Assembly: GCA_964593065.1 (NCBI GenBank)
Contig: CAZQGO010000004.1
Span: 51,832 to 115,831, forward strand
Direction of reading: 5' to 3'
Origin: an uncultured bacterium
GTDB lineage: Bacteria; Oederibacteriota; JAAXVQ01
DNA length: 64,000 nucleotides
Position 1 is the first letter of the stretch; every line of letters begins with the position of its first letter. The notes beneath the pieces are model-generated. The model did no database searches, had not been told where the DNA came from, and was given only the letters and a program-made list of their open reading frames with translations. The position numbers were made by a program, and so were the translations under genes. Positions 1 to 64,000 of the stretch are shown here, piece by piece.

Positions 1-237
1 CTGGACTTCCTGTTGCTGAAGGAGGTCCAAGCCGTATTTTTCGACGACATCGGGATCGTGACCAATGATTTTCTGTCCGCGACTTCCCGGGAATTGCGAA
101 ATTCCTTCGGCCTGGGTGTGCGCTTGCACACGTTCCTCCTGGGCAAAGAACTCTTGACCATACGCTTTGACATCTCGCAACGAACCGACCAGCCTGCGGA
201 AACCGTCTATTCCTGGGGAATCGGCCAGGCCTTCTGA
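1..237 (+). CDS. 3' end of a gene truncated by the window start; C-terminal fragment of a probable outer-membrane β-barrel (Omp85/BamA-like?) protein ending ...GIGQAF
   Basis: Frame 1 is open from nt 1 (LDFLLLKEVQAVFFDD...). Amphipathic β-strand-like C-terminus ending in Phe. The family assignment is by eye only. Confidence 0.35.
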   Translation: MDFLLLKEVQAVFFDDIGIVTNDFLSATSRELRNSFGLGVRLHTFLLGKELLTIRFDISQRTDQPAETVYSWGIGQAF

Positions 238-332
238 TTCCGGACCGCCCGGCGCGGACGCCCCGTGCGCCAGCCGCTTTCTCGCGCCGTTGCCGGCCCT
301 GCTGCCGCCGCAAGTTCCCGCCTTAAAAAGCA

Positions 333-361
333 TTGATTCACCCTGAAAATAATGCTATAAA
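333..361 (+). promoter_or_regulatory. σ70-like promoter upstream of PEPCK (TTGATT - 17 nt - TATAAA)
   Basis: Hexamers read directly at 333-338 and 356-361, about 65 nt upstream of the ATG at 428. Confidence 0.4.
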
Positions 362-427
362 GCAGTAATTTTGCCGGCTGGACGGTCAGTCTCCGGCCAG
401 CGACGGCGCTTAGGGGAGGGGAGCAGC

Positions 428-2212
428 ATGACCAGCAAACACCGAAAACTTGCCGAATGGGTCAAGGACATGGCTCGCATGTGCCAACCAGACCATATCG
501 TTTGGATCGACGGTTCGGAAGAGGAAAAGAAGCGCTTGGAAAAGGAGGCCTTTGCGAGCGGCGAGCTCATTCAGTTGAATCAAAATAAATTGCCCGGATG
601 CGTTTACCACCGTACGGCGCAGAATGACGTGGCCCGGACCGAACATCTGACCTTCATCTGCACCAGCAAGAAATCCGACGCCGGCCCGACGAACAATTGG
701 ATGACACCCCGGCAGGGCTATGCCAAGGCCAGGGCCATCTTCAAGAACTCCATGCGCGGCCGCACCATGTACGTCATTCCTTTCTCCATGGGACCGGTTG
801 GCTCGCCCTTCAGTAAAATCGGGGTGGAGTTGACGGACAGCATTTATGTGGTCCTGAACATGCGGATCATGACCCGCGTCGGCGCCGAAGTGTTGCAGCA
901 GCTGGGAAGCAACGGTGCCTTCACGAAATGCCTGCATGGCAAAGCGGACCTGGACATCAACCGCCGCCTGATCCTGCATTTTCCCGAGGACAACACCATC
1001 TGGAGCGTGGGATCGGGCTACGGGGGCAACGTGCTTTTGGGGAAAAAATGCCTCGCGCTTCGCATTGCCAGCACCATGGGCCAGCGGGAGGGCTGGATGG
1101 CGGAGCATATGCTGATCATGGGCGTGGAAAGGCCCAACGGTCAAATTCAGTACCTCGCCGCCGCCTTCCCGAGCGCCTGCGGAAAAACCAACCTGGCCAT
1201 GCTGGTCCCGCCCCAAGGCTTGGCCCGTAAAGGCTATAAAATATGGACCGTGGGCGATGATATCGCCTGGATGCGGATTGATTCGGACGGCAACCTCTGG
1301 GCCATTAATCCCGAGACCGGATTCTTCGGCGTGGCGCCCGGCACCAATTCCAAGACCAATCCCAACGCCGTGAAAACGGTCCAAAAAAACACCATATTTA
1401 CCAACGTACTGTTGAAGCCGGATAAAACCGTATGGTGGGAGGAGGGCGACGGGCCAATCCCCGCGGAAGGCCTCGACTGGCGGGGATATCCCTGGAGGCC
1501 CGGCCAAAAGGACGAAAACGGTAAAATCATCAAGGGCGCCCATCCCAACAGCAGGTTCACGGCACCGATTTCGCAGTGCCCGACCGCCTCCTTCCGGCTC
1601 CAGCATCACCATGGCGTGCCGATTTCGGCCATTATCTTCGGCGGCCGGCGCGCCCGCCTGGCCCCCTTGGTTTACGAGGCCTATAACTGGGAACACGGTG
1701 TCTATATCGGTGCGACCATGGCTTCGGAAAGGACTGCGGCCCAAATGGGCAAAGTCGGGGAAGTGCGCCGGGATCCCATGGCCATGCTGCCCTTTTGCGG
1801 CTATCACATGGGGGATTATTTTAAACATTGGCTGCATATGGGCAAAGCCATGAAGAAGCAGCCGAAAATTTTTCACGTGAACTGGTTCCGGCAGGACCAG
1901 AGCGGGAAGTTTTTATGGCCTGGATACGGCGAAAACCTCAGGATTCTGGAATGGATTTTGGCCAGGTGCGAAAACACGGCCGAAGCCTCGAAAACTCCGC
2001 TGGGATATGTTCCGACCCTTCGCAGTCTCGATATGACGGGTTTGGACCTGTCCAAGCAAAATCTGCAGGAATTGCTGTCAATCGACGAAGAAGCCTGGAA
2101 ACAGGAAATGGATGATCATGAAAGCTTTTTCAAGCTTTTCGGAAACCGTTTGCCCAAGGAACTCAGATCCCAGTTAGCCAAACTCAGGCGCCGATTCAGC
2201 ACCTGGAAATAG
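428..2212 (+). CDS. pckG: Phosphoenolpyruvate carboxykinase (GTP)
   Basis: 594-aa product with conserved GTP-PEPCK blocks (…GSGYGGNVLLGKKC…, …FPSACGKTNLAML…, …NWFR…). Start moved to the in-frame ATG at 428 (MTSKHRKLAEW…) inside the longer ORF 371..2212. Confidence 0.92.
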   Translation: MTSKHRKLAEWVKDMARMCQPDHIVWIDGSEEEKKRLEKEAFASGELIQLNQNKLPGCVYHRTAQNDVARTEHLTFICTSKKSDAGPTNNWMTPRQGYAKARAIFKNSMRGRTMYVIPFSMGPVGSPFSKIGVELTDSIYVVLNMRIMTRVGAEVLQQLGSNGAFTKCLHGKADLDINRRLILHFPEDNTIWSVGSGYGGNVLLGKKCLALRIASTMGQREGWMAEHMLIMGVERPNGQIQYLAAAFPSACGKTNLAMLVPPQGLARKGYKIWTVGDDIAWMRIDSDGNLWAINPETGFFGVAPGTNSKTNPNAVKTVQKNTIFTNVLLKPDKTVWWEEGDGPIPAEGLDWRGYPWRPGQKDENGKIIKGAHPNSRFTAPISQCPTASFRLQHHHGVPISAIIFGGRRARLAPLVYEAYNWEHGVYIGATMASERTAAQMGKVGEVRRDPMAMLPFCGYHMGDYFKHWLHMGKAMKKQPKIFHVNWFRQDQSGKFLWPGYGENLRILEWILARCENTAEASKTPLGYVPTLRSLDMTGLDLSKQNLQELLSIDEEAWKQEMDDHESFFKLFGNRLPKELRSQLAKLRRRFSTWK

Positions 2213-2391
2213 GGGAATGGCGTTTCCAAGACTCGGGTCCCGCGGAACCGGCAAGAGAAGGGCCCTCGCCGCGTCCCTTTTCTTTCTGCAGGGTACATCG
2301 CCGGGTCTGACCGTCACTCTTCCAGCCAGCCGAATTCGGGATTGGACCCGTACGCTTCCTCGTCATTTTCCGGCAGAGAAAGGACCATCCG

Positions 2392-3228
2392 GTGTTTGAA
2401 GTCCTCATGAAAAAAACGCTCGCGCCGGGAGTATGGCGCTATCGTCTGCAGGCGCCCCTGATCGCCGCCAAGCGGCGCGCGGGCCATTTCGTCATTGTCC
2501 GGCCGACCCGGGATGCCGAGCGCATTCCCCTGACGATTGTATCCGCCGATGTCGAGGCCGGGACCGTGGACATTATTTTCCAGGTGGTCGGCGCCACCAC
2601 GCGGACCTTGGCAGAGGTGCGGACGGGTGATGCCCTGGCCGATGTCTTGGGGCCACTGGGTCATCCCACCCCCGTGGAAAATTACGGTACGACGGTGATG
2701 ATCGGCGGCGGGGTCGGCATTGCGCCTCTGCTGCCGATCGCACAGGCGTTTCGGCAGGCAGGGAACCGCGTCGTGACGATTCTGGGCGGCCGTTCCCGTG
2801 ACTTCCTCATCCTGAAGGCGGAACTGTCCGCGGTCAGCGAACGGGTCCTGACCACCACCGACGACGGATCCGACGGCGTCAAGGGCCTGGTCACCGATGC
2901 CCTGAAAACCCTGCTGGAGGCCGGCCAGGTTGATTTTGTGCTGGCCGTAGGCCCGGTCCCCATGATGAAAGCCGTGGCGGACATGACCCGTCCTGGGAGA
3001 ATCAAGACCCTGGTCAGTTTGAATCCCCTGATGCTGGACGGCACGGGCATGTGCGGTGTCTGCCGCTGCCAGGTGGCTGGCCAGACCCGCCTGGCATGCG
3101 TGGAAGGCCCGGAATTCGACGGCCACGAGGTGGATTTCGATAGTTTGCGGCGGCGCTTGGGAATGTTCACGGCCGAGGAAAATCTCCGGAGAGAGAGGGG
3201 AAGCGGTCGCCATGCCACTGAATCTTAG
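2392..3228 (+). CDS. nfnA: NfnA/SudB-type ferredoxin-NADP+ reductase-like subunit (FAD/NAD-binding, [2Fe-2S] C-terminus)
   Basis: GGGVGIAPLLP NAD-binding motif and a C-terminal CGVCRCQ…C cluster. Paired with the GltD-like subunit downstream (17-nt overlap). Start is GTG at 2392 (SD AAAGGA 9 nt upstream); an alternative ATG lies at 2407. Confidence 0.8.
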   Translation: MFEVLMKKTLAPGVWRYRLQAPLIAAKRRAGHFVIVRPTRDAERIPLTIVSADVEAGTVDIIFQVVGATTRTLAEVRTGDALADVLGPLGHPTPVENYGTTVMIGGGVGIAPLLPIAQAFRQAGNRVVTILGGRSRDFLILKAELSAVSERVLTTTDDGSDGVKGLVTDALKTLLEAGQVDFVLAVGPVPMMKAVADMTRPGRIKTLVSLNPLMLDGTGMCGVCRCQVAGQTRLACVEGPEFDGHEVDFDSLRRRLGMFTAEENLRRERGSGRHATES

Positions 3229-4609
3229 CCGCGAGCCCATGCCGGAACAGACCCCGGCAAAACGCCGCAGCAATTTCTCGGAGGTCAATCAGGGATACGG
3301 CGCGGAGCAAGCGCAGCGCGAAGCCGCGCGCTGCCTTTTCTGCAAGCGTCCCACCTGCATCGACGGTTGCCCGGTGCATATCAATATCCCGTATTTCATC
3401 AAGGCTATTCTGGAACGGGAGCCGGACGAAGCCGTCAGGCGGATTCGTTTGGACAATTCCTTGCCCGCCATTTGCGGCCGGGTCTGCCCGCAGGAAACCC
3501 AATGCGAGCAGGCCTGCGTCCTGAATAAGAAAGGCGCGCCCATTGCCATTGGCGCACTCGAGCGGTATGTGGGCGATCACGCCATTCGGGAATGCCTGGC
3601 CACGGAATGCTCTTTCCAGGAAAAGCCTTATAAAATAGCCATTATCGGCAGCGGGCCTTCGGGTTTAACCTGCGCGGGCGAACTGCGAAAGCTGGGTTAT
3701 GCCGTAACGGTTTTTGAAGCCCTGCATGAACTCGGTGGCGTGCTGCGTTACGGCATTCCCGAATTCAGGCTGCCCAAGGATAAAATTCTCACGCCCGAAA
3801 TTGAAACCCTCCGCTCCCTGGGCGTGGAATTTCAAACCAACGCCCTGATTGGACAGGTCGCGACTATCCCGGAATTGCTTGAAAATAAAGGCTATTCCGC
3901 CGTCTATATCGCGACCGGGGCCGGCTCTCCGCAATTCATGGACATCGCCGGGGAGGACCTGAATTTTGTGTATTCCGCAAATGAATTTCTGACCAGGATG
4001 AACCTAATGCAGGCATACCGGGGAGAAGACGCAGCCACGCCCGTGCATGTCGGCCGGCGGGTCGCAGTCGTGGGCGGCGGGAATACGGCTCTGGATGCCG
4101 CGCGTTCCGCCTTGCGAATACACGGGGTGGAACACGTTGTACTGATCTACCGCCGCTCTGAAGCTGAAATGCCGGCGCGCGCCGAAGAAGTCAAGCATGC
4201 CCGGGATGAAGGCATCGATTTCCAGTTTCTAACGGTTCCCGTGGCTTACTTGGGCACTCCCCGAGGAGAAGTTCGATCCGCCCGCTGCCAGCGTATGTCG
4301 CTGGAGGAACCCGATCCTTCGGGGAGGCGAAGGCCTGTGCCCATTCCGGGAAGCGAATTTGAAATTGAAACCGACTCCGTGATTATCGCGATCGGTACGA
4401 ACGCGAATCCCATTATCGCCAAAACCACCCCCGGTTTGAAAACGAATTCCAAGGGTTATATTGTCATAAATGAAAGTTCCGAAACCAGCCTGCAGGGAGT
4501 TTTCGCGGGAGGAGATATTGTCAGCGGTTCCGCCACTGTGATAGAAGCCATGGGCGCCGGCAGGAAAGCGGCTCACATCATCCACCAAAAATTGTCACCT
4601 CAGAAATAA
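3212..4609 (+). CDS. nfnB: NfnB/SudA, glutamate synthase small-subunit-like NAD(P)H oxidoreductase (2×[4Fe-4S] plus FAD/NAD Rossmann folds)
   Basis: CxxCxxxC…CP motifs, IAIIGSGPSG and VAVVGGGNTALD dinucleotide folds. Start moved to the ATG at 3212 (MPLNLSREP…), overlapping the nfnA stop. Confidence 0.85.
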   Translation: MPLNLSREPMPEQTPAKRRSNFSEVNQGYGAEQAQREAARCLFCKRPTCIDGCPVHINIPYFIKAILEREPDEAVRRIRLDNSLPAICGRVCPQETQCEQACVLNKKGAPIAIGALERYVGDHAIRECLATECSFQEKPYKIAIIGSGPSGLTCAGELRKLGYAVTVFEALHELGGVLRYGIPEFRLPKDKILTPEIETLRSLGVEFQTNALIGQVATIPELLENKGYSAVYIATGAGSPQFMDIAGEDLNFVYSANEFLTRMNLMQAYRGEDAATPVHVGRRVAVVGGGNTALDAARSALRIHGVEHVVLIYRRSEAEMPARAEEVKHARDEGIDFQFLTVPVAYLGTPRGEVRSARCQRMSLEEPDPSGRRRPVPIPGSEFEIETDSVIIAIGTNANPIIAKTTPGLKTNSKGYIVINESSETSLQGVFAGGDIVSGSATVIEAMGAGRKAAHIIHQKLSPQK

Positions 4610-5334
4610 CTTTATATTAATTACGTAAGATATTTATTTACAAACATTAATTCTAGCTTGCGATGTAATATAGTTAACATAATATATATTATACGACATT
4701 ATAAATATCCCGCTTCCGCATCTGCAGCATATTTTTCATGCGCACTTTTTCAGGCTTAATAGGCATTTTTTATCTGTTCCTTTTTTAAATTTATACTATT
4801 TTTGATCTTTGCATTTCTATTTTTTTTACTTCCCCATTTAATCATGTTTCTATGAATATCATTGTCTTGTGATACCGTTTTTTTATCTTTTCATTTCCTG
4901 GGGCGTTTTCCATGCTGCCTGAGCCGCCATTACTCTCACAGGCATTTCCAGGCATTTTGCCGGTAATTTGACTGTCGTTGCTTCACGAGGATATTTTTTC
5001 AAAATGAAATCCCAAGGATCAGGCGTTTTCCAACTATGCTGTTCAAAACGGATTGGATTCTATCTCGTTTATATTAATTTGCGAGATTATTGCCTGGGTA
5101 ACGATATGAACAAACTTGTCCTTCCAGGACAAAAATATTATTATTCTTTTTAGTATAATTACTCCCTCTAGCTTGTTTTTCCCTATTTTTAAAGGCTATT
5201 TTATTATACATATGTCAATAATCAATAAACTTGCTTTTTCATTCTCTTGGCCGTGTTCAGGATACTTTTCTGATTTTTCTTCTTTTTTTCATTTCCAGCC
5301 CAACGGTACATCACTCCCGGTGTGGAACTCATCC
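4610..5334. other. 725-bp strongly AT-rich non-coding island between convergent nfnB and thrS
   Basis: Composition drops sharply to roughly 30% GC versus >60% in flanks. No ORF ≥60 aa with a plausible start. The 12-mer tttatattaatt occurs twice, near 4601 and 5068. Confidence 0.6.
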
Positions 5335-7266
5335 CTACAGTTCTTGGCTCTTGGTTTGGTCTCGCTCATGGACAATACCGATGATTTCATTGATTGGCAT
5401 CGGCCCGCGATTCTCGCCAGTGCGCAGGCGCAAGGACGCTGTCTGATTTTCCATTTCGCGGTCTCCCAGGACGAGCATATAGGGGATTTTTTCCAACTGG
5501 GCATCCCGTATTTTGGCATTGATTTTTTCCGAGCGCAAATCAGCATCCGCGCGGATTCCCGATTTCCTCAATATTTCCAGCATTTTTTGGGCATATTCCT
5601 GCTGCTTATCCGTGATGGTGCATATTCTGGCTTGAACCGGGGCCAGCCATACGGGAAAAGCTCCGCCGTAATGCTCGATCAGGATGCCGAAAAAGCGTTC
5701 CAAGGAGCCCATTAAGGCCCGGTGAATCATGATCGCACGGTGTTCCTGGCCATCTTCCCCGATGTAATTCACGTCAAAGCGTTCCGGGTTGTTGAAATCC
5801 ACCTGAATGGTGGAGCATTGGTACATTCTGCCCAGGCAGTCGCCGATTTTGATATCCACTTTGGGGCCGTAGAAGGCACCACCCCCTTCGTCCACTCCAT
5901 AGGGCAACCCGCAGGCTTCCAGGGCCTTCTGCAGCGCGCTGGTGGCCTCCTGCCAAACCTCATTCCCGCCTACGCTTCCCTCTTTCGGTTGGGTGGAAAG
6001 GAAAACCTCGTAATCCTGAAATCCGAAAGTCTTGAGAACGAAGAGCACGAAACGAATGACTTCCGTAATCTCCCCCTCCAACTGGTCCCGGCGGCAGAAG
6101 ATATGGGCGTCATCCTGGGTAAAGCCCCGCACGCGGAAGAGCCCGTGGAGGACGCCCGATTTTTCATAACGGTAAACCGTTCCGAGCTCCGCCCAGCGGA
6201 TGGGCATTTGCCGGTAACTGCGCATGCGTGTTTGATAGATCTGGATGTGGAAGGGGCAGTTCATGGGCTTGATGTAATAACTCTCCTGGTCGATCTGCAT
6301 GGGGGAATACATGTAATCCTTGTAGAAGGACAAGTGCCCCGAGGTCTCCCACAGGGCCGCCTTCCCAATATGAGGCGTATTCAGCAATTCGTAGCCGTTG
6401 CGAAGGTGCTCCGCTTCCCAAAAATCCTCGATTTGCTTCCGGATCAGTGCCCCTTTCGGGTGCCAGTAGACCAGGCCGGCGCCCGCATCCTCGTGCAGGG
6501 AAAACAGATCCAAATCCTTGCCCAAACGGCGGTGATCGCGTCGTTTGGCCTCCTCCAACTTACGCAAATGCTCCTCGAGTGCGCCGGCCCGGTCGAAACT
6601 GACGCCGTAAATCCGCTGCAGCATTTTATTGTGCTCGTCCCCCCGCCAGTAGGCCCCGGCGATGGACAGGAGTTTAAAAGCCTTGAGCATCCCCGCGTGA
6701 GGAACATGGGGCCCCCGGCACAGATCCACGAAATCACCCAGGCGGTAGAGGGAAACCGCGTCCTGCTGGATCCCTTCCAATAATTCCAACTTATAGTTCT
6801 CGCCCTGCCGGCCGAACATTTCGCGGGCCTCGGCCATGGTCACGATCTGCCGGCGAAAGGGCTCTTTCCGTTCCCGGATCTCCTGCATCCGGGCCTCGAT
6901 CCGGTGCAAGTCCTCGGGCGTAAAGGCCTGTTCGCGATCAAAATCATAATAGAACCCCTCCTGGATGGCGGGGCCAATCGCGACCCGGGTTTCCGGATAG
7001 AGCTCCTTCACCGCGGCGGCCATGAGATGGGCCGTCGAATGCCAGAAAATGGACCGGCCGGCCGCGGAGTCGAAATCCAAGGGTACAATGCGGTGGGAAC
7101 CGGCGGGGACTTCGGCGGCCAAGTCGTATTTTTGCTCCCCGACTTGGACCGCCAGGGTCCGCCCGTAGAGCGCCGGATTCAATTGTTTCAGGGCCGCCGC
7201 GAAGGTCGTTCCTTCCGGCACCGCGATTTGTTGCTGATCGGACAATAGGACGATGTGTTCAGGCAT
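5335..7266 (-). CDS. thrS: Threonine--tRNA ligase
   Basis: 643 aa with a TGS/editing N-terminus, class II core and anticodon-binding C-terminus. ATG confirmed at 7266-7264. Confidence 0.95.
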   Translation of the reverse strand: MPEHIVLLSDQQQIAVPEGTTFAAALKQLNPALYGRTLAVQVGEQKYDLAAEVPAGSHRIVPLDFDSAAGRSIFWHSTAHLMAAAVKELYPETRVAIGPAIQEGFYYDFDREQAFTPEDLHRIEARMQEIRERKEPFRRQIVTMAEAREMFGRQGENYKLELLEGIQQDAVSLYRLGDFVDLCRGPHVPHAGMLKAFKLLSIAGAYWRGDEHNKMLQRIYGVSFDRAGALEEHLRKLEEAKRRDHRRLGKDLDLFSLHEDAGAGLVYWHPKGALIRKQIEDFWEAEHLRNGYELLNTPHIGKAALWETSGHLSFYKDYMYSPMQIDQESYYIKPMNCPFHIQIYQTRMRSYRQMPIRWAELGTVYRYEKSGVLHGLFRVRGFTQDDAHIFCRRDQLEGEITEVIRFVLFVLKTFGFQDYEVFLSTQPKEGSVGGNEVWQEATSALQKALEACGLPYGVDEGGGAFYGPKVDIKIGDCLGRMYQCSTIQVDFNNPERFDVNYIGEDGQEHRAIMIHRALMGSLERFFGILIEHYGGAFPVWLAPVQARICTITDKQQEYAQKMLEILRKSGIRADADLRSEKINAKIRDAQLEKIPYMLVLGDREMENQTASLRLRTGENRGPMPINEIIGIVHERDQTKSQEL

Positions 7267-7314
7267 GGCTGGAATATTCTCCCTCTCTCGGTTTTTCTGT
7301 TTGTTCCGTTCGCG

Positions 7315-8115
7315 CTAGCGTCCCTGCCGGCGGCGGTTTTGCAGCCGTAACACGCGTTGTACGAAATGCTGGAATAGTCCGGAAAGAATGTACAACATCA
7401 TGATGGTAAACATGATGTTTTGCGCCGGAAAGATCAGCATGAGAACACTGAAAAAAATCCCAATTCCACCGAACAGGATCAAGTTGCGCCGGTCGACCTT
7501 CTTGAAGGCCGGAAAAGGAATCAGACTGACCATCAAGAACGCCAAGCCCAGCAGCAGCGCCACGCCCATCAGCCCCCAAATGGCGGAGGGAATCGATGAA
7601 AGCGACCGTCCCAAGACGACGGGCATGACATCGGTCTCCGGCGAGATCAAGACCAGAGACGCAATGAATGCGGCCGCCGCCGGAATGGGCAAACCCTGGA
7701 AATACGTCTGCCCGGCATCCTCCGCTGCAGCGGTATTGAAACGGGCCAGGCGCCAGCCGCCCGCGAATAAAAATATTCCGCAGGCGAGAAGTTGCAGCAC
7801 GGGCGCGACATCCCTCAGGATCACCGCGTAGGCCAGCACGACCGGAGCCACGCCGAAGGACATGAAGTCTGTCAGGGAATCAATCTTGACACCAAAATCA
7901 CTTTCCGCGTGAACCCAGCGGGCAACTTTTCCATCCAGAAAATCGAATACCATGGCGGCCAAAATCAGCCAGGCGGGGGCGTTGTACAAATTTCCGTTTT
8001 TGCCCCAGATGCCCTGGGATAAATACTCCAGAGTCAGGATCACGGCCAGAATCCCGCAAATGAGATTGAACGCGGTCAGCAGGTTGGGCAAAAAATAAAC
8101 TCCCTTTTTCATCAT
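7315..8115 (-). CDS. pssA: CDP-diacylglycerol--serine O-phosphatidyltransferase (CDP-alcohol phosphatidyltransferase family)
   Basis: YFLPNLLT…DFLDGKVAR…D…D motif region and multiple TM segments. Start set at ATGATG (8115/8112) immediately after the psd stop; the longer ORF start at 8130 would overlap psd. Confidence 0.85.
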   Translation of the reverse strand: MMKKGVYFLPNLLTAFNLICGILAVILTLEYLSQGIWGKNGNLYNAPAWLILAAMVFDFLDGKVARWVHAESDFGVKIDSLTDFMSFGVAPVVLAYAVILRDVAPVLQLLACGIFLFAGGWRLARFNTAAAEDAGQTYFQGLPIPAAAAFIASLVLISPETDVMPVVLGRSLSSIPSAIWGLMGVALLLGLAFLMVSLIPFPAFKKVDRRNLILFGGIGIFFSVLMLIFPAQNIMFTIMMLYILSGLFQHFVQRVLRLQNRRRQGR

Positions 8116-8116
8116 C

Positions 8117-8791
8117 CTAGTGGGAGGCATCTGTCCAAGCTCCGAGGATGGTTTTGCCGCCCCGCACGCGATCGCCGGGTTTCACCTGTACAATCGTTTC
8201 CGGGGGCAGGTAGAGGTCCACCTCCGAACCAAAGGCGATCATCCCCAAGCGCTCGCCGCGGGCGTATTCCCTCCCGACGGTCACCCGGGAAATCGTCCTC
8301 CGCGCAAGCAGGCCAGCGATTTGCACCACCGCAAACCTGCGCCCGTTGTTTTCGAAGGCATACCAATGTTGTTCGTTCTCCCGTGCGGCTTCCCGGCGGA
8401 AGGCCGGCAGATATTTCCCCGGCCGCCAACGGGTCCAAAGCAATTTGCCCGCACCCGGCAGGCGTTGCACATGTACGTTCCCGATATGCATAAAGATCGC
8501 GATCCGGAGCGCGGGACCCCGGAAATATTCATGTTCCAGCACGCGCGCCACCGTCATGACCCGTCCATCCGCTGGGGACAAGATTTTTTCCGCGGCGGCC
8601 GGCGAGGACCGCTCGGGATCCCGGAAAAAGACCAGCAGCAGACACATGACCGCCAGCGCCGCGGCGGCTAGGAGGCCGGCCGCAAGCCGCAATGCCGGCG
8701 CCTCCAGGAAAAACCAGGCCGGAATCCCGCTCAACAGAAACACCAGGAAGGCGAGGGACAACCCGGGGTATAGTTCCTGCGTCCAGCGCAT
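8117..8791 (-). CDS. psd: Phosphatidylserine decarboxylase proenzyme (short/archaeal-type)
   Basis: C-terminal …GERLGMIAFGSEVDLYLP… (G-S self-cleavage region) with an N-terminal TM segment. Start at internal ATG 8791 (MRWTQELYP…), overlapping the stop of the upstream gene (TAATG). Confidence 0.8.
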   Translation of the reverse strand: MRWTQELYPGLSLAFLVFLLSGIPAWFFLEAPALRLAAGLLAAAALAVMCLLLVFFRDPERSSPAAAEKILSPADGRVMTVARVLEHEYFRGPALRIAIFMHIGNVHVQRLPGAGKLLWTRWRPGKYLPAFRREAARENEQHWYAFENNGRRFAVVQIAGLLARRTISRVTVGREYARGERLGMIAFGSEVDLYLPPETIVQVKPGDRVRGGKTILGAWTDASH

Positions 8792-9399
8792 TATTCCCTC
8801 TCCATGTCCCGCCACAAATCCTGCAAACGGGCCCTCTCGGCGGCGGCGTGGTCCCGGTCGGGATCCAGAAACCAAAACCATGCCGCCCAATTTTGCCCGG
8901 CGGCCCGAAAAACCCGTTCGGTGTAGAGTTCGGGTTCATGCTGAAATACGCCGCAAAAAGCGGCGGCGATGTCCGGCAGGTTTTCCAGGGCCAGCAGCAG
9001 ATAGGTGTGGCGGCCCAACCGAACCAGCCGAAAAGGGATCAAACGGTCCCCCGCCAATATTTCACCCTTGAGTTTCTGGTGGCGAAAGGCCCAATTGGCC
9101 TTTTCCATACCGGCTTCGTCCGGCGGGAGGCGCAACTGCCGGATGATGTCGATTTGTTCCTCCGCCGAATACATGGGTATGGCCTTCACGGCGGCGCGTA
9201 AAGCCGGGATATCTTCAAGCCGAAACACGTTGAGAGCCTCTGCGGCTTCCTCCTCCTCCTGGAGAATGAGCCTCCGCAGGAGGCCGCAGAGAAATTCCCG
9301 CTGCTCCCGGCCGAGATCGGCCGGGGTTTCCGGCAGGATTTCGGACAAAACCGACCATTCTTGAGCCGGATACGGATCCCGGGGATCGGAAGAAGTCAT
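8791..9399 (-). CDS. Hypothetical acidic cytoplasmic protein (202 aa), co-operonic with MCP and psd
   Basis: ATG at 9399, 6 nt after the MCP stop. No recognisable motif. Confidence 0.5.
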   Translation of the reverse strand: MTSSDPRDPYPAQEWSVLSEILPETPADLGREQREFLCGLLRRLILQEEEEAAEALNVFRLEDIPALRAAVKAIPMYSAEEQIDIIRQLRLPPDEAGMEKANWAFRHQKLKGEILAGDRLIPFRLVRLGRHTYLLLALENLPDIAAAFCGVFQHEPELYTERVFRAAGQNWAAWFWFLDPDRDHAAAERARLQDLWRDMERE

Positions 9400-9405
9400 T
9401 CCAGG

Positions 9406-11505
9406 TTACCTTAATTTATAGCGTTCGATCAGTTTGGCCAGCTCCAACGAGATGGCATTCATCTTCTGCGCCACCATGCTGACGTCGCTCAGGGTCGTCT
9501 TTTGCTGTTCCGTCAGGGCCGCGACTTCTTTGGTGGAAAATGCGCTTTCCTTGGAAAGGACGGCGACCTCCTCCAGGGTCTGGCTCAGATCCTCGGTATG
9601 GTTGACTTGCTCCTCCGCCGAAGCGACGATGGCGGTGGCCAAGGAAGTGGCTTCCCTCACGCTCCGGATGATATTGTCGAAAGCTTCGTGGGTTTCGTTT
9701 GCCAATTCCTGGCCCCGCTCCACTTCGCGGGTTTCATCCGTAATCGAAGCCACCGCCTTGTTCGTTTCTCCCTGGATTTCGGAGACGATGGCCTCGATTT
9801 TTTGCGCCGCCGTGGTGGAGGCCTCCGCGAGTTTTCGCACCTCATCCGCGACCACGGCAAACCCTCTTCCCCCTTCCCCAGCCCGTGCCGCTTCGATGGA
9901 GGCGTTCAGCGCCAGCGTGTTGGTATTCCGAGCCATTTTACCGATCAGCAGTACGACCTGCCCGATTTCTTCCGACTTGGCGTGCAATAACTGCAGGGTC
10001 TGACGCGACTCCTGGACAACGCGGTTAATTTGGCGCATCTGTTCCAGAATGGCTTGAACGGCCTGCCCCCCGGCTTCTGCCGTCTGGACCGCGTACAGTG
10101 AAGCCTTGGCGGCGGTTCCCGATTGTTCCGCGACCTGGGAATAGGCCACGCGCAACTTGTTGGAAATATCGGAAATGTGTTCCACCTGGGTGAATTGCTG
10201 TCCCACCGCCTGGGCGACCTCGTTGGAGGTGGCGGAAATCTGTTGTGAGGAAGCGCTGATCTGGCCGGTCTTCTGCGACAAATCCTTGGCCAGACCTAAA
10301 ACCGTTTGCGCCGTGGCATTGATTTTGACCATGAGGGTATGGAGCGCCTTTTTCATGAGGTTCATCAGATTGGCGATGGCTCCAATCTCATCCTCGCTCA
10401 GCAGCTGCACGCGCGCGGTCAGGTCCCCGGCCGCAATTTCCTTGACCGGCGGGATGATCGAGCGCAAGGATCTCATTATTTCGGCGGAGAACAGGAAAGC
10501 CAAAAGGGCCGCCAGGACCAAAGTGATCGCGACCGTCAGCGCGAGAACATGAAGATATTCCCTGGCAAAGTCTTTCAAGCCCGCCACAGGATAAACGGCG
10601 CCGATGGAGTAGCGGGGATGCAGATGTTCGGAGACCAGCAGAAGATGATCCCTTCCCGGGGGTTTTCTGCCCCGTAAAACCTCCCGGGAGAAATTCCCGG
10701 GGTTATGGATGATCTGGGCTGTCTGCTTGTCGATCAGGTAGACTGCCCCACCCTGTCCGATGCGCAGGCCGGTAAGCTTCGGCTCCAGCCGGTCCGCGCC
10801 TTGGACATCCGACCCGGCGGGCAGGAACCGTCCGACCGCAGCCAGGGTGTCCGACACCTGGGCGCTCGTCGCCGCGGTCAATATTTTTCGGCCGATCAAA
10901 AAAGACCCCAGCCCACCCAACATCACGCCGAATACTGCGATGGCCAGTGTGGCGGCAATCATTTTTGCGCGAATGCCGAAAATGGCAGCTGTTTTTTCGA
11001 AAGAAACGTTTGTCGCCTGGTTTTGCAGTCGTTGCCGCAGAGGCCCGAGAACCAGCTTGGAAAAATAGAAGAACGAGGGGATGAGCAGGCTCGCGATCAT
11101 GACGGCGGCGAGATTCAGGAAGATAAAATCGTTCCAGGACAGCAGGTTGCGGGTTATGGCCGCCGAGAGAAAGGCCAGCTCGCAGCCTGCAAACCAAACC
11201 AGCAGAAAGCACAAGGCGGCGCGGTAAGGAAAGAGCAGGAGGGCGTCCAGACCCTGTTCGACCACTGCTGGAGAGCCCGGTTGCGCCTCGCTGTTGAGCC
11301 AAGTTTGCACGGGAGAAAATATTTTTTTCAAGACGTAAAAATCAACCAGCAGGGACCCCAGTGCAAATACGCCGAACAGCGCCGCGAGAGGCGCCATCGC
11401 CGGCGGCGTAACCTGCAGGAGTGCTTGGAAAAACCAAGCCAGGCCGCCCGCTCCCGCCAGCGAAAAGACGAGGATGAGAATAAATTGCCGCCAAAAATAA
11501 GACAT
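9406..11505 (-). CDS. Methyl-accepting chemotaxis protein with a multi-TM N-terminal sensor region, HAMP and MCP signalling domain
   Basis: C-terminal signalling domain …ASIEAARAGEGGRGFAVVADEVRKLAE…. Start moved to ATG 11505 (MSYFWRQFILIL…, GGAG RBS); the upstream 70 codons of the track ORF are non-protein-like. Confidence 0.85.
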   Translation of the reverse strand: MSYFWRQFILILVFSLAGAGGLAWFFQALLQVTPPAMAPLAALFGVFALGSLLVDFYVLKKIFSPVQTWLNSEAQPGSPAVVEQGLDALLLFPYRAALCFLLVWFAGCELAFLSAAITRNLLSWNDFIFLNLAAVMIASLLIPSFFYFSKLVLGPLRQRLQNQATNVSFEKTAAIFGIRAKMIAATLAIAVFGVMLGGLGSFLIGRKILTAATSAQVSDTLAAVGRFLPAGSDVQGADRLEPKLTGLRIGQGGAVYLIDKQTAQIIHNPGNFSREVLRGRKPPGRDHLLLVSEHLHPRYSIGAVYPVAGLKDFAREYLHVLALTVAITLVLAALLAFLFSAEIMRSLRSIIPPVKEIAAGDLTARVQLLSEDEIGAIANLMNLMKKALHTLMVKINATAQTVLGLAKDLSQKTGQISASSQQISATSNEVAQAVGQQFTQVEHISDISNKLRVAYSQVAEQSGTAAKASLYAVQTAEAGGQAVQAILEQMRQINRVVQESRQTLQLLHAKSEEIGQVVLLIGKMARNTNTLALNASIEAARAGEGGRGFAVVADEVRKLAEASTTAAQKIEAIVSEIQGETNKAVASITDETREVERGQELANETHEAFDNIIRSVREATSLATAIVASAEEQVNHTEDLSQTLEEVAVLSKESAFSTKEVAALTEQQKTTLSDVSMVAQKMNAISLELAKLIERYKLR

Positions 11506-11801
11506 GGATTCTCCCAGCGTGATCCCGGTCCGAACGATACGGAAACCCGGCAAAGCGGCTCCGCGGGTCGGCATCGCCAGCCGAAAGGTCCAAGGCGAAT
11601 TCATCGCGAGGCAGGCGGGGGCCGTACTCGGGAGGAGGGCGCACACTTCCCGGAGATGTGTCACGAGGGATTTTGGATTTGAGCCTGCGGGCGCCAAGTC
11701 CCCTGAAAACCACACAGGTTCTTTCCCCGCTCCAGCCCCGAATCCCTGCCGGATTCTGCCGCGGCCACTTCAGACCCTGCGAAGACTTGGCCCGGTGGAT
11801 G

Positions 11802-12560
11802 TCACTCCGGATTGCCCTTGAGTTTTTCCATCAAATCATCATCAATATCAAAATTGGCGTGCACCTTTTGGACGTCTTCCATATCGTCCAAGCCATCCAA
11901 GAGTTTCAGCAGCTGTTCGGCCTGTTTTCCTTCCACGCTGACGTAGTTTGAAGGCACGAGCGTGATTTCGGCCGAATCGGGTTCCACCTTGGTCTTGATC
12001 TGGTTTTGCACTTGCTCAAATTCGTTCGGATTGACCGTGACCGTATACGTATCCGGATCATCCGTCTGAATATCTTCGGCCCCCGCTTCCAGGGCCAAAT
12101 CCATCAGTTCCTCTTCCCCGATCAGCGATTTTTTAACAGTAACCAAGCCTTTTTTATTGAACATCCAGGATACGCTGCCCGGTTCACCGAGATTGCCCCC
12201 GTGTTTGGAGAAAGTCGAGCGGATGTCGGAGGCCGTCCGATTTTTATTGTCGGTCGTCGCCTCGACCAGGATGGCCACACCTCCGGGTCCGTAGCCTTCG
12301 TAGACGATGTCTTCCAAGGTTTCCGAAGCAAGTTCACCCGTGCCCTTCATGATGGCCTTTTTGATGTTGTCGGCCGGCATATTCACGGCTTTGGCCGCCA
12401 AGATGGCCGTGCGTAAACGAGCATTGAGATTGGGATCTCCCCCTCCCTGCTTGGCGGCAGAGATGATTTCGCGCGTCACCTTCGTAAAAGCCTGACCCCG
12501 TTTGGCGTCCACAGCGGCCTTGGCGCGTTTGATCGTCGCCCATTTTGAATGCCCAGACAT
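11802..12560 (-). CDS. yebC: YebC/PmpR family DNA-binding transcriptional regulator
   Basis: MSGHSKWATIKR… matches the family N-terminus. The track start at 12575 is TTG; the ATG at 12560 is used. Confidence 0.9.
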   Translation of the reverse strand: MSGHSKWATIKRAKAAVDAKRGQAFTKVTREIISAAKQGGGDPNLNARLRTAILAAKAVNMPADNIKKAIMKGTGELASETLEDIVYEGYGPGGVAILVEATTDNKNRTASDIRSTFSKHGGNLGEPGSVSWMFNKKGLVTVKKSLIGEEELMDLALEAGAEDIQTDDPDTYTVTVNPNEFEQVQNQIKTKVEPDSAEITLVPSNYVSVEGKQAEQLLKLLDGLDDMEDVQKVHANFDIDDDLMEKLKGNPE

Positions 12561-12589
12561 GAAAACCTCCGGCAATAAAGTTTAGGCAA

Positions 12590-12617
12590 ATTATACTTTT
12601 TTACCTTTATTTGTAAA
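12590..12617 (-). promoter_or_regulatory. σ70-like promoter for yebC (TTTACA - 16 nt - TATAAT on minus strand)
   Basis: Hexamers read from the reverse complement: -10 at 12595-12590, -35 at 12617-12612. Confidence 0.5.
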
Positions 12618-12643
12618 GGAAAATCGCCTGAGACCGCAATCGA

Positions 12644-12661
12644 CCGGAGAATATTTTCCGG
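12644..12661. promoter_or_regulatory. 18-bp near-perfect inverted repeat CCGGAgAATATTtTCCGG between the divergent yebC and RHH/PilZ promoters (candidate operator)
   Basis: Palindrome with one mismatched pair, located between the two -35 elements. Confidence 0.35.
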
Positions 12662-12676
12662 CCATAAACAATTTGT

Positions 12677-12705
12677 TTGACAGTTTTGGTAATATATTAT
12701 ATTAT
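12677..12705 (+). promoter_or_regulatory. σ70-like promoter for the RHH–PilZ unit (TTGACA - 17 nt - TATTAT)
   Basis: Hexamers at 12677-12682 and 12700-12705, followed by an AGGAGG RBS at 12719-12724. Confidence 0.55.
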
Positions 12706-12733
12706 TATATATGATATTAGGAGGAAAACGAGT

Positions 12734-12928
12734 ATGATTATCAATTTTTACATTCCCCCAAAGGAAAAAAGCCTCATTGAAGGGATTAGAAAGGTCTCGG
12801 AGCAGAAAAGAAGGAGTTTCAGCTATATTATCCGGGAAGCTTTGGAGTTCTACCTATACGACAGTTCTCCGGGAGGAGAAAAAACATCAAAAAGGAGGGT
12901 GTCCAGTGAACCAAAAACGCATGAATGA
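12734..12928 (+). CDS. Small ribbon-helix-helix (CopG/Arc/MetJ-like) DNA-binding protein, 64 aa
   Basis: ATG at 12734 with a strong SD. …RRSFSYIIREALEFYL… is a typical RHH helix-B pattern. Its 3' end overlaps the PilZ start. Confidence 0.7.
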   Translation: MIINFYIPPKEKSLIEGIRKVSEQKRRSFSYIIREALEFYLYDSSPGGEKTSKRRVSSEPKTHE

Positions 12929-13271
12929 AAGAATTCAAGTGAACTTGCCCATCACCTGTACCTTGACCGATAATACAACTTCGAGGAATTTATCGGGTCA
13001 AATAGACGATCTCAGCATTGCGGGCATGAAGATTTCACTGCCCTTGTTAAAAATGAAAGCCAAAATCCTTGATTTCGTATTGGAACTTCCCCACCCTTTC
13101 AGCCGTATTAAAGGCAATGCTGAAATCCAATGGCAGCGATGGGATTCAGCGAAAAACCGTATGACCTGCGGCCTTAAATTATCTCCCATGCGCATCGAGC
13201 ATTTAACCGAAATTGATACGATCGTCCAGGAAGTTCAAGCGGACGGCGGAAAAGTGAAACACTCCGGTTAG
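12906..13271 (+). CDS. PilZ domain protein (c-di-GMP receptor), copy 1
   Basis: RxxxR (KRMNER) and DxSxxG (DDLSIAGMK) motifs. GTG start at 12906 with an AAAGGAGGG SD 7 nt upstream; alternative ATG at 12921. Confidence 0.75.
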   Translation: MNQKRMNERIQVNLPITCTLTDNTTSRNLSGQIDDLSIAGMKISLPLLKMKAKILDFVLELPHPFSRIKGNAEIQWQRWDSAKNRMTCGLKLSPMRIEHLTEIDTIVQEVQADGGKVKHSG

Positions 13272-13316
13272 GCGACCACCGTGACGGTGGTTGCGCGAGA
13301 TTTTTTTTTGTTTTTC
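13272..13316 (+). terminator. Rho-independent terminator after PilZ-1
   Basis: GC-rich stem (gcgACCACCG tga CGGTGGTtgc) followed by a T9-G-T5 run, immediately after the stop. Confidence 0.6.
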
Positions 13317-13378
13317 GCCTATTCGGCGGTACAATACGGGCCCGGTTCTTCGGCATTCCAGCACAACGGGTGGATACG

Positions 13379-13756
13379 ATGGAACAACGTCGTAAATACG
13401 CACGTTTCAAGGTGGATCTGCCTATTACCTGCACGGTCGTGGATCCGCGGCATTATCGCACCCTTTCCACACCCGGCCAGGTTCAGGATTTATGCCTGAA
13501 AGGAATGAAAGTCCATCTGCCGGGGGGGCTGATTGTTCGCGAGACGGCAGCCATTCACTACGTGCTGGATTTGCCTAAGCCGTATACCCGGATTAAGGGC
13601 AACGGTAAAATACGATGGACGCATTGGGATGAAAAGAAGGATTACACGCTGTTCGGCATGGAAACCTATTTTTGGTCCCATGCCCACCGTGCTCATCTGG
13701 AAGCCTTGCTGCGCGAACTCGCCGAGTCTTCGTCAAAATCCAAGGACCCGATGTAA
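13379..13756 (+). CDS. PilZ domain protein, copy 2 (paralogue)
   Basis: RRKYARFKV (RxxxR) and QDLCLKGMK (DxCxxG variant) motifs. ATG at 13379; in-frame GTG at 13370. Confidence 0.7.
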   Translation: MEQRRKYARFKVDLPITCTVVDPRHYRTLSTPGQVQDLCLKGMKVHLPGGLIVRETAAIHYVLDLPKPYTRIKGNGKIRWTHWDEKKDYTLFGMETYFWSHAHRAHLEALLRELAESSSKSKDPM

Positions 13757-13764
13757 CCCGGTTT

Positions 13765-15471
13765 TCAGAAGTTGCGTTGGTCCGTGCTGAAGGCCAGATC
13801 CTGCAGCCGCAGAGGAGAAGAATCAGTCACGGGGTAAAAAACGGCTTGCCAGGCCTCGGTGCGTTCCGGTTCCTCGCCTGTCGGAATTCTCACCAAGACT
13901 TCCAGCCCGCGAATTTGCTCGCATGAATCCGTCAGGAACACGCGTAAATCTGCCGTGGCGCCCTGCGGACAGAGTCCGTAACCCAAGCCTGCCAGGAAGT
14001 CGGGATCCTCGATTTGCTGATAATCCAAAACCCGGTAGATCTGGTCTCCGGCAACTGGTTCCAGTTCCAAGACGTTTTGCGGTGGTTTTTTGGTTATGAA
14101 ATCGATCAATGCGGTCAGCGCATCGCCGGCACTGACCCGATCCACGAGGGACCGGGTACGAATCGGGGTCCAGGCCCCACCCGGGAGTGAACGAAAAAAT
14201 GTGCCCGTCCCATCGTGGAACCAAACCTGCTGCTCGCTTCCAACCTGGCGCCAGCAGAAATATTTCCCGCCCGGCTCATTGACCCAGACCATTTCCAGCG
14301 CGCGGTCCCGGAGACTCCAGCGCAGGGACCTGTCCCGGCGCTCTCCGCAGGTGTAGATTTCCCATCGGGCGGGGATGTTCAGATTCCGGCGGCACTGGAG
14401 GACCCGTTCCGCTTTCCCTGCAGTGGTGATGGTTCGCAGGCGGGCCTGTCGTTTCCGTTCGGCAAAATCCTGCCAGGCCAGGAAACCTTCCAGCCGAAAA
14501 CCCAACAGGGGGTTGCGCCGCTTTAATTCATGCAGGCATTCTTCCGCCTCGCCGGTGCGGCCCGCGAGGCCCTGCAGCGCGCCTCGGAAGTAGAGCCAAC
14601 GGTCGTTGCCTTTCCAGGCTTTTTGCACCAGCGGCTGCAAACTGCTTCCGGCCGCCGCATCTCCACTCTGCAAAACCAGCCTCGCCATTTCCGCCAATAA
14701 ACCGCTCGCCGCCGGCGTATCCGCTTCCGTAGTGAGATATCGAATAACGGCGTCACGGACGAGCCCATGATTGCGACTGTACGCGATTACGTGTTGATAA
14801 ACAGAACTCCACAATCGCTGGTCGGTTAACGCCTTCCCCATCGCGTCCGTCGCCGTGGAAGTGACGCCGGGCCTGGTTTCGGACGCTCCGGGAGGAAATA
14901 AGAACGCCAGACTGTCATGGACCACGCGGGTATTTCCCCCCGCAAAGAAACAGGACCATTGTTCGGCAAGCACTTTCTCATTGGCTGGGGGGGAATCCAG
15001 AATGGCCAACACCGGGGGGGAAGGCTGGTTCGCCTGCTCCAGGAGGACCTGGCGGTCATCCTCCGGCTCCGCCAGGGCCCAGGAGTTCAGCTTGGCGGAT
15101 ACCCGTTCATCCTTGGCGCGGCGGAATATCTCCAGTAACATTTCGCGCCCAGGCCAATCCGAGCGTCCGTAAAGCTTTTCGGCTGCGCGCCAAACCTCGG
15201 GATGGTCAACCGCGAGGACCGCAAAAAACCGCGCCTGGGCGGAGATCCAAGGCATTGCTTCCGGGCCTTCGCCGCCCGGAGTCCGTCCGGTCTCAGCCGT
15301 CCCGACGAAATACTCCAGAGCTTCAGGAATATTCCGCGGCTTGGGACGGCGGTAATAATTAAAATAGAAATCCGCATATTCACTCTCGGACATACCCGCC
15401 CGGCATGGGACGGCCGGCAACATCCCCGAGGCCGCCAGCAAGACCAATAACACCCATCGAACGTTCCGCAT
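13765..15471 (-). CDS. Secreted hypothetical protein (568 aa) with N-terminal signal peptide
   Basis: MRNVRWVLLVLLAASGMLPAVPCRAG signal-like N-terminus; no recognisable domain. Confidence 0.6.
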   Translation of the reverse strand: MRNVRWVLLVLLAASGMLPAVPCRAGMSESEYADFYFNYYRRPKPRNIPEALEYFVGTAETGRTPGGEGPEAMPWISAQARFFAVLAVDHPEVWRAAEKLYGRSDWPGREMLLEIFRRAKDERVSAKLNSWALAEPEDDRQVLLEQANQPSPPVLAILDSPPANEKVLAEQWSCFFAGGNTRVVHDSLAFLFPPGASETRPGVTSTATDAMGKALTDQRLWSSVYQHVIAYSRNHGLVRDAVIRYLTTEADTPAASGLLAEMARLVLQSGDAAAGSSLQPLVQKAWKGNDRWLYFRGALQGLAGRTGEAEECLHELKRRNPLLGFRLEGFLAWQDFAERKRQARLRTITTAGKAERVLQCRRNLNIPARWEIYTCGERRDRSLRWSLRDRALEMVWVNEPGGKYFCWRQVGSEQQVWFHDGTGTFFRSLPGGAWTPIRTRSLVDRVSAGDALTALIDFITKKPPQNVLELEPVAGDQIYRVLDYQQIEDPDFLAGLGYGLCPQGATADLRVFLTDSCEQIRGLEVLVRIPTGEEPERTEAWQAVFYPVTDSSPLRLQDLAFSTDQRNF

Positions 15472-15667
15472 GCGAAGTTTCCCGTTTCGATACTTGGATT
15501 TCGGAGATCCACGGCAGATTGGTCGGAAAATGCACGGAGTCCATCGGATTGCCCGCCGTTACCAATCAACGGCTGCCGCAAACGACGCAGCGGGATCCCG
15601 GACACCACACGCGCTTCCGGATCGCGCCAACCGGGCTGAGTCGGTTCTGGTTTTTAGAAGGGTGAAT

Positions 15668-16042
15668 TCAGCTCCCCTCCGGTTTGGCCGGTCCAGGGGA
15701 TCGGCGAAGACCGGAGACGGCGGAACGTTGAACCTCAATTTTTACATTTTCGGCTATTTTCAAGTAGACCGTATTGTCTTTTTCATTGAACCCGAGGATG
15801 GAGCCAAAAATGCCGCTGGAAGTCAGGACTTCGTCGCCCTTTTTCAGGGATTTCAGCAATTCTTGATGCTGTTTTTGCTGTTTGCGCTGTGGAACGATAA
15901 ACAAAAGGTAAAACAGCACAAAGATCAAAATTAACGGGAGGAGAGATGTCAAGCCCGCCATGGGCCCTGCCTGCCCGCCCGCAGCCGCATGGCCTCCGCC
16001 ACCCGGCGAAGCCGCCATTGCCACCTGCATCCATGTATTCAT
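15668..16042 (-). CDS. yajC: Preprotein translocase subunit YajC
   Basis: Single TM followed by …FIVPQRKQQKQHQELLKSLKKGDEVLTSSGIFG…, immediately downstream of tgt. Confidence 0.8.
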   Translation of the reverse strand: MNTWMQVAMAASPGGGGHAAAGGQAGPMAGLTSLLPLILIFVLFYLLFIVPQRKQQKQHQELLKSLKKGDEVLTSSGIFGSILGFNEKDNTVYLKIAENVKIEVQRSAVSGLRRSPGPAKPEGS

Positions 16043-16107
16043 GCCAGACCTCCTAACGATTCAGCGCTGCAACGGATTTCCGTGCTGGGGGAAGGCGTCG
16101 TCCTGAT

Positions 16108-17235
16108 TCAGACGGAAATTTCCCCCTCCCCATTTGAATATTTTCGGGTAAATTCGAGTTTCGCCGCCTGAAAATTTCCCGCGACAATGGATTCCCGGAT
16201 AAAGTTCATCAAATGTAGCATGAACCATACATTGTGTAAAGTGGAAAGTCTGAAGGCGGTTAACTCCTGCGCATGGAACAAATGCCGCAAATAGGCCCGG
16301 CTGTACCGGCTGCACAGGGGACAACGGCACTCCGGATCCGGAGGGCGCGGGTCCTTGGCGCAGGCGGCATTTTTCACGACCAGCCGTCCCCGCGATGTAA
16401 ACAAGGTGCCGTTGCGGGCGATGCGGGTCGGCATGGCACAATCCAGCATATCCACCCCCCAGCCCACGGCCTCCCACACATCCAGGGGGGTGCCGACTCC
16501 CATGAGATAGCGGGGTTTTTCCTCCGGAAGGATCGGGTCCAAGACCTCCAGCATTTCCCACAGCTTGTCTGAACCCTCCCCCACGGACAGGCCCCCGATG
16601 CCGAAGCCGGGAAAATCCAGCTCCGCAATTTGACGGGCTGAGGTCGCGCGGGCCGAGCGGTCCACACCGCCCTGCACGATGCCGAATAAAACCTGGTCTC
16701 CACCCAGGGATGCATGCGCGGCGAGACAACGCCGGGCCCAGGCCGTGGTCCGTTCCACGGCGGCGCGAATTTCCCGGGGTTGCGCCGGGTAGCCGACACA
16801 CTCGTCCAAAGCCATGATGATATCCGCACCCAAGGCATGCTGCAACTGCATGTTGGATTCGGGAGTAAAATAATGGCGGGACCCGTCCCAAGGGGAGGAA
16901 AACTCCACGCCGGCGGAGGTAATCTTCCTCAGATCGGCCAGGGAAAAAACCTGGAAGCCCCCGGAATCCGTAATAATCCCCCCCGGCCAGGACATGAAAC
17001 GGTGCAACCCCTGCGCCCCGGCAATCACGTTTTCCCCGGGGCGCAAATGCAAATGGTATGCGTTGCACAGAATCATTCCGACGTCCAGGGTTTCCAAATC
17101 CTCGGAGCTCAAGGCTTTGACGGTGGCCTGGGTGGCCACGGGCATGAAAACGGGTGTGGCCAGGATTGTCCCCCTCGGCAACTCCAGCGTGCCCGCCCGC
17201 GCCCGTCCGCTGCTATGGGAAATCGCAAACCGCAT
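16108..17235 (-). CDS. tgt: Queuine tRNA-ribosyltransferase
   Basis: MRFAISHSSGRARAG… aligns with the E. coli Tgt N-terminus, plus the zinc site CxCxxC…H. The second ATG at 17235 is preferred (RBS spacing). Confidence 0.92.
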   Translation of the reverse strand: MRFAISHSSGRARAGTLELPRGTILATPVFMPVATQATVKALSSEDLETLDVGMILCNAYHLHLRPGENVIAGAQGLHRFMSWPGGIITDSGGFQVFSLADLRKITSAGVEFSSPWDGSRHYFTPESNMQLQHALGADIIMALDECVGYPAQPREIRAAVERTTAWARRCLAAHASLGGDQVLFGIVQGGVDRSARATSARQIAELDFPGFGIGGLSVGEGSDKLWEMLEVLDPILPEEKPRYLMGVGTPLDVWEAVGWGVDMLDCAMPTRIARNGTLFTSRGRLVVKNAACAKDPRPPDPECRCPLCSRYSRAYLRHLFHAQELTAFRLSTLHNVWFMLHLMNFIRESIVAGNFQAAKLEFTRKYSNGEGEISV

Positions 17236-17266
17236 GTTCATCCTTTCCGTTGCGGGGAGCGAGGGA

Positions 17267-18121
17267 TCAGAACAACTGGCCTTGGGAGGAAGATCGCTGG
17301 ACGGATCGGCCTCCGCGCTGCGGCGCCGCCGGATTTGCCGGCAACGGAATACCGAGCAGGTCGGCCATCTGCCGGGCGTTGGTCACGGCTTGCGACTGCC
17401 AGTGATTATTGAAAAACACGAAAGTCGTGGTCACGGTGTCCGCCAGGGATCGGATGGGTTCAACCCAGCTCTGCAATTCCTGGAGCGAATACAAATAGTC
17501 GTAGCGCTCCCAGGGTTGCGCATCCCGCTTGAACCATTTTTCCCGGTTCCGCCCATGAAAGCGGAAATATCCCACTTCCCCGGTTGCCGCCACCTTGACC
17601 GGCATCAGGCCCTTCAGGGCCGGTTCATCCACAATGACATAATTCAGGGAAGCATCCCGCAAAAAATCGAATACCTCCGCTTGCATCCAGCTCCGATGGC
17701 GGAATTCGACCAGCACCGGAGTGCCTCCGGGCAGGTTGTTTTTTAAATCCAGCAAGTAACCGCGGTTGTCCAGGGTGTTGACAAACGCATAGGGGAACTG
17801 GGCTAAAATGCCTCCCAGGCGCTGCGCATCGGCAAATGGTTTCGTCGCCTCCCGCAATGCCGCGTATTCCGCCGGGCCGGCATTGCGGTCGTGCGTCATG
17901 GAGTGGTGGGCCTTGACCACGAATTGCACGCGTCCCCCGGACTTCCTGACCATGGCCTGGGTGCTGCGCGCCGTCGGAATGCGGTAATAGGTGGCGTTCA
18001 TCTCGCAGGCGGAAAACACCTGGGCATAGTAGGCCAGCATCTCGCCGGCCGCCAGGTCGGCGGGATAGAATCCTCCCCGCCAGTCCGCATAGGAAAAACC
18101 CGAGGTGCCGATGAAAATCAT
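17267..18121 (-). CDS. DUF72 (YecE-like) family protein
   Basis: MIFIGTSGFSYADW… is a typical DUF72 N-terminus. Confidence 0.75.
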   Translation of the reverse strand: MIFIGTSGFSYADWRGGFYPADLAAGEMLAYYAQVFSACEMNATYYRIPTARSTQAMVRKSGGRVQFVVKAHHSMTHDRNAGPAEYAALREATKPFADAQRLGGILAQFPYAFVNTLDNRGYLLDLKNNLPGGTPVLVEFRHRSWMQAEVFDFLRDASLNYVIVDEPALKGLMPVKVAATGEVGYFRFHGRNREKWFKRDAQPWERYDYLYSLQELQSWVEPIRSLADTVTTTFVFFNNHWQSQAVTNARQMADLLGIPLPANPAAPQRGGRSVQRSSSQGQLF

Positions 18122-18149
18122 GGCCCGCATCCGCCGTGCAGCCGGCCGC

Positions 18150-20306
18150 TCAACTGGTCATACGGCCCATGTCCCGGTCCGGCCGGATCAGTTCCAAGGG
18201 CAGGATAAATTGAAAAACATTCCCCAGCGGGCGTTTGGATTCAACCCAGACCTTTCCGCCATGAGCCTCGATAATGTAGCGCACGATGGTCAACCCCAAG
18301 CCGGTTCCGGAAATAAGTTGTGTCCGTTCATTCTCCAGACGGTGAAAAGGCTCGAAGATCTGGTCGAGTTGATCGGTCGGCAGGCCTTCCCCATGGTCTT
18401 CCACGGCGAAAAGCACGGCGGGAAAATACCCCGGCACATTCAAATTCACAGTGGAATGCGCCCAGCCCTTGCGAAAACGGGGTGATAAAACCCGTTTCAG
18501 GGTCAGTTTGATGCGCCCGCGGGAATACTTGACGGCGTTATCCACCAGGTTGTGCATGGCCTGCCGTATTTTATCCGGGTCGGCGATGACACGCGGGACC
18601 TTGGCGCTCAAGTCCAGGACCATCTCCCTCTGCGCCGAGGCCTGTTCCTCCTGCGCCAGTTCGCGGACGATGCGCGACAGCTCCACGGGGGCAAGTTTCA
18701 AAGAAATCTTCCCGGCCTCGATATTCGCCAAATCCAGCATGTCGTTCAAGATGTTGGTTAATCGCTGGGACTCGCGGTGGATGTTTTGCAGATACTTGTT
18801 TTGGGTGGGCGTCGGCAGCTGGCGGTCAATGAGGAGGCTGGCAAAGCCGAGAATGCTCGTCATGGGCGTCCGCATGGTATGACTGGCAATCGCGACGAAC
18901 TCGGATTTCATGCGGTTGATTTCCTTTTCGCGGGTAATATCCTCCACGATCAGGCCCCGGCCGATGAAACGCTGGTCGCGGTCTTTCACGGGGAAATTGG
19001 TAATCCGGATGTCGGCGACATACGGCCGGTAGAGGGTGAACTCCAGCACCGGATAATCAAAAATATTCATCAGGGCTCGAAGGTAGGAGGCCTGAACCAC
19101 ATGGGGTTCCTTGGCGTTGGTTAAAATCCTTTCCGGCACCAGCGAGGCCGAAGCCCCGACGATTTTTGTGACCGGGAGGTTGAGGTAACGCGCCGCCTGT
19201 TCGTTGATGAAAACGATTTCTTCGTGGAAATTAATGAGGATCAGGCCATCGGAAATGGAATTCACGATGGCGTCCAGTTTCCCCTTTTCCTCCACCAAAT
19301 TCTCATAAAACCGCGCATTCTCGAGAGCGACGGCAATAATCCGGGCCAGGGTTTCCAGCTGCTGGATTTCCGTCTGCGAAAACTGCCGCAGCTTCAGGGA
19401 ATGCAGGGAAACCAGGCCATAGGCGCGCTGGCGTCCCAGCATGGGGGCGTAGAGAGAGACGCAGGCCGGATTCCCCTGCGTTCGCGCTTTTTTCCCCGGC
19501 GCCCCGGGCTCCGCGTGCGGAGTGCCTTCCTCGGGCAGGGATACCGTGATGTCGTCGGCCGCATAGGGGGAATCGTTGAGGACGACCGCTTTGCCCAGGG
19601 CCAGGCACTGCTTGAAGGGGTTGGCCAGCGCACTCAGGCGTTGTTCCCGCAGAAACCGCCGCGACAAGCCCGTCGCCTGCTTGGGATAGAGTTCGCGCTG
19701 GCGTTCGTCCAGTAAGAACACCGCCGTCAGCTTCACGTCGTAGGAATGACACAGGTAATCCAACAGGTCGTCGTAAAATTCCTGGGCCGTGATGTTGCCG
19801 GAAATGGCTTCGACCAATTTGAACAGGCTGGACAATTTGTGTTTTAAAAAAGACTGCTGGGCTTGAATAATGTTCTCCTGGAAATGCAAATAGGGCCGGG
19901 TCACTCCGAGATCGAAGCGATACGCCAGCTGGCTGACGATCTGATCGAAGGCTAAAAATTGGCGGGCGTCCGGGGCGGGTTCGGACTCCAAGGCCGTCTG
20001 GAGGTAGCGGAAGAGGACCGTCCGGACCAGGTGGGAGGTCGCAAGCAGTTGGTCGATGGGATATCCCTGCCGGGCACGGCGCTCGCCGAGCGCATTCAAG
20101 CGGGCGTCGAGCGCCTTTTCGTCTATCTTCTCCCCGCGCAGTACGTCCAGCAGCATTTCCAGCTGGCTGCGGGTAAATTGCCGCATGCCCTCCTGTTCCG
20201 CCGCCGGAACCTGTCGGTAGTACGGAAGGTGACGGACGAATTCGGCCATCATGTCCCGCACCATGCTCTCCAGATTTTTTTCCAGGAACGCGATCAGGTT
20301 CTGCAC
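18150..20306 (-). CDS. Cytoplasmic sensor histidine kinase (GAF/PAS – HisKA – HATPase_c)
   Basis: H-box EFVAIASHTMRTPMTSILGF and G-box GTGLGLTIVRYIIEAHGG. No TM segments. Confidence 0.85.
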   Translation of the reverse strand: MQNLIAFLEKNLESMVRDMMAEFVRHLPYYRQVPAAEQEGMRQFTRSQLEMLLDVLRGEKIDEKALDARLNALGERRARQGYPIDQLLATSHLVRTVLFRYLQTALESEPAPDARQFLAFDQIVSQLAYRFDLGVTRPYLHFQENIIQAQQSFLKHKLSSLFKLVEAISGNITAQEFYDDLLDYLCHSYDVKLTAVFLLDERQRELYPKQATGLSRRFLREQRLSALANPFKQCLALGKAVVLNDSPYAADDITVSLPEEGTPHAEPGAPGKKARTQGNPACVSLYAPMLGRQRAYGLVSLHSLKLRQFSQTEIQQLETLARIIAVALENARFYENLVEEKGKLDAIVNSISDGLILINFHEEIVFINEQAARYLNLPVTKIVGASASLVPERILTNAKEPHVVQASYLRALMNIFDYPVLEFTLYRPYVADIRITNFPVKDRDQRFIGRGLIVEDITREKEINRMKSEFVAIASHTMRTPMTSILGFASLLIDRQLPTPTQNKYLQNIHRESQRLTNILNDMLDLANIEAGKISLKLAPVELSRIVRELAQEEQASAQREMVLDLSAKVPRVIADPDKIRQAMHNLVDNAVKYSRGRIKLTLKRVLSPRFRKGWAHSTVNLNVPGYFPAVLFAVEDHGEGLPTDQLDQIFEPFHRLENERTQLISGTGLGLTIVRYIIEAHGGKVWVESKRPLGNVFQFILPLELIRPDRDMGRMTS

Positions 20307-20309
20307 CGA

Positions 20310-22373
20310 TTATCCCTCCTGGGAGCCCGCCCGAGAACGCAGGGGCAGCAGCACCGTAAAAACGGTCCGGACACCCGGCTCGCTTTGAGCCCACACTCGG
20401 CCGCGGTGGGCTTCCACGATCCGCTTGACAATGGCCAAGCCCAATCCGGTGCCGCGGATGGTATGCACCGCAGTTTCCACGCGATGAAACGGGGTGAAAA
20501 TCAGGGACAGGTGGTCCGGGGGGATGCCCTGGCCGAAATCAATCACCCTGAGCTCCAGGGCCGGAAAGATCAGGGCGGTCTCATCGCGGCTGAGGTTCCA
20601 TTCCGGTTCCGGCTGCTCGCGGCGGGCGACTTCCAACCCTACCGGTTTTCCCGGGGGAGAATACTTGTCGGCATTGGACAGGAGGTTCCACAGCACCTGG
20701 GACAGTTTGTCCCGGTCGGCCCAGAGCACCCCGGTGTCCGGAGCCAGAGAGATTTTCAGCTCCCGCCGGTCCTTCAACTGCGCCTGAAAGGATTCCACCA
20801 CCTCGTTGATCAGTTCGCCGAAGTGGACTTGCTTGATTTCCAGCACGCCTTCCCCGCTCTCCAGATAACTCAAATCCAGCATGTCATTCAATATCCGGGT
20901 TAAGCGTTCGGCCTCCTTGTGGATCTGTTCGGTGTACCGCTGATTCAAGGGCCGGGGCAATTCCTGGGTGAGCATGAGTTCCGAAAAGCCAAGAATGCTG
21001 GTCATGGGCGTGCGCAGTTCGTGGCTCGCAATGGAGACGAACTCGGCTTTCAGGCGTTCCACTTCGCGTTCATGGGTTACGTCCTCGATCAGCAGGCCGC
21101 GGCCGGCGTATTCCCCCTGCCGGTCCCTGACCGGGAACAATTTGAGGCGGATCTCCTGCCGGCGCGTCGTCACGGCCGAGTATTCGATCACGAGCGGGTT
21201 GGAGGGATACTGCTGGGCATATTCCAGTTTGCGGGCCAGCACCTCCCGGTCCGCCGCCACGGCCAAAAGATGTTCGTTCAGCACCCCCAGGGGATGCCCC
21301 AGGAGATCTTCCACCCGCCGACCGAGATACTGGGCGCCGCGGGCGTTGAGATAGGCGATCCGTCCCTGGGGGTCCACCAGCATCAAGCCCTCGGTCATAG
21401 ACTGGACGATGGCCTCGAAACGGCTCTTCTCCTCCGCAATGGTCTTATCGAGCTGGGCTTTCTCGATGGCAATGGCCTTCAAGGCCAATTCCCTTTGCAG
21501 GAGCAAGTTCCAGCCTAAAACGATCATGGCCACCAGCAGGGACCCTCCCACGAAAATAAAGACCCAGCGCAGGACGCGCCGGGACAGGGGAGGCTGGGGC
21601 TGGATTTTCTCGCCGAACCACTGATTAAATATACGCTCCCGGATGCCTGAACGTTCCACATCGGCGAACCCCTTGGCCAGGCGGCGGGCCAAATCCTGCT
21701 CATCCGTTCTCACCAGGACGCCGAAGCGCGAACGCGCCACTTCCGTTCCCACGGTTTTCACCTGTCCGCTCAAATTGCTCTCGCCCAAGAAGCGCATGGT
21801 CGTCAGTCGCTCCCCGACATAGGCGTCTACGCCGCCGTTGCGCAGGAGAAAAAAGCCCCGGGCGATGTCTTTCACCGGCACGAGTTGAACCTGCCGGATC
21901 CTTTTCAAAACCCCGTAGGCGGGATCGTCCTCCAGTACCGCCACGCGTTTGCCCAACAGGTCCTGCAAGCTGGCCAAATCATAGCGCTCCTGAATGACGA
22001 AAATCAACGACGGGCTTTCCAGATAGAAAGCGGCAAAGATGAACTTTTGCGCCAACTCGGGAGTGTAGCGCACGCTGTGGATACAGTCGATCTCCCCTTC
22101 CGCGAGGGCCCGCAGGCTTTCCGCCGGCAAGGCGGGATAAAAAAACACGTTCTCGATGCCTAATTGCTGCCCCACGGACTGCAGGAGATCGACGGAAAAG
22201 CCGGTATAGACCCCGCTTTGGTCCAAATAGGCGAACGGAGCCATTTCCAGCGGCCCCCCGATCCGCAGGCGTGATGGTTCCCCGGAGGCCTTGGCCCGGG
22301 AGACGTCGGCGCGCGCACCGGCCGCCAGCAGCAGCGCGGCCACGGCGACCCAGGCGATTCCCAGACGCGTCAT
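20310..22373 (-). CDS. Membrane sensor histidine kinase with a periplasmic solute-binding (SBP_bac_3-like) domain, TM, PAS, HisKA and HATPase_c
   Basis: Signal peptide, then a periplasmic domain, then TM (VFIFVGGSLLVAMIVLGW), H-box EFVSIASHELRTPMTSILGF and G-box GTGLGLAIV. 4-nt overlap with the upstream kaiC-REC gene. Confidence 0.85.
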   Translation of the reverse strand: MTRLGIAWVAVAALLLAAGARADVSRAKASGEPSRLRIGGPLEMAPFAYLDQSGVYTGFSVDLLQSVGQQLGIENVFFYPALPAESLRALAEGEIDCIHSVRYTPELAQKFIFAAFYLESPSLIFVIQERYDLASLQDLLGKRVAVLEDDPAYGVLKRIRQVQLVPVKDIARGFFLLRNGGVDAYVGERLTTMRFLGESNLSGQVKTVGTEVARSRFGVLVRTDEQDLARRLAKGFADVERSGIRERIFNQWFGEKIQPQPPLSRRVLRWVFIFVGGSLLVAMIVLGWNLLLQRELALKAIAIEKAQLDKTIAEEKSRFEAIVQSMTEGLMLVDPQGRIAYLNARGAQYLGRRVEDLLGHPLGVLNEHLLAVAADREVLARKLEYAQQYPSNPLVIEYSAVTTRRQEIRLKLFPVRDRQGEYAGRGLLIEDVTHEREVERLKAEFVSIASHELRTPMTSILGFSELMLTQELPRPLNQRYTEQIHKEAERLTRILNDMLDLSYLESGEGVLEIKQVHFGELINEVVESFQAQLKDRRELKISLAPDTGVLWADRDKLSQVLWNLLSNADKYSPPGKPVGLEVARREQPEPEWNLSRDETALIFPALELRVIDFGQGIPPDHLSLIFTPFHRVETAVHTIRGTGLGLAIVKRIVEAHRGRVWAQSEPGVRTVFTVLLPLRSRAGSQEG

Positions 22374-24217
22374 TCAGCCTTCCTCTTGCCGTACACTCTC
22401 CTCAGGATCATTTTTACTCGTGCCACCAGTTCCTGCGGCGAGAAGGGTTTGGTCATGTAGTCGTCGGCCCCGATGTTCATCCCGTGAACCTTGGATTCGA
22501 TTTCCCCCTTCGCGGACAGGATGACGATGGGAATTTCGGCCGTAGCCGGTTCTGCTTTGAGCCGCTGGCAGACTTCGAACCCGTTGAGTTTGGGCAGCAT
22601 CAAATCCAGGATAATCAAGTCCGGCTCCTCCGTCATGGCGCGGTGCAAGCCGCTTTCGCCGTCCCCCGCATCCAGGATGGTCATGCGTTCCTCGCGGAAA
22701 CTCGCCTTGATCAGTTCGACCATCCGCGCGTCGTCGTCCACCACCAGGATCTTCATGGGTTCGGCGCCCAAACGGCGGCGCGTCATGCCGGCGAGGATTC
22801 CCTCGTGGCTCAGGAAGGGTTCGCCGATGCGGACGCCCCGGCCGTCGATCAGGAGTTCGCGCAGGTTGCGGTCGTGCGCCGAACCGCGCTGTTTGATCAC
22901 CATGATGGCCTTCCGGATACTGCCTTCGATTTCCGCCAACCGCAACAAGATCACCGTGTCCACCAGATAGGACAAGTTCGAATCGCTGAGTTTGAACTCG
23001 CCCACCATTTCCGGAATCTCGGAAGTGCACAGGGTCGTGACCTGGGCCCGCCGCAGGATGCGCACCATGGTTTGGAAAGTCAAATGCACGTCCCCGGAGG
23101 AGACCGCCAGGTTGTTCAAAAAGCTGATCGGGTCGATCACCAGCCGTTGGGGCTTGACCTCGGCCAAGTGGCAGCGAAGCAGATGCAAAAATTCGCCTTC
23201 GCTGCTGCCGGCCCCGGGCACGCTCACGATGGCCAGCCGCTGGGCTTGCACCGCCGGCGCCAATTCCAGGCCGAGCGAGCGGGCGTGGCGCAAAATATGG
23301 TCGCCTTGCTCCTCCATGGAAAAGTACAGTCCGACCTCGCCCTGTTCCAGGCCCTTGGCCAAAAAATGCAGCGCCAGATTGGTTTTGCCGGTGCCGGAGG
23401 GACCCGCCAGCAATACGGTCTGCCCCTGGAAGAAGCCGCCGCCCATCATCTCATCCATGCCCGCGACGCCCGTGCCGACGCGCGGGACCTCATCGATCTC
23501 CTTTCCGCTGGCCAGGGTGATCTGGCTGGGCAGGGTGGTGGGATAGACTTCCACGCCTTCCTCCGTGATTTCGAAAGGATGCTGGCCGTGCAAATGTTTT
23601 TGTCCACGGGCCTTGAACACCTCGATCTGCCGCCGGCGCTGGTTATCCCGGACCAGGTCAAACGTCAGTCGGATGTAGCTATCCACCGAATACATTCCCC
23701 AGTGAGACAGGTCTTCCCCCTCAATGTCCTTGATCAAGAAACTGGAAATGCCATGGCGCTTGAACCCGTTGATAAAGCGGTTGATTAAATCTCGCTGGGT
23801 TTGCAGGTCCGCCTTCAGTTTGTATAAAAAATTGATGGAATCGACCAGCACCCGGCGCGCGCCCAGTTCCTGCGTGACCTGGTCGAACAATCCTCCCGGG
23901 CGTTCCATTTCACTGCGCAGGACATCCGGCGAGGTCATGATCACCCGCAGTCGTCCCTCGCGCTCCAATTGCCGGAGATCCCATCCGAAATTCAAGGCGT
24001 CACGATAATATTGGGCGGGAAACTCTTCGAACGTAATGATAAGGCCCGGCTGCCCGTCCGCGATGCCCTGCATGATAAAATGCAAGCCCAAGGTGGTCTT
24101 GCCGGTCCCGGGCAGGCCCTCCACCAGCAGGCTGGCCCCCTCCAAAATCCCGCCCAGGAGAATCTCATCCAATCCCGTCACGCCGGTTTTGAGTTTGGTC
24201 GTCCCCAAAATATCCAC
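22370..24217 (-). CDS. KaiC-like double RecA-domain ATPase/autokinase with C-terminal response-regulator receiver (REC) domain
   Basis: Two Walker A motifs (GLPGTGKT, GPSGTGKT) and blocks matching cyanobacterial KaiC (…ITFEE…FGWDL…, …RRRQIEVFKARG…, GGGFFQGQTVLLAG). The last ~120 aa form a REC domain (MKILVVDDD…DLMLP…K). Confidence 0.8.
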   Translation of the reverse strand: MDILGTTKLKTGVTGLDEILLGGILEGASLLVEGLPGTGKTTLGLHFIMQGIADGQPGLIITFEEFPAQYYRDALNFGWDLRQLEREGRLRVIMTSPDVLRSEMERPGGLFDQVTQELGARRVLVDSINFLYKLKADLQTQRDLINRFINGFKRHGISSFLIKDIEGEDLSHWGMYSVDSYIRLTFDLVRDNQRRRQIEVFKARGQKHLHGQHPFEITEEGVEVYPTTLPSQITLASGKEIDEVPRVGTGVAGMDEMMGGGFFQGQTVLLAGPSGTGKTNLALHFLAKGLEQGEVGLYFSMEEQGDHILRHARSLGLELAPAVQAQRLAIVSVPGAGSSEGEFLHLLRCHLAEVKPQRLVIDPISFLNNLAVSSGDVHLTFQTMVRILRRAQVTTLCTSEIPEMVGEFKLSDSNLSYLVDTVILLRLAEIEGSIRKAIMVIKQRGSAHDRNLRELLIDGRGVRIGEPFLSHEGILAGMTRRRLGAEPMKILVVDDDARMVELIKASFREERMTILDAGDGESGLHRAMTEEPDLIILDLMLPKLNGFEVCQRLKAEPATAEIPIVILSAKGEIESKVHGMNIGADDYMTKPFSPQELVARVKMILRRVYGKRKAE

Positions 24218-24267
24218 CTCGTCCGCGTATTTTTTTCTCCCTTAGGTCCCGGCCAAAAGCCTTCCGG

Positions 24268-24297
24268 ATTATAGCACCGGCCGAATCCCTACGGCAA
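24268..24297 (-). promoter_or_regulatory. σ70-like promoter for the kaiC-REC/HK/HK operon (TTGCCG - 18 nt - TATAAT on minus strand)
   Basis: Hexamers read from the reverse complement: -10 at 24273-24268, -35 at 24297-24292. Confidence 0.45.
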
Positions 24298-24417
24298 GAC
24301 TTTTCCTGCCGGCGCCGGCGTTAAAAGCCTTAATTTTCAGGGTAAATCCGCGAAAAAATGATTCCGCTCGGGGGAGGCGCCGGTATGGGCAAACGGCGCA
24401 GGGCGGACGGTCCCGGA

Positions 24418-26487
24418 TTAGATGGAATGCACGATGACGCGGTTGCGGCCGGACTCCTTGGCCTGGTACAAGGCATCATCCGCTTCCCGCAGCAGATCCT
24501 CCCGGTTGTCCACGCCCTGGCGATAGGCGGAGACGCCCAGGGAAACCGTGATGGAAACCTGTGGAATCTTCATGTCGCCCAGGAACCGGCAGTTGAGAAC
24601 GGACTCCCGGATGCGTTCGGCCACCACCTTGGCGCCCTCCAGATTGGTCATGGGCAGAATGATTACGAATTCCTCACCACCGTAACGCGCCACCAGGTCA
24701 TTTTCACGGACGGAGGCCCGGGTGAGGTTGGCAATCTCCTTCAACGCCAGGTCCCCCGCGATGTGACCGAAGGAATCGTTGTATTCCTTGAAATGATCGA
24801 TGTCCAGCATGATCAGGGCCAAATCATTGCCATAGCGCTTGCAATGGGCGAATTCGTCCGCGAAGCGCAGCTGGAAAAAGCGGTGATTGTACAGCCCCGT
24901 CAAACCGTCGGTGATGGCCTGTTCCTTGACCTGCAGGTACAGGCGCGCGTTTTCAATGGCCAGGACGGCTTGGTTGGCGATCGCCGAGACCAGGGTGACC
25001 TCGTCCTCCAGGAAGCGGTGCGTCTCGCGGGTTTCATCCACGACGAGCAGGCCCAGCGCCTGCTGTTTCAGAAGCAGAGGGACCGCGAGCAGCGAGCGGA
25101 TGGTCAATTTCCCGTGCAGAAGAGCCTGGAAGAGTTCGTCGTCCTGCCCTTCGGCGACCTCGACGGCATGCTGTTCCATCAGCGCTTGGAAGAAACGCGT
25201 GCGGCGGATGTCGGACAGATGCAAGGTCAGCTGATCCAGTTCCTCCTGGGGATAGCCGTAGGCGGCCACGGCATCCAGGCAGTTCTTTTTGCCGTCCAGC
25301 AGCCACACCACGCTGCGGTCCACGCCGATACTCTCGGCTGCGTGCCGGGTCAGCAAGGCCAGAACCTCTTTAAACTCCAGGGATGCCGCCACTTCCTGGC
25401 CGACTTCGTTGAGCACCACCAGCTGGGCGCTCTTGCGGATGATCATGTCGGCCTGGGATTCCAGCATTTTGTTTTTTTCTTCCAGCTCTCGGGCAAAGCG
25501 CGTTTGTTCCTGATATAAGAGAACGTTTTTCAAGGTCACGGCTACCTGGTTGGCAAAGCCCATGAAGAGTTCCTGGTCCGCCTCCGTGTACCGCTGTTCG
25601 CGATGGCTGTCGGCGGCCGCCGCCAGGACCCCCAGGACCTCCTCCGCAAACACGATGGGCACGGCAATCAGCCGTTTGACATCCGACAGAAAGGGGATTT
25701 TTTGCGCTGCGCGGCCATAGTCGTTGCTGATGACAGGCAGCCGCGTTTCCGCGGCTTCTCCCACGTGCCCCTCGCCAAACTTGACGGAATATTCCCCGTA
25801 CGTGGCCTCGGCGTGGCTCCAGGCCTCAAGGTTTAATCGCCGGGGTTCCTTGCCGGCAGGAGATTGCGATTCGGCCAAGAAGAGGTAAACCTGCTTGGTG
25901 TGCATCAGCATGGAGGCGTGAAAAACGAGGTTGTAAAGCAGCGCCTGCAAGTCCAGTTCGGTGGTGATGCTCTGGGTCGCGTGAAACAGCACCGAGCTTT
26001 CCATGTTTTTTTCGCGAATGATTTTTTCCTGATTGCGCAAGAACGCCTTGGCGGTTTCCAGCAAACCCTGGAGCCAGAACTCCTCGCTGGCTTCCAGGAT
26101 GCCGCCGCGGCGCGTGCCCGCAAACCACTTCCCGATATGCTCGCCGATCACGGAACGGATCACGAAGAGCGCCGTGCTGACCTGATCAAAGCCGAAAGGG
26201 AGATCCGCGATTTCCTGGTAGATGGCCTGGATCCTTTTGGGAGAGGCCTCGGAGCGGTTGGTCAGGGTTTCGCGCTGGGCGGGAATCAGTCTCTCCATCA
26301 CGAGGTGGGCCAGCGGGCGCAAATCGTATGCGCGTTTCCTGCCGCCGACCTTGGCGCGTACGCGTGCGAGGCTTTCGTAAAGTTGCGGCAGGAAAGAGGC
26401 TTGATGTTGTTCGATTTTTTGAAAAAGCGACAGCAGCTGCTTGGCCAGCATGTCGCCCGCCGGGATTTCCCGGCTGACCTTCGGCAT
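24418..26487 (-). CDS. Diguanylate cyclase with multiple GAF sensor domains (GGDEF, GGEEF active site, RxxD I-site)
   Basis: …RENDLVARYGGEEFVIIL… plus two GAF-like regions. Confidence 0.85.
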   Translation of the reverse strand: MPKVSREIPAGDMLAKQLLSLFQKIEQHQASFLPQLYESLARVRAKVGGRKRAYDLRPLAHLVMERLIPAQRETLTNRSEASPKRIQAIYQEIADLPFGFDQVSTALFVIRSVIGEHIGKWFAGTRRGGILEASEEFWLQGLLETAKAFLRNQEKIIREKNMESSVLFHATQSITTELDLQALLYNLVFHASMLMHTKQVYLFLAESQSPAGKEPRRLNLEAWSHAEATYGEYSVKFGEGHVGEAAETRLPVISNDYGRAAQKIPFLSDVKRLIAVPIVFAEEVLGVLAAAADSHREQRYTEADQELFMGFANQVAVTLKNVLLYQEQTRFARELEEKNKMLESQADMIIRKSAQLVVLNEVGQEVAASLEFKEVLALLTRHAAESIGVDRSVVWLLDGKKNCLDAVAAYGYPQEELDQLTLHLSDIRRTRFFQALMEQHAVEVAEGQDDELFQALLHGKLTIRSLLAVPLLLKQQALGLLVVDETRETHRFLEDEVTLVSAIANQAVLAIENARLYLQVKEQAITDGLTGLYNHRFFQLRFADEFAHCKRYGNDLALIMLDIDHFKEYNDSFGHIAGDLALKEIANLTRASVRENDLVARYGGEEFVIILPMTNLEGAKVVAERIRESVLNCRFLGDMKIPQVSITVSLGVSAYRQGVDNREDLLREADDALYQAKESGRNRVIVHSI

Positions 26488-26519
26488 TGGTTCCTCCGCC
26501 AGAAAATTAATTCAATATA

Positions 26520-27557
26520 TCATATCAAGAGCATGGCGTCGCCGTAACTGAAAAATCGGTATTTTTTTTGAACCGCCAGCGCATACGCGGCCAGCAGCTG
26601 CTCGCGGCCGGCCAAGGCGCTCGCCAACAGCAGCAAGGAAGAACGGGGAAGGTGAAAGTTGGTCAACAGGCCGTCCACCACCTTCCAGGCGTAGGGCGGC
26701 CGTATGAAAAGCGAGGTCTCGCCCGCCCCGGGCCGGATGGTTCCATCGGGGGCGGCCGAGGATTCCAGAGCGCGGGCCGCGGTGGTTCCGCAGGCGATGA
26801 TCCGTCCCCCCAGCAGCCGGCAGCGGTTCACCGCGTTGGCTGCGCTGCGCGAAATCCGGTAGCGCTCGGGATGCAAGGCGTTTTTCGTCATCGCCTCCGG
26901 GGTGAGAGGGGAAAAAGTGCCCCAGCCCACGTGCAGGGTGACGCGCACGATCTTGATTCCCCGGCGCGCCCAGCCCCGCAGCTGGGCCCGGGTAAAATGC
27001 AAACCCGCCGTGGGCGCGGCCACGGAACCGGGCAGGCGGGCAAAAACGGTCTGGTAGCGTTTTCGGTCCCGCGACCCGCGGTTCGGGTGGAATCTTTTGA
27101 TATAAGGCGGCAGCGGCGGTTCGCCGTTTTGCGCCAGAAACCTGCTCCAGTCTCCCGCAGGGGAAAACTGCAGGACCGCCCTGCCCCACCGGCCCAGGGA
27201 CACAACCTCGGCCGTCTTCGGCCCGATCCGCAGACGCGCGCCCGGACGGAGCCGCCGGCTGGGGCTGACCAGAGCCTCCCAGCATCCGGCGCGCAGTTGG
27301 CGGTGCAACAGGACTTCGATGCCCGCGCCGGTCGGCATTTTCACGGCCCACAGGCGGGCCGGAATGACCCGGCTGTCATTGAGCACCAGGCAATCCCCGG
27401 GGCGGAGCCACAACGGCAGGTCCCGGATCCGGCGATGGAAAAAACGCCCGCCGTGCACGTCCATGACCAAGAGGCGCGAGCAACCCCGCCGGCGGGGCTT
27501 GTGTGCGATGCGCCCCGGCGGCAGGAAATAGTCATACTCCTGCAAGGGATCAGGCAA
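26520..27557 (-). CDS. queA: S-adenosylmethionine:tRNA ribosyltransferase-isomerase
   Basis: Family blocks: LLVMDVHGG…, LVLNDSRVIPARL…, PPYIKR…. Confidence 0.9.
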   Translation of the reverse strand: MPDPLQEYDYFLPPGRIAHKPRRRGCSRLLVMDVHGGRFFHRRIRDLPLWLRPGDCLVLNDSRVIPARLWAVKMPTGAGIEVLLHRQLRAGCWEALVSPSRRLRPGARLRIGPKTAEVVSLGRWGRAVLQFSPAGDWSRFLAQNGEPPLPPYIKRFHPNRGSRDRKRYQTVFARLPGSVAAPTAGLHFTRAQLRGWARRGIKIVRVTLHVGWGTFSPLTPEAMTKNALHPERYRISRSAANAVNRCRLLGGRIIACGTTAARALESSAAPDGTIRPGAGETSLFIRPPYAWKVVDGLLTNFHLPRSSLLLLASALAGREQLLAAYALAVQKKYRFFSYGDAMLLI

Positions 27558-27572
27558 GACTGCGCCCCGAGT

Positions 27573-28802
27573 TCATGGCAACTCCAAGCGGCGAATTTCG
27601 ATGCCCGGATAGTAGTGTTTCAGGATATCCTCAAAACCGTAGCCGGCCTGGGCCATGCCCAGGGCTCCCTCCTGGCAAAGTCCCACGCCGTGACCCCAGC
27701 CTTTCCCCGCGAAGATGAAATCCCGGCCCGCCTGCCGGACCTGAAAAATGGTGCTCTTTATTTTATCCGGTCCCAGCGCCATGCGAAAAATACTGGCCGG
27801 CACCCGGGTCTCCCCGCCTGCCTGCCGCACAATGATTTCGCGGGCGCGGCCGTCGGAATGGTAGCCCGAGATTTTGAGGCCGAGGAGCCCGCGCACCGCG
27901 ACATTGTGCTGTGTGAGGGCACGGGCAATTTCCTGGTCGGACAGGGTAACCTGCCAGGAAAAATGGGGGCCGTCCTGGCAAAACCCGCAGGCCGTCCCTT
28001 CCAGGTAGTCGATATTGCCGCCCCAGACTTCCCGGACATCCGCCGTCTGGCCGCCGCAATTGGAATGATAAAATGCCGCGATGAACCGCCCCTGATAAAC
28101 CGCTATGATCTGCCGCGTCAGGGACACCGCCCGCGTCGTGGAATCGCGCTCGGAACCCAGGCCGCGATAGACCTGGCTGTACATGCTGGCATCCAAATCG
28201 TAGGGATCGTCCGCGCGTCCGCTCATTTTGTACAGGGCGAAAGTCCTGGCCGCCACCGCTTGCGCCTTCAGCGCTTCCAGCGGCCACTGGTAGGGAACCT
28301 CGTTGGGAACCACGCCCAGCAGATATTCCTCCAGCGGCACGTAGTTGACGACCAGGAGGGTTCCTGGTTCGCGCCCGAGCGAGATTTCGATCTGGCCGCG
28401 GTACGCGTTTCCCGCCACGGACAGGTAATGCTGTGGATCACCGGGAACGAGCCGGATCCGGTCACTGGGGAGTACCTGCCGGTCCAGAATGATCCGGTTA
28501 TCCCGCACCAGCGCCAAAGCGTCAGGACTGAGACGGGTGCTGAGCAGTACATTGCGAGTATGCATGTCGTAGATCTTGACCGGCCCCTCGCAGGTGATTT
28601 TCACCTGGGATCGGTTTTGGACCAGAGCCACGCGAATATTGGCGAATCGTTTCGCCTCCGCGTGAGACGGAACCTGCGGAGGATAATAGCTCGTCACGCT
28701 GATTTTTGTAACCGTGGCACACCCTGCCGCGAGAAATAACCATCCCGCTAGCGTGAGTAGGCCAAGAAATACCACCGGGGGGGGATACGGTTTCTTATTC
28801 AC
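27573..28802 (-). CDS. SpoIID/LytB domain protein (lipoprotein-like N-terminus)
   Basis: …FHSNCGGQT…GHGVGLCQ… blocks typical of SpoIID/LytB. Confidence 0.75.
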   Translation of the reverse strand: MNKKPYPPPVVFLGLLTLAGWLFLAAGCATVTKISVTSYYPPQVPSHAEAKRFANIRVALVQNRSQVKITCEGPVKIYDMHTRNVLLSTRLSPDALALVRDNRIILDRQVLPSDRIRLVPGDPQHYLSVAGNAYRGQIEISLGREPGTLLVVNYVPLEEYLLGVVPNEVPYQWPLEALKAQAVAARTFALYKMSGRADDPYDLDASMYSQVYRGLGSERDSTTRAVSLTRQIIAVYQGRFIAAFYHSNCGGQTADVREVWGGNIDYLEGTACGFCQDGPHFSWQVTLSDQEIARALTQHNVAVRGLLGLKISGYHSDGRAREIIVRQAGGETRVPASIFRMALGPDKIKSTIFQVRQAGRDFIFAGKGWGHGVGLCQEGALGMAQAGYGFEDILKHYYPGIEIRRLELP

Positions 28803-28907
28803 TTGAGTAGTATTAACTCCAATCCTGTCAATAAATCCTAGTTATTCCAAATGGGATAACCTGGACGGACCCGCTTTTTAGGCATAGCCAGCATCACCGG
28901 CGTTCGA

Positions 28908-31832
28908 CTACACGGCCGATTCCGGACAAATAGTACGATACGGACAATAATTACAGGTCCAGGCGCTCGGTTTGGCCCCAAAATCCTGCCGCCGGATTCC
29001 ATCCGCGGTTTCCTGGATCATAGCCTCTGTGGCATTGATTTCCTGTTCCGGATATTCCGCGGTTCCGATCAATCCCGAGTCCAAAAAACGCAGTTCCACC
29101 CGGGCGGGAAGTCTTCCCTCGGTCCGGAGCCAGGCACTGGAATAGATTTTCATCTGCAGACTGCCCCTGGCTTTGGCATCGGCTTCTTTCTGGCCGGCTA
29201 TTTCCGAGGTTTTAAAATCAATTATCACTGCCCTTTGGTCAGGCAGCAAATCCACCCGGTCAAGCCGGCCGGATATTTTGTTGTTCCCCAATAAATAATT
29301 GAATGATTTTTCAATATATATTGGTTTTGATGGATTTATTTCCTCTACTTCAAGTAGTTTATGAATTGCGCGCATTCCGGCTTCCAGGCGCATTTCCTCA
29401 TGCTCGCGGGAAATGAATCCCTCGCTCACCCAGGATTTCCTGAATATTTCCACGACCTCCTCTTCCCGCAGGCGCGGCTGTCCCGCCACCACCTGGCGGT
29501 AATAGGCCTGCACCGCCAAATGGACGGCATTTCCGTACAGGATGGCATGGTGCGGAAGAATCGGTATTTTCAAAATATGGATGTATTTATACTTCAAGGG
29601 ACAGGTTCGGTAATCGTCCACCTGGTAATAGGACAAATTCAATATTTCATTTTGGCCCATGGGACGCGGTGCGAGAATGGCCTGCCCCGGCAAAGGAGCG
29701 TGGGTCTGGATTTGCTCGAGCGCCGAGGCCTTCCAGGTCTGGAAGGAATCCTTGGGCAAATCCAGGGCTTCCAGCACAAAGGGCGAGGTTTTATACTGAC
29801 GCACGCCGCCGTAATCCTTGGCCGAGCTGAGAAACAGACCCCGTTTGGCCCGGGTCATGGCCACATAAAACAGGCGCCGTTCCTCCGCCAGGTAGGAATC
29901 CTGGGTCGGAAGGTCTTCCTTGGCCAGTTCCGGGGGCAAATCGAGCGCGGGCCTGCGGCTGGCGGCGGGAAACCGTTGCGAAGCCAGTCCCACCAGGAAA
30001 ACCGCGTCGAATTCCAGCCCCTTGGCGCGATGCACGGTCAGGACACTCACGCTGTCCTCCTCCGATTCGGCCTCCGCCACCGGCGGATCATCCCCGGCGG
30101 CCTGCAGCAGGTCCAGATGCCGGACGAAATACAGCACCCGGTCCGAGAGGGCCAGCTTCTCATAGCGGCGCACGAGATCAAAGAACTTTGCCAGGTTCCG
30201 GATGGCGAAATCGGATTCCAGGGTATTGGCCTCGGTGTACTTGGCCAGCAAACCCGTGTCGGACAGGAAGTGGTACAGCAACTGCCCGGTGGACAACCGC
30301 TTGGCCAATTCCTGGTAGTTTTGCAGGTCGGCCACCAGGCGCCGCGTGGAATCCATGGCCTCGGGTCGCAAGGTGCTGCCCGCTTCACCCGCTGCTTCCC
30401 GGAGCACGTGCCATAAGGGACGGTGCCGCCTCTGGCCCAGTGCGGCCAGCTGCGCCAAGTCTTCCGCGGGCAGGCGATAGAGATCCGAGGCGGCGAGATC
30501 ATGCAGGTGCATGGAGGCCGTGGGATCGGCCACGACATTGAGAAAGGAAATACACAGCCGCACCTCGGGCCGCCGGTACAACCCTTGGCTGCCACTGAAG
30601 CGATATGGAATTTCGCGGGCATTCAGGGCCCGTAAAAAGGGATCGGCCTGGCGGTTGGTGCGCACCAAGATCGCGAAATCCGACCAGCCCCCGCCCGCTC
30701 CCTGGCGACGCTGCCGGAGGATTTCCTCCGCCGCCCAGTCCGCCTCCGCCGAGACAGTATCGAACCTCCGGTAGGTGACGGCGGCGCCTTCGCCGCGGGC
30801 GGAAAGCAAGCGCTTGCTCAGGCCGTGTTTGATCTCCAGCCGCTCGGGATCGTTGTGGCGGACCAGGCGATAGGCGGTGTCGAGAATGGTTTGGGTGGAA
30901 CGGTAGTTTTGATTGAGCAGACGGACCTGGGCTTGCGGATAGTGGCGGGTGAACTGCAAAATATTCGAGATGGCGGCCCCGCGAAATTTATAGATGCTCT
31001 GGTCATCGTCTCCCACGACGGTCAGGTTCGCCGCCGGGCCAGCCAACAACTGGATGAGCTCAAACTGGGCGGCATTGGTATCCTGGAATTCGTCCACCAG
31101 GAGGTAGCGGTACCGCGCCCGGTAGTCCGCCAATACATCCGGGTGCCGGCGAAAAAGATCCAAGGCGAGCAGGATCAGGTCCCCGAAATCCACGAACCCC
31201 CGCTCGGACATCAATTCCTGGTAACGGGCATAGACGGCGGCCACTTCCTGCTGCTTGTTCCAGGCCGCCAGCTGTTGGGCTTCCGGCTCGCCGTGCAGAC
31301 CGGCGAGCCGCTGCGCGCAAAAATCCCGGTATGCCGCCGGCCGCACGTCTTCGTCCTTGGCCCGCGAGATGATATCCAGCATCAATTCAAGATGCCGGGT
31401 GGGGTCCGAGAGCGGGCGCAGGTGCTTCACCGGCAAAGCGAAGAGGTGTTCCCGCAGAAACACCCGTTGTTCGGACTTGGACAATATCCGGTAATCCGGA
31501 TTGATGCCCAACAAAACCCCCTGTTCGCGCAGCAGGCGGTCGCCGAAGGCGTGGAAGGTGCAGATGGTGCTGTCCGTGAAGCCATAAGGGACCAGAACAT
31601 CGACCCGGCTTTCCATCTCCTCCGCGGCCTTGTCGGTGAACGTCAAGGCCAGGATTTCCCGGGCGGAACACGCTTTGCGGGCGACGAGATGGGCAATGCG
31701 GCGGGTAATCACCGCGGTCTTCCCCGTCCCGGCGCCGGCCACGATCAATTGCGGTCCCGGCCCATGGCAAACGGCCTCCCGCTGGGCGGCGTTCAGATCT
31801 GCCAAGATTTTGTCCTGGGTCATTTCGGGCAT
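28908..31832 (-). CDS. UvrD/PcrA-family helicase fused to a C-terminal PD-(D/E)xK nuclease with Cas4/AddB-type Cys cluster
   Basis: Walker A AGAGTGKT and motif II LLVDEFQDTN. C-terminus …CPLKY…CNYCPYRTICPESAV (three-Cys Fe-S-type nuclease tail). Confidence 0.8.
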   Translation of the reverse strand: MPEMTQDKILADLNAAQREAVCHGPGPQLIVAGAGTGKTAVITRRIAHLVARKACSAREILALTFTDKAAEEMESRVDVLVPYGFTDSTICTFHAFGDRLLREQGVLLGINPDYRILSKSEQRVFLREHLFALPVKHLRPLSDPTRHLELMLDIISRAKDEDVRPAAYRDFCAQRLAGLHGEPEAQQLAAWNKQQEVAAVYARYQELMSERGFVDFGDLILLALDLFRRHPDVLADYRARYRYLLVDEFQDTNAAQFELIQLLAGPAANLTVVGDDDQSIYKFRGAAISNILQFTRHYPQAQVRLLNQNYRSTQTILDTAYRLVRHNDPERLEIKHGLSKRLLSARGEGAAVTYRRFDTVSAEADWAAEEILRQRRQGAGGGWSDFAILVRTNRQADPFLRALNAREIPYRFSGSQGLYRRPEVRLCISFLNVVADPTASMHLHDLAASDLYRLPAEDLAQLAALGQRRHRPLWHVLREAAGEAGSTLRPEAMDSTRRLVADLQNYQELAKRLSTGQLLYHFLSDTGLLAKYTEANTLESDFAIRNLAKFFDLVRRYEKLALSDRVLYFVRHLDLLQAAGDDPPVAEAESEEDSVSVLTVHRAKGLEFDAVFLVGLASQRFPAASRRPALDLPPELAKEDLPTQDSYLAEERRLFYVAMTRAKRGLFLSSAKDYGGVRQYKTSPFVLEALDLPKDSFQTWKASALEQIQTHAPLPGQAILAPRPMGQNEILNLSYYQVDDYRTCPLKYKYIHILKIPILPHHAILYGNAVHLAVQAYYRQVVAGQPRLREEEVVEIFRKSWVSEGFISREHEEMRLEAGMRAIHKLLEVEEINPSKPIYIEKSFNYLLGNNKISGRLDRVDLLPDQRAVIIDFKTSEIAGQKEADAKARGSLQMKIYSSAWLRTEGRLPARVELRFLDSGLIGTAEYPEQEINATEAMIQETADGIRRQDFGAKPSAWTCNYCPYRTICPESAV

Positions 31833-31894
31833 GGGGGATTCCTGGCCGCTTCTGGTCGGCCGGACCGTTGCCGGGCCGGACCCTGGCGCGGGAT

Positions 31895-32590
31895 TTACCG
31901 CAGAAGCAGTTTGATCGTCAGTACGCCTTCTTGGTCGACCTGTTGCCAGTTGAGCGGCAAGGGATCGAAAATGATTTTGCGGGCGAGTTCGAGCGCTTTC
32001 TGGTCCACAAAGGGATAGCCCGAGGTTTCCAGCAGCTTGGCCTGTTTCACTTCCCCGCCGGGTTGGACGACCAGCACAAGGCGCAATTGGGTTTCTTCGG
32101 TAATATAGTTTTTCAACAAGGAAAAATCCGGTTCCTGATAGCCCCGCGTCGCAATGGCCCCGGTCAGGCTCAAGGTTCCCTGGGGCGAACCGGGCTGTCC
32201 GTATTCCCCCGCCCCCCGGCCCTCCGCCAACCCGCCGCTTTCCTGACGGAGCTCCCGTTCGCTGGCCCCGATGCGCACGCGTTGCCGTGAATCCGTCAGT
32301 TCCCGGATCAGCTGCCGCCGTTTTTCGTCTTTCCAGACCTTGAGTTCCTCGGGCGTCATGCCGGGCGCCTCCGCCGTTTCCCCCTTGGGCCCCAGAACCT
32401 GCCCGTCGGTTTTTACGCCTTCCTGGGACGACAGGGGCGCACTGGTGCCCGCCAGGGTCACCTCAATGAGCATGGGCACGGGACCGACCGGCTGCAGGCT
32501 CAGCGCCAGGGTGCCCAGGACCGCCACTAAGCCGCCGTGCAGCGCCAGCGCCAGACCCAGGGAAAACCCGGAAATGCGGTCGAACGTCAC
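31895..32590 (-). CDS. tonB: TonB-like energy transducer
   Basis: TM anchor GFSLGLALALHGGLVAVL with a C-terminal TonB-C-like domain. GTG start overlaps the exbD stop (GTGA). The upstream 170 codons of the track ORF overlap exbD and are discarded. Confidence 0.65.
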   Translation of the reverse strand: MTFDRISGFSLGLALALHGGLVAVLGTLALSLQPVGPVPMLIEVTLAGTSAPLSSQEGVKTDGQVLGPKGETAEAPGMTPEELKVWKDEKRRQLIRELTDSRQRVRIGASERELRQESGGLAEGRGAGEYGQPGSPQGTLSLTGAIATRGYQEPDFSLLKNYITEETQLRLVLVVQPGGEVKQAKLLETSGYPFVDQKALELARKIIFDPLPLNWQQVDQEGVLTIKLLLR

Positions 32591-33024
32591 CGCGTCATCA
32601 TCTCCTCGGACAGGGGCTTTACGGGAGCCGGTTCCGCAGCCAGGATCAGTTTGTTCGCGCCGGCTTGGCGGGCGATGTCCAGCACCCGCACCGCGTCCCC
32701 GTAGGGCACGCGCTCGTCGGCCGCGACGGTGACGTTGTTGTCTGTCCCCGCTGTAAACCGTTCGCGCAGCCGCGGCCCGAGTTGTTCCAGGGTAAGACGC
32801 TCGCCGTCCAGCAGCAACCGCCCGTCCGCCGCCAAGGTAATGCGAATCTGCTGCACGACGGCCTCGGGCTTGGCGTGCGCTTTGGGCAGGTTGATGTCGA
32901 TCGCCGCCTTCATGATCAACGGGGTGGTCACCATGAAAATGACCAGCAAGACCAGCATCACATCGGTCAAGGGGGTGATGTTGATTTCGCTCATCACGCG
33001 GTTGCGTTGTATGGGTCGGCGCAT
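32587..33024 (-). CDS. exbD: Biopolymer transport protein ExbD/TolR
   Basis: …NITPLTDVMLVLLVIFM… family block. Confidence 0.85.
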   Translation of the reverse strand: MRRPIQRNRVMSEINITPLTDVMLVLLVIFMVTTPLIMKAAIDINLPKAHAKPEAVVQQIRITLAADGRLLLDGERLTLEQLGPRLRERFTAGTDNNVTVAADERVPYGDAVRVLDIARQAGANKLILAAEPAPVKPLSEEMMTR

Positions 33025-33029
33025 GGGCG

Positions 33030-33707
33030 CTACCCCCTCGCGGGCCGGTTCCCCACCGGCGGGCTGGGTTCCAATTCTTCCCCGCTGCCCTTGGCATAGA
33101 GGGTATCCAGCAGATCCGAGGCGGCCGTGGCCATCTCGGTATCGAAGCGCGTGGCCCGCCGTACGAAATAATTATATGCGATCACGGCGGGGACGGCCGT
33201 AAACAAGCCGGCCGCGGTCGCGACCAGCGCCTCGGCAATGCCGTTGGCCACCACCGCGGGGCCGACTCCCGTGTCGCCGGCCAAGGCCGAAAATGCGGAA
33301 ATGATCCCCAGGACCGTCCCGAACAAGCCTACGAAGGGTGAAACGGAACCAATGGTTCCCAGGAAGGAAAGGTATTGTTCCAGCCGGATCAGTTCCATGG
33401 CGCTGACGCGCTCCATGGCCTCCCGCGCGGATAACGCCCCCTTCTTGAAGTGCCGCAGGCCCGCCTTCAGGGTGGCGGCGACGGGCCCGGAGGAAACCTG
33501 GCATAAATCGCCGGCTTCCACGTGCCGGTTGCTTTGCACAAGCTTCTTGATTTTCAGCATGAAGTGGTCCACATCCAGTTGGGCTTGATGGTAGCGGATC
33601 AGGCGTTCAAAAATAATGAACCAGGATGCCAGGGAGAAGCCCAGCAGGACCACCATGGTCCATCCCCCTTTGAGCAGCAATTGCCAAAAAGTCAGATTTG
33701 CGAACAT
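33030..33707 (-). CDS. exbB: MotA/TolQ/ExbB proton channel protein
   Basis: Three TM segments and the conserved …GLFGTVLGI… motif. Confidence 0.85.
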   Translation of the reverse strand: MFANLTFWQLLLKGGWTMVVLLGFSLASWFIIFERLIRYHQAQLDVDHFMLKIKKLVQSNRHVEAGDLCQVSSGPVAATLKAGLRHFKKGALSAREAMERVSAMELIRLEQYLSFLGTIGSVSPFVGLFGTVLGIISAFSALAGDTGVGPAVVANGIAEALVATAAGLFTAVPAVIAYNYFVRRATRFDTEMATAASDLLDTLYAKGSGEELEPSPPVGNRPARG

Positions 33708-33751
33708 GTCTTGACTGCCTCCTTGCCTGATGATCCGGGGCCGGTCTCACG

Positions 33752-35500
33752 CTAAAAAATGACCCGCAATCCGGCCAAACCGGAATGCCCTCTTTCGGGG
33801 TAACCCCGCCATTTTTCCCAACGCACGCCCAAAATATTATCCAGCCGACCGAAAACGGTCCAACCCGGAGAGACTTCCACGTTTACGCTCGCGCCGAAGA
33901 GGTGGGCCGCGTCCAGTGAGGGGGCGTTTTCGTCCGCCCGGGCAAAGCGCTCCCCCAGGAAGCGGTAATGGGCGCCCAGGTCCACCCCCCCGAGGTCCCA
34001 ATGGATCTCGCTCCTGCCTTCGTGCTGCGGTTGGTAGGGAAAGTGGCGATCCCGGCCGGCCGTGGCCTCGCGGTATTCATAAACCAGCGTTTGCTGCAGG
34101 TTGGGGAGATACCGCACTTCCAGGGTCATTTGGCCGCCCTGCGTGTGGGTCTGGGGCAGATTGGCGTAGGTAAACAGGCCGTCCTGATCGTCGTCCGTCC
34201 AGACCGGCGTCTGGGTCGCATCACGCTTGAACCAACCGGCCTCCAGGGACACGCTGCCGCCCAGCGTTTGCCGCCAACCCACCCGGTAGTCTCCGTATAC
34301 GCTCTCCGGCCGCGGCAAGGCCGCGCTGGCCTGCCAGGAGTTCTCGAAGGCCCACTCCGAAACCGCTTTCCAAAGCATGGCCGGCTGAGCGGTGGCATAC
34401 AGGATGCTCCCCGTGGGCAGCACCAGGCTGATCTGCCCCACCACATTGGCCGCACTGGCGCCCTGGGGGCCTTCAAAATCATCCAGGCGTACGCCCAGGT
34501 TCGCGTGCAGGATGGAAAAAAGCCTGAACCGGCTCGTCACGGACAGGGTTTTCTGCGCCTCCCAGGCCTGAAGGTCCAGGAACGTTCGTTCCCGCCGCAC
34601 GCTCTGCCCCTGGACCTTGCCCTCGATTTCCAGGCTCAGGCCGTCGGGGATGAGTCCGGGGATGATTTGCTCGTAGCCCACGCGGCAATTGAAAATATCG
34701 GCGAGCAGTTCCGGCCGGTCCGGGCCGGGGATTCCCGCCTGCCGCATGGATTTGTACGCGCCGATAAAATTCAGACTCGCATTCGGACTGAGCGCCCAGT
34801 CGGTTTGCAGCCCGGCCTCGCCGTAACGCCGTTGCAGCCACGGCCCCCAGCCCGCGGGGCCGGCGGCAGGCTGGCGGTCGCGGTCATCCTTGCCGGCCAA
34901 GGAGCCGGTGATGCTCCAGGTCGCCCCTCCGTCCCAGCGAACGTCCAAGTCCGCCCCCAGGCCCTGGTGGTCGGGAATGAAGGCAAACGCCCGCGGCCAT
35001 TCGCCGGTGGTTTCATTGCCGCGCAGCAGATAGTTGACCGGGCCCAATTTCTGGCCTACGACCACGCGGCCTTCCGCCACGTGATAGGGTCCCGCGCCGG
35101 CTTCCAGCAACAGAAAATAATTCTTCGCGGTGACGGTTTCGGCTCCCGGGACCTGTTTGCCCTCCAGTCCGGGAATGGCCACGCGTGCAAAATCCATGGG
35201 GATCTCCTTGGCTCCCGCCATGGGATCCACGAACAACAGATCCTGCCTCTCGGCCGTGACCTGGAACTGCTTTTCACCCTTGACGACGACATCGGGTAAT
35301 TTCAGGGCCGGACGTTCCTGGTCCTTGGTCAGGGTGGCGGCCGGTTCCTCCACCCGGGGTCCGGTGGCGGCGGGCGCCGCGCTTTCGGCTTCGCTCGCCA
35401 AGTCCTCACCCCGGTCCGCGGCCCAGCTGCAGACCGGGCCCGCGGCCAGGCACAGGCCCGCCAGGAAGATTCCGAGCCAAAACCGGGTCCGATTACTCAT
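33752..35500 (-). CDS. Outer-membrane β-barrel protein (582 aa; signal peptide, C-terminal …RVIF)
   Basis: Signal peptide, alternating β-strand pattern and a terminal aromatic residue. Smaller than a typical TonB-dependent receptor. Confidence 0.6.
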   Translation of the reverse strand: MSNRTRFWLGIFLAGLCLAAGPVCSWAADRGEDLASEAESAAPAATGPRVEEPAATLTKDQERPALKLPDVVVKGEKQFQVTAERQDLLFVDPMAGAKEIPMDFARVAIPGLEGKQVPGAETVTAKNYFLLLEAGAGPYHVAEGRVVVGQKLGPVNYLLRGNETTGEWPRAFAFIPDHQGLGADLDVRWDGGATWSITGSLAGKDDRDRQPAAGPAGWGPWLQRRYGEAGLQTDWALSPNASLNFIGAYKSMRQAGIPGPDRPELLADIFNCRVGYEQIIPGLIPDGLSLEIEGKVQGQSVRRERTFLDLQAWEAQKTLSVTSRFRLFSILHANLGVRLDDFEGPQGASAANVVGQISLVLPTGSILYATAQPAMLWKAVSEWAFENSWQASAALPRPESVYGDYRVGWRQTLGGSVSLEAGWFKRDATQTPVWTDDDQDGLFTYANLPQTHTQGGQMTLEVRYLPNLQQTLVYEYREATAGRDRHFPYQPQHEGRSEIHWDLGGVDLGAHYRFLGERFARADENAPSLDAAHLFGASVNVEVSPGWTVFGRLDNILGVRWEKWRGYPERGHSGLAGLRVIF

Positions 35501-38495
35501 GCTTCGCCCCCGCGGGGGAACTCGGTTGGGCGGCGGGCGCTTCCAGGCCGGCGAGTTTCTCCTTGATCAACTTGATCCGCTCCTGTGCGGACTTCCGCCA
35601 GCGCTTTTCCCCGGCCTGCCGGGCGATGCGGCGGTAGGTGTTGATCGCCGCTTCGAATTCCCCCGCCTTCTCCTGGATCTCAGCCACCCGCGCCAAGGCC
35701 GTCGCGGTCCAGCGGCCGGCCCGCGGATAGCGGTCCGCCACCTTGAGGAACTCACGGACCGCCGTGGAGGACTGACCCTGGCTCTGATACATGTCGCCAA
35801 TCCAGAACTGGGCCTCGGCCGCCAAATCCTGGGGCGCATCCGTCGTGATCTTCTGGAAGGCCTGCCGGGCCTCCGCCCAGTTCCGGCTGTCCTGCAACAT
35901 ATAGCCGATGCGCATTTGTGCCCGGAAAGCCAGATCCGTACCGGGGTACTGCTCAATGACTTTTTGGTAGGCATCCCGGGCTTCCACGTTCAAATCCAGC
36001 CGCTTGAAAGCCATCCCGATGTTGAACCGGGCATCCGCCGCCAGCTTGTGCTCCGGGAAATCCCGGATGAACTGATTGTAGCTGTTGATCGCTTGATCGT
36101 ACTCGCGCAATTTGTAGTAGGCGGTGCCGATCCAAAAAGCAGCCTGCTTGGACAGGTCCCGGTCCGGGTATTCCTTGATCAACTGTCGAAACTGCGCCAG
36201 GGCCTCGGTATAATTCCGTTCCTGATAGAAACACCAGGCCTTCCAGTACAGGGCATCCGCGACCAACGGACTCTTGGGAAACTTGGCGATGACCTCCTGG
36301 AATTCCCTTCTGGCCCTTTCGTATTTCTTCCGGTGGTAATAATGCTCGGCGACGCGGTACTGCACGTCCGCGGACAAAGAGCTTTGCGGGTACAACTGGA
36401 TGAACTTGCGCGAGGCTTCCACCGCCTCCTGGTATTTGCCCTGTTGATAGAAGGACCACTGGATCCCGTAGAGCGCATCCGGCACCAGGGGATTCTCCGG
36501 ATGGCGGTTGACAAATTTCTGGTAGGCCTCGACCGCCTCCGGGTATTGCTTGGCGTTGTAATAACAAGTGCCGATCCTGAATTCCGCGTCGATCACAAGA
36601 TGGCTGGAAGGATACTTGGCGGCCATATCCCGGAAAACCCGGATCGCCTCCGCATAATTGTTCTGCCGGAACCAGGCCCAACCGCTCCAGTACAGCGCCT
36701 CACCCGCCAGGGGATGCCGCGGTTGCTCGCGCACCAGGGCCTGCCAGCGGGCGATGGCCTTGGCGAAATCCTCCTGCCGGTAAGCGCTCCAACCGCTTTG
36801 GTACAGGGCCTCCGCGTATTCGCGCGTGCCGGGGTAGCGCCCCAGGACGCGGGTATAATATTCCTCGGCCTGCAGATATTTTTTTTGATTGAAGGCGATG
36901 TCGCCCAGACGCATCAGGGCATCCGCCTGGACCGGGCCCGCCGGATACAGGAGCAGGATGCGTTTGAACTCCCGCTCGGCGTTCCCGTACTCCTCGGCCC
37001 GAAAATAGGTCCACGCAATCCCGGACTGCGCGAGGGCCGCTTCGCGGCTCAACGGGAAGCGGGACAGGACCTCCTGATAGGCGGCCCGTGCCCGCCCATT
37101 GTCTCCCTGGCGGTAGTAGGCATCCCCCCGGCGCAACAGGGCTTCGGTGGCCAGGGAACTGTCGGGATAGGCGGCCAGCAAGGCCTCGAAGACGGCGAGT
37201 GCCTCTTCCGGCCGCCCCAGCTGCAACTCGCACCATCCCGTCCAAAACATGGCCGGAGGGGCCCAGGGAGTTCGGGGATACGAGGTGTAGACGTCGCGAT
37301 AGGCCTGGGCGGCCGAGTCGTAGCGTTCCAGCCGGTAGAAGCCATTGCCGATGAGATAGAGCGTCTGCGCGCTCAACTCCGGGGAAGGATTCAACGTCAA
37401 CAGGCGCTGGAAAAAATTGATCGCCTGGTTCTCCTGCGCCTGTTTCAGCCGGCACCAGCCCGCCGTGTACAGGGCCCGGGCCGCGAATTTGCCATCCGGG
37501 AAGCGCAGCACCAGCGTCAGCAGGGTTTTAACGGCTTCGTCGTACTTTTCCTGCCCGGCTTGCGCCTGCCCGAGACGGAGCAGGGCCAGGGGGACGATGG
37601 CATGACGGGGAAACTGCTCCACCAGGCCGGCGAACTCGGTCTCGGCTTCCGCCGCCCGCCCCGCCAACAGCAGGGCCACCCCCTTGCCGTAGCGGGCGTA
37701 GGGCGCGAGCGCATGCCCGGGAAAGTCCGTCAATAATTTTTGATATGCGTCCAAAGCCTCCCCATAACGCTCCAGGGCGAGCAGGGATTCCGCGCGGTAA
37801 TACCATGAATCCGGGATGAGGGGGGAGCCGGGAAAGCGCTGCTGGAAATCCGCGAACACCCGATCGGCCAGGGAAAATTGCTCCTGGCTGGCCGAAGTGC
37901 CGGTGTTGCCTTCCGCCTCGGCGCGCCCCAGGGCGTAACGGACCCGTCCCAGAGAGTACAATGCAAAGGGTGATAAGTCGGTATGCGGATAGGCCCGCCA
38001 ATAGGCCTCGAATTCGGTCCCCGCGCTTTCCAGTTGCTGGTCGCGGAAAAGGGATTCGGCCAGCCAATACCGGCTTTGCGGTGTCAGGTAGTGGCCGGGG
38101 TGGTCTCTCAGGAAAACCCGCAATTCCCGGATGGCGTCCCCGTACCGTCCGGCCAGGAAAAGGCAGCGGGCCAGGCGGTACCGGGCTTCGGGACGATACA
38201 GGCTGAGGGCATAGTAGTCCAGAACCCGGCGGAATCCCTCCTCCGCTTTCGCATACTTCCCTTCCTCGTACCAGCTCTCGGCCCAGAGATACTGGACGTC
38301 TCCGGCGCGCGGATGATGCGGATACCATTCGATGAATTTCGTGAATTGGGTGCGCGCCAGTTCGAAGTCATGCTGCTCATACAGTCCCAGGGCCAGGCGG
38401 TACATTTGTTCGGCGGGCATCTGCGCCAGCGAAGTGGTCGCGCCGAAAAGGCACAAGGCAGAGGCCAGGAGCAGGCAACGCCCGGATGGATTCAT
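35493..38495 (-). CDS. Large secreted tetratricopeptide-repeat protein (~1000 aa, >20 TPR/YbgF-like repeats)
   Basis: Signal peptide plus a repeated …A.Y.LG..Y…Y..A… 34-mer pattern throughout. Confidence 0.8.
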   Translation of the reverse strand: MNPSGRCLLLASALCLFGATTSLAQMPAEQMYRLALGLYEQHDFELARTQFTKFIEWYPHHPRAGDVQYLWAESWYEEGKYAKAEEGFRRVLDYYALSLYRPEARYRLARCLFLAGRYGDAIRELRVFLRDHPGHYLTPQSRYWLAESLFRDQQLESAGTEFEAYWRAYPHTDLSPFALYSLGRVRYALGRAEAEGNTGTSASQEQFSLADRVFADFQQRFPGSPLIPDSWYYRAESLLALERYGEALDAYQKLLTDFPGHALAPYARYGKGVALLLAGRAAEAETEFAGLVEQFPRHAIVPLALLRLGQAQAGQEKYDEAVKTLLTLVLRFPDGKFAARALYTAGWCRLKQAQENQAINFFQRLLTLNPSPELSAQTLYLIGNGFYRLERYDSAAQAYRDVYTSYPRTPWAPPAMFWTGWCELQLGRPEEALAVFEALLAAYPDSSLATEALLRRGDAYYRQGDNGRARAAYQEVLSRFPLSREAALAQSGIAWTYFRAEEYGNAEREFKRILLLYPAGPVQADALMRLGDIAFNQKKYLQAEEYYTRVLGRYPGTREYAEALYQSGWSAYRQEDFAKAIARWQALVREQPRHPLAGEALYWSGWAWFRQNNYAEAIRVFRDMAAKYPSSHLVIDAEFRIGTCYYNAKQYPEAVEAYQKFVNRHPENPLVPDALYGIQWSFYQQGKYQEAVEASRKFIQLYPQSSLSADVQYRVAEHYYHRKKYERARREFQEVIAKFPKSPLVADALYWKAWCFYQERNYTEALAQFRQLIKEYPDRDLSKQAAFWIGTAYYKLREYDQAINSYNQFIRDFPEHKLAADARFNIGMAFKRLDLNVEARDAYQKVIEQYPGTDLAFRAQMRIGYMLQDSRNWAEARQAFQKITTDAPQDLAAEAQFWIGDMYQSQGQSSTAVREFLKVADRYPRAGRWTATALARVAEIQEKAGEFEAAINTYRRIARQAGEKRWRKSAQERIKLIKEKLAGLEAPAAQPSSPAGAKHE

Positions 38496-39712
38496 GCCGT
38501 CTCCCCGGGGGGCTCGGGCGGAACCGGCTGCCCCTCCTGGCGGCTTTTCCGAGCACGGTGCTTACGCTGCAAATCCACGGCCCATTTCATGCAGGGCGGC
38601 ATGAACAGCGTGGTCGCCATGCACATCGCCACGATCACTGCGTACAAGTCCGGGGGGATGAGCTTCAACCGCCCGCCGAGCGCGGCGATAATCAGGCCCA
38701 CTTCTCCTCGGGGCGCCATGCCGACGCCGACGATGAGCGCGCTGTCCCAGCCTTCTTTCAGGACCGCCAGGCCTCCGCCCAGGAGTTTGGTGGCCAGGGC
38801 CAGAACCGTCAGAATCACCGCCATGCCCACCACCCGCACATCGCCGAACAAGGTCAGATCCACACCCGCCCCCATGATGACGAAAAATACCGGCACCACC
38901 AGGTCCACCAAGGGTTCCATGCTGCGGTGGAGCCCGTATTGGTCCTGGATTTCCGCGAAAATCATCCCCGCCAAAAAGGCTCCGATGATGGCTGCCAAGC
39001 CGATGGCTTGGGCCAGGGCCGCAAGGCCCAGGCACACCAGGGCCGCGACGATTACCGGCATGTTGCGGGTCTTCAACCGTCCCAGCAGATGCCCCAGCCG
39101 CTTGGTCACCCCGCTCCCCACCAGCACGACCAGGAACACGAAGAGCACGGCCTGGAAAGTGATGGCCAGCAGCTTGGTGGTGGAAAAATCCCCCTGGCTG
39201 ATGCCGGTGACCAGCGCCAGCACCAGCATGCCCAGGACATCGTCGATGACCGCCGCTCCAAGGATAATCCGGCTTTCGCGGGATTGCAGGAACCGGAGGT
39301 CCGACAGGACGCGCGCGGTGATGCCCACCGAGGTAGCGACCATGGCGGCGGCCACGAACAAGGCCGTTTGGATATGGTGGTTGATGGCGAAAACGAAGGC
39401 CAGGCCGGCCACAAATGGCAGCACCACGCCCAGCACGGCCACCCAGAAGGAAGCCCGGCCCACTTTGAGCATATCGCTCAAGCGGCTTTCCAAGCCGACT
39501 TGAAAAAGCAGAAAAACAACCGCCAGTTCGGACAGGATGAAAAGGATGTTGCTTTCGTGGATCCAGCCCAGCGCATGGGGCCCGATGATCATCCCGATGA
39601 GCAGCTCGCCCACCACGGAAGGCTGGTGCCAATGCTCGAAAAGTTCACCCACAATTTTGGCCGCACCCACGATGATGAACAGTTCCAGCAGCGTGGCGGT
39701 TAAATTTTCCAT
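38492..39712 (-). CDS. Cation:proton antiporter (CPA2 family, KefB/NapA-like)
   Basis: ~12 TM segments with a characteristic N-terminus (…GELLIGMIIGPH…). Confidence 0.85.
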   Translation of the reverse strand: MENLTATLLELFIIVGAAKIVGELFEHWHQPSVVGELLIGMIIGPHALGWIHESNILFILSELAVVFLLFQVGLESRLSDMLKVGRASFWVAVLGVVLPFVAGLAFVFAINHHIQTALFVAAAMVATSVGITARVLSDLRFLQSRESRIILGAAVIDDVLGMLVLALVTGISQGDFSTTKLLAITFQAVLFVFLVVLVGSGVTKRLGHLLGRLKTRNMPVIVAALVCLGLAALAQAIGLAAIIGAFLAGMIFAEIQDQYGLHRSMEPLVDLVVPVFFVIMGAGVDLTLFGDVRVVGMAVILTVLALATKLLGGGLAVLKEGWDSALIVGVGMAPRGEVGLIIAALGGRLKLIPPDLYAVIVAMCMATTLFMPPCMKWAVDLQRKHRARKSRQEGQPVPPEPPGETA

Positions 39713-39920
39713 GCCTCTCCTCAGGTGCTTGCCGGCCTGGCTACGGCCCCGGGTTTTTCAAAAGATTATGCGCATGAATCCTTCTCTCGTCAATCAAAAT
39801 GGGGAGCGGGCGGATCCAACGAAAATTCCAAAGAAACCTTCTATTGGATACCGGCCGTCCGGCGGGGTTCCGCGAAAATGCCTTTTTTTCCCGGACGAAG
39901 CGCCGCCGGGGGCGGTGGAA

Positions 39921-40751
39921 TTAAGCCGTCGAACCGGAGGTGGGCAGATGAAAACGGTTTTGCAGAAGCCAATGGATCAAACGGCCGACCTCGGCGCGTG
40001 ATTTCAAGTAATAACTGGCCTTGGTCTTGCCGATGCGTTTTTCGTTCCCGACCACCACACCCATGCCTTCCCGTCCCATGAAACCGAAAATTTCTTCATC
40101 GCTTTCATCGGTGCCGACATACACCACCAACGGCCGGCGGCGGGGCGAGGCAAATTTATTCCATAAAAACATCGCGGCGCGGCCTTTGCCCCAGCCGACC
40201 CGGGGCCTCAAGGTCAACTCGTAATTTTTTTCCTGCAGGGTGAACGTATCCATGACCGGTGTCCACAGCTCCTCCATCACCAGCCGGGCGCGTCGCTGGT
40301 CGGCGGGCTTGGCCTGGGCCAGGTTGACCACCAAAGACAAACCGCGGTCTTCGTATTTAACCTCCTGGAAATCCGCCAGGCGTCTTTTCAGGGTCTGCGA
40401 CATCTTGACCAGAGCCTGACTGGTGCGCTTGGCTTCGGCGTGCACGACATTCAGGTCAGGGCCGAAAATTTCCAAACCGTTGTTGGCGATGAAATAGATC
40501 CCCGAAAAACCCACCAATTTCTTCAATACTTCGAGGGCATGGTCGCTGAGAATGATCAGGGTAAGAAAGGAAAATTCCGAAAGCTCCCGCAACTGTTCCC
40601 GCAAGTCGGAAGGCAGAGGCGTCCCGGCGCCCCCGGCTTGGGTTTTGACGATGCTGTCGTAACTCAGAAACAGCAGCAGCCGGGTCCCGGCCTCCAGCCG
40701 CTGTTGGACTCCGGTTAAAATGGGTTTATTCAGCAGCCATTTCATAGCCAA
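39921..40751 (-). CDS. HAD-IIB trehalose-phosphatase-like protein with degenerate catalytic motifs
   Basis: Overall T6PP-like layout (…VYVGTDESDEE…), but motif I reads FLSYDSIV instead of DxDGT and motif IV has T in place of the first D (eyeball alignment). Confidence 0.6.
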   Translation of the reverse strand: MAMKWLLNKPILTGVQQRLEAGTRLLLFLSYDSIVKTQAGGAGTPLPSDLREQLRELSEFSFLTLIILSDHALEVLKKLVGFSGIYFIANNGLEIFGPDLNVVHAEAKRTSQALVKMSQTLKRRLADFQEVKYEDRGLSLVVNLAQAKPADQRRARLVMEELWTPVMDTFTLQEKNYELTLRPRVGWGKGRAAMFLWNKFASPRRRPLVVYVGTDESDEEIFGFMGREGMGVVVGNEKRIGKTKASYYLKSRAEVGRLIHWLLQNRFHLPTSGSTA

Positions 40752-40807
40752 ATCTCATCTCCCGCGGAACTCGGCACGCCTTTTAGCATAACACAAAACA
40801 CCTGAAA

Positions 40808-41305
40808 TCAACAGGGTTTTCCCAGCACGCGGGCCTTGTCGTACAGCCTGCTTTCCACTTCCGCCAACAATTCGATATCTTCCCGGTTGTAGAGCAGGAG
40901 CTTCCGGAGGGCAGCGGCATCTCCCCGCATTTGCCACTCCGACCAGAGTCGCATGGCTTCGAGTCCGTCCACGCCTTCGGATTGGCGACGCAGGCCCAGC
41001 TGCCGTTCCACGGCTTTCAAGCCGCCCTTGAGGGATAAGCGCCAGCAGAAATACATCAAATCCTGGTGCGCGAAAAGGGTTTTCAGGTCCAGACCCAGCC
41101 GCCGCTTGATCACGGGCAGGTCGAAACGGGCTCCGTTGTAGGTCTTGATCAGCTCCACCTCCCGCAGGGCCTCCAGCAGATTGCGGGCCGTCGCCTCCGG
41201 TCCCACCAGTTGACGGGTTCCCCAACGGGGCCGGAAGAGGCCAATCACGGTGATTTCCCCGGCATAGGAGGTTTCGATGTCCAGGTAGGCCGCGCGGGCT
41301 GGCAT
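40808..41305 (-). CDS. RNase H-like fold 3'-5' exonuclease-like protein (YprB/PF13482-like)
   Basis: YLDIETS…TYNGARFDLPV…H…D pattern. The track start at 41311 is GTG; ATG at 41305. Confidence 0.55.
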   Translation of the reverse strand: MPARAAYLDIETSYAGEITVIGLFRPRWGTRQLVGPEATARNLLEALREVELIKTYNGARFDLPVIKRRLGLDLKTLFAHQDLMYFCWRLSLKGGLKAVERQLGLRRQSEGVDGLEAMRLWSEWQMRGDAAALRKLLLYNREDIELLAEVESRLYDKARVLGKPC

Positions 41306-41314
41306 GGTCACCCT

Positions 41315-42427
41315 TTAGAGCATTCGCCGGTTCAGCCAATGCTGGAAGAAAACATCCTGGATGGCATACGCATCATCGCTTTTTTCCAAGATCTGCATGG
41401 CCAGCAGGCGTCCCAGGGATTTCTGTACCGTGGAAAAGCTTCCCAAATTGTGTTGGAGCAGGTAATCCTTGGAAAATATCTTTTTGCCACCCGCCGAAGC
41501 CACCGCACGCAACAGGTTCTTTTGATGCAGGGATAGATCCCGCCAAAGAAAAGTATAGAACACCGCATGGGTTTCCAGAATGGCCTCCAGCGTGTGGGTC
41601 AGGTTCTTCACCGAAATCACCTTGCTCGTGTGTCCGAGATTCCATAGTTCCCGGCAAATCAACTGGGTAAAGTGCGGATGGCCCCGCGAAAGCCTGAGGA
41701 TTTCATCGATGACCGCTTCCTCGATGCGGTAACCCGTGTTCTCAAACCTGGTTTTAATGAAGGCCTTCAGATAGCGTTCCTCGATCTTGGCCAAGGGAAG
41801 ATGCACGAAGCCGGCGAGGTCTTTTTCGGGATAGGGCTCGAGGCTGATCAGCAGATAACCAACGCGGGTGTGGGCACGGGCGATGATTTTGATACTTTGC
41901 CGCAGTTCATCGGGCAGATTGCCCCCCGCCGTGATTTCATCCAGGCAAACGATGCAAGGCCGCTTTTTGTACTCGGAAGTCAATTGGGAAAGCTCTAAAA
42001 GCGCTTGCGCCACGGCGGTATGATCATGCGCGCGGGTCAGGTCGATGGACAATTCCCCGTTCTTATCGATTTTCAACACCAGCAATTTCTTGATATCCTC
42101 TTTCAGGATGTCCACGAAGCTGTGGAGTTCCTTGGTTTGTCGAAAAGCGGAACGCAGCAGTTCGGCTAAAAAAACCTCCATGAAACGGGGCAAGGAATAA
42201 GCATAATCGAAATCCACGTAGACCGTAATATTCCCCCGACGCTCAAATTCGGCCATCACCCTCCGGGCCAGGGACGACTTCCCGGAATATCGCGGTCCGG
42301 TCAGCAAGACGTTATGACCCACCATGAGCTCCGAGACCAGTAATTCCCTCTCACGGTAGCGGTCGGTAAAAAAATCGTTGCTGACGGCTTCCCCATAACG
42401 GAATGGATTGGGAATCAAGGTCGGCAC
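41315..42427 (-). CDS. AAA-type ATPase with C-terminal DUF234 (Arch_ATPase/COG1672-like)
   Basis: Walker A GPRYSGKSS and Walker B …CIVCLDE…. GTG start at 42427 with TATAAT 14 nt upstream. Confidence 0.7.
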   Translation of the reverse strand: MPTLIPNPFRYGEAVSNDFFTDRYRERELLVSELMVGHNVLLTGPRYSGKSSLARRVMAEFERRGNITVYVDFDYAYSLPRFMEVFLAELLRSAFRQTKELHSFVDILKEDIKKLLVLKIDKNGELSIDLTRAHDHTAVAQALLELSQLTSEYKKRPCIVCLDEITAGGNLPDELRQSIKIIARAHTRVGYLLISLEPYPEKDLAGFVHLPLAKIEERYLKAFIKTRFENTGYRIEEAVIDEILRLSRGHPHFTQLICRELWNLGHTSKVISVKNLTHTLEAILETHAVFYTFLWRDLSLHQKNLLRAVASAGGKKIFSKDYLLQHNLGSFSTVQKSLGRLLAMQILEKSDDAYAIQDVFFQHWLNRRML

Positions 42428-42494
42428 CTCAGGTTCCGCTGATTATACCGGGAGGTATAATATCGCGGACCACATTGTTTGTCAAGACCCGCGT

Positions 42495-42527
42495 AAAAAA
42501 AAGGCTGCCCTCATAGAGGGCAGCCTG
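42495..42527 (-). terminator. Rho-independent terminator of hup (minus strand)
   Basis: Perfect 11-bp stem AGGCTGCCCTC/GAGGGCAGCCT with a 3-nt loop, followed on the minus strand by T8, 27 nt after the hup stop. Confidence 0.75.
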
Positions 42528-42553
42528 ACAAATTTCTATTCAGAAGGATTTGG

Positions 42554-42844
42554 TTACTTGCTCAAGACTTTCGTTTTCAGATCTTTGCTGACTCGAAAAC
42601 GAATGACGGTCTTGGCTGGCACTTTTACCATCGCGCCGGTTTGCGGATTGCGTGCCATCCTGGCTTTGCGGTTCCGAACAGAGAAAATGCCCAAACCCTG
42701 AAGTTTGTACTTTTTCTCCTTTTTGAGCACTTTAGCGAGCAGGTCATTCTGCGCATCGAGGACGTTGGTGATATCTTTCTTCTTAAGCCCTGTGGCGCTG
42801 ACCAGCTTGTTAAGCATTTCACTCTTCGTTAGCACTTTTTTCAC
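42554..42844 (-). CDS. hup: HU family DNA-binding protein
   Basis: …GFGIFSVRNRKARMARNPQTGAMVKVPAK… conserved arm. Confidence 0.9.
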   Translation of the reverse strand: MKKVLTKSEMLNKLVSATGLKKKDITNVLDAQNDLLAKVLKKEKKYKLQGLGIFSVRNRKARMARNPQTGAMVKVPAKTVIRFRVSKDLKTKVLSK

Positions 42845-42904
42845 CTCCTTTTACTCTAATTTTTGAGAAGGTTGCCAAAGGAGTCTTTACTTCTCTAAGC
42901 ATGA

Positions 42905-42933
42905 ATTATAAACGGACACTATATTTTGTGCAA
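42905..42933 (-). promoter_or_regulatory. σ70-like promoter for hup (TTGCAC - 17 nt - TATAAT on minus strand)
   Basis: Hexamers read from the reverse complement: -10 at 42910-42905, -35 at 42933-42928. Followed by an AAAGGAGG RBS. Confidence 0.55.
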
Positions 42934-43136
42934 GTATTTTTTCATTTCCCTGCATATTGTGGCCCGTATCTGGGGTTGCATTAAAAAAAACTGTTATGGG
43001 TTGTGGTTTACGTCAATTCTATTCATTTCAATAGAATAATTCGCAAACTTCTACGCGCAGTGCGCCGTTGGGAAACCGTTCAAGTTCCCGGCGAATTCAC
43101 CTCATCGGCCTCAAGGCTGGAAATCGCCCTAGCGAT

Positions 43137-43334
43137 TTACTTTTTCTCCATGACCCTTCCGCAGCAATAAATAGCCCTTTCGGTCAGGCCCCATTTATCC
43201 ACGCTCAATTCACGGCCGCATTCGTAACAGACCACACGGTCCTTCGCGGTCGCGGGATTTTTCGTGCCTTTCACTGCGGCTTTCCGTGCGGGCTTTTTGG
43301 CTGATTTCTTTCGGGCGACTTTTTTCTTGGTCAT
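43137..43334 (-). CDS. Small basic protein (65 aa): Lys-rich N-terminal tail plus C-terminal CxxC…CC zinc-ribbon
   Basis: MTKKKVARKKSAKKPARKAAVKGTK… then CYECG…YCCG. Has its own consensus promoter. Confidence 0.55.
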   Translation of the reverse strand: MTKKKVARKKSAKKPARKAAVKGTKNPATAKDRVVCYECGRELSVDKWGLTERAIYCCGRVMEKK

Positions 43335-43381
43335 CGGTCTTCTCCCTTCGAACCTGATTGTGAATACCCCGACCCCCGCGG

Positions 43382-43410
43382 CGATGAATTAATTATAAAT
43401 TTCCCCATGG
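43382..43410 (-). promoter_or_regulatory. σ70-like promoter for the Zn-ribbon gene (TTGGCT - 17 nt - TATAAT on minus strand)
   Basis: Hexamers read from the reverse complement: -10 at 43387-43382, -35 at 43410-43405. Confidence 0.5.
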
Positions 43411-43437
43411 GAATAGCCAACCCATAATTCACTTTTT

Positions 43438-43794
43438 TTATCGCTCGCGGTCTGCCTGGAACGCGTCGGGTATCAGCTGGGGGGCTGTCTGCGGGGATAG
43501 CGCGATGACATCGAAACGGCAGGGCCGTTTCGCCAGGCCCGGATGCGACTGTAAATAATGCTGCGCCGTGCGCACGATGTGCCGTTGTTTTGCTCGGGTG
43601 ACCGCCTCCGCCGGGAAACCATAGCTCAAGCCGGACCGTTGTTTGACTTCGATGAAACACAGTACGCCCCCGCTTTCCGCGATGATGTCGATCTCTCCCG
43701 CGGGGCAGCGGTAATTTCTTTCGCGCAGGCGATAGCCGTGCGCCGCCAGGTACCGGGCAGCCAGGTCTTCTCCGCTCTTGCCGGCGGGATGCAT
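43438..43794 (-). CDS. yraN: YraN family (UPF0102) endonuclease
   Basis: GE(I/V)D…FIEVK motif …GEIDIIAESGGVLCFIEVKQR…. Confidence 0.8.
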   Translation of the reverse strand: MHPAGKSGEDLAARYLAAHGYRLRERNYRCPAGEIDIIAESGGVLCFIEVKQRSGLSYGFPAEAVTRAKQRHIVRTAQHYLQSHPGLAKRPCRFDVIALSPQTAPQLIPDAFQADRER

Positions 43795-43796
43795 GC

Positions 43797-44450
43797 TCAG
43801 GGCAGGGAGAACGACTGCTGCGCGATGGGCTGGAAACTGCGGCGGTGCAATTCACAAATACCGTGGGCCCGGATCGCCTCCAAATGCTCGACCGTGCCAT
43901 AGCCTTTATGGCGGCCAAAGCCCCACTGGGGATACAGGGAATCATAATCCTCCATGATGCGGTCACGCGTGACCTTGGCGACAATGGAGGCGGCCGCGAT
44001 CGACAGGCAAAGACCGTCTCCGTTCACCACGGCTTCGCCGGAATGGGCCCACTGGGGTTTTCGATTTCCGTCAATGAGGAGGTAATCCGGAGGTTGGGCC
44101 AGGCTTTCCACGGCGCGGCGCATGGCCAGAAAAGTAGCTTCGAGGATATTCAGGCGATCGATGCCGGCGGCATCCACGAGGCCGATGCCAATGCCGAGAG
44201 CGTGTTCGTGAAGCAGCATGTATAAATCCCGGCGTTTGGCCGGGGTCAGTTTTTTGGAATCCCGGACTTCATGGAACCCGCGGGGTTGTTCCGGCAGGAT
44301 GACGCAGGCTGCCACCACCGGTCCGGCCAGAGGTCCCCGTCCCGCTTCGTCGATGCCGCCGATCTTGCGAAATCCCAAGGCCTGCGCGGCCAGTTCATAA
44401 GACAACCGGCCTGCAATATCCTGCGGCACCTCTGGTCGGGAGAAAGCCAT
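43797..44450 (-). CDS. rnhB: Ribonuclease HII
   Basis: …IGGIDEAGRGPLAGPVVAACVIL… motif. The track ORF extends to 44531; the internal ATG at 44450 gives a typical length. Confidence 0.88.
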   Translation of the reverse strand: MAFSRPEVPQDIAGRLSYELAAQALGFRKIGGIDEAGRGPLAGPVVAACVILPEQPRGFHEVRDSKKLTPAKRRDLYMLLHEHALGIGIGLVDAAGIDRLNILEATFLAMRRAVESLAQPPDYLLIDGNRKPQWAHSGEAVVNGDGLCLSIAAASIVAKVTRDRIMEDYDSLYPQWGFGRHKGYGTVEHLEAIRAHGICELHRRSFQPIAQQSFSLP

Positions 44451-44545
44451 ACCCACCCCGGGAAAAAGGATATACCGAACCGTTCCCTTCCCTTCGGTCC
44501 CGCCCATGCATTCCGGAACAGGCAACCGCAAGAGAAAACCGCCGC

Positions 44546-45052
44546 TTAAGCCTCCACCGGTTCCGCCGGGACCGCGGCATTGGCAGCCTTGGCCTCGGCT
44601 TCACGTGCGGCCGCCTCGGCGGCGGCCTCGAGCGCGGACCGGGTTTGCTCTTCTTCCAAGGCCTTCCGATCGGCTTCCTGGATTTGCAACAATTTCTCAC
44701 GCTGCAATTCCCGGATGCGCGAATGCTTGCCCGTCTTGGTCCGGAGATAATACAATTTGGCCCGGTGGACTTGTCCGCGCTTAACGATTTCCAATTTGGC
44801 GATCAAGGGAGAATGGAGGACGAACGTTCGTTCAACGCCGACTCCCGAGGCGATCCGGCGGACCTTGAAGGTCTCGCGGATGCCATCGCCCCGGCGGCCG
44901 ATGACCACGCCTTCGAAGACCTGAATTCGCTCTTTTTCGCCTTCCTTGATCGTCAAGTGCACCTTCACGACGTCGCCCGCCGAAAAAGTGGGAATACGCT
45001 TGGATTTAAAATAAGCTTTCTCAATGGATGCCAGTATTGCTCCCCGGTTCAT
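44546..45052 (-). CDS. rplS: 50S ribosomal protein L19 (with Ala/Glu-rich C-terminal extension)
   Basis: [33 protein letters not shown]…. ATG at 45052 overlaps the trmD stop; the track ORF upstream of this is spurious. Confidence 0.92.
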
Positions 45053-45831
45053 TCCCCTTGCCTCCTGCTTTTCCTGCCACGCCGTCGCATCTGCGTTAGC
45101 TCTGGAAGGATATTCTTGCCGGTCGCCTGCGGACCCAGCCGCGCGAATAAATCCGGCCTTTTTTCCAAGGTACGACGCACCTGCTGCCCCCGCCGCCACG
45201 CCAGGACCTTGCCATGGTCGCCGGTCAGCAATTCCTTGGGTACGCTCCAACCGCGGTACCGCGGCGGACGCGTGTAGTGGGGATAATCCAAAAACCCCCG
45301 TGAAAACGAATCTTCCGCCGCCGAATCCGCGGCTCCCAAGACGCCCGGAACCAGTCTCACGGCGGCATCCACAACCACCGCAGCCGCAGGCTCGCCGCCC
45401 GACAGCACGAAATCCCCGATCGAGATCTCGCCGTCGCAGAGATGCTGGGCCACCCGCTCGTCCACGCCTTCGTATCGCCCGCAAATCAGCGTGAAACGTC
45501 CCACTCTGCTGAGCTGCCGGGCGAAATTTTGATCGAAGCGCCGCCCCGTAGGCGAGAGTAAATAAATTTTACCCGTGCCTCCGCTTCGTCGAACCGCGAG
45601 CAAGGCCCGGGCGATCGGTTCGATTTTCAAGACCATGCCCCGGCCGCCCCCGTAGGGTTTATCGTCGGCCGTGCGGTGGCGGTCCCGGGTGTAATCCCGA
45701 ATGTTGACCAGGTGCGGGCGGAAAAGACCCTTCTCCACGGCCCGCCGCAAAATGGAGTGGCCGAAGGCGGTCTCCAGGAGCTCCGGAAAAAGCGTCAGCA
45801 CGTTCACCGTCAACGGCCGGCGAGGCGTCAT
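45049..45831 (-). CDS. trmD: tRNA (guanine37-N1)-methyltransferase
   Basis: Conserved TrmD blocks …[10 protein letters not shown]…[12 protein letters not shown]…. Confidence 0.92.
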
Positions 45832-46355
45832 GCCTCCAACCCCTTCGGCAAGCGGACGCGCATCCGCCCCCGTTCCAGATCAACCTCTAAAACCACGGAC
45901 TTGACAGCCGGCAATAAAAGCTCCCCAGCCGGGCCTTGGACCGCGTAGATGTCGTTGGCGCCCGTCCGGTAAACCTCCGCGATTCTTCCGAGCGGCTGGC
46001 CGCTCTCGGTTTCGACCAGCAAGCCGACCACCTGGTCGATAAAATAGGAGCCGCGCGGCAACACCGGTCGTTCACGCGCCGGCAGGGCCAGATGGCCGTG
46101 GCTCAAAGCCCCGGCTTGTTCACGCGTGGCGAAGCCCGCAAATCTGACCAGATAATGGTCGCCACCCGAGCGCAGCTGATCCACCCGCAACCTCCGCCAG
46201 GCGCCTCGCGCTGCTCCCTGCCACCACATTTCCCGCAAACCTTCGAAGCGCCCGGGCACATCGCTGACGGAAAAGAGCCGCAACTCGCCGCGGATGCCGT
46301 GCGGTGCGCCCAACCTGCCGATCACCACCATCTCGTCGGTCGGTTCGGAAGGCAT
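45828..46355 (-). CDS. rimM: Ribosome maturation factor RimM
   Basis: …IGRLGAPHGIRGELRL… N-terminal motif and PRC barrel. Confidence 0.88.
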   Translation of the reverse strand: MPSEPTDEMVVIGRLGAPHGIRGELRLFSVSDVPGRFEGLREMWWQGAARGAWRRLRVDQLRSGGDHYLVRFAGFATREQAGALSHGHLALPARERPVLPRGSYFIDQVVGLLVETESGQPLGRIAEVYRTGANDIYAVQGPAGELLLPAVKSVVLEVDLERGRMRVRLPKGLEA

Positions 46356-46367
46356 GGGCCGTCCACA

Positions 46368-46598
46368 TCACTCCTGGACAACCAAGGTTACTTTGCTTTT
46401 CGCCTTGGCGGAGGCGGCGGCCAGCACGTTGCGGATCGCCTTGATGGTCCGGCCCTGGCGGCCGATGACCATACCCAGGTCTTCCTTGGCCACGGTCAAT
46501 TCAATCACCTGGCCGTTGTCTCCCTGGCGTTCCTCCACCCGGACCGCCTCGGGATGTTCGACCAAAGCCTTGGCGAGAAATTCGATCAGCGCCTTCAC
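46368..46598 (-). CDS. KH-domain RNA-binding protein (YlqC/UPF0109)
   Basis: …MVIGRQGRTIKAIR… GXXG loop; conserved position between rpsP and rimM. Confidence 0.8.
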   Translation of the reverse strand: MKALIEFLAKALVEHPEAVRVEERQGDNGQVIELTVAKEDLGMVIGRQGRTIKAIRNVLAAASAKAKSKVTLVVQE

Positions 46599-46600
46599 GA

Positions 46601-46870
46601 CTACCGACTCGCGGACGCCGGCTTCGCCCCCTTGGTCAGCAGGCCTTTCTGAATAAATAGGCGCTTCACGGAAGGCGAAGGCAGCGCTCCCTTGGCCAGC
46701 CAGGCGCTCGTCTTCGGTTCATCCAGATCCAACCAAGCGGGTTTGCGCAGGTTGTCATACACGCCCAATTGCTCGATGCAACCATGCGGCCGTCTTGAAT
46801 CCGTGACGACGATTCTCCAGAAAGGCTTGTGGGGGGCTCCCCGGCGAAGCATTTTAATGATGGTGGACAT
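46601..46870 (-). CDS. rpsP: 30S ribosomal protein S16
   Basis: …IKMLRRGAPHKPFWRIVVTDSRRP… N-terminus. Confidence 0.88.
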   Translation of the reverse strand: MSTIIKMLRRGAPHKPFWRIVVTDSRRPHGCIEQLGVYDNLRKPAWLDLDEPKTSAWLAKGALPSPSVKRLFIQKGLLTKGAKPASASR

Positions 46871-46924
46871 AACCCTCCGGCACGCTCCTCATCCGCGCGG
46901 TCCGCGCAAAATTGATGATTCGAA

Positions 46925-47000
46925 TGGAGCCGATGACCAGACTCGAACTGGTGACCCACGGTTTACGAAACCGTTGCTCTACCAACTGAGCTACATCGGC
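46925..47000 (-). tRNA. tRNA-Thr (anticodon CGU)
   Basis: Hand-folded cloverleaf: 7-bp acceptor GCCGATG/CATCGGC, D-arm GCTC…GAGC, anticodon stem ACGGT/ACCGT with loop TTCGTAA, T-arm ACCAG TTCGAGT CTGGT, encoded CCA. Confidence 0.85.
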
Positions 47001-47034
47001 AAGATGAACGGGATTTTAACCCGACAGAACCTCA

Positions 47035-47110
<76 letters not shown>

Positions 47111-47259
47111 GTAGGGTGGGCCGCCGGGAAACGCTAAGGATAAACGGGTTTTTCCGGAGTGCCCGAAAACCGCAACACGGGTTTTTCCCTCGAAAACGCC
47201 AAATAATATCAAAGTTCCAAGTGGGTGTCAACTCTTTCCTGTGTAATTCTCGGGAGGAA

Positions 47260-49920
47260 TTACTGATTGGCACCGTGACATTTTTTGTATTTTTTTCCGG
47301 AGCCGCAGGGGCAAGGATCATTCCGGCCGATTTTGGGCTGTTGGCGGCGGACGGGCTCCGTCCGCGCCGGGCCGCCGGTCGGCACCGCCTGGGTCATATC
47401 CCGTGGCCCCGAGGGAGGCATGCCCGGGAACACGCCTGCCGGCACGGCAGCGGGCTCGGGGGGGGCGGTGGAACTGGGCGCCACGAATTCCGGCCGCGAT
47501 TCCTGCCAGCGGGAGGGCGAACTGGAGCGGCGGCCAAACGGCTGGGACTGCTGGCTCACGGCCTGGACTTTCAGCAGAAACTGGATGACCTCCTGTTTGA
47601 TCCTCAGGATCATGGCCGCGAACATTTCAAACCCTTCGCGCTTGTATTCCAGCAGCGGGTCCCGTTGACCGTAAGCCCGCAGGCCGATGCCCTCCTTCAG
47701 TTTGTCCATGTCGTACAGGTGTTCCTTCCACCTCTGGTCCACGATCTGCAACAGCAGGCCCCGCTCCAGCTGGCGCATGATTTCCGGCCCCATGAGATTT
47801 TCCTGCCGGGCAAATCCCTCCAGCACCTGGCGCTGGAACTCCTCGGAAAGCTTGGCCCGGGTGAGACCCTGGATTTCCTCGGGGGTGTAGGCGAATTCCA
47901 CCTTATACTGGCGGCCCCAGGCCTTGAGGGTTTCCCAATCCCATTCCTCGGGATAGACTTTCTCCGGGGTTAATTCCGGCAGCGCATCCACCGCGACGCT
48001 CTCGACCATGCCCAGGATGTGTTCGTGCAGGTCTTCGCCTTCCAGGACGCGGGTGCGTTCCTCGTAAATCACGGTCCGCTGCTTGTTCATCACATCATCG
48101 TATTCGAGCAAGTGCTTGCGGATGTCGAAGTTGTGGCCTTCCACCGTGCGTTGGGCGCGCTCCAGGGCCTTGGTAATCCAGGGATGCTCAATCACTTCGC
48201 CCTCGCGCAAGCCCAGGCGCTGCATCAAGCCGCTGATCCGCTCGGATCCAAAGATCCGCATGAGGTCGTCTTCCAAGGAGACATAGAACCGCGAGGCGCC
48301 GGGGTCCCCCTGGCGGCCGCTGCGCCCGCGCAGCTGGTTGTCGATGCGCCGGCTTTCGTGGCGTTCGGTGCCAATGACGTGCAGTCCGCCCAAATCCCTG
48401 ACGCCCTCCCCCAGGACGATGTCCGTGCCGCGGCCCGCCATGTTGGTGGCAATGGTCACCGCGCCCTTTTGGCCCGCCTGGGCGATGATTTCAGCCTCGC
48501 GCTGGTGGTGCTTGGCGTTGAGCACCTGGTGGGGAACGCCCTGCCGTTTCAACAGCGCCGAGAGTTTTTCGTTTTTTTCGATGGACACCGTGCCGACCAG
48601 AAGCGGACGGCCGCGCTGGTGATTCTCCTTGATCTCCTGGGCCACGGCGTTGAATTTTTCGTTTTCGGTGCGGTAGATCTGATCCCCATAGTCCGTCCGG
48701 ATCATGGGGCGGTTGGTGGGCACCACGACGACATCCAGTTTGTAGATTTCGGCGAATTCCTCGGCTTCCGTATCCGCCGTCCCGGTCATGCCGGACAGTT
48801 TCTCATACAGGCGGAAATAGTTCTGGAAGGTGATGGTGGCCAGCGTCTGGTTCTCGCGCTGGATGCGCACGTTCTCCTTGGCCTCGAGCGCCTGGTGCAG
48901 CCCCTCGGAAAAGCGGCGTCCGGGCATGAGGCGGCCGGTGAACTCGTCGACGATAATGACCTGATTGTCGTTGACGACATAGTCCCGGTCGCGCTTGAAC
49001 AGGACATGGGCCTTGAGGGCCTGGTTGACATGATGCAGGATCTCCACGTTTTCGGGGTCGAACAGGTTGCCCAAGGCCAAAAGTTTTTCCGCGCGGGACA
49101 CTCCTTCTTCGCTGAGCACCACGGTGCGGCTCTTTTCATCCACCGTGAAATCCGTGGCCGCGTTCAGGCGCGGGATGATTTTATCAATGCGGTAATACTT
49201 GTCGGTGGAATCTTCCGCCGGTCCGGAGATGATCAGAGGGGTGCGCGCCTCGTCGATCAATATGGAGTCCACCTCGTCCACGATGGCGTAATGGAGCTTG
49301 CGCTGCACGCGTTCGTCCGGATGCACGGCCATGTTGTCCCGCAGGTAATCGAACCCGAACTCGTTGTTGGTCCCGTAGGTGACGTCACAGGCATAGGCGG
49401 CCGAACGTTCGGCCGAATTCAGGCCGTGCTTGATGCAGCCCACGGTCAGGCCGAGGAAACGGTAGATTTCCCCCATGCCCCGGAAATTTCCGATTCCCAA
49501 TGAATCGCGTTCCGCCAGATAATCGTTGACGGTGATGACGTGCACGCCTTTGCCGGTCAGGGCATTGAAATACACCGGCAGGGTGGCCACGAGCGTCTTG
49601 CCTTCCCCGGTTTTCATTTCCGCGATCTTGCCCTGATGGAGGACGAGGCCTCCCATCAGTTGCACGTCAAAATGGCGGAGGCCCAGGGTCCGCACGGATG
49701 CCTCCCGCACGACGGCGAAGGCTTCGGGCAGCAGCTCGTCCAAGGAAGCCCCCTGCCGGAGACGCTCCCTGAATTCGTCGGTCTTGGCCCGCAACTGTTC
49801 ATCCGACAGGGATTTCAAGGACGGTTCCAGGGCGTTGATTTGCTCCACCACCGGCAGCATCTTCTTGACGTCCCGGTCGGACTTGGTGCCGAATATTTTG
49901 GTCAAAATCGAATTGCTCAT
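47260..49920 (-). CDS. secA: Preprotein translocase ATPase SecA (with C-terminal zinc finger [14 protein letters not shown])
   Basis: 886 aa with full DEAD motor, PPXD and HWD/HSD blocks. Confidence 0.95.
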
Positions 49921-49954
49921 GGACGCTCCTTCAGGTTGGCACGCGCGACGCGTA

Positions 49955-51163
49955 TCATGCGCCCGTGTCGTCCTTCCCCTCGGCCAGGGCCCGGGTCATG
50001 CGTTCCAGTCCCGCCTGAAGCTGGCCGAGGGAGGCGGCATAGGAAATACGAAGAAAATCCTCCGCGCCGAAGGCCGACCCGGGCACGACCGCGACCCGCG
50101 CGGCCTCCAGCAGGTAGTCCGCCAGCTGCAGCGTCGTGGAGACCCGCTGTCCCCGATAGACCTTGCCCAGCAAGCCATAGACATTGGGGAATACGTAGAA
50201 GGCCCCCTCGGGCTTGCGGCAGGTGACGCCCGGAATGGCATGGAGGCGATCGACCACGAAATCCCGGCGTTCCGCAAAGGACCGCACCATTTCCGGCAGC
50301 TCCAGGGCCGGTTGCGTAAGCGCCGCCAAAGCGGCTTTCATGGCGATGCTGGTCGGATTGCTGGTGGAGTGGCTTTGCAGTTTGCCCATCGCGGAGATGA
50401 CTTCCGCCGGACCAGCGGTATACCCGATGCGCCAACCGGTCATGGCGAAGGACTTGGACACGCCGTTGACGACGGCCGCATTTTCGCGGCTTTCCGGAAA
50501 CGCCTTCAACGCCGAGGTCTGTTGGACCCCGTCATAGACCAGGTGTTCGTAGATTTCGTCGGAAATCACGAACTGTTTCTTGGACGTGGCCACTTCCATG
50601 AGGTCCCGCAACTCCGTTTCCGTGTAGACCGTTCCGGTCGGATTGGAAGGCGAATTTAAAATGAGGACCTTGGTTTTGGCCTTGATTCGGCGGCGGAGGA
50701 TGGCCGGGCTGAGTTTGAAGCCCGCCCGCTCCGCGGTTTTCAGGATGACGGGTTTTCCTCCGGCAAGTTTGACTGCTTCCGGATAGGTAACCCAATACGG
50801 CGCGGGGATCAGCACTTCATCGCCGGGATTGATGAGCACCTGCAGAAGATTATAGATGGAGTGTTTGGCGCCGCAGTTGATGATGACCTCCTTGGAGGTA
50901 TAATCCAGTCCGTTCTCACGGCGCAATTTCTCGCAAACCGCCTCCTTCAGTTCCGCCGAACCCGAGGCAGGGGTGTATTTCGTGTACCCCGCCTGGATGG
51001 CGGCAATGGCCGCCTCCTTGATGTATCCCGGGGTATCGAAATCCGGTTCACCGGCCCCGAAATTGATGATATCCTGCCCTGCCGCCCGCAATTGCTTGGC
51101 TTTGGCATCGATCGCCAGCGTTGGCGAAGCGGATACCTGCCTGATCCGGCGTGATAATTGCAT
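49955..51163 (-). CDS. Aspartate/aromatic aminotransferase (class I PLP-dependent)
   Basis: …NPTG…[13 protein letters not shown]… PLP-lysine region. Confidence 0.88.
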
Positions 51164-51300
51164 GCGGTCTCCCCCTCTCAGCGGTTCGGGTACATCCCTT
51201 CCAAACTAAACCGGGATACTAGCATAATCAACCGCACAAGTAAAGCCTGCAGGGGAGCCGGAAAAACGGGGCGGGGAGAGTGAATCCGGGGCGGCGCGTT

Positions 51301-52248
51301 TCAGCCGCGAGCGGAGAATTCCGAGAGATAGCGGTCCGCCATCATGGCCGCGGCGGCGCCTTCCCCGGCCGCCACCACGATTTGCTTCAGCACATTGGCA
51401 CGACAATCGCCGGCGGCGAAAACGCCGGGCTGGCTGGCCGCAAAATTCGGCTGGGTTAGAATGTACCCGTCGGGATCGGTGTCCAGCAGGCCCCGGACGA
51501 ATTCCGTCTGCGGGGTTAAACCCACGAAGATGAACACGCCGCGCACCGGAAGCTCGCGGCAGGCGCCTCCGCCGCGGGGTTCCAGCCGCAGGCTCTGGAC
51601 CGCCGAATCCCCCCGGATTTCCCGGGGTACATAGGGCGTCAGGACCTCGATTTTGGGATGCCGCAGAACTTGCTGCTGGATGACGTGGTCCGCCCGGAAC
51701 TGCTCGCGTCGGTGCACCAGGTATATTTTTGAGGCGAAACGGGTCAAAAACTCCGCTTCCTCCAAGGCCGTGTTTCCGCCCCCGATCACCGCCACCGGCA
51801 TGTCCCGGAAAAACGCCCCGTCGCAGGTCGCGCAATACGACACCCCGCGTCCATGATAGGTATCTTCCCCGGGGATGTGCAACCGCCTCGGCTTCGCTCC
51901 CGTGGCCAGAATCAGGGCCCGGGCCTGAAGGTCGCCGTCCGGCGTCACCAAGCGGTGGAGAACTCCGGGGATCCAGGCCGTAACCTGCCGGGTGAGGATG
52001 GGAAGGTCGTGTTCCCGCGTTTGTTCCACCATGCGCAGCATCAACTCGGCGCCGTTGACGCGGGGCAGGCCCGGATAATTATCCACCCGCCAGGTGGTCA
52101 TGGCCTGTCCCCCCGGAGCCGTTTGTTCCAGCAGCACAGTGCTCCGTCCCGCGCGGGCGGCGTACAAACCCGCCGTCAATCCGGCGGGGCCTCCGCCCAC
52201 GATGGCCACCTCGAAACTCAAAGCTTCTCCGGCCTGCTCCGCCGTCAC
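51301..52248 (-). CDS. trxB: Thioredoxin-disulfide reductase
   Basis: GGGPAGLTA, CATCDG and GGGNTALEEA motifs. Start set to GTG at 52248, overlapping the trxA stop (GTGA); the track's ATG at 52311 would add 21 aa inside trxA. Confidence 0.85.
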   Translation of the reverse strand: MTAEQAGEALSFEVAIVGGGPAGLTAGLYAARAGRSTVLLEQTAPGGQAMTTWRVDNYPGLPRVNGAELMLRMVEQTREHDLPILTRQVTAWIPGVLHRLVTPDGDLQARALILATGAKPRRLHIPGEDTYHGRGVSYCATCDGAFFRDMPVAVIGGGNTALEEAEFLTRFASKIYLVHRREQFRADHVIQQQVLRHPKIEVLTPYVPREIRGDSAVQSLRLEPRGGGACRELPVRGVFIFVGLTPQTEFVRGLLDTDPDGYILTQPNFAASQPGVFAAGDCRANVLKQIVVAAGEGAAAAMMADRYLSEFSARG

Positions 52249-52583
52249 GGCCTGGTGTCCGCTTCCCGCAGAATTTTTTCCGCGGATTCCGCCAGTTGGG
52301 TTCTGCTGCACACGCCCACGATCTGGTCCACCAGTTGTCCTTGTTTGAAAAAAAGCAGCGAGGGGATGGAACGGATGGCGAAGCGGCTGGCGGTACTATG
52401 GTTGTCGTCGACGTCGAGTTTGACCACTTTCAGGCGGCCGGCATACGTCCGGGCCAGGTCCTCCACCGCGGGCGCAAGCATCCGGCAGGGCCCGCACCAG
52501 GCAGCCCAAAAATCCACCACCACGGGAATGCGGCTTTTCAGGACTTCCGCTTCAAAAGATTGGTCGTTGACTTCCGGCAGCAT
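52245..52583 (-). CDS. trxA: Thioredoxin
   Basis: WCGPC active site. Internal ATG 52583 (MLPEVNDQSF…) gives a canonical 112-aa Trx. Confidence 0.85.
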   Translation of the reverse strand: MLPEVNDQSFEAEVLKSRIPVVVDFWAAWCGPCRMLAPAVEDLARTYAGRLKVVKLDVDDNHSTASRFAIRSIPSLLFFKQGQLVDQIVGVCSRTQLAESAEKILREADTRP

Positions 52584-52803
52584 CTCCAAAACCACCTTTC
52601 CAGCCTCCTCCGGCGCCGGCCCGGGGCCGGCGGGCGGGAAGGCCTGACCCGTATTAGGGCATCCAGATCCGCAACAGCACGTATCCGACCGCAAGCAGGC
52701 CGTAGGTGAGGCCTGCGATGCGCAACTGGCAGCGCCAGGAACAGGACGGCTCCTCGGTCCGGGGAGCCGGTGGGGGCAGGGGCGTTTTTCTCGGCATGGA
52801 AGT

Positions 52804-54027
52804 TCAGGTCAAATTCGAAAGCTTGAATTTTTCATGGATGGCCCGAACGGCCTCTTCCACCAGGCTTTCGGCCACGATGCAGGAGATCTTGATCTCCGAG
52901 GTGGAGATCATCTGGATGTTGATGCCTTTTTCCGCCAGGGCCTCAAACATGGCCGCGGCCACACCGGAATGCGTGCGCATGCCGACGCCGATCACGCTGA
53001 CCTTGCCGACCTTGTCATCGGCCTGGAAGCCCTTCGCCCCCACTTCCTGCACGATTTTTTCCACCACGGTCTTGGCCCGGGGCAGGTCCGCCTCCGAGAC
53101 CGTGAAAGAAATATTGGTCGTGCCTTCCTCCGAGATGTCCTGGACGATCACGTCAATGTTAATGTTCTCGACGGCCAGCCGCCCGAAAATCTTGGCCGCG
53201 ACGCCGGGGCGGTCCGGAACCCATAGGATCGTTAATTTCGCTTCCTGCTTGGTATAGGTCACGCCCGAAACGACGACGCCTTCCATATGTTTGACCTCCT
53301 CCATGATCAGCGTTCCCTGGTCGGGCTTGGTGCTGGAACGCACGTGCAGGATAATCTGGTTTTTTTTGGCGAATTCCACCGAGCGGTTGAATAAAACCTG
53401 GGCGCCGAGACTGGCCATCTCCAGCATTTCATCGTAGGAAACGGAACGCAGTTTGGAGGCCGTGGGCACGATGCGCGGGTCCGCCGTGTACACGCCGTCC
53501 ACGTCTTTGTAAAACTCGCATACTTTTGCCGCCAGGGCCGATGCCAGGGCCACGGCCGTCAGGTCCGAGCCCCCGCGGCCCAGGGTCGTGATTTCCTCCT
53601 CTTCGGTCTCGCCCTGGAACCCGGCGACGATGACCACTTTCTCAAGCCGCAGGGCCTTCTGAATCTTCTCCCCGCCCATCTTGACGATGCGCGCCCGCGT
53701 GTGGGCATCGCTGGTCACGATTCCCACCTGCGGCCCCGTGAAGGAAATGGCGTCGCAGCCGAGGGATTTCAGGGCGATGGCCATCAAGGCGATCGACTGC
53801 TGCTCGCCCGTGGCCAGCAACATGTCCAGTTCCCGCTCGTCCGGAGATTCGGCGATGGCCTTGGCCTTGGCGAGCAATTCGTCCGTCATATCCCCCGGGG
53901 CGGACACAACCACCACGACGTCATGGCCCTTGTGTTTGGTTTCAACAATGCGGTGCGCGACCGCCTTCATTAATTCGGGGGTGGCCAGAGTGGCGCCCCC
54001 GAATTTCATGACAATGAGGTCTCCCAC
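52804..54027 (-). CDS. lysC: Aspartate kinase
   Basis: [13 protein letters not shown]… N-terminus and C-terminal ACT domains. GTG start at 54027 with a GGAGG SD. Confidence 0.9.
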
Positions 54028-54063
54028 CTGTTCAGCCTCCGTTCGCCCTGCCGGGATTGCGGC

Positions 54064-55299
54064 TCATGGGTGCGCCGGCGGGCCGCCCGGGCCGGCGGCC
54101 TCATCCTCCGGCGTCCTGCCGAGAATCAGGTAATCCATCAGCCGCCAGCCCGCCTCCACGTGGTAGCCGCGCGCCTTCGCTTCGGCTTCACTGTAGGCCG
54201 CCGCGCCGTTGGCCCGGCCGCCGGGCTGGTAGAGAATGAAGGGCACCGGTTCGTCCGCGTGCGTGCGCATATCCAGCGGCGTGGGATGATCGGGCAGCAC
54301 CAGGATGCGGAAATCCTCCCGGCCTTGCAGGCCCTGAAGGATCGTTCCCACCACCAGACGGTCGAAGTCCTCGATGGCGCGGACTTTCCCGGCGACGTCG
54401 CCGTTATGTCCCGCCTCGTCCGGCGCCTCCACGTGCACGAAGACAAAATCCTGTTTCTTCAGGGATTTCAGGGCCGCTTCGGCTTTGCCCACGTAGTTGG
54501 TATCCAGGTATCCCGTCGCGCCCGGAACCTGGATGACCTGCAGTCCGGCGTAAATGCCGATCCCCTTGACCAAATCCACCGCCGAGATGACGGCCCCGCC
54601 GAGTCGATACCGGTCCGCGAACGTCGGCATGCTGGGTTTTTTCCCCTGGCCCCACAGCCAGATCATGTTGGCGGGGGGCTTGCCTTCCCGGCGGCGCTCG
54701 CGGTTCACTTCGTGACCCTCCAGGAGGAATTTCGAGTCCTCCATGAGCCGAATGATTTCCTTGTGGCGCGGTCCCTGGGGCATGCTCCCGGCGATCTCCC
54801 GCCCGCTGATGTCGTGGGGCGGCGTGCAGCGGGCGTCCAAGGGACCGCTCCTCCACACCACCAGATGCCGGTAGCTCGTCCCCAGGTAAAATGAGACCTT
54901 TTTGTCCCCGAGCTTTTGTCCCAGGAGCTTGATCAGGGGTTTGGCCTCTTCCGTGGTGATATGCCCGCTGGAATAATCGGACATTTTGCCATCGAGAATG
55001 GTGACCAAATTGGCGCGGAAGGCAACATCGCTGGGAGCGAGTTCCACGCCGATATTCGCGGCTTCCAGGGGTGCGCGCCCGGAATAATAGCGCGTGGGAT
55101 CATAGCCCAAGACGCTCAAATTGGCCACATCCGAACCAAGTGGAAAACCCGGCAACAGGGTGTGGGCGGTTCCCAGAATCCCATGAGCGGCCAGAAAATC
55201 GAGGTTCGGCGTCGATGCCGCCTGCAGGGGTGTGCGGTCGCCCAGGGCGGGGTGAGGATGATCGGCCATGCCGTCCCCGACGAGCAGGATGAATTTCAT
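54064..55299 (-). CDS. apgM: 2,3-bisphosphoglycerate-independent phosphoglycerate mutase, archaeal-type (ApgM)
   Basis: MKFILLVGDGMADHP… plus metalloenzyme blocks. ATG at 55299, 2 nt after the thrC stop. Confidence 0.85.
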   Translation of the reverse strand: MKFILLVGDGMADHPHPALGDRTPLQAASTPNLDFLAAHGILGTAHTLLPGFPLGSDVANLSVLGYDPTRYYSGRAPLEAANIGVELAPSDVAFRANLVTILDGKMSDYSSGHITTEEAKPLIKLLGQKLGDKKVSFYLGTSYRHLVVWRSGPLDARCTPPHDISGREIAGSMPQGPRHKEIIRLMEDSKFLLEGHEVNRERRREGKPPANMIWLWGQGKKPSMPTFADRYRLGGAVISAVDLVKGIGIYAGLQVIQVPGATGYLDTNYVGKAEAALKSLKKQDFVFVHVEAPDEAGHNGDVAGKVRAIEDFDRLVVGTILQGLQGREDFRILVLPDHPTPLDMRTHADEPVPFILYQPGGRANGAAAYSEAEAKARGYHVEAGWRLMDYLILGRTPEDEAAGPGGPPAHP

Positions 55300-55301
55300 G
55301 G

Positions 55302-56399
55302 TCAAGGCCTCGATGATCTTTTTTTCGTTAATCCCATGGCCTTGAGGACCGACTGCATTTGCGCCTTGCAGGTCTTGGGCGCAACGGTCTCGGCAACGGC
55401 GCGGTCCGGGTCCTTCAAGCCATGGCCGGTCAGGATGCATACGGCCGTGCCGGCCGTATCGCCGGATCTCCGACGGAAGAATCCGGCGCGCGCCATTTTC
55501 ATGAAACCCGCGACCGAGGCTGCGGATGCGGGCTCGCAAAAGACGCCTTCCACGGCGGCCAGGTGTTGATAGGCGGCCAGAATCTGGGCGTCGGTCACCT
55601 TGCCGATCACACCCCCGGATTCGTCGCGCGCGGCCACGGCCTGCCGCCAGGAGGCCGGATTTCCGATTTTGATCGCGGTGGCGATGGTTTTGGGGTTCCG
55701 GATCGGGTGCCCGCTGACAATGGGTGCGGCCAGGGCAGCTTGCCAGCCCATCATTTTCGGAAGCCCTGAAATTTTTCCGCGCTGCCGATATTCCCGGTAC
55801 CCCTTCCAGTAGGCCGTGATATTGCCCGCGTTCCCCACCGGAATGAAATGAAAATCCGGCTGCACTCCGCCCAACTGTTCCACGATTTCGAAAGCGCCTG
55901 TTTTCTGGCCTTCAATTCTATATGGATTTAATGAATTAACGAGAGTTATGTTGTGTTTTTGAGATATTACTTTAACAAGCTCCAAGGCTTGATCGAAGTT
56001 GCCTTCAATGGCGATGATTCTGGCTCCATGGACCATGGCTTGCGCCAGTTTGCCCATGGCGATGGCTCCCTTGGGCAGGATGACATAGCAGGCGATCCCG
56101 GCGCGGGCGGCGTAAGCCGCGGCCGAGGCGGAAGTATTTCCAGTCGAGGCGCAGATGACCGCTTTCGCGCCCGCCTCCTTGGCCTTGGAAATCGCCAACG
56201 TCATGCCTCGGTCCTTGAAAGAACCGGTCGGATTGGCGCCCTCGTACTTCAGATAGACCCGCAGGTCCGTGCCCGTCATTTTTCCCAGAGAAACGGAGGG
56301 AAGCAAGGGAGTATCCCCTTCCTGCAAGGATACCACCGGCGTTTTCGCGGTGACGGGCAGAAATTCCCGGTATTTTTCAATCAGGCCTTGTTTAAGCAT
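55302..56399 (-). CDS. thrC: Threonine synthase
   Basis: PLP site …[10 protein letters not shown]…. Confidence 0.92.
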
Positions 56400-57708
56400 G
56401 GAGATCTTCCACCCGGATGACCAAAGTCGGCTGCATCACCACCGGGATCTTGTCGATGATGTCAACCGCCGCGCGGATATTTTCCTCGCGCGCCTCGTAG
56501 GTCATGATGACGATGGGAACCATGTCTCCTTCGCGCCTGGCTTTCTGGATGACGGAGGCGATGGAAATTCCTTTCTGCCCCAGGATGCTGGAAATCTTGG
56601 CGATGACCCCGGCTTCATCCCGGACATTGAACCGGAGGTAATAGGGAGAAACCAGTTTGGCGAAGGGCATGATCTTCAGTTTGCCGTCCCGGTTCGGGAG
56701 GTAATACACGCTGGGGACCTTTCCTGCGACCTGCATGTGGATATTCCGGGAGATGAAGATGATATCCGATACCACCGCCGAAGCGGTGGGCATCTCGCCC
56801 GCCCCTTTGCCGTAAAACATGACGGGGCCCACCGCGTCCCCTACGATGTAAATGCCGTTGTAGACGCCCTGGACCGACGCCAGCAAGTGATCCGAGGGAA
56901 TCAGCGTCGGATGCACCCGCACCTGCACCCGTCCCTCCGGAGTCTGGCGGGCGATCCCCAGCAATTTGATGACCCGGTCAAATTCCTCGCGGGCATAGAC
57001 AATATCCTGGGTGGTGATGCGGGTGATGCCCTCCACAAAGACATCCTGGGGGTGGACCCAGCGTCCAAAAGCCACGGAGGCCAGGATCACCAGCTTGTGC
57101 AGGGTGTCGATGCCCTCCACATCCAAGCTCGGATCCGCCTCCGCGTACCCTTGCTGTTGGGCTTGCAGCAGGGCCGCCTGATATTCCCGGCCCCGTCCCA
57201 TCTCCGTCAGGAGGTAATTGGCCGTTCCGTTGATGATGCCGTAGATCCCCTGGACGTGGTTGGCGGCCAAGCCGTCGTTCAGCGCCTGGACGATGGGGAT
57301 CCCGCCTCCCACCGAGGCCTCGAAATAAATTTCAGCCGAAGATTCCAGGGCGGTGTGATGGATCTCGTCCCAGTGTTTGGCCAGCAAGGCCTTGTTGGCG
57401 GTTACGACATGCTTGCCGGCGCGAAGGGCCTCCAGAATGAAAGTCCGGGCCGGTTCTTCCCCGCCGATCAGTTCCACCACGATCTGGATTTCCGGGTCCC
57501 GGATCACCTCGCGGGCCTCGGTGGTCAGGATCCCGGCATCGACAGGAACGCCCCGTTCGCGTTTCAGATCCAGGTCGGCGATGCGCCGGATGACCACGGG
57601 GGTTCCGGCGCGCTGCGCGAGCAGGTCGCTGCTCTGATGAAATATTTTGGTGACGCCCGTGCCGACGGTTCCCCACCCCAATAAGCCAATCTTGATGGCC
57701 TCGCTCAT
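56392..57708 (-). CDS. hom: Homoserine dehydrogenase (with C-terminal ACT domain)
   Basis: …[15 protein letters not shown]… N-terminus. Internal ATG 57708 ([10 protein letters not shown]…) used. Confidence 0.9.
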
Positions 57709-57747
57709 GACCAGCGTGTCTCCTTCCCCGCGCAGACAATTCCGAAC

Positions 57748-57775
57748 ATTATACGGACTCTCTCGCACCTGTCAA
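57748..57775 (-). promoter_or_regulatory. Consensus σ70 promoter for hom-thrC-apgM-lysC (TTGACA - 16 nt - TATAAT on minus strand)
   Basis: Perfect hexamers read from the reverse complement: -10 at 57753-57748, -35 at 57775-57770. GGAAGGAGA RBS before the ATG at 57708. Confidence 0.6.
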
Positions 57776-57831
57776 GTTTGCCGATGCATCCGGCGGTCTT
57801 TTCTCGCGGCAGGTTGGCGGGGATATTAATA

Positions 57832-57866
57832 GACCTGCCGTTTTCCTGCGAGAAAAGGCAGGTCGA
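57832..57866 (-). terminator. Stable hairpin (8+5 bp stem) downstream of the TolC-like gene; possible terminator/insulator
   Basis: GACCTGCC g TTTTC ctgcgag GAAAA GGCAGGTC. On the minus strand it is followed by AU-rich UAUUAAUAU rather than a clean U-run. Confidence 0.3.
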
Positions 57867-57951
57867 AGCGCGCCGCCGGCAGGGGATGCCGGACCCCGCC
57901 GGCGGTTCCCGCAGCTCGTAAAAAAAAACCAAACCCGGGAGAGATTCCGTG

Positions 57952-60198
57952 TTACTTGATTAAGCCCATGGCTTTGAACAAGCCGGAGATGGCCACGTAG
58001 TAATCCGAGAGTGCCTTGACGTATTCCACTCTCTGTTCGGCCAGGCTGATTTCGGACGTGAGGACCTGTGACAGCGGAATTTCGTCCATCATCTGCTTGG
58101 CCCGGTTGACCTCCAGGTCTTTTTCGCGGAACTTGATCTTGGACAGGGTCGCCGTCACTTGGGTCATGGCTCTCTGGTACTTGAAATAATTCTCCTCCAC
58201 CTCGTTGGCGACCTTCCCCCGCAACTCGATCAAATCCGCTTCGCTGGTGGCTTGCTGGACCTGGGCCTTGGATACCTTGGAAAAGTTTTCCATTTTATCA
58301 AAGAAATCAACTTCCGCTTTGTGGGTCAGCGAGTCCTTGACGTTGTTCTGCGTACCGATGGTTTGAGGAATGGTTTTCTTCTTTTCCAGCAAATACTTGG
58401 CCGTATTGGCGCCGATCATCCATGACAGGTCCAGTTTGAGATTGTATTCATCGTCCAGCACGAATTTTTCGTTGGCCTTGTTCTGGCCCGTCTTGCCCAC
58501 GTACCCGATGAATTTCACCAGGGGGTAGGCATCGGCCATGGCGATTTTGATGCCATAGAGGTCCGAGAGCGTGGTTAACTCGTTGACGGCCAGGTCCGGA
58601 CGGTTTTTAAACGCCAATTCCAGGCATTCATCCAGCGAATAGTTGAAATTGAAATCGGTAAAAGTCAAAACGGCGTCGATCTGGATGCCGATGGAAGGAT
58701 CGATGTTGCAGGCTTGGCGCAACTCCAGTTCGGCCAGGGTGATTTCCTGCTGGTAGGTCAGCAACTGATAATAGGTTTGATCGGTTTGGGACTGGACATT
58801 CAGGAACTCGTGGAATGAATTCAAGCCCTGGCGGTAGGCTTCGCGGGAAAAAGCCAAAGCCGACTCGGCCGCCTTCGAGAGGTCGGCCTGGATATCGAAG
58901 GTCATCTGGGCCGCGATCAGGCTGTAATAGGCTTTTTCCACTTTGAAGACGGCTTCCTGCCGGGCCTGCTGGTATTTTTTCTTGGCCATGGCCAGATTGT
59001 TCTTCGCCTGCCGCAGGGTGTAGACCAGTTTACCCCCCTGGAAAAATATCTGCTCGCCTTCGAGCCCGTATTTCAGGCTTTTGAATCCCATGTCCTCGGT
59101 GGCGCTCGGCGTGGTTTGTTCCTCCGCGGTGCCCTCCTCGCGTTCCCACGTTCCCTTCACCAGCGGCAGAAATTCCCGTTCGGCTTCCTGGACCTTGAAA
59201 CGCTCATATTGAACCTGTTTCAAGGCCACCTGGACGCGCCGGTCGTTCAATAAAGCCACCCGTTTGCACTCCTCCAGCGTAGTCAAAATGCTGGGAATCC
59301 TTTCCGCCTGCTCGAGGGCTTTTTCAATTTCCGCCATTTCACCCTCGGGCGCCTCCTCCGCCCAGCCTTCCCACTCCTCCTCGCCCGGCACGGGCTCCGT
59401 AAAAGCCTCTTCCCCCTCTTCGGGCGCAAAAATTTCGTATTCTTCCTCGGGAGCCAGCTCCTCTTCCTGGGGCGCGGCGCCCTCCTCGCCCGCACCCGCT
59501 TCCTCCTCCAGGAATTGCTCTTCTTCGGATAATTCCCCTTCCGGGGTCGCGGACGGGGCTTCCGCACCGCCCGCGGCCTCCGGCGGTTGGCTCTCAAAGC
59601 CCTCTTCAGGCGCTTCCGGAGTTTCCTCTCCGGGCATCCATTCTTCCTCGCCGGCGAAAGGCGGGGTCGTCGCGGCTTCGGGCGCGGCTTCTTCGGAGGG
59701 AGGTTCCTCCGTCGCCGCGGCTCCTCCCGCTTCCTCGCCGAAGGGCGATTCCGCCGGCGCGGTTTCCTCTTCGAAAAAATATTCTTCCGGTTCTTCTCCC
59801 GGCGCCGTTTCGCCCGCTGCAGGAGCCGCTTCGGGTTCCGCGGCTTCGGGAGGCTGTCCGGTCTCTGTCGGCGCTGCATTTTCCTCGGCCGGCGCTTCTT
59901 CGGTGAATAATCCTTCCTCGTCCTCCGACTCCGGAGGCAACGGTTCGACGGGCGCCGGCTCTTCGGCCGGGGCGGCTTCCGGTGATGCCTCGGTTTCCTC
60001 GCCGGCCGCGGGTTCCTCGGCGGCATCCTCATCTACGTATTCATCCACATATTCGTCTTCGTAATACTCCTCGTATTCAGTATCCTGATCGTTGGCCTGC
60101 GTCTCGGCGGCTTGTATCCACGAGGGCGCACTTACTCCCAGGGCGCCTCCCAGCAGCATCAGGCCGATGAGTGTGAAGATCCTCAACCAACGCGACAT
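57952..60198 (-). CDS. TolC/OprM-family outer membrane efflux protein with ~300-aa acidic (E/A/P-rich) low-complexity N-terminal region
   Basis: Signal peptide at internal ATG 60198 (MSRWLRIFTLIGLMLLGGALG…), then an E/P/A-rich tract, then tandem TolC-like coiled-coil/β-barrel repeats. Confidence 0.75.
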   Translation of the reverse strand: MSRWLRIFTLIGLMLLGGALGVSAPSWIQAAETQANDQDTEYEEYYEDEYVDEYVDEDAAEEPAAGEETEASPEAAPAEEPAPVEPLPPESEDEEGLFTEEAPAEENAAPTETGQPPEAAEPEAAPAAGETAPGEEPEEYFFEEETAPAESPFGEEAGGAAATEEPPSEEAAPEAATTPPFAGEEEWMPGEETPEAPEEGFESQPPEAAGGAEAPSATPEGELSEEEQFLEEEAGAGEEGAAPQEEELAPEEEYEIFAPEEGEEAFTEPVPGEEEWEGWAEEAPEGEMAEIEKALEQAERIPSILTTLEECKRVALLNDRRVQVALKQVQYERFKVQEAEREFLPLVKGTWEREEGTAEEQTTPSATEDMGFKSLKYGLEGEQIFFQGGKLVYTLRQAKNNLAMAKKKYQQARQEAVFKVEKAYYSLIAAQMTFDIQADLSKAAESALAFSREAYRQGLNSFHEFLNVQSQTDQTYYQLLTYQQEITLAELELRQACNIDPSIGIQIDAVLTFTDFNFNYSLDECLELAFKNRPDLAVNELTTLSDLYGIKIAMADAYPLVKFIGYVGKTGQNKANEKFVLDDEYNLKLDLSWMIGANTAKYLLEKKKTIPQTIGTQNNVKDSLTHKAEVDFFDKMENFSKVSKAQVQQATSEADLIELRGKVANEVEENYFKYQRAMTQVTATLSKIKFREKDLEVNRAKQMMDEIPLSQVLTSEISLAEQRVEYVKALSDYYVAISGLFKAMGLIK

Positions 60199-60233
60199 AA
60201 CCGTTTCTCCCTCAGTTAGGTTGCCAGACGCCC

Positions 60234-63200
60234 TTAACTCCGGGTGACGGCCTGGACCCGAACGCCGAAGAGTTTTTTCAGCCAATTGCCTGCATGGACC
60301 AATATCTTTCGAATATCGTCAAAAATCAGATATACGCTGGGGATATACAATAATGTGAGTACGGTGCTGGACAACAATCCGCCCACCACGGTAATCGCTA
60401 GCGGTGACCACAAATTGGAACCTTCGCTCTGGTCGAGGGCGGTTGGCAGCAGACCCAGTACGGTTGTGGATACCGTCATGAAAATCGGGCGCAACCGGCT
60501 TTGAGAGGCGCCGAGAATGGATTTGATCATGCCGTGGCCCTTTTCCCGCAGCAAATTGATCTGATCCACCAGGATAATGGCGGAATTCACCACCATCCCC
60601 GCCAGCATCAACATGCCGATAAAGACGCCCACGCTTTTGGGTTTCCCGGTGAAGTACAGGGCCAGGACCACTCCGATGACCGCCATGACGACGGAAATCA
60701 TGATGATGAAAGGATGGTAATAGGACTCGAAAAATGCCGCCAGGACCATGTACACCAAAATGATGGTCAGGATGACCGCCAGGGTCAGTTGCTTGGAACT
60801 TTCAATCATTTTGTCGTAGTTGCCGCCGAAGCGGTAGTAGTATCCCTTGGGAAACTCGATGCCTTCCAGGGATTCGCGCACTTTCTGCACCGAAGATCCC
60901 AGGTCGGTGGCGACGGAGGCCGAAACCTGGATCATGCGGGACTTATTTTTCCGCCAGATTTCGGAAGGGCCCAAACCGGGGGAGAAAGTCCCGATCTGGG
61001 ACAAATAATACTGCTGGCCGTCCGGCGCGGATACGGTCAGTTTATTGACGTCGTCCAGGGTTTTGCGGTCCTTCTCCTGCAGGCGGACGATGGTTTCCAC
61101 TTCTTCGCTTTCGGTATGGAATTGGGTGGCGATGACCCCGCGCATCTGCGTGTTGATTTCCTCGGCCAGGGTCTGTACGTTGAGCTCGTATTGCGCCGCC
61201 TTGGCCTTGTCCACCTGGAACCGCATCTCCGGCCGGCCCTCCTTCATGCGGATGCGGATGTCGGCGAAGCCGGGCAGGGACTCCATTTTATTGGCGATCG
61301 CCACGGCCAGCTGTTTGAGGAGCACGTAATCATAGCCGAATAAATCCAGCACAATGCCCTTGGTCCCGACCTGCTGCATCTCCTCGAAATACACGTAGGC
61401 CGGGCGGAACTGGACCAGCTTGGGCCGCAGTTCATCCAGGATCTCCTTCGTGGAGCGTTTGCGCTTCGACATGGGTTGAAACTCGACATGGATCTGGGAT
61501 CGGTTCTGCTCGACCAAGGAGGACATGCTTTTGATTTCCGGAACCTGCGCGAGGAATTTTTCCACCCGCTTCACGATATCGTCCGAAATGTCCAGTTTGG
61601 TGCCGGACGGCAGGGTCAGGTTCACCGTGACCTTGTTTTCCTCGATGCTGCCCATGAATTCCGACCCGATTTTGGTGTTGAGGAAGATCGACAATCCCAG
61701 CATCACCATCACGATGCCGAAAAAGATGTACCGGTAGCGGATGACCAGGCTGAGCAGATGGCGGTAAAAGCCCATGAAAATCCTGCCGAACGTCGGCCGG
61801 GTTTTCTCCGACCAATAGGGGTTCTTGGCCGGCAGGGGTTTGAGCAGCTTGCTGGCCAAAACCGGCAGCAGGGTCTGGGAAACCACCATGGCAACGAGCT
61901 GGGAATAAATTACGGTCAGCGCCAGCCCGGAATAGAGCATGCGGATTTCCTTGTTGACGAAAATGATGGGGATGAACACCACGACGCTGGTGATGTTGGA
62001 GGAAATAATGGCAAAACTGACTTCCTCGCTCCCCACCACGGAGGCTTCGCGCAGGGGTATGCCCTTGTCCAGTTTCTTGAAGACGTTGTCGATGACCACG
62101 ATGCTCCCGTCGATGAGGCTGCCGCAGGCCAAGGCCAGACCGGACAGGGTCATGGTGTTCAAGGTGATGCCCTGAAAGAACATGGGAATGAAGGTCGCCA
62201 GCAACGCCAACGGGATGCCGATGGCGATGATCAGAGGGCTGCGGAAGCTGCGCAGCACGAGAACCAGGATCAGCGTGGCGAGAATGGCGCCGTCCCGCAG
62301 GGAATTTCGCACCGACTCGACGGCCTTCTTAATGGAAATCGACTGGTCCAGCACGGTTACGATCCGGATTCCCTGCGGCAGGCGCTGCTTCAATTTCTCC
62401 AAATAGGCCAGCACGCCGTCGCACACCTGGATGGTATTGGCCTGCCGGTCCTTGTGGATATAGATGGATACCGTGGGCGCCGTGTCGTAGCGGGCAAAAC
62501 CGGCGGGCTCCAAGAAGGAGTCCTTCACCGTGGCGATGTCCCCCAGTTTTAACACGGCCTGCCCTTCCATGGAGACGACGCCGATATTCTTGATGCCCTC
62601 CACGGTTTTGAATTGTCCAATGGTCCGCACCACATACTTGTAACTGCCCTGCTCGATGCCCCCGGCCATTAAATTGACGTTGTTGGCATTCAGGACGCGC
62701 ACCACGTGATCGATGGAAAGTCCGTAGGCCTGCAGGCGGGTCTGATCGACCTCCACCAGGATCTTGCGCTCCCGCCCGCCCGAGACCTCCACGTTGGACA
62801 CGCCGCTGACACGCCCCAGCGGTTCCTTGAGGTCACGGTCTGCAATGCGGCGCATTTCCTCCGTACTGATGACGTCGGACAGGCAGGCGAAAATCATGAT
62901 CGGTGCGTCGGCCACGTCATACTTGCCCAAGATGGGCTTGCGGATCCCCTTGGGAAGCTTGTTGCGCACCTTGGCGAATTTTTCCCGCACTTCGAGGGCG
63001 GCGAAATCCATGTTGGTGCCGGGTTCGAACTGGAGGATGGTTTCGGATTTGCCGTCCTCGGAGGAGGATTCAATGGACTTGAGGTGGGAAACGGTGGCAA
63101 CCGCCTCCTCCACCTTTTTCGTGACCATGCTTTCCACTTCGGTCGGCGGCACCCCGGGATAGGTGATGTTGATGGTCACCACCGGATAGCTCGTGTTGGG

Positions 63201-63323
63201 CATGAGCTCCACGGGCAGGCGCGACAGGGAGATGAGCCCCAAGACGGAGGTTCCCAGGAAGACCATGGAGATCGTGACCGGGCGTTTGATGAAAAATGCC
63301 GGAAGACCCATGGGCTTAGGCAA
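60234..63323 (-). CDS. RND family efflux transporter permease (AcrB/MdtC-like, 1029 aa)
   Basis: 12-TM/two-large-loop RND architecture; N-terminus MPKPMGLPAFFIKRPV…. Confidence 0.92.
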   Translation of the reverse strand: MPKPMGLPAFFIKRPVTISMVFLGTSVLGLISLSRLPVELMPNTSYPVVTINITYPGVPPTEVESMVTKKVEEAVATVSHLKSIESSSEDGKSETILQFEPGTNMDFAALEVREKFAKVRNKLPKGIRKPILGKYDVADAPIMIFACLSDVISTEEMRRIADRDLKEPLGRVSGVSNVEVSGGRERKILVEVDQTRLQAYGLSIDHVVRVLNANNVNLMAGGIEQGSYKYVVRTIGQFKTVEGIKNIGVVSMEGQAVLKLGDIATVKDSFLEPAGFARYDTAPTVSIYIHKDRQANTIQVCDGVLAYLEKLKQRLPQGIRIVTVLDQSISIKKAVESVRNSLRDGAILATLILVLVLRSFRSPLIIAIGIPLALLATFIPMFFQGITLNTMTLSGLALACGSLIDGSIVVIDNVFKKLDKGIPLREASVVGSEEVSFAIISSNITSVVVFIPIIFVNKEIRMLYSGLALTVIYSQLVAMVVSQTLLPVLASKLLKPLPAKNPYWSEKTRPTFGRIFMGFYRHLLSLVIRYRYIFFGIVMVMLGLSIFLNTKIGSEFMGSIEENKVTVNLTLPSGTKLDISDDIVKRVEKFLAQVPEIKSMSSLVEQNRSQIHVEFQPMSKRKRSTKEILDELRPKLVQFRPAYVYFEEMQQVGTKGIVLDLFGYDYVLLKQLAVAIANKMESLPGFADIRIRMKEGRPEMRFQVDKAKAAQYELNVQTLAEEINTQMRGVIATQFHTESEEVETIVRLQEKDRKTLDDVNKLTVSAPDGQQYYLSQIGTFSPGLGPSEIWRKNKSRMIQVSASVATDLGSSVQKVRESLEGIEFPKGYYYRFGGNYDKMIESSKQLTLAVILTIILVYMVLAAFFESYYHPFIIMISVVMAVIGVVLALYFTGKPKSVGVFIGMLMLAGMVVNSAIILVDQINLLREKGHGMIKSILGASQSRLRPIFMTVSTTVLGLLPTALDQSEGSNLWSPLAITVVGGLLSSTVLTLLYIPSVYLIFDDIRKILVHAGNWLKKLFGVRVQAVTRS

Positions 63324-64000
63324 CCTCCTTGGTGGCGCCGGACACGCCGGATTTTATCCGCGCGGACAAATTTTCGAAAACCAGATAAATCGCCGGAATG
63401 ACCACGATGGTTAAAAAGGTCGAAGACGTCAAACCGCCGATGACCGTGACCGCCAGGGGCGCCATCAACTCGGAACCTTCGCCCAGGGACAGGGCCAAAG
63501 GCACGAGGGCGATGACGGTGGAAATGGCCGTCATGAGGATGGGACGCAGCCGCGTCCGGCTTGCTTGGATCACGGCATCCTCGGCGTCGGCACCTCGTTC
63601 CCGCAGGAGGTTGGTGTAGTCGATCAGGATGATGCCGTTGGACACCACGATCCCGATCAACATGATCACGCCGATCAGGACCACGATGGAGATGGGGGTC
63701 TGGGTCAGGAACAGGATCAGCATGACGCCGATCAAGGACAAGGGCACCGTGAACATGATAATGAAGGGCTGCAGCAGCGATTCGAACTGGGAGGCCATGA
63801 TCATATACACCAGCAGAATGGCCAGGGAAAAGGCAAAGGCCAGGCTCTGGAAGGATTCCTGCATCTGCTGGCTTTCGCCGCCCAGTTCCACGGAATAGCC
63901 TTCCGGCATGCGGTAGGCCTTGAGTTTTTTCTGGACCTCGGTGATGATTTCATTCAGGCCGCGCTTGTAAATGTTGGCCGTGACCAGGATGATGCGCTGG
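63316..64000 (-). CDS. RND family efflux transporter permease, C-terminal part (gene continues beyond window end; MdtB-like partner)
   Basis: C-terminal RND TM bundle. The reading frame remains open to nt 64000. 8-nt overlap with the downstream RND gene. Confidence 0.8.
   Translation of the reverse strand, partial: QRIILVTANIYKRGLNEIITEVQKKLKAYRMPEGYSVELGGESQQMQESFQSLAFAFSLAILLVYMIMASQFESLLQPFIIMFTVPLSLIGVMLILFLTQTPISIVVLIGVIMLIGIVVSNGIILIDYTNLLRERGADAEDAVIQASRTRLRPILMTAISTVIALVPLALSLGEGSELMAPLAVTVIGGLTSSTFLTIVVIPAIYLVFENLSARIKSGVSGATKEVA

What the first reader, a model, noticed from the sequence alone, without database searches (positions are those of the whole stretch)
18150..24297. KaiC homologue fused to a receiver domain, co-operonic with two sensor histidine kinases (non-circadian KaiC signalling module?)
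Three minus-strand genes overlap by 4 nt (22370/22373) and are separated by 3 nt (20306/20310), behind one TATAAT promoter. The first encodes a full double-domain KaiC (CI and CII RecA folds, both Walker A motifs, KaiC-specific blocks) with a C-terminal CheY-like REC domain. The second is a periplasmic solute-binding-domain histidine kinase, and the third a cytoplasmic GAF/PAS histidine kinase. No kaiA or kaiB is present in the window. The architecture suggests the KaiC ATPase/autokinase is gated by phosphotransfer from two kinases that sense different inputs (periplasmic ligand versus cytoplasmic). An eyeball alignment of the CII phospho-site region suggests the Ser is conserved while the neighbouring Thr is replaced by Tyr (uncertain). 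A GAF-GGDEF cyclase sits immediately upstream.
Basis: partly seen in the sequence, partly recalled or inferred. Interest (0 to 1): 0.7.

Follow-up and report, generated by a model that had tools for sequence, protein, structure and literature searches.

The report
KaiC-receiver fusion with two sensor kinases
A bacterial relative of the cyanobacterial clock protein KaiC carries a built-in phosphorylation-receiver domain and is co-transcribed with two sensor kinases, so it most likely works as a two-component signalling switch rather than a clock; this is a new bacterial variant of KaiC/two-component linkages that are already known.

Summary
On the minus strand one conserved promoter (24297..24268) precedes three tightly packed genes. 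They are a double-domain KaiC-family ATPase with a C-terminal PhoB-type receiver (22370..24208; the true start is TTG 24208, not GTG 24217), a membrane kinase with a periplasmic solute-binding domain (HK1), and a cytoplasmic RsbRD_N-GAF-PAS kinase (HK2).

The fusion occurs in only about 22 protein clusters, one named candidate division FCPU426. All seven loci examined keep KaiC-REC followed by HK1, and six keep HK2.

It is not a circadian KaiC:
- It scores below both NCBIfam KaiC equivalog cut-offs.
- No kaiA or kaiB is in the window.
- The receiver replaces the KaiA-binding tail.
- The S431-equivalent serine is lost in 9 of 18 orthologues.

HK1 always has the canonical H-E-x-x-T motif. HK2 never has the acidic residue needed for autokinase activity (H-T or H-S), so it is probably phosphatase-biased. 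That makes a push-pull pair more likely than "two kinases".

KaiC-REC fusions are already described in Methanosarcinaceae, and KaiC+HK+RR modules in Proteobacteria. This bacterial fusion arose independently. Verdict: new variant of a known kind, moderate interest. The mechanism is inferred, not shown.

The parts
24268..24297 (-). Sigma-70-type promoter: -35 TTGCCG (24297..24292), 18-nt spacer, extended -10 TGcTATAAT (-10 hexamer 24273..24268)
   Evidence: It is the best match in the region scan, 10 of 12 positions with a TG extension. CTTGCyG ... TGnTATAAT is invariant in the orthologous loci L001, L002, L003, L005, L092 and L093, whose flanking intergenic DNA does not otherwise align.
24214..24220 (-). 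Ribosome-binding site GAGGTGG, 5 nt upstream of the TTG start codon
   Evidence: It is invariant in five aligned loci together with the TTG start. The sequence was read.
22370..24208 (-). KaiC-REC gene (612 aa from TTG 24208; the ORF tool extends it to GTG 24217)
   Evidence: Pfam gives KaiC twice plus Response_reg. P0001 is 100% identical and 612 aa long. The structure model has pLDDT 85.6 and its top PDB fold matches are all KaiC.
23537..24193 (-). KaiC CI RecA-like domain (residues 6-224): Walker A GLPGTGKT (K37), catalytic E61/E62
   Evidence: Found. The Walker A motif and the EE pair are invariant in 18 of 18 orthologues.
22829..23470 (-). KaiC CII RecA-like domain (residues about 247-460): Walker A GPSGTGKT (K275), E299/E300, and the site region S408/S413/Y414, which correspond to T426/S431/T432
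   Evidence: Found. Walker A is invariant. The EE pair is altered in 4 of 18 orthologues. The S431-equivalent is deleted in 7, Tyr in 1 and Ala in 1 of 18. Tyr at the T432 position is invariant.
22751..22804 (-). A-loop-equivalent segment (EGILAGMTRRR) plus the 6-residue linker LGAEPM that joins CII to the receiver
   Evidence: The alignment to S. elongatus KaiC residues 487-497 is, and residue positions are. The KaiA-binding tail (S. elongatus 498-519) is replaced by the receiver.
22412..22750 (-). PhoB/OmpR-type receiver domain (residues 487-599): D491/D492, acceptor D535, S565, Y584, K587
   Evidence: Response_reg scores 8.5e-29. The best NCBIfam receiver match is PhoB at 134.6 bits. The residues are conserved in the whole clade, with positions.
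20310..22373 (-). HK1, a membrane sensor kinase: signal/TM 1-24, periplasmic SBP_bac_3 36-255, TM 266-293, PAS, then HisKA (H-box SHELRTP, His 451) and HATPase_c
   Evidence: Domains, hydropathy and catalytic boxes are. It lies immediately downstream of KaiC-REC, overlapping or abutting it, in 7 of 7 loci. The H-E-x-x-T motif is present in 7 of 7.
18150..20306 (-). HK2, a cytoplasmic sensor kinase paralogue: RsbRD_N-like, GAF, PAS, then HisKA with the atypical H-box SHTMRTP (His 476, nt 18864..18884) and an intact HATPase_c
   Evidence: Domains, boxes and lack of TM segments are. It is 39% identical to HK1 over 388 aa of PAS-DHp-CA, and the DHp is 59% identical. The residue after the His is Thr or Ser in 6 of 6 orthologues, against E/D in 77 of 78 background kinases. 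HK2 is absent from L092.
24418..26487 (-). Upstream neighbour: GAF-GAF-GGDEF diguanylate cyclase (GGEEF active site, RxxD I-site 'REND'). It is separately transcribed and is only a possible functional partner.
   Evidence: Domains and motifs are. It lies upstream of KaiC-REC in six of the seven loci; L092 is too short to tell. Other genes are inserted between the two in L002 and L093.

Best explanation
This is a self-contained, non-circadian two-component module whose response regulator has a KaiC-family double-ring ATPase as its effector part.

Proposed steps:
1. HK1 senses a periplasmic ligand through its solute-binding domain and is the phosphodonor for Asp535 of the receiver fused to the C-terminus of KaiC.
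2. HK2 is a cytoplasmic paralogue with nearly the same partner-recognition helix but no acidic residue next to its phospho-His. It acts mainly as a signal-controlled phosphatase or modulator of the same receiver.
3. The phospho-Asp level therefore integrates an outside and an inside signal in push-pull fashion.
4. The receiver hangs on a 6-residue linker directly after the A-loop-equivalent segment of the CII ring. That is the position where KaiA, or the C-terminal extension of KaiA-less KaiCs, acts.
5. Phosphorylation-induced receiver rearrangement (probably PhoB-like pairing of neighbouring receivers) is therefore proposed to set the nucleotide exchange, ATPase or assembly state of the hexamer.
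6. Output would be by protein-protein contact with still unidentified partners. Candidates are the kinases' shared PAS domain and the adjacent diguanylate cyclase.

What is shown: the gene and domain architecture, the intact catalytic and acceptor residues, operon conservation, and the HK1/HK2 motif difference. What is inferred: phosphotransfer partners, the phosphatase bias of HK2, coupling through the A-loop, and the output.
For: - Architecture and residues are established.
- The genes form one transcription unit, with a conserved promoter and RBS and overlapping or abutting genes.
- The receiver is the only REC, and HK1 and HK2 are the only HisKA kinases, in 64 kb (context).
- KaiC-REC is followed by HK1 in 7 of 7 loci and by HK2 in 6 of 7. 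This holds across 67-100% KaiC-REC identity while the downstream flanks vary.
- The kinases are PhoR/PnpS-like and the receiver is PhoB-like, which is a matching pair type.
- HK1 and HK2 share the H-box/alpha1 sequence RTPMTSILGF and 59% DHp identity, so the same partner is expected.
- HK1 has H-E-x-x-T in 7 of 7 loci. HK2 has H-T or H-S in 6 of 6. The background is 77 of 78 E/D. The acidic residue is needed for kinase but not phosphatase activity, and T/N at H+4 is needed for phosphatase activity (PMC3510030).
- The C-terminal region next to the A loop is a known regulatory port of KaiC (PMC10076222).
- Other members of this KaiC subfamily carry different sensor-type C-terminal additions at the same point, namely an SBP_bac_1/8 domain in Armatimonadota proteins.
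- KaiC homologues are known to associate physically and genomically with HKs and single-domain RRs (bioRxiv 10.1101/2022.01.26.477890; PMC3164672).
Against: - No biochemical data exist for any member, and the organism is uncultured.
- Gene order in this clade is syntenic over a wider region (queA, spoIID, addA, tgt). Conservation of adjacency alone is therefore weak evidence at this phylogenetic depth.
- A receiver at the C-terminus of its effector is unusual for response regulators and typical of phosphorelay intermediates.
- HK2 keeps complete N, G1 and G2 ATP-binding boxes, so it may still autophosphorylate. The published evidence is for Ala substitutions, not Thr or Ser.
- No output partner is identified.
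- The CII Glu pair is relaxed in 4 of 18 orthologues and the Ser site is lost in 9 of 18, so which KaiC activity is being controlled is unclear.
- The rest of the genome could not be searched for other response regulators or for kaiB.
Confidence: 0.55

Rival explanations
1. Information flows the other way. The KaiC hexamer is the sensor or timer (ATP/ADP ratio, slow ATPase). It binds the PAS or sensor regions of HK1 and HK2 and switches them between kinase and phosphatase modes, as KaiC does with SasA and CikA. The fused receiver would then be a phosphate sink or a feedback element rather than the input.
For: - In Pseudomonas, KaiC binds its neighbouring HK through the HK's PAS domain, and a single-domain RR belongs to the module and is proposed as a sink.
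- De Luca et al. describe KaiCs with SY/TY/SF sites followed by a dedicated HK in genomes without kaiB. The window protein has the SY pair.
- HK1 and HK2 share a conserved PAS-DHp-CA core.
- A C-terminal receiver is the position typical of hybrid-kinase or relay receivers.
Against: - Both kinases carry large sensor domains of their own (SBP_bac_3; RsbRD_N plus GAF). These would be superfluous if KaiC were the only input.
- No Hpt protein or second response regulator is in the operon or the window to take the signal onward.
- The kinases have no KaiB-like/SasA-like N-terminal domain.
Confidence: 0.25
2. The adjacency is only inherited synteny. HK1 and HK2 serve a DNA-binding response regulator encoded elsewhere, and the KaiC receiver is phosphorylated by another kinase or by small-molecule donors.
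For: - The whole region addA-spoIID-queA-DGC-KaiC-HK-HK-tgt is collinear across the clade, so conservation could reflect shared ancestry.
- The archaeal and N-terminal-REC KaiC fusions are orphans without adjacent HisKA kinases.
Against: - The stop/start overlap or abutment of KaiC-REC and HK1 is kept in 7 of 7 loci. In contrast, genes are inserted or lost just upstream (L002, L093) and downstream (DUF72, MCP, DUF2628, loss of HK2).
- There is one conserved promoter and no internal one.
- It is the only REC in 64 kb.
- The PhoR-type kinases match a PhoB-type receiver.
Confidence: 0.1
3. It is a genuine KaiC timer (an hourglass or circadian oscillator) entrained through the two kinases.
For: - It has the full double-domain KaiC fold with catalytic residues.
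- KaiA-less hourglass KaiCs exist.
Against: - It scores below both KaiC equivalog cut-offs: 340.8 against 408, and 248.5 against 546.25.
- No kaiB or kaiA is in the window.
- The B-loop region is shortened relative to S. elongatus.
- The S431-equivalent is deleted or replaced in 9 of 18 orthologues, and T432 is always Tyr.
- The KaiA-binding tail is replaced.
Confidence: 0.05
4. The receiver is a structural or oligomerisation appendage (a pseudo-receiver) that is never phosphorylated.
For: Clock-associated proteins (KaiA, CikA) use pseudo-receiver domains (general knowledge; PMC12632262 was listed but not read).
Against: All phosphorylation-chemistry residues (DD, D, S/T, K) and the switch Tyr are present and conserved in 18 of 18 orthologues. 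Dedicated kinases are co-transcribed.
Confidence: 0.05

Closest known systems
Cyanobacterial circadian KaiC (S. elongatus KaiABC oscillator)
   Same: - It shares the two tandem RecA-like domains, both Walker A motifs and both catalytic Glu pairs.
- An A-loop-like segment is retained.
- Sequence identity is about 30%, with TM about 0.85 to solved KaiC structures.
   Different: - No kaiA or kaiB is present.
- T432 is replaced by Tyr, and the S431-equivalent is dispensable in the clade.
- The KaiA-binding tail is replaced by a receiver.
- The B-loop region is shortened.
- It scores below the NCBIfam equivalog cut-offs.
KaiC-REC fusion proteins of Methanosarcinaceae (Makarova, Galperin & Koonin 2017, as cited in Galperin et al. 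2018, PMC5847659)
   Same: The domain order is the same, KaiC-KaiC-REC, with a PhoB-like C-terminal receiver and a similar length of about 604 aa.
   Different: - The origin is independent. The KaiC parts are 28% identical, while each is 40-43% identical to unfused KaiCs of its own domain of life. The receivers are 42-46% identical, no closer than ordinary bacterial receivers at up to 54%.
- The archaeal proteins have degenerate Glu pairs in both domains.
- The one archaeal locus examined has no adjacent kinase.
Proteobacterial KaiC + histidine kinase (+ single-domain response regulator) modules (Pseudomonas: bioRxiv 10.1101/2022.01.26.477890; Ramlibacter and others: PMC3164672)
   Same: - The KaiC homologue has no kaiB and is co-operonic with PAS-containing HisKA kinases.
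- A CheY-like receiver belongs to the module.
- 'SY'-type site pairs occur.
- GGDEF proteins are often nearby.
   Different: - Here the receiver is covalently fused to KaiC.
- There are two paralogous kinases with different sensors, one of which lacks the kinase-essential acidic residue.
- The lineage is an uncultured candidate phylum.
Rhodobacter sphaeroides KaiC with a C-terminal coiled-coil extension (PMC10076222; PDB 8dba)
   Same: A C-terminal addition directly after the A loop acts, or is proposed to act, as the built-in regulator in the absence of KaiA.
   Different: - That extension is a coiled coil that joins two hexamers and works together with KaiB.
- Here the addition is a phosphorylatable receiver, and no KaiB is seen.
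NtrC-type response regulators (receiver-controlled ring ATPases) - general knowledge
   Same: The concept is the same: Asp phosphorylation of a receiver controls assembly or ATPase activity of a hexameric P-loop ring.
   Different: The ATPase superfamily differs (AAA+ versus RecA/KaiC), the receiver is N-terminal, and the output is DNA binding with sigma-54. There is no homology of the effector part.
SasA / CikA acting on RpaA (kinase versus phosphatase pair of the cyanobacterial clock output) - summarised
   Same: Two HisKA proteins with opposite net activities on one receiver.
   Different: In that system the receiver belongs to a transcription factor and KaiC is upstream of the kinases. Here the receiver is part of KaiC itself. 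The opposite activities are predicted only from the H-box motif.

Membership tests
KaiC family (Pfam PF06745, double-domain type) | Two tandem RecA-like KaiC domains, each with a Walker A motif | tested here: met
   PF06745 scores 1e-90 in two stretches. The motifs are GLPGTGKT and GPSGTGKT. Fold matches to KaiC have TMt 0.82-0.87.
KaiC family (Pfam PF06745, double-domain type) | Catalytic Glu pairs in CI (E77/E78) and CII (E318/E319) | tested here: met
   E61/E62 and E299/E300 are present. The CI pair is invariant in the clade. The CII pair is altered in 4 of 18 orthologues.
Circadian clock KaiC (NCBIfam equivalogs NF006799 / TIGR02655) | Score at or above the curated equivalog cut-off | tested here: not met
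   The scores are 340.8 against a cut-off of 408, and 248.5 against 546.25.
Circadian clock KaiC (NCBIfam equivalogs NF006799 / TIGR02655) | Ser431/Thr432 autophosphorylation pair (plus T426) | tested here: not met
   The window protein has S413 and Y414, with S408 at the T426 position. Among 18 orthologues the Ser is deleted in 7, Tyr in 1 and Ala in 1, and Tyr replaces T432 in all.
Circadian clock KaiC (NCBIfam equivalogs NF006799 / TIGR02655) | Partner genes kaiB (and kaiA), and a C-terminal KaiA-binding tail | tested here: not met
   There is no tblastn match in 64 kb, and none in the called genes of seven orthologous loci. The tail is replaced by REC. The rest of the genome could not be searched.
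Circadian clock KaiC (NCBIfam equivalogs NF006799 / TIGR02655) | Rhythmic phosphorylation / temperature-compensated slow ATPase | not testable with these tools
   This needs biochemistry.
Phosphorylatable receiver domain (Response_reg PF00072) | Acidic pair, acceptor Asp, Thr/Ser, Lys, and switch Tyr/Phe | tested here: met
   D491/D492, D535, S565, K587 and Y584 are present. PF00072 scores 100.4 bits against a cut-off of 30.2. The residues are conserved in 18 of 18 orthologues.
Phosphorylatable receiver domain (Response_reg PF00072) | Actual phosphotransfer from a cognate kinase | not testable with these tools
   It is inferred from operon linkage and from the PhoR-type/PhoB-type match.
Bifunctional HisKA sensor kinase | H-E/D-x-x-T/N motif plus N, G1 and G2 boxes | tested here: met
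   This row is for HK1. It has SHELRTP, NLLSNADKY, DFGQGIP and GTGLGL. The motif is conserved in 7 of 7 loci.
Bifunctional HisKA sensor kinase | The same motif in HK2 | tested here: not met
   HK2 has SHTMRTP, and SHSMRNP in L093. The acidic residue is absent in 6 of 6 orthologues. T/N at H+4 and the N, G1 and G2 boxes are retained. The background is 77 of 78 E/D.
Archaeal KaiC-REC fusion family (Methanosarcinaceae) | Common descent of the fused protein | tested here: not met
   The KaiC part is 28% identical to the archaeal fusions but 40-42% identical to unfused bacterial KaiCs. The archaeal fusion is 42-43% identical to unfused archaeal KaiCs. No tree was built.
Active diguanylate cyclase (neighbour gene) | GG(D/E)EF active site and RxxD I-site | tested here: met
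   The motifs are GGEEF with REND five residues upstream. GGDEF scores 5.9e-49.

The most novel reading that the evidence does not exclude
The three proteins form a closed loop. The nucleotide/assembly state of the KaiC ring controls HK1 (kinase) and HK2 (phosphatase) through their shared PAS domain, as KaiC controls SasA and CikA. Here, however, the target receiver sits on KaiC's own A-loop port. The module would then be a self-contained, KaiA- and KaiB-free relaxation timer or bistable memory switch built from Asp phosphorylation in place of Ser/Thr autophosphorylation.
Probability: 0.08. Interest if true: 0.85.

Novelty: new variant of a known kind. Interest (0 to 1): 0.45.

Why it matters
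What KaiC homologues do outside cyanobacteria, and how they connect to the two-component proteins they so often sit beside, is still unresolved.

- The connection here is covalent. A fully competent receiver is welded to the regulatory C-terminal port of the KaiC ring, and its likely kinase and phosphatase are in the same transcript.
- That gives a three-protein system that could be reconstituted in vitro. It would allow a direct test of whether Asp phosphorylation controls a KaiC ring, or the reverse.
- The same fusion arose independently in Methanosarcinales, and a REC-KaiC version with the opposite domain order exists in another bacterial group. This argues that receiver-KaiC coupling is a recurrent solution.
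- It also offers a natural example of a paralogous kinase/phosphatase-biased pair with different sensors converging on one receiver.

Tried and rejected
1. The genome-contig scan with the full protein was swamped by the receiver motif DDYMTKPF. I reused its 80 loci as a background set of HisKA kinases and as a yardstick for receiver identity.
2. Taxonomy rests on one source name, 'candidate division FCPU426 bacterium', for P0011 at 73% identity. The window has no rRNA, so the assignment of the window itself is an inference.
3. I tested whether the cyclase and HK2 share a sensor module. Only a weak generic GAF match was found (E 2e-4), so I rejected the idea.
4. An Rfam scan of the window found nothing in the operon leader, only two tRNAs at 46.9-47.1 kb.
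5. Makarova et al. 2017 could not be opened. Its content is cited only through Galperin et al. 2018.
6. The single-chain AlphaFold model confirms the folds. It gives no usable information on receiver-ring contacts or on the hexamer.
7. I considered a gene-fusion artefact from a frameshift or misassembly. I rejected it because the fusion is present in about 22 clusters from independent NCBI, JGI, ENA and Logan assemblies.
8. I considered a single-domain RadA/RecA-like ATPase. I rejected it because both domains match KaiC over the full length.
The KaiC sequence reproduces the canonical residue numbering and agrees with the PDB alignments. The others were not verified.

Full report

Yes. The three minus-strand ORFs lie at 22370..24217, 20310..22373 and 18150..20306. 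The first stop overlaps the second start as ATGA. The second stop (TAA) is followed by 'tcg' and the GTG start of the third gene, with GGAGG just upstream.

Pfam gives these architectures:
- Gene 1: KaiC (PF06745, 1e-90, two stretches) plus Response_reg (8.5e-29, residues 490-602).
- Gene 2: SBP_bac_3, PAS, HisKA, HATPase_c.
- Gene 3: a weak RsbRD_N match, GAF, PAS, HisKA, HATPase_c.
- Upstream gene 24418..26487: GAF-GAF-GGDEF.

Hydropathy places the SBP domain of HK1 between an N-terminal hydrophobic segment (1-24) and a TM helix (266-293). HK2 has no TM segment.

The promoter TTGCCG-18-TGcTATAAT (24297..24268) is the best match in the region. The total number of promoter-like hits there is not above chance. 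However, this site, the RBS GAGGTGG and a TTG start codon are invariant in the orthologous loci, inside intergenic DNA that otherwise does not align. This also corrects the start codon. The gene begins at TTG 24208 and encodes 612 aa, as in the identical database protein P0001, not at GTG 24217.

**2. What the first protein is**

A sequence search of solved structures returns only KaiC over residues 4-484, with E values from 1.9e-84 down to about 1e-57. Receivers such as PhoP, PleD, RpaA and PhoB match residues 488-608. An AlphaFold model built on a 60-sequence alignment has mean pLDDT 85.6. Its best PDB fold matches are all full-length KaiC, with TM normalised to the target of 0.82-0.87.

I aligned it to S. 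elongatus KaiC. The protein has these features:
- CI Walker A (K37) and E61/E62.
- CII Walker A (K275) and E299/E300.
- S408, S413 and Y414 at the positions of T426, S431 and T432.

The receiver has D491/D492, acceptor D535, S565, switch Y584 and K587. Its best family match is PhoB at 134.6 bits. The segment equivalent to the A loop (EGILAGMTRRR against ERIISGSPTRI) is retained. It is followed by only six residues (LGAEPM) before beta-1 of the receiver. The receiver thus replaces the KaiA-binding tail and sits directly on the A-loop port.

**3. It is not a circadian KaiC**

- It scores below both curated KaiC equivalog cut-offs: 340.8 against 408, and 248.5 against 546.25.
- tblastn finds no KaiB, KaiA or SasA N-domain in the 64 kb. 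The called genes of seven orthologous loci contain none either.
- The CI region corresponding to the KaiB-binding B loop is shortened by two 3-residue gaps.
- Among 18 orthologues the CI motifs are invariant, but the S431-equivalent is removed by a two-residue deletion in 7, is Tyr in 1 and is Ala in 1. Tyr at the T432 position is invariant. The CII Glu pair is altered in 4.

Ser/Thr autophosphorylation is therefore not a conserved property of this clade.

'SY'-type KaiCs followed by a histidine kinase, in genomes lacking kaiB, were already catalogued by De Luca et al. 2011 (PMC3164672).

**4. Distribution and origin of the fusion**

In a 5.8-billion-protein collection only about 22 clusters (64-100% identity) have this architecture. 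The next hits are at most 41% identical and lack the receiver. At 50% clustering the clade collapses to a single representative out of 1.84 billion. One member is named 'candidate division FCPU426 bacterium'. The window itself is a housekeeping region of a diderm chromosome.

Other KaiC+REC fusions exist:
- A C-terminal-receiver group from Methanosarcinales (P0151, P0283). This is the fusion reported for Methanosarcinaceae by Makarova et al. 2017, as cited in Galperin et al. 2018.
- Two further C-terminal cases, P0190 and P0171.
- A bacterial group with the receiver at the N-terminus, P0328, P0338 and P0352.

The window's KaiC part is 40-42% identical to unfused bacterial KaiCs but only 25-29% identical to the KaiC part of the other C-terminal fusions. 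Its receiver is 40-46% identical to theirs, which is less than to ordinary bacterial receivers (up to 54%). The fusions therefore look independent, although no tree was built. The archaeal locus and the two N-terminal-REC loci I looked at have no adjacent HisKA kinase.

**5. The operon partners**

In all seven loci (the window plus L001, L002, L003/L004, L005, L092 and L093; KaiC-REC identity 67-100%) KaiC-REC is immediately followed by the SBP_bac_3 kinase, overlapping or abutting it. HK2 follows in six, and in L092 tgt follows HK1 directly. The genes just outside the core vary:
- Downstream: DUF72, an MCP, DUF2628.
- Upstream: an unknown ORF in L002 and a small RHH gene in L093, both lying between the cyclase and KaiC-REC.

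HK1 and HK2 are paralogues. They are 39% identical over 388 residues of PAS-DHp-CA and 59% identical in the DHp, and the first ten residues after the H-box (RTPMTSILGF) are identical. They are thus expected to recognise the same receiver. Both resemble PhoR/PnpS/WalK-type kinases, which matches a PhoB-type receiver. The receiver of KaiC is the only REC, and these are the only HisKA kinases, in the window.

**6. A difference between the two kinases that changes the interpretation**

HK1 has the canonical H-E-L-R-T in 7 of 7 loci. HK2 has H-T-M-R-T in 5 and H-S-M-R-N in 1, and is never acidic at H+1. In 78 HisKA kinases taken from 80 unrelated bacterial loci, H+1 is Glu in 69, Asp in 8 and Gln in 1.

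[quoted passage not shown] They also showed that Thr/Asn at H+4 is required for phosphatase activity. HK2 keeps T/N at H+4 and complete N, G1 and G2 boxes.

The most economical reading is that HK1 is the phosphodonor and HK2 is a phosphatase-biased modulator. That makes a push-pull pair with a periplasmic input and a cytoplasmic input. The loss of HK2 in one lineage fits an accessory role. This is inference, because Thr or Ser might still support some autokinase activity.

**7. How it most likely works**

The C-terminal region next to the A loop is the established regulatory port of KaiC. KaiA tethers the A loop in cyanobacteria, and a C-terminal extension plays that role in KaiA-less KaiC (PMC10076222). 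In this KaiC subfamily the same position carries different input-type modules: the receiver here, and an SBP_bac_1/8 domain in 875-aa Armatimonadota proteins.

I therefore favour, at about 0.55, a response-regulator logic. D535 phosphorylation is set by HK1 and HK2. It rearranges the six receivers on top of the CII ring, plausibly by PhoB-like pairing, and this is passed through the 6-residue tether to change nucleotide exchange, ATPase activity or assembly.

The output is unknown. KaiC homologues are known to bind PAS domains of neighbouring kinases, and GGDEF proteins are frequent kaiC neighbours. The adjacent cyclase has an intact GGEEF motif and I-site and is conserved upstream, but it is separately transcribed.

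The main rival, at about 0.25, is the reverse flow. In that model KaiC is the sensor or timer that controls the kinases, and the receiver is a sink or feedback element. A closed loop combining both models is the most novel reading that the evidence does not exclude.

**8. Comparison and verdict**

The protein is a member of the KaiC family and carries a genuine receiver. It is not a member of the circadian-KaiC equivalog, since several defining features were tested and not met. It is probably not descended from the archaeal KaiC-REC fusion.

Functionally it condenses the KaiC+HK+single-domain-RR modules described in Proteobacteria into a fusion. Conceptually it resembles receiver-controlled ring ATPases such as NtrC.

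I found no description of a bacterial KaiC-REC fusion or of this operon in the searchable literature. That library is incomplete.

I rate it a new variant of a known kind. Interest is moderate (0.45). It is not very surprising to a specialist, but it is a compact, reconstitutable system for an open question.

Noticed in passing
Orthologue alignment; window residues 412-413, nt about 22970..22975: Seven of 18 KaiC-REC orthologues (P0010, P0011, P0013-P0017) share a precise two-residue deletion. It removes the Leu-Ser that corresponds to I430-S431 of S. elongatus KaiC, while the following Tyr stays invariant. This splits the clade into 'LSY' and 'Y-only' subgroups.
   Followed up: partly
P0024, P0025, P0030, P0031, P0043, P0044: Armatimonadota-type proteins of about 875 aa fuse a double-domain KaiC (37-40% identical to the window protein) to a C-terminal SBP_bac_1/SBP_bac_8 solute-binding domain. 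The attachment point is the same as for the receiver here. I am not aware of a description of this architecture.
   Followed up: no
L087 7001-8854; L088 2476-4341 (P0352, P0338; also P0328, P0330, P0335, P0337, P0353): A separate bacterial family has the opposite order, REC-KaiC-KaiC (607-621 aa). It sits next to a sarcosine-oxidase/GCV_T-like gene and an ECF sigma factor, with no HisKA kinase nearby.
   Followed up: partly
L090 3568-7407; L091 5663-9540: The closest unfused KaiC relatives sit in multi-KaiC clusters. Each double-domain KaiC is preceded by a 111-120-aa ORF with no Pfam hit (possibly KaiB-like). The clusters also hold single-domain KaiC, V4R proteins and a GAF-SpoIIE phosphatase.
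   Followed up: no
L089 6001-10266: Another close unfused relative (P0026, 41% identical) is followed 30 nt downstream by a CheA-like kinase (Hpt, H-kinase_dim, HATPase_c, CheW). This is a different way of linking this KaiC subfamily to His-Asp signalling.
   Followed up: no
window 12777..13271 (+) and 9406..11715 (-): A PilZ-domain protein (a c-di-GMP receptor type) and an HAMP-MCP chemoreceptor lie 5-9 kb downstream of the operon. MCP genes also appear next to the operon in L002, L003 and L005.
   Followed up: no
window 13765..15471 (-): A 568-aa ORF has no Pfam match. Genes of similar length with no Pfam hit occupy a comparable downstream position in L001, L002 and L093.
   Followed up: no
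window 4001-6000, 12001-14000, 42001-44000: G+C dips to 0.47-0.52 against a background of about 0.60. The 42.4-43.3 kb stretch has no ORF of 150 aa or more and no Rfam hit.
   Followed up: no
window 26568..28739 (+): A 723-aa ORF with no Pfam hit lies antisense to the real queA (26520..27557) and spoIID (27573..28802) genes. It is most likely a shadow ORF of the high-GC sequence.
   Followed up: partly
P0151, P0190, P0171: The archaeal-type C-terminal KaiC-REC fusions have degenerate catalytic Glu pairs in both domains (for example FNE/FSE, ASE/VGE). They may be slow or inactive ATPases, unlike the window protein. P0171 nevertheless has the same 'LSY' site motif.
   Followed up: partly
L002 6721-7293 (-); L093 6937-7292 (+): Lineage-specific genes are inserted between the diguanylate cyclase and KaiC-REC: a 190-aa unknown ORF in L002 and a FitA-like RHH antitoxin-type ORF in L093. 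This shows that the cyclase is not part of the transcription unit.
   Followed up: partly

Follow-up and report, generated by a model that had tools for sequence, protein, structure and literature searches.

A clade-specific ATPase and DEDDy exonuclease gene pair in a bacterial housekeeping block, with a possible role in nucleic-acid maintenance

Within the 64,000-nucleotide stretch of DNA analyzed here (the window), a gene for an AAA+ ATPase and a gene for a small predicted 3'-5' exonuclease form a conserved unit at a fixed chromosomal position. Our leading reading, held with moderate confidence, is that the pair forms a chromosomal operon specific to one clade, an FCPU426/Goldbacteria/Firestonebacteria-like lineage, in which it was inherited vertically. 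It would combine an ATPase_2/Orc-like switch with a PolB-exo/MrfB-like exonuclease, with nucleic-acid maintenance as a likely function. The role would probably be repair or processing of nucleic acid and not mobile antiphage defense, and the ATPase may direct the exonuclease to chromosomal DNA ends or lesions, or may gate its activity there. By analogy, the logic would resemble that of repair pairs composed of an NTPase and a DEDD exonuclease, such as MrfA-MrfB.

Gene arrangement and transcription signals

Two co-directional minus-strand ORFs, 3-9 nt apart, encode first the ATPase and then the exonuclease (Table 1). This is as an earlier, sequence-only reading had described them, with a 370-aa ATPase counted from a GTG and followed by a 165-aa exonuclease. 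The ATPase ORF extends upstream to GTG 42427 (41315..42427, minus strand, 370 aa), and the exonuclease ORF taken from its GTG covers 40808..41311 (minus strand, 167 aa). The earlier reading had also considered the ATPase gene to be near-leaderless, a view that we abandon. Nearly all ATPase homolog N-termini read M-x-x-NPF, counting termini as annotated or from a downstream TTG or GTG start where the ORF is longer, which places the start in the window at TTG 42418. Furthermore, GTG 42427 falls within the Shine-Dalgarno sequence (42430..42427), and in homologous loci an AGGAG is found equally far from the M-x-x-NPF start. Based on the homolog N-termini and the position of the Shine-Dalgarno sequence, a leaderless start at GTG 42427 was rejected in favor of TTG 42418, which has its own Shine-Dalgarno sequence and a promoter located further upstream.

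A predicted sigma-70 promoter, situated just after the hup terminator, drives transcription of the operon. The claim that the pair has its own promoter is borne out, in the form of TTGACA-17-TATTAT, the best promoter found, of which CTTGAC and T(A/T)TTAT are kept in most of 10 related loci (ATPase 40-66% identical). It lies upstream of the TATAAT named in the earlier reading. That hexamer is present 14 nt before the GTG (42447..42442, minus strand), but it is the downstream arm of a palindrome overlapping the -10 box of the predicted promoter. The palindrome is the sole site in the 64-kb window matching TTATRC-N4-6-GYRTAA, for which 0.06 were expected. Its two half-sites have been retained within the clade, the palindrome being kept, like the promoter, in most of the 10 related loci, and it is a candidate operator. 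The ATPase may repress its own promoter through this palindrome, which overlaps the -10 box; the conserved palindrome is the one piece of evidence that points to such autoregulation. The hup terminator is perfect, as originally stated, and an equivalent terminator is found 3' of hup in locus L004. However, no terminator was found 3' of the exonuclease gene, and the cassette is thus insulated upstream only.

Table 1. Coordinates of the genes, transcription signals and protein motifs in the window
Feature	Position	Strand	Description
ATPase gene	41315..42418	minus	AAA+ ATPase_2/Orc1-Cdc6-like type with C-terminal winged helix; 367 aa from TTG 42418
Exonuclease gene	40808..41305	minus	predicted stand-alone DEDDy 3'-5' exonuclease, PF13482, PolB-exo/MrfB-like; 165 aa from ATG 41305
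Shine-Dalgarno GAGG	42427..42430	minus	8 nt before the TTG start, read from sequence
hup intrinsic terminator	42502..42526	minus	11-bp perfect stem AGGCTGCCCTC/GAGGGCAGCCT, 3-nt loop, then T7
Sigma-70-type promoter TTGACA-17-TATTAT	42457..42485	minus	predicted; 11/12 consensus positions matched
Palindrome ATTATACC-N4-GGTATAAT	42442..42461		perfect 8-bp arms; overlaps -10 box and expected transcription start
Walker A GPRYSGKS	42275..42298	minus	residues 44-51 (370-aa numbering); G49 invariant
Walker B IVCLDE	41936..41953	minus	residues 159-164; D163 invariant; position 164 E or D in 29/30 homologs
C-terminal winged helix	41360..41536	minus	residues ~298-356; invariant block HQKNL...GGG.KIFS...LGSFSTVQKSL
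Exo I D-I-E	41273..41281	minus	D11, E13; invariant in 39 sequences
Exo II NGARFD	41120..41137	minus	N59-D64; Y58, G60, F63 and D64 invariant, N59 nearly so
Exo III YNRED	40877..40891	minus	Y141, D145; Y141, N142 and D145 invariant

The ATPase and the exonuclease

The first gene of the pair matches only AAA+ families in Pfam (AAA_16, AAA_14 and ATPase_2), with AAA_16 above the cut-off, and both Walker motifs are recognizable, the Walker B in its longer form reading CIVCLDE. This part of the earlier assignment stands. The match to PF01637 is below threshold (22.1 bits versus a cut-off of 33.2), and the DUF234 domain that the C-terminus was said to carry is not detectable. At family level, 27 of 30 orthologs match PF01637 at E<=1 (best 5e-8), and out-group relatives with family-profile scores of 150-268 bits exceed the Pfam threshold for PF01637; broader relatives number 263 at E<1e-30. 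DUF234 (PF03008) is absent from the 25 Pfam families most matched by 30 members at E<=1, and an hhalign comparison with L175, an ATPase_2 protein with a bona fide DUF234 match (69.6 bits), aligned 41 P-loop columns only. We therefore reject a DUF234 C-terminus, given that both Pfam on the 30 orthologs and hhalign were negative, and assign this region to a winged helix. Its secondary structure in the AF2 model consists of helices at 300-312, 320-325 and 331-343 followed by strands at 347-350 and 353-356, and MarR_2 matches are seen in 14 of the 30 family members. Because no helicase or translocase domains were found in the ATPase, and because 5 of 30 orthologs have arginine in place of the Walker lysine, the protein would be a DNA-binding switch governed by nucleotide and not a motor.

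The full-length fold is shared with the solved ATPase_2 members 2QEN and 2FNA, and is of the ATPase_2/Orc-like kind. These two structures are the archaeal proteins PABY2304 and SSO1545 of PF01637, to which the window ATPase is 17-18% identical and for which, to our knowledge, crystal structures exist and no function has been described. Unlike the window ATPase, the ATPase_2 relatives examined have no exonuclease partner beside them. Similarity to the Orc1/Cdc6 initiators is more remote still, at 12-13% identity, with no sequence-level match and no link to a replication origin found.

The second gene product scores 113.6 bits against PF13482 (RNase_H_2; E=1.2e-32, cut-off 22), with its residues 8-156 aligned to profile positions 1-164 out of 165. 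Residues D11, E13, D64, Y141 and D145 complete the DEDDy catalytic set and are invariant in 39 homologs. The prediction of an RNase-H-fold, DEDD-type exonuclease agrees with both the profile match and the intact catalytic residues, the loss of which had been named as evidence against the proposed module. No TPR match was found in Pfam; the 165-aa chain stops once the catalytic core is complete, and the last element of its AF2 model is a single long C-terminal helix.

Among the closest known systems is MrfA-MrfB (YprA-YprB) of Bacillus subtilis mitomycin repair, in which an NTPase gene is likewise followed by a gene for a DnaQ-superfamily 3'-5' exonuclease. MrfB and the window exonuclease both belong to PF13482/COG3359. 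MrfB is a DEDDh enzyme, extended at the N-terminus and ending in a TPR domain, although it structurally resembles DEDDy enzymes (PMC11194089). In contrast, the window protein consists of the 165-aa core alone, with an invariant Tyr at the general-base position, Y141 being aligned with the catalytic His of MrfB. The partners also differ: MrfA belongs to the SF2 helicases and carries DUF1998, and the window partner is an AAA+ ATPase_2/Orc-like protein. Members of COG3359 usually carry TPR repeats after the exonuclease, which the window protein does not. The exonuclease domains of family B DNA polymerases and the stand-alone PolB-exo-like proteins (PF13482/COG3359, PF10108) are also close to the window protein, which has no polymerase domain.

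Conservation of the pair and origin of the linkage

The pair is flanked upstream by hup (PF00216) and downstream by a homolog of HAD-type trehalose-phosphatases (otsB-like; PF02358, 69.5 bits), and these Pfam matches agree with the housekeeping flanks, hup and a HAD phosphatase, reported previously. In loci L001, L006 and L007 the gene order is SecA-rpsP-khpA-rimM-trmD-rplS-rnhB-yraN-hup-[ATPase-exonuclease]-otsB-like-Na/H exchanger or TPR protein. Locus L003 shares the housekeeping block from hup onward, and the ATPase is 52-61% identical across L001, L003, L006 and L007. The pair holds one fixed place in this syntenic block, which recurs in all the long loci, with proteins only 52-66% identical across loci. 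All of the related genomes are MAGs. Eleven long loci were compared, comprising the window, L001, L003/L004, L006, L007 and L013-L016 (FCPU426, Goldbacteria and Firestonebacteria MAGs), and in 11/11 of these an ATPase of the same subfamily adjoins the exonuclease, indicating that a conserved ATPase-then-exonuclease unit is real. The gap between the genes ranges from -25 to +82 nt and is 9 nt in the window. Between hup and yraN lies a Cys-rich ORF of 65 aa that has no significant Pfam match.

Beyond this subfamily the picture is different. The exonuclease family extends to at least 537 GTDB species, mostly uncultured, and of the 80 best GTDB exonuclease loci, 73 have no ATPase within ~6 kb. Clustering the neighbors at these 80 loci recovered a MtaB-like radical SAM gene in 21, YchF in 10 and others, all lineage-specific, and no universal partner. 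We conclude that this is an ancient, widely distributed and autonomous exonuclease family, present in hundreds of species without this ATPase and in housekeeping neighborhoods that vary by lineage. At L008, a 185-aa protein with no significant Pfam match is encoded upstream of the exonuclease. The distant ATPase relatives examined have no exonuclease nearby either. Co-conservation of the two families, proposed as a check on the pairing, therefore largely fails at family level but holds in the pair's own subfamily. The eight ATPase-linked exonucleases form one monophyletic group, which argues for one linkage event that was inherited vertically; comparison of the sequences thus indicates that the ATPase became linked to the exonuclease once.

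We infer that the ATPase and exonuclease are functionally coupled. However, the whole neighborhood is syntenic, including the unrelated otsB-like and Na/H-exchanger genes, and conserved adjacency by itself is consequently weak evidence of partnership. The best-surviving rival, which we regard as unlikely if still substantial, is that the two are co-transcribed neighbors with no joint function, the exonuclease being an autonomous housekeeping enzyme and the ATPase an independent DNA-binding protein or regulator that was inserted upstream once and kept by descent. Synteny with unrelated genes fits this account, since adjacency may then be inertia, as do the solitary exonucleases at most GTDB loci and the distant ATPase_2 relatives that stand alone. 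In addition, no ATPase-exonuclease fusions occur in the family hit lists, and at L172, the most divergent ATPase ortholog (40% identity), the ATPase also follows hup, yet no exonuclease gene is present in the 285 nt between it and the contig end. Against a chance neighborhood are the tight or overlapping spacing in every one of the long loci and the single conserved promoter upstream, with none predicted between the two genes. Moreover, the linked exonucleases have changed at positions that are almost invariant elsewhere: in the C-terminal helix, residue 146 is L in the linked group but N in 72 of 73 others, and residue 150 is V in place of the L found in 71 of 73, as might be expected of a new interface.

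The same substitutions would fit a more specific form of coupling that we put forward tentatively and hold to be doubtful at present, namely an ATP-gated exonuclease system of a new kind. Here the winged helix of the ATPase would recognize a DNA structure or sequence and would recruit or activate the PolB-type exonuclease via the clade-specific surface of its C-terminal helix. If true, this would provide a first defined partner and activity for the functionally orphan PF01637 family, and the role could be either repair or a chromosomally fixed surveillance of foreign DNA. More generally, if the two proteins work together they offer a handle on two large orphan families, ATPase_2 (2046 representative clusters at E<=1e-10) and the small PolB-exo-like exonucleases. 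The helicases MrfA, WRN and DinG are NTPases that partner DEDD exonucleases, and with coupling an AAA+ switch would join them. If the proteins are not coupled, the pair is an ordinary conserved gene neighborhood in a poorly studied lineage.

Alternative substrates and the question of defense

Turning from partnership to substrate, the exonuclease could instead be a degrader of RNA or dinucleotides similar to NrnC, diDNase or RNase D, finishing RNA or DNA turnover or trimming tRNA 3' ends, in which case the ATPase would have no bearing on DNA repair. We consider this improbable. DEDDy chemistry is indeed as in NrnC and RNase D, and weak matches were obtained to a diDNase ancestor (E=4e-4) and to NrnC (E=0.07), although similarity to these dinucleases is marginal at the sequence level and RNase D has an HRDC domain that the window protein does not. 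A link to tRNA might also be read from Methylomirabilota, where the exonuclease gene overlaps a MtaB-like tRNA methylthiotransferase gene and faces ychF; however, as noted above, neighborhoods vary by lineage. Among solved structures, the nearest in sequence is that of the DNA exonuclease MrfB (profile E=4e-8), and the closest fold matches are PolB exonuclease (proofreading) domains, with NrnC-like proteins and RNase D nearly as close. The matches to MrfB and to the PolB domains speak against the RNA or dinucleotide reading.

The sequence-only reading had proposed the pair as a candidate defense module, in which the ATPase would sense foreign nucleic acid and license the exonuclease to degrade it. 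This antiphage or surveillance role is not supported, is the least probable of the readings considered here, and the pair should not be counted as a candidate defense system on present evidence. Its appeal lies in the layout, an ATPase gene upstream of a gene for a nuclease with intact active-site residues, that is generally alike in Gabija, Septu, PARIS and other systems of PADLOC-DB v2, yet the window pair has no model-level match to any of these and its context is core and syntenic rather than island-like. The exonuclease gave no match to PADLOC-DB v2.0 at E<=0.1, and the ATPase matched only mad8 (24.4 bits, residues 37-100, the P-loop) and PDC-S01 (12.4 bits). Among ten out-group ATPases scanned, weak matches of 20-36 bits to the candidate families PDC-S01 and PDC-S27 were seen, which favors defense weakly. 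With matches at P-loop level or weak only, a known or candidate defense system was rejected. Our searches of the literature on the two families and on defense found nothing on an ATPase_2/PF13482 pairing.

The evolutionary behavior of the pair also argues against defense. Its core-genome position between housekeeping genes is fixed across deep divergence and is not that of a variable island, the linkage arose once and was passed on vertically, and the Walker lysine is not strictly conserved. The exonuclease is ~55% identical across phyla in housekeeping contexts, which is unusual for fast-evolving defense effectors. The GC and GC3 content of the pair is unremarkable with no compositional anomaly, and horizontal transfer was rejected on this measure. 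A viral, plasmid or phage origin was likewise rejected, matches being absent or distant: a scan of IMG/VR found no viral relatives of the ATPase, and only viral relatives at <=34% identity for the exonuclease, and tblastn against PLSDB and INPHARED found plasmid or phage matches to the ATPase at <=27.5% identity. For the exonuclease, the same tblastn search gave matches of ~40% that were confined to haloarchaeal megaplasmids and had no ATPase close by. One haloarchaeal homolog of the exonuclease adjoins a large TaqI-like methyltransferase/restriction-type gene, a neighbor that would suit a role in defense.

A conserved operon behind hup

The ATPase and exonuclease genes form a real operon that is equipped with a promoter, is conserved, and has been passed on vertically within one uncultured clade, where its place in the core genome is fixed. 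On four independent long contigs from related genomes (L001, L003, L006 and L007) we found ATPases that are 52-61% identical to that of the window. Three of these (L001, L006 and L007) carry the block SecA-rpsP-khpA-rimM-trmD-rplS-rnhB-(yraN)-hup-[ATPase-exonuclease]-otsB-like-(Na/H exchanger)-large TPR protein, and the window has the same gene order, with a Na+/H+ exchanger gene next after the trehalose-phosphatase-family HAD gene. On L003 other genes lie 5' of hup, and from hup onward the block is the same. The ATPase ortholog that diverges most (40% identity), on metagenome contig L172 (1543-2949), also follows hup, and its promoter and palindrome are similar to those of the window. No exonuclease gene is present downstream of it in the 285 nt up to the contig end, and in L172 the ATPase may naturally occur without its exonuclease partner.

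A sequence-only reading of this DNA had described the pair mostly correctly. Its flanking genes, the perfect hup terminator upstream and the gap of 3-9 nt between the two ORFs are all borne out by the coordinates and Pfam matches below, as is a dedicated promoter; the DUF234 domain, the start codon and the details of the promoter are not. Behind the exonuclease gene no terminator was predicted, either in the window or in the two relatives checked, and therefore the unit is insulated on its upstream side only.

Coordinates of the operon, its control elements and nearby features
Feature	Position	Strand	Description
ATPase ORF	41315..42427	-	370 aa counted from GTG
ATPase start, most likely	42418		TTG
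Walker A	42275-42298		
Shine-Dalgarno	42430..42427		GAGG, given the TTG start
Palindrome	42442-42461		ATTATACC-N4-GGTATAAT
Promoter	42485..42457		TTGACA-17-TATTAT
hup terminator	42526..42502		perfect 11-bp stem, then T-run
Exonuclease ORF	40808..41311	-	167 aa from GTG; 165 aa from ATG at 41305
Exonuclease residues 54, 124, 146, 150	about 40862-41152		
HAD protein gene, trehalose-phosphatase family	39921..40751		downstream of pair; PF02358, 69.5 bits
hup	42554..42844		upstream of pair; PF00216, 90.7 bits
65-aa ORF	43137-43334	-	low-GC hup-yraN spacer
tRNA-Thr(CGU), tRNA-Phe(GAA)	46925-47110	-	in tandem, ~4.5 kb upstream of operon

Translation of the ATPase most likely begins at a TTG codon, given that nearly all of 30 orthologs share an M-x-x-NPF N-terminus (read as annotated, or at a downstream TTG or GTG start for longer ORFs) and that an identical database protein has 367 aa. 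The GTG previously taken as the start falls within the Shine-Dalgarno sequence that belongs to this TTG. A consensus scan identified a promoter with 11 of 12 positions matched. With the upstream sequences of 10 loci aligned (ATPase identity 40-66%), the -35/-10 pair is seen to be kept in most, and a second element, G(C/T)(A/G)TAA, lies 6-7 nt beyond the -10 box. In the window, the -10 region and this element make up a perfect 8-bp palindrome that occurs once in the 64 kb, compared to 0.06 expected by chance. This palindrome, TTAT(A/G)C-N4-6-G(C/T)(A/G)TAA, overlaps the -10 box and the expected transcription start and is conserved clade-wide, at aligned positions in the related loci L001, L003, L006, L007, L013-L016 and L172. 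Since the TATAAT noted earlier is its downstream arm, the claim of a promoter stands, whereas that of a near-leaderless gene falls. The palindrome is a candidate operator, and the winged-helix ATPase itself may be what binds it.

The 65-aa ORF between hup and yraN is Lys-rich at its N-terminus and contains a CxxC...CC motif. It has no significant match in Pfam (best E=0.006, under cut-off) and may encode a small zinc-ribbon protein.

The two proteins

Compared with Pfam, the ATPase matches AAA_16 above cut-off (36.8 bits) and ATPase_2 (PF01637) under it (22.1 bits against a cut-off of 33.2). DUF234 is missing from the 25 families listed as most often matched by the 30 orthologs (E<=1), 14 of which match MarR_2 at the C-terminus, and an hhalign comparison with a genuine ATPase_2+DUF234 protein spans only 41 columns around the P-loop. 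The orthologous family amounts to one or two 50%-identity clusters in an exhaustive profile search, which returned 263 full-length relatives at E<1e-30 and 2046 at E<1e-10; the broader relatives tested lie above the PF01637 cut-off and are without DUF234. By fold the ATPase belongs to the ATPase_2 family, as a divergent member, and we know of no established function for that family. Its Walker A motif reads [AGS]xxxxG[KR][ST] across the orthologs, with Lys replaced by Arg in five of the 30 (P0002, P0016, P0020, P0023 and P0027 of alignment A1), and the Walker B Asp is invariant. Such a pattern would be easier to reconcile with a nucleotide-dependent switch than with a motor, and robust hydrolysis seems to be less important than nucleotide binding or switching.

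The exonuclease matches PF13482 with 113.6 bits. The catalytic residues that had been proposed for it are intact: Exo I (D11-x-E13), Exo II (N59..F63-D64) and Exo III (Y141-x3-D145) show little or no variation among 39 sequences, and on the strength of these motifs the protein is a DEDDy enzyme. Both enzymes of the operon are predicted to be active. Comparison of the exonuclease with family-B polymerase exonuclease domains gave values of 14-15.6, with an NrnC-like protein (5zo5) 14.8, with RNase D 13.7, with diDNase 13.5 and with MrfB 12.4. By sequence, B. subtilis MrfB (YprB) is the nearest solved structure (E=4e-8). The Tyr of the family aligns with the catalytic His that is the general base of MrfB (PMC11194089), and relative to MrfB the window exonuclease is a bare catalytic core, without the TPR domain and N-terminal extension. 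The pair is distinguished from MrfAB by these differences in base and TPR domain and by a partner that is no YprA helicase. Nevertheless, its logic resembles that of MrfA-MrfB, WRN and DinG, and COG2251 fusions also combine an NTPase with a DEDD exonuclease (PMC3985635). The operon is an NTPase-exonuclease pair whose AAA+ partner is unusual; a literature search for the pairing found no paper describing it.

The exonuclease outside the ATPase-bearing clade

A scan of the species representatives in GTDB, with the alignment of the exonuclease as query, revealed the enzyme in at least 537 species, from FCPU426, Goldbacteria, Firestonebacteria, Elusimicrobia, Methylomirabilota, Desulfobacterota, Chloroflexota, Actinomycetota, Patescibacteria and others. 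Co-occurrence of the two families, which the sequence-only reading had put forward as a check, is largely lacking in the 80 best loci, a sample biased towards close relatives because these are the most similar to the query. The ATPase is absent from 73 (no profile match at E<=1e-3 within ~6 kb), but is paired in all seven loci of the FCPU426/Goldbacteria/Firestonebacteria group, always immediately upstream. No exonuclease was found near distant ATPase_2 relatives, and no ATPase near haloarchaeal exonuclease homologs (~40% identity). Neighbour-joining of 81 exonuclease sequences places the eight ATPase-linked members in a monophyletic group; they carry K54 (in none of the 73 others), L146 in place of N (N in 72 of 73), V150 in place of L (L in 71 of 73) and W124 in place of the usual Y. 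Two of these four residues are in the long C-terminal helix, just past the catalytic YNRED motif, and may form an interface. The exonuclease is autonomous and widespread, and it gained its ATPase neighbour once.

On a 427-kb plasmid of Halorussus caseinilyticus (NZ_CP119810.1, 188700-193714), a 248-aa exonuclease homolog of about 42% identity, with no ATPase_2 relative nearby, lies tail-to-tail with a gene for a 1405-aa protein of methyltransferase/restriction type that has a TaqI-like specificity domain.

Possible roles of the operon

Possibly the ATPase binds DNA and serves as a nucleotide-dependent switch by which the exonuclease is targeted or gated, and it may autoregulate via the palindrome; the role of the operon would then be nucleic-acid maintenance, not defence. 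We regard the chances for and against such coupled maintenance as evenly balanced. It is possible, if rather doubtful, that the two are mere co-transcribed neighbours: clearly unrelated flanking genes are as syntenic as the pair, and therefore conserved adjacency alone does not prove a partnership.

It appears improbable that the exonuclease acts on RNA or dinucleotides. Neighbours at its other loci are housekeeping and lineage-specific genes. At L010, L011, L019, L023, L025 and 17 other GTDB loci, Methylomirabilota-like and outside the ATPase-bearing clade, the surroundings are conserved and related to tRNA and the ribosome: in 21 loci an MtaB/MiaB-like radical-SAM methylthiotransferase gene lies 3' of the exonuclease gene, often overlapping it, and in 10 a divergent ychF faces it; remaining neighbours are rarer. 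These surroundings are a hint that the family may have a role linked to RNA.

Defence, as proposed from the sequence alone, is unsupported and very unlikely: the position in the core genome is fixed, the ATPase matches only mad8 in PADLOC (24 bits, over the P-loop) and has no relative in IMG/VR, and the exonuclease has no PADLOC match. Exonuclease relatives in IMG/VR are remote (<=34% identity), as expected of a superfamily common in phages, and ATPase relatives in plasmid and phage databases are at most 27.5% identical. GC3 values (ATPase 0.66, exonuclease 0.76) lie within the neighbours' range of 0.61-0.81. One, indirect, point for a defence link is that some out-group ATPase_2 proteins match the PADLOC candidate families PDC-S01 and PDC-S27 at 20-36 bits.

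Separately from the operon, a metagenome contig with distant ATPase relatives (L175, 285-4443) carries three paralogous 'archaeal ATPase'-type genes in series, encoding ATPase_2 (378 aa), AAA_14+DUF4143 (402 aa) and ATPase_2+DUF234 (455 aa) proteins, and its sister contig L176 has a GIY-YIG gene after the first ATPase gene. Such arrays of orphan genes may merit a study of their own.
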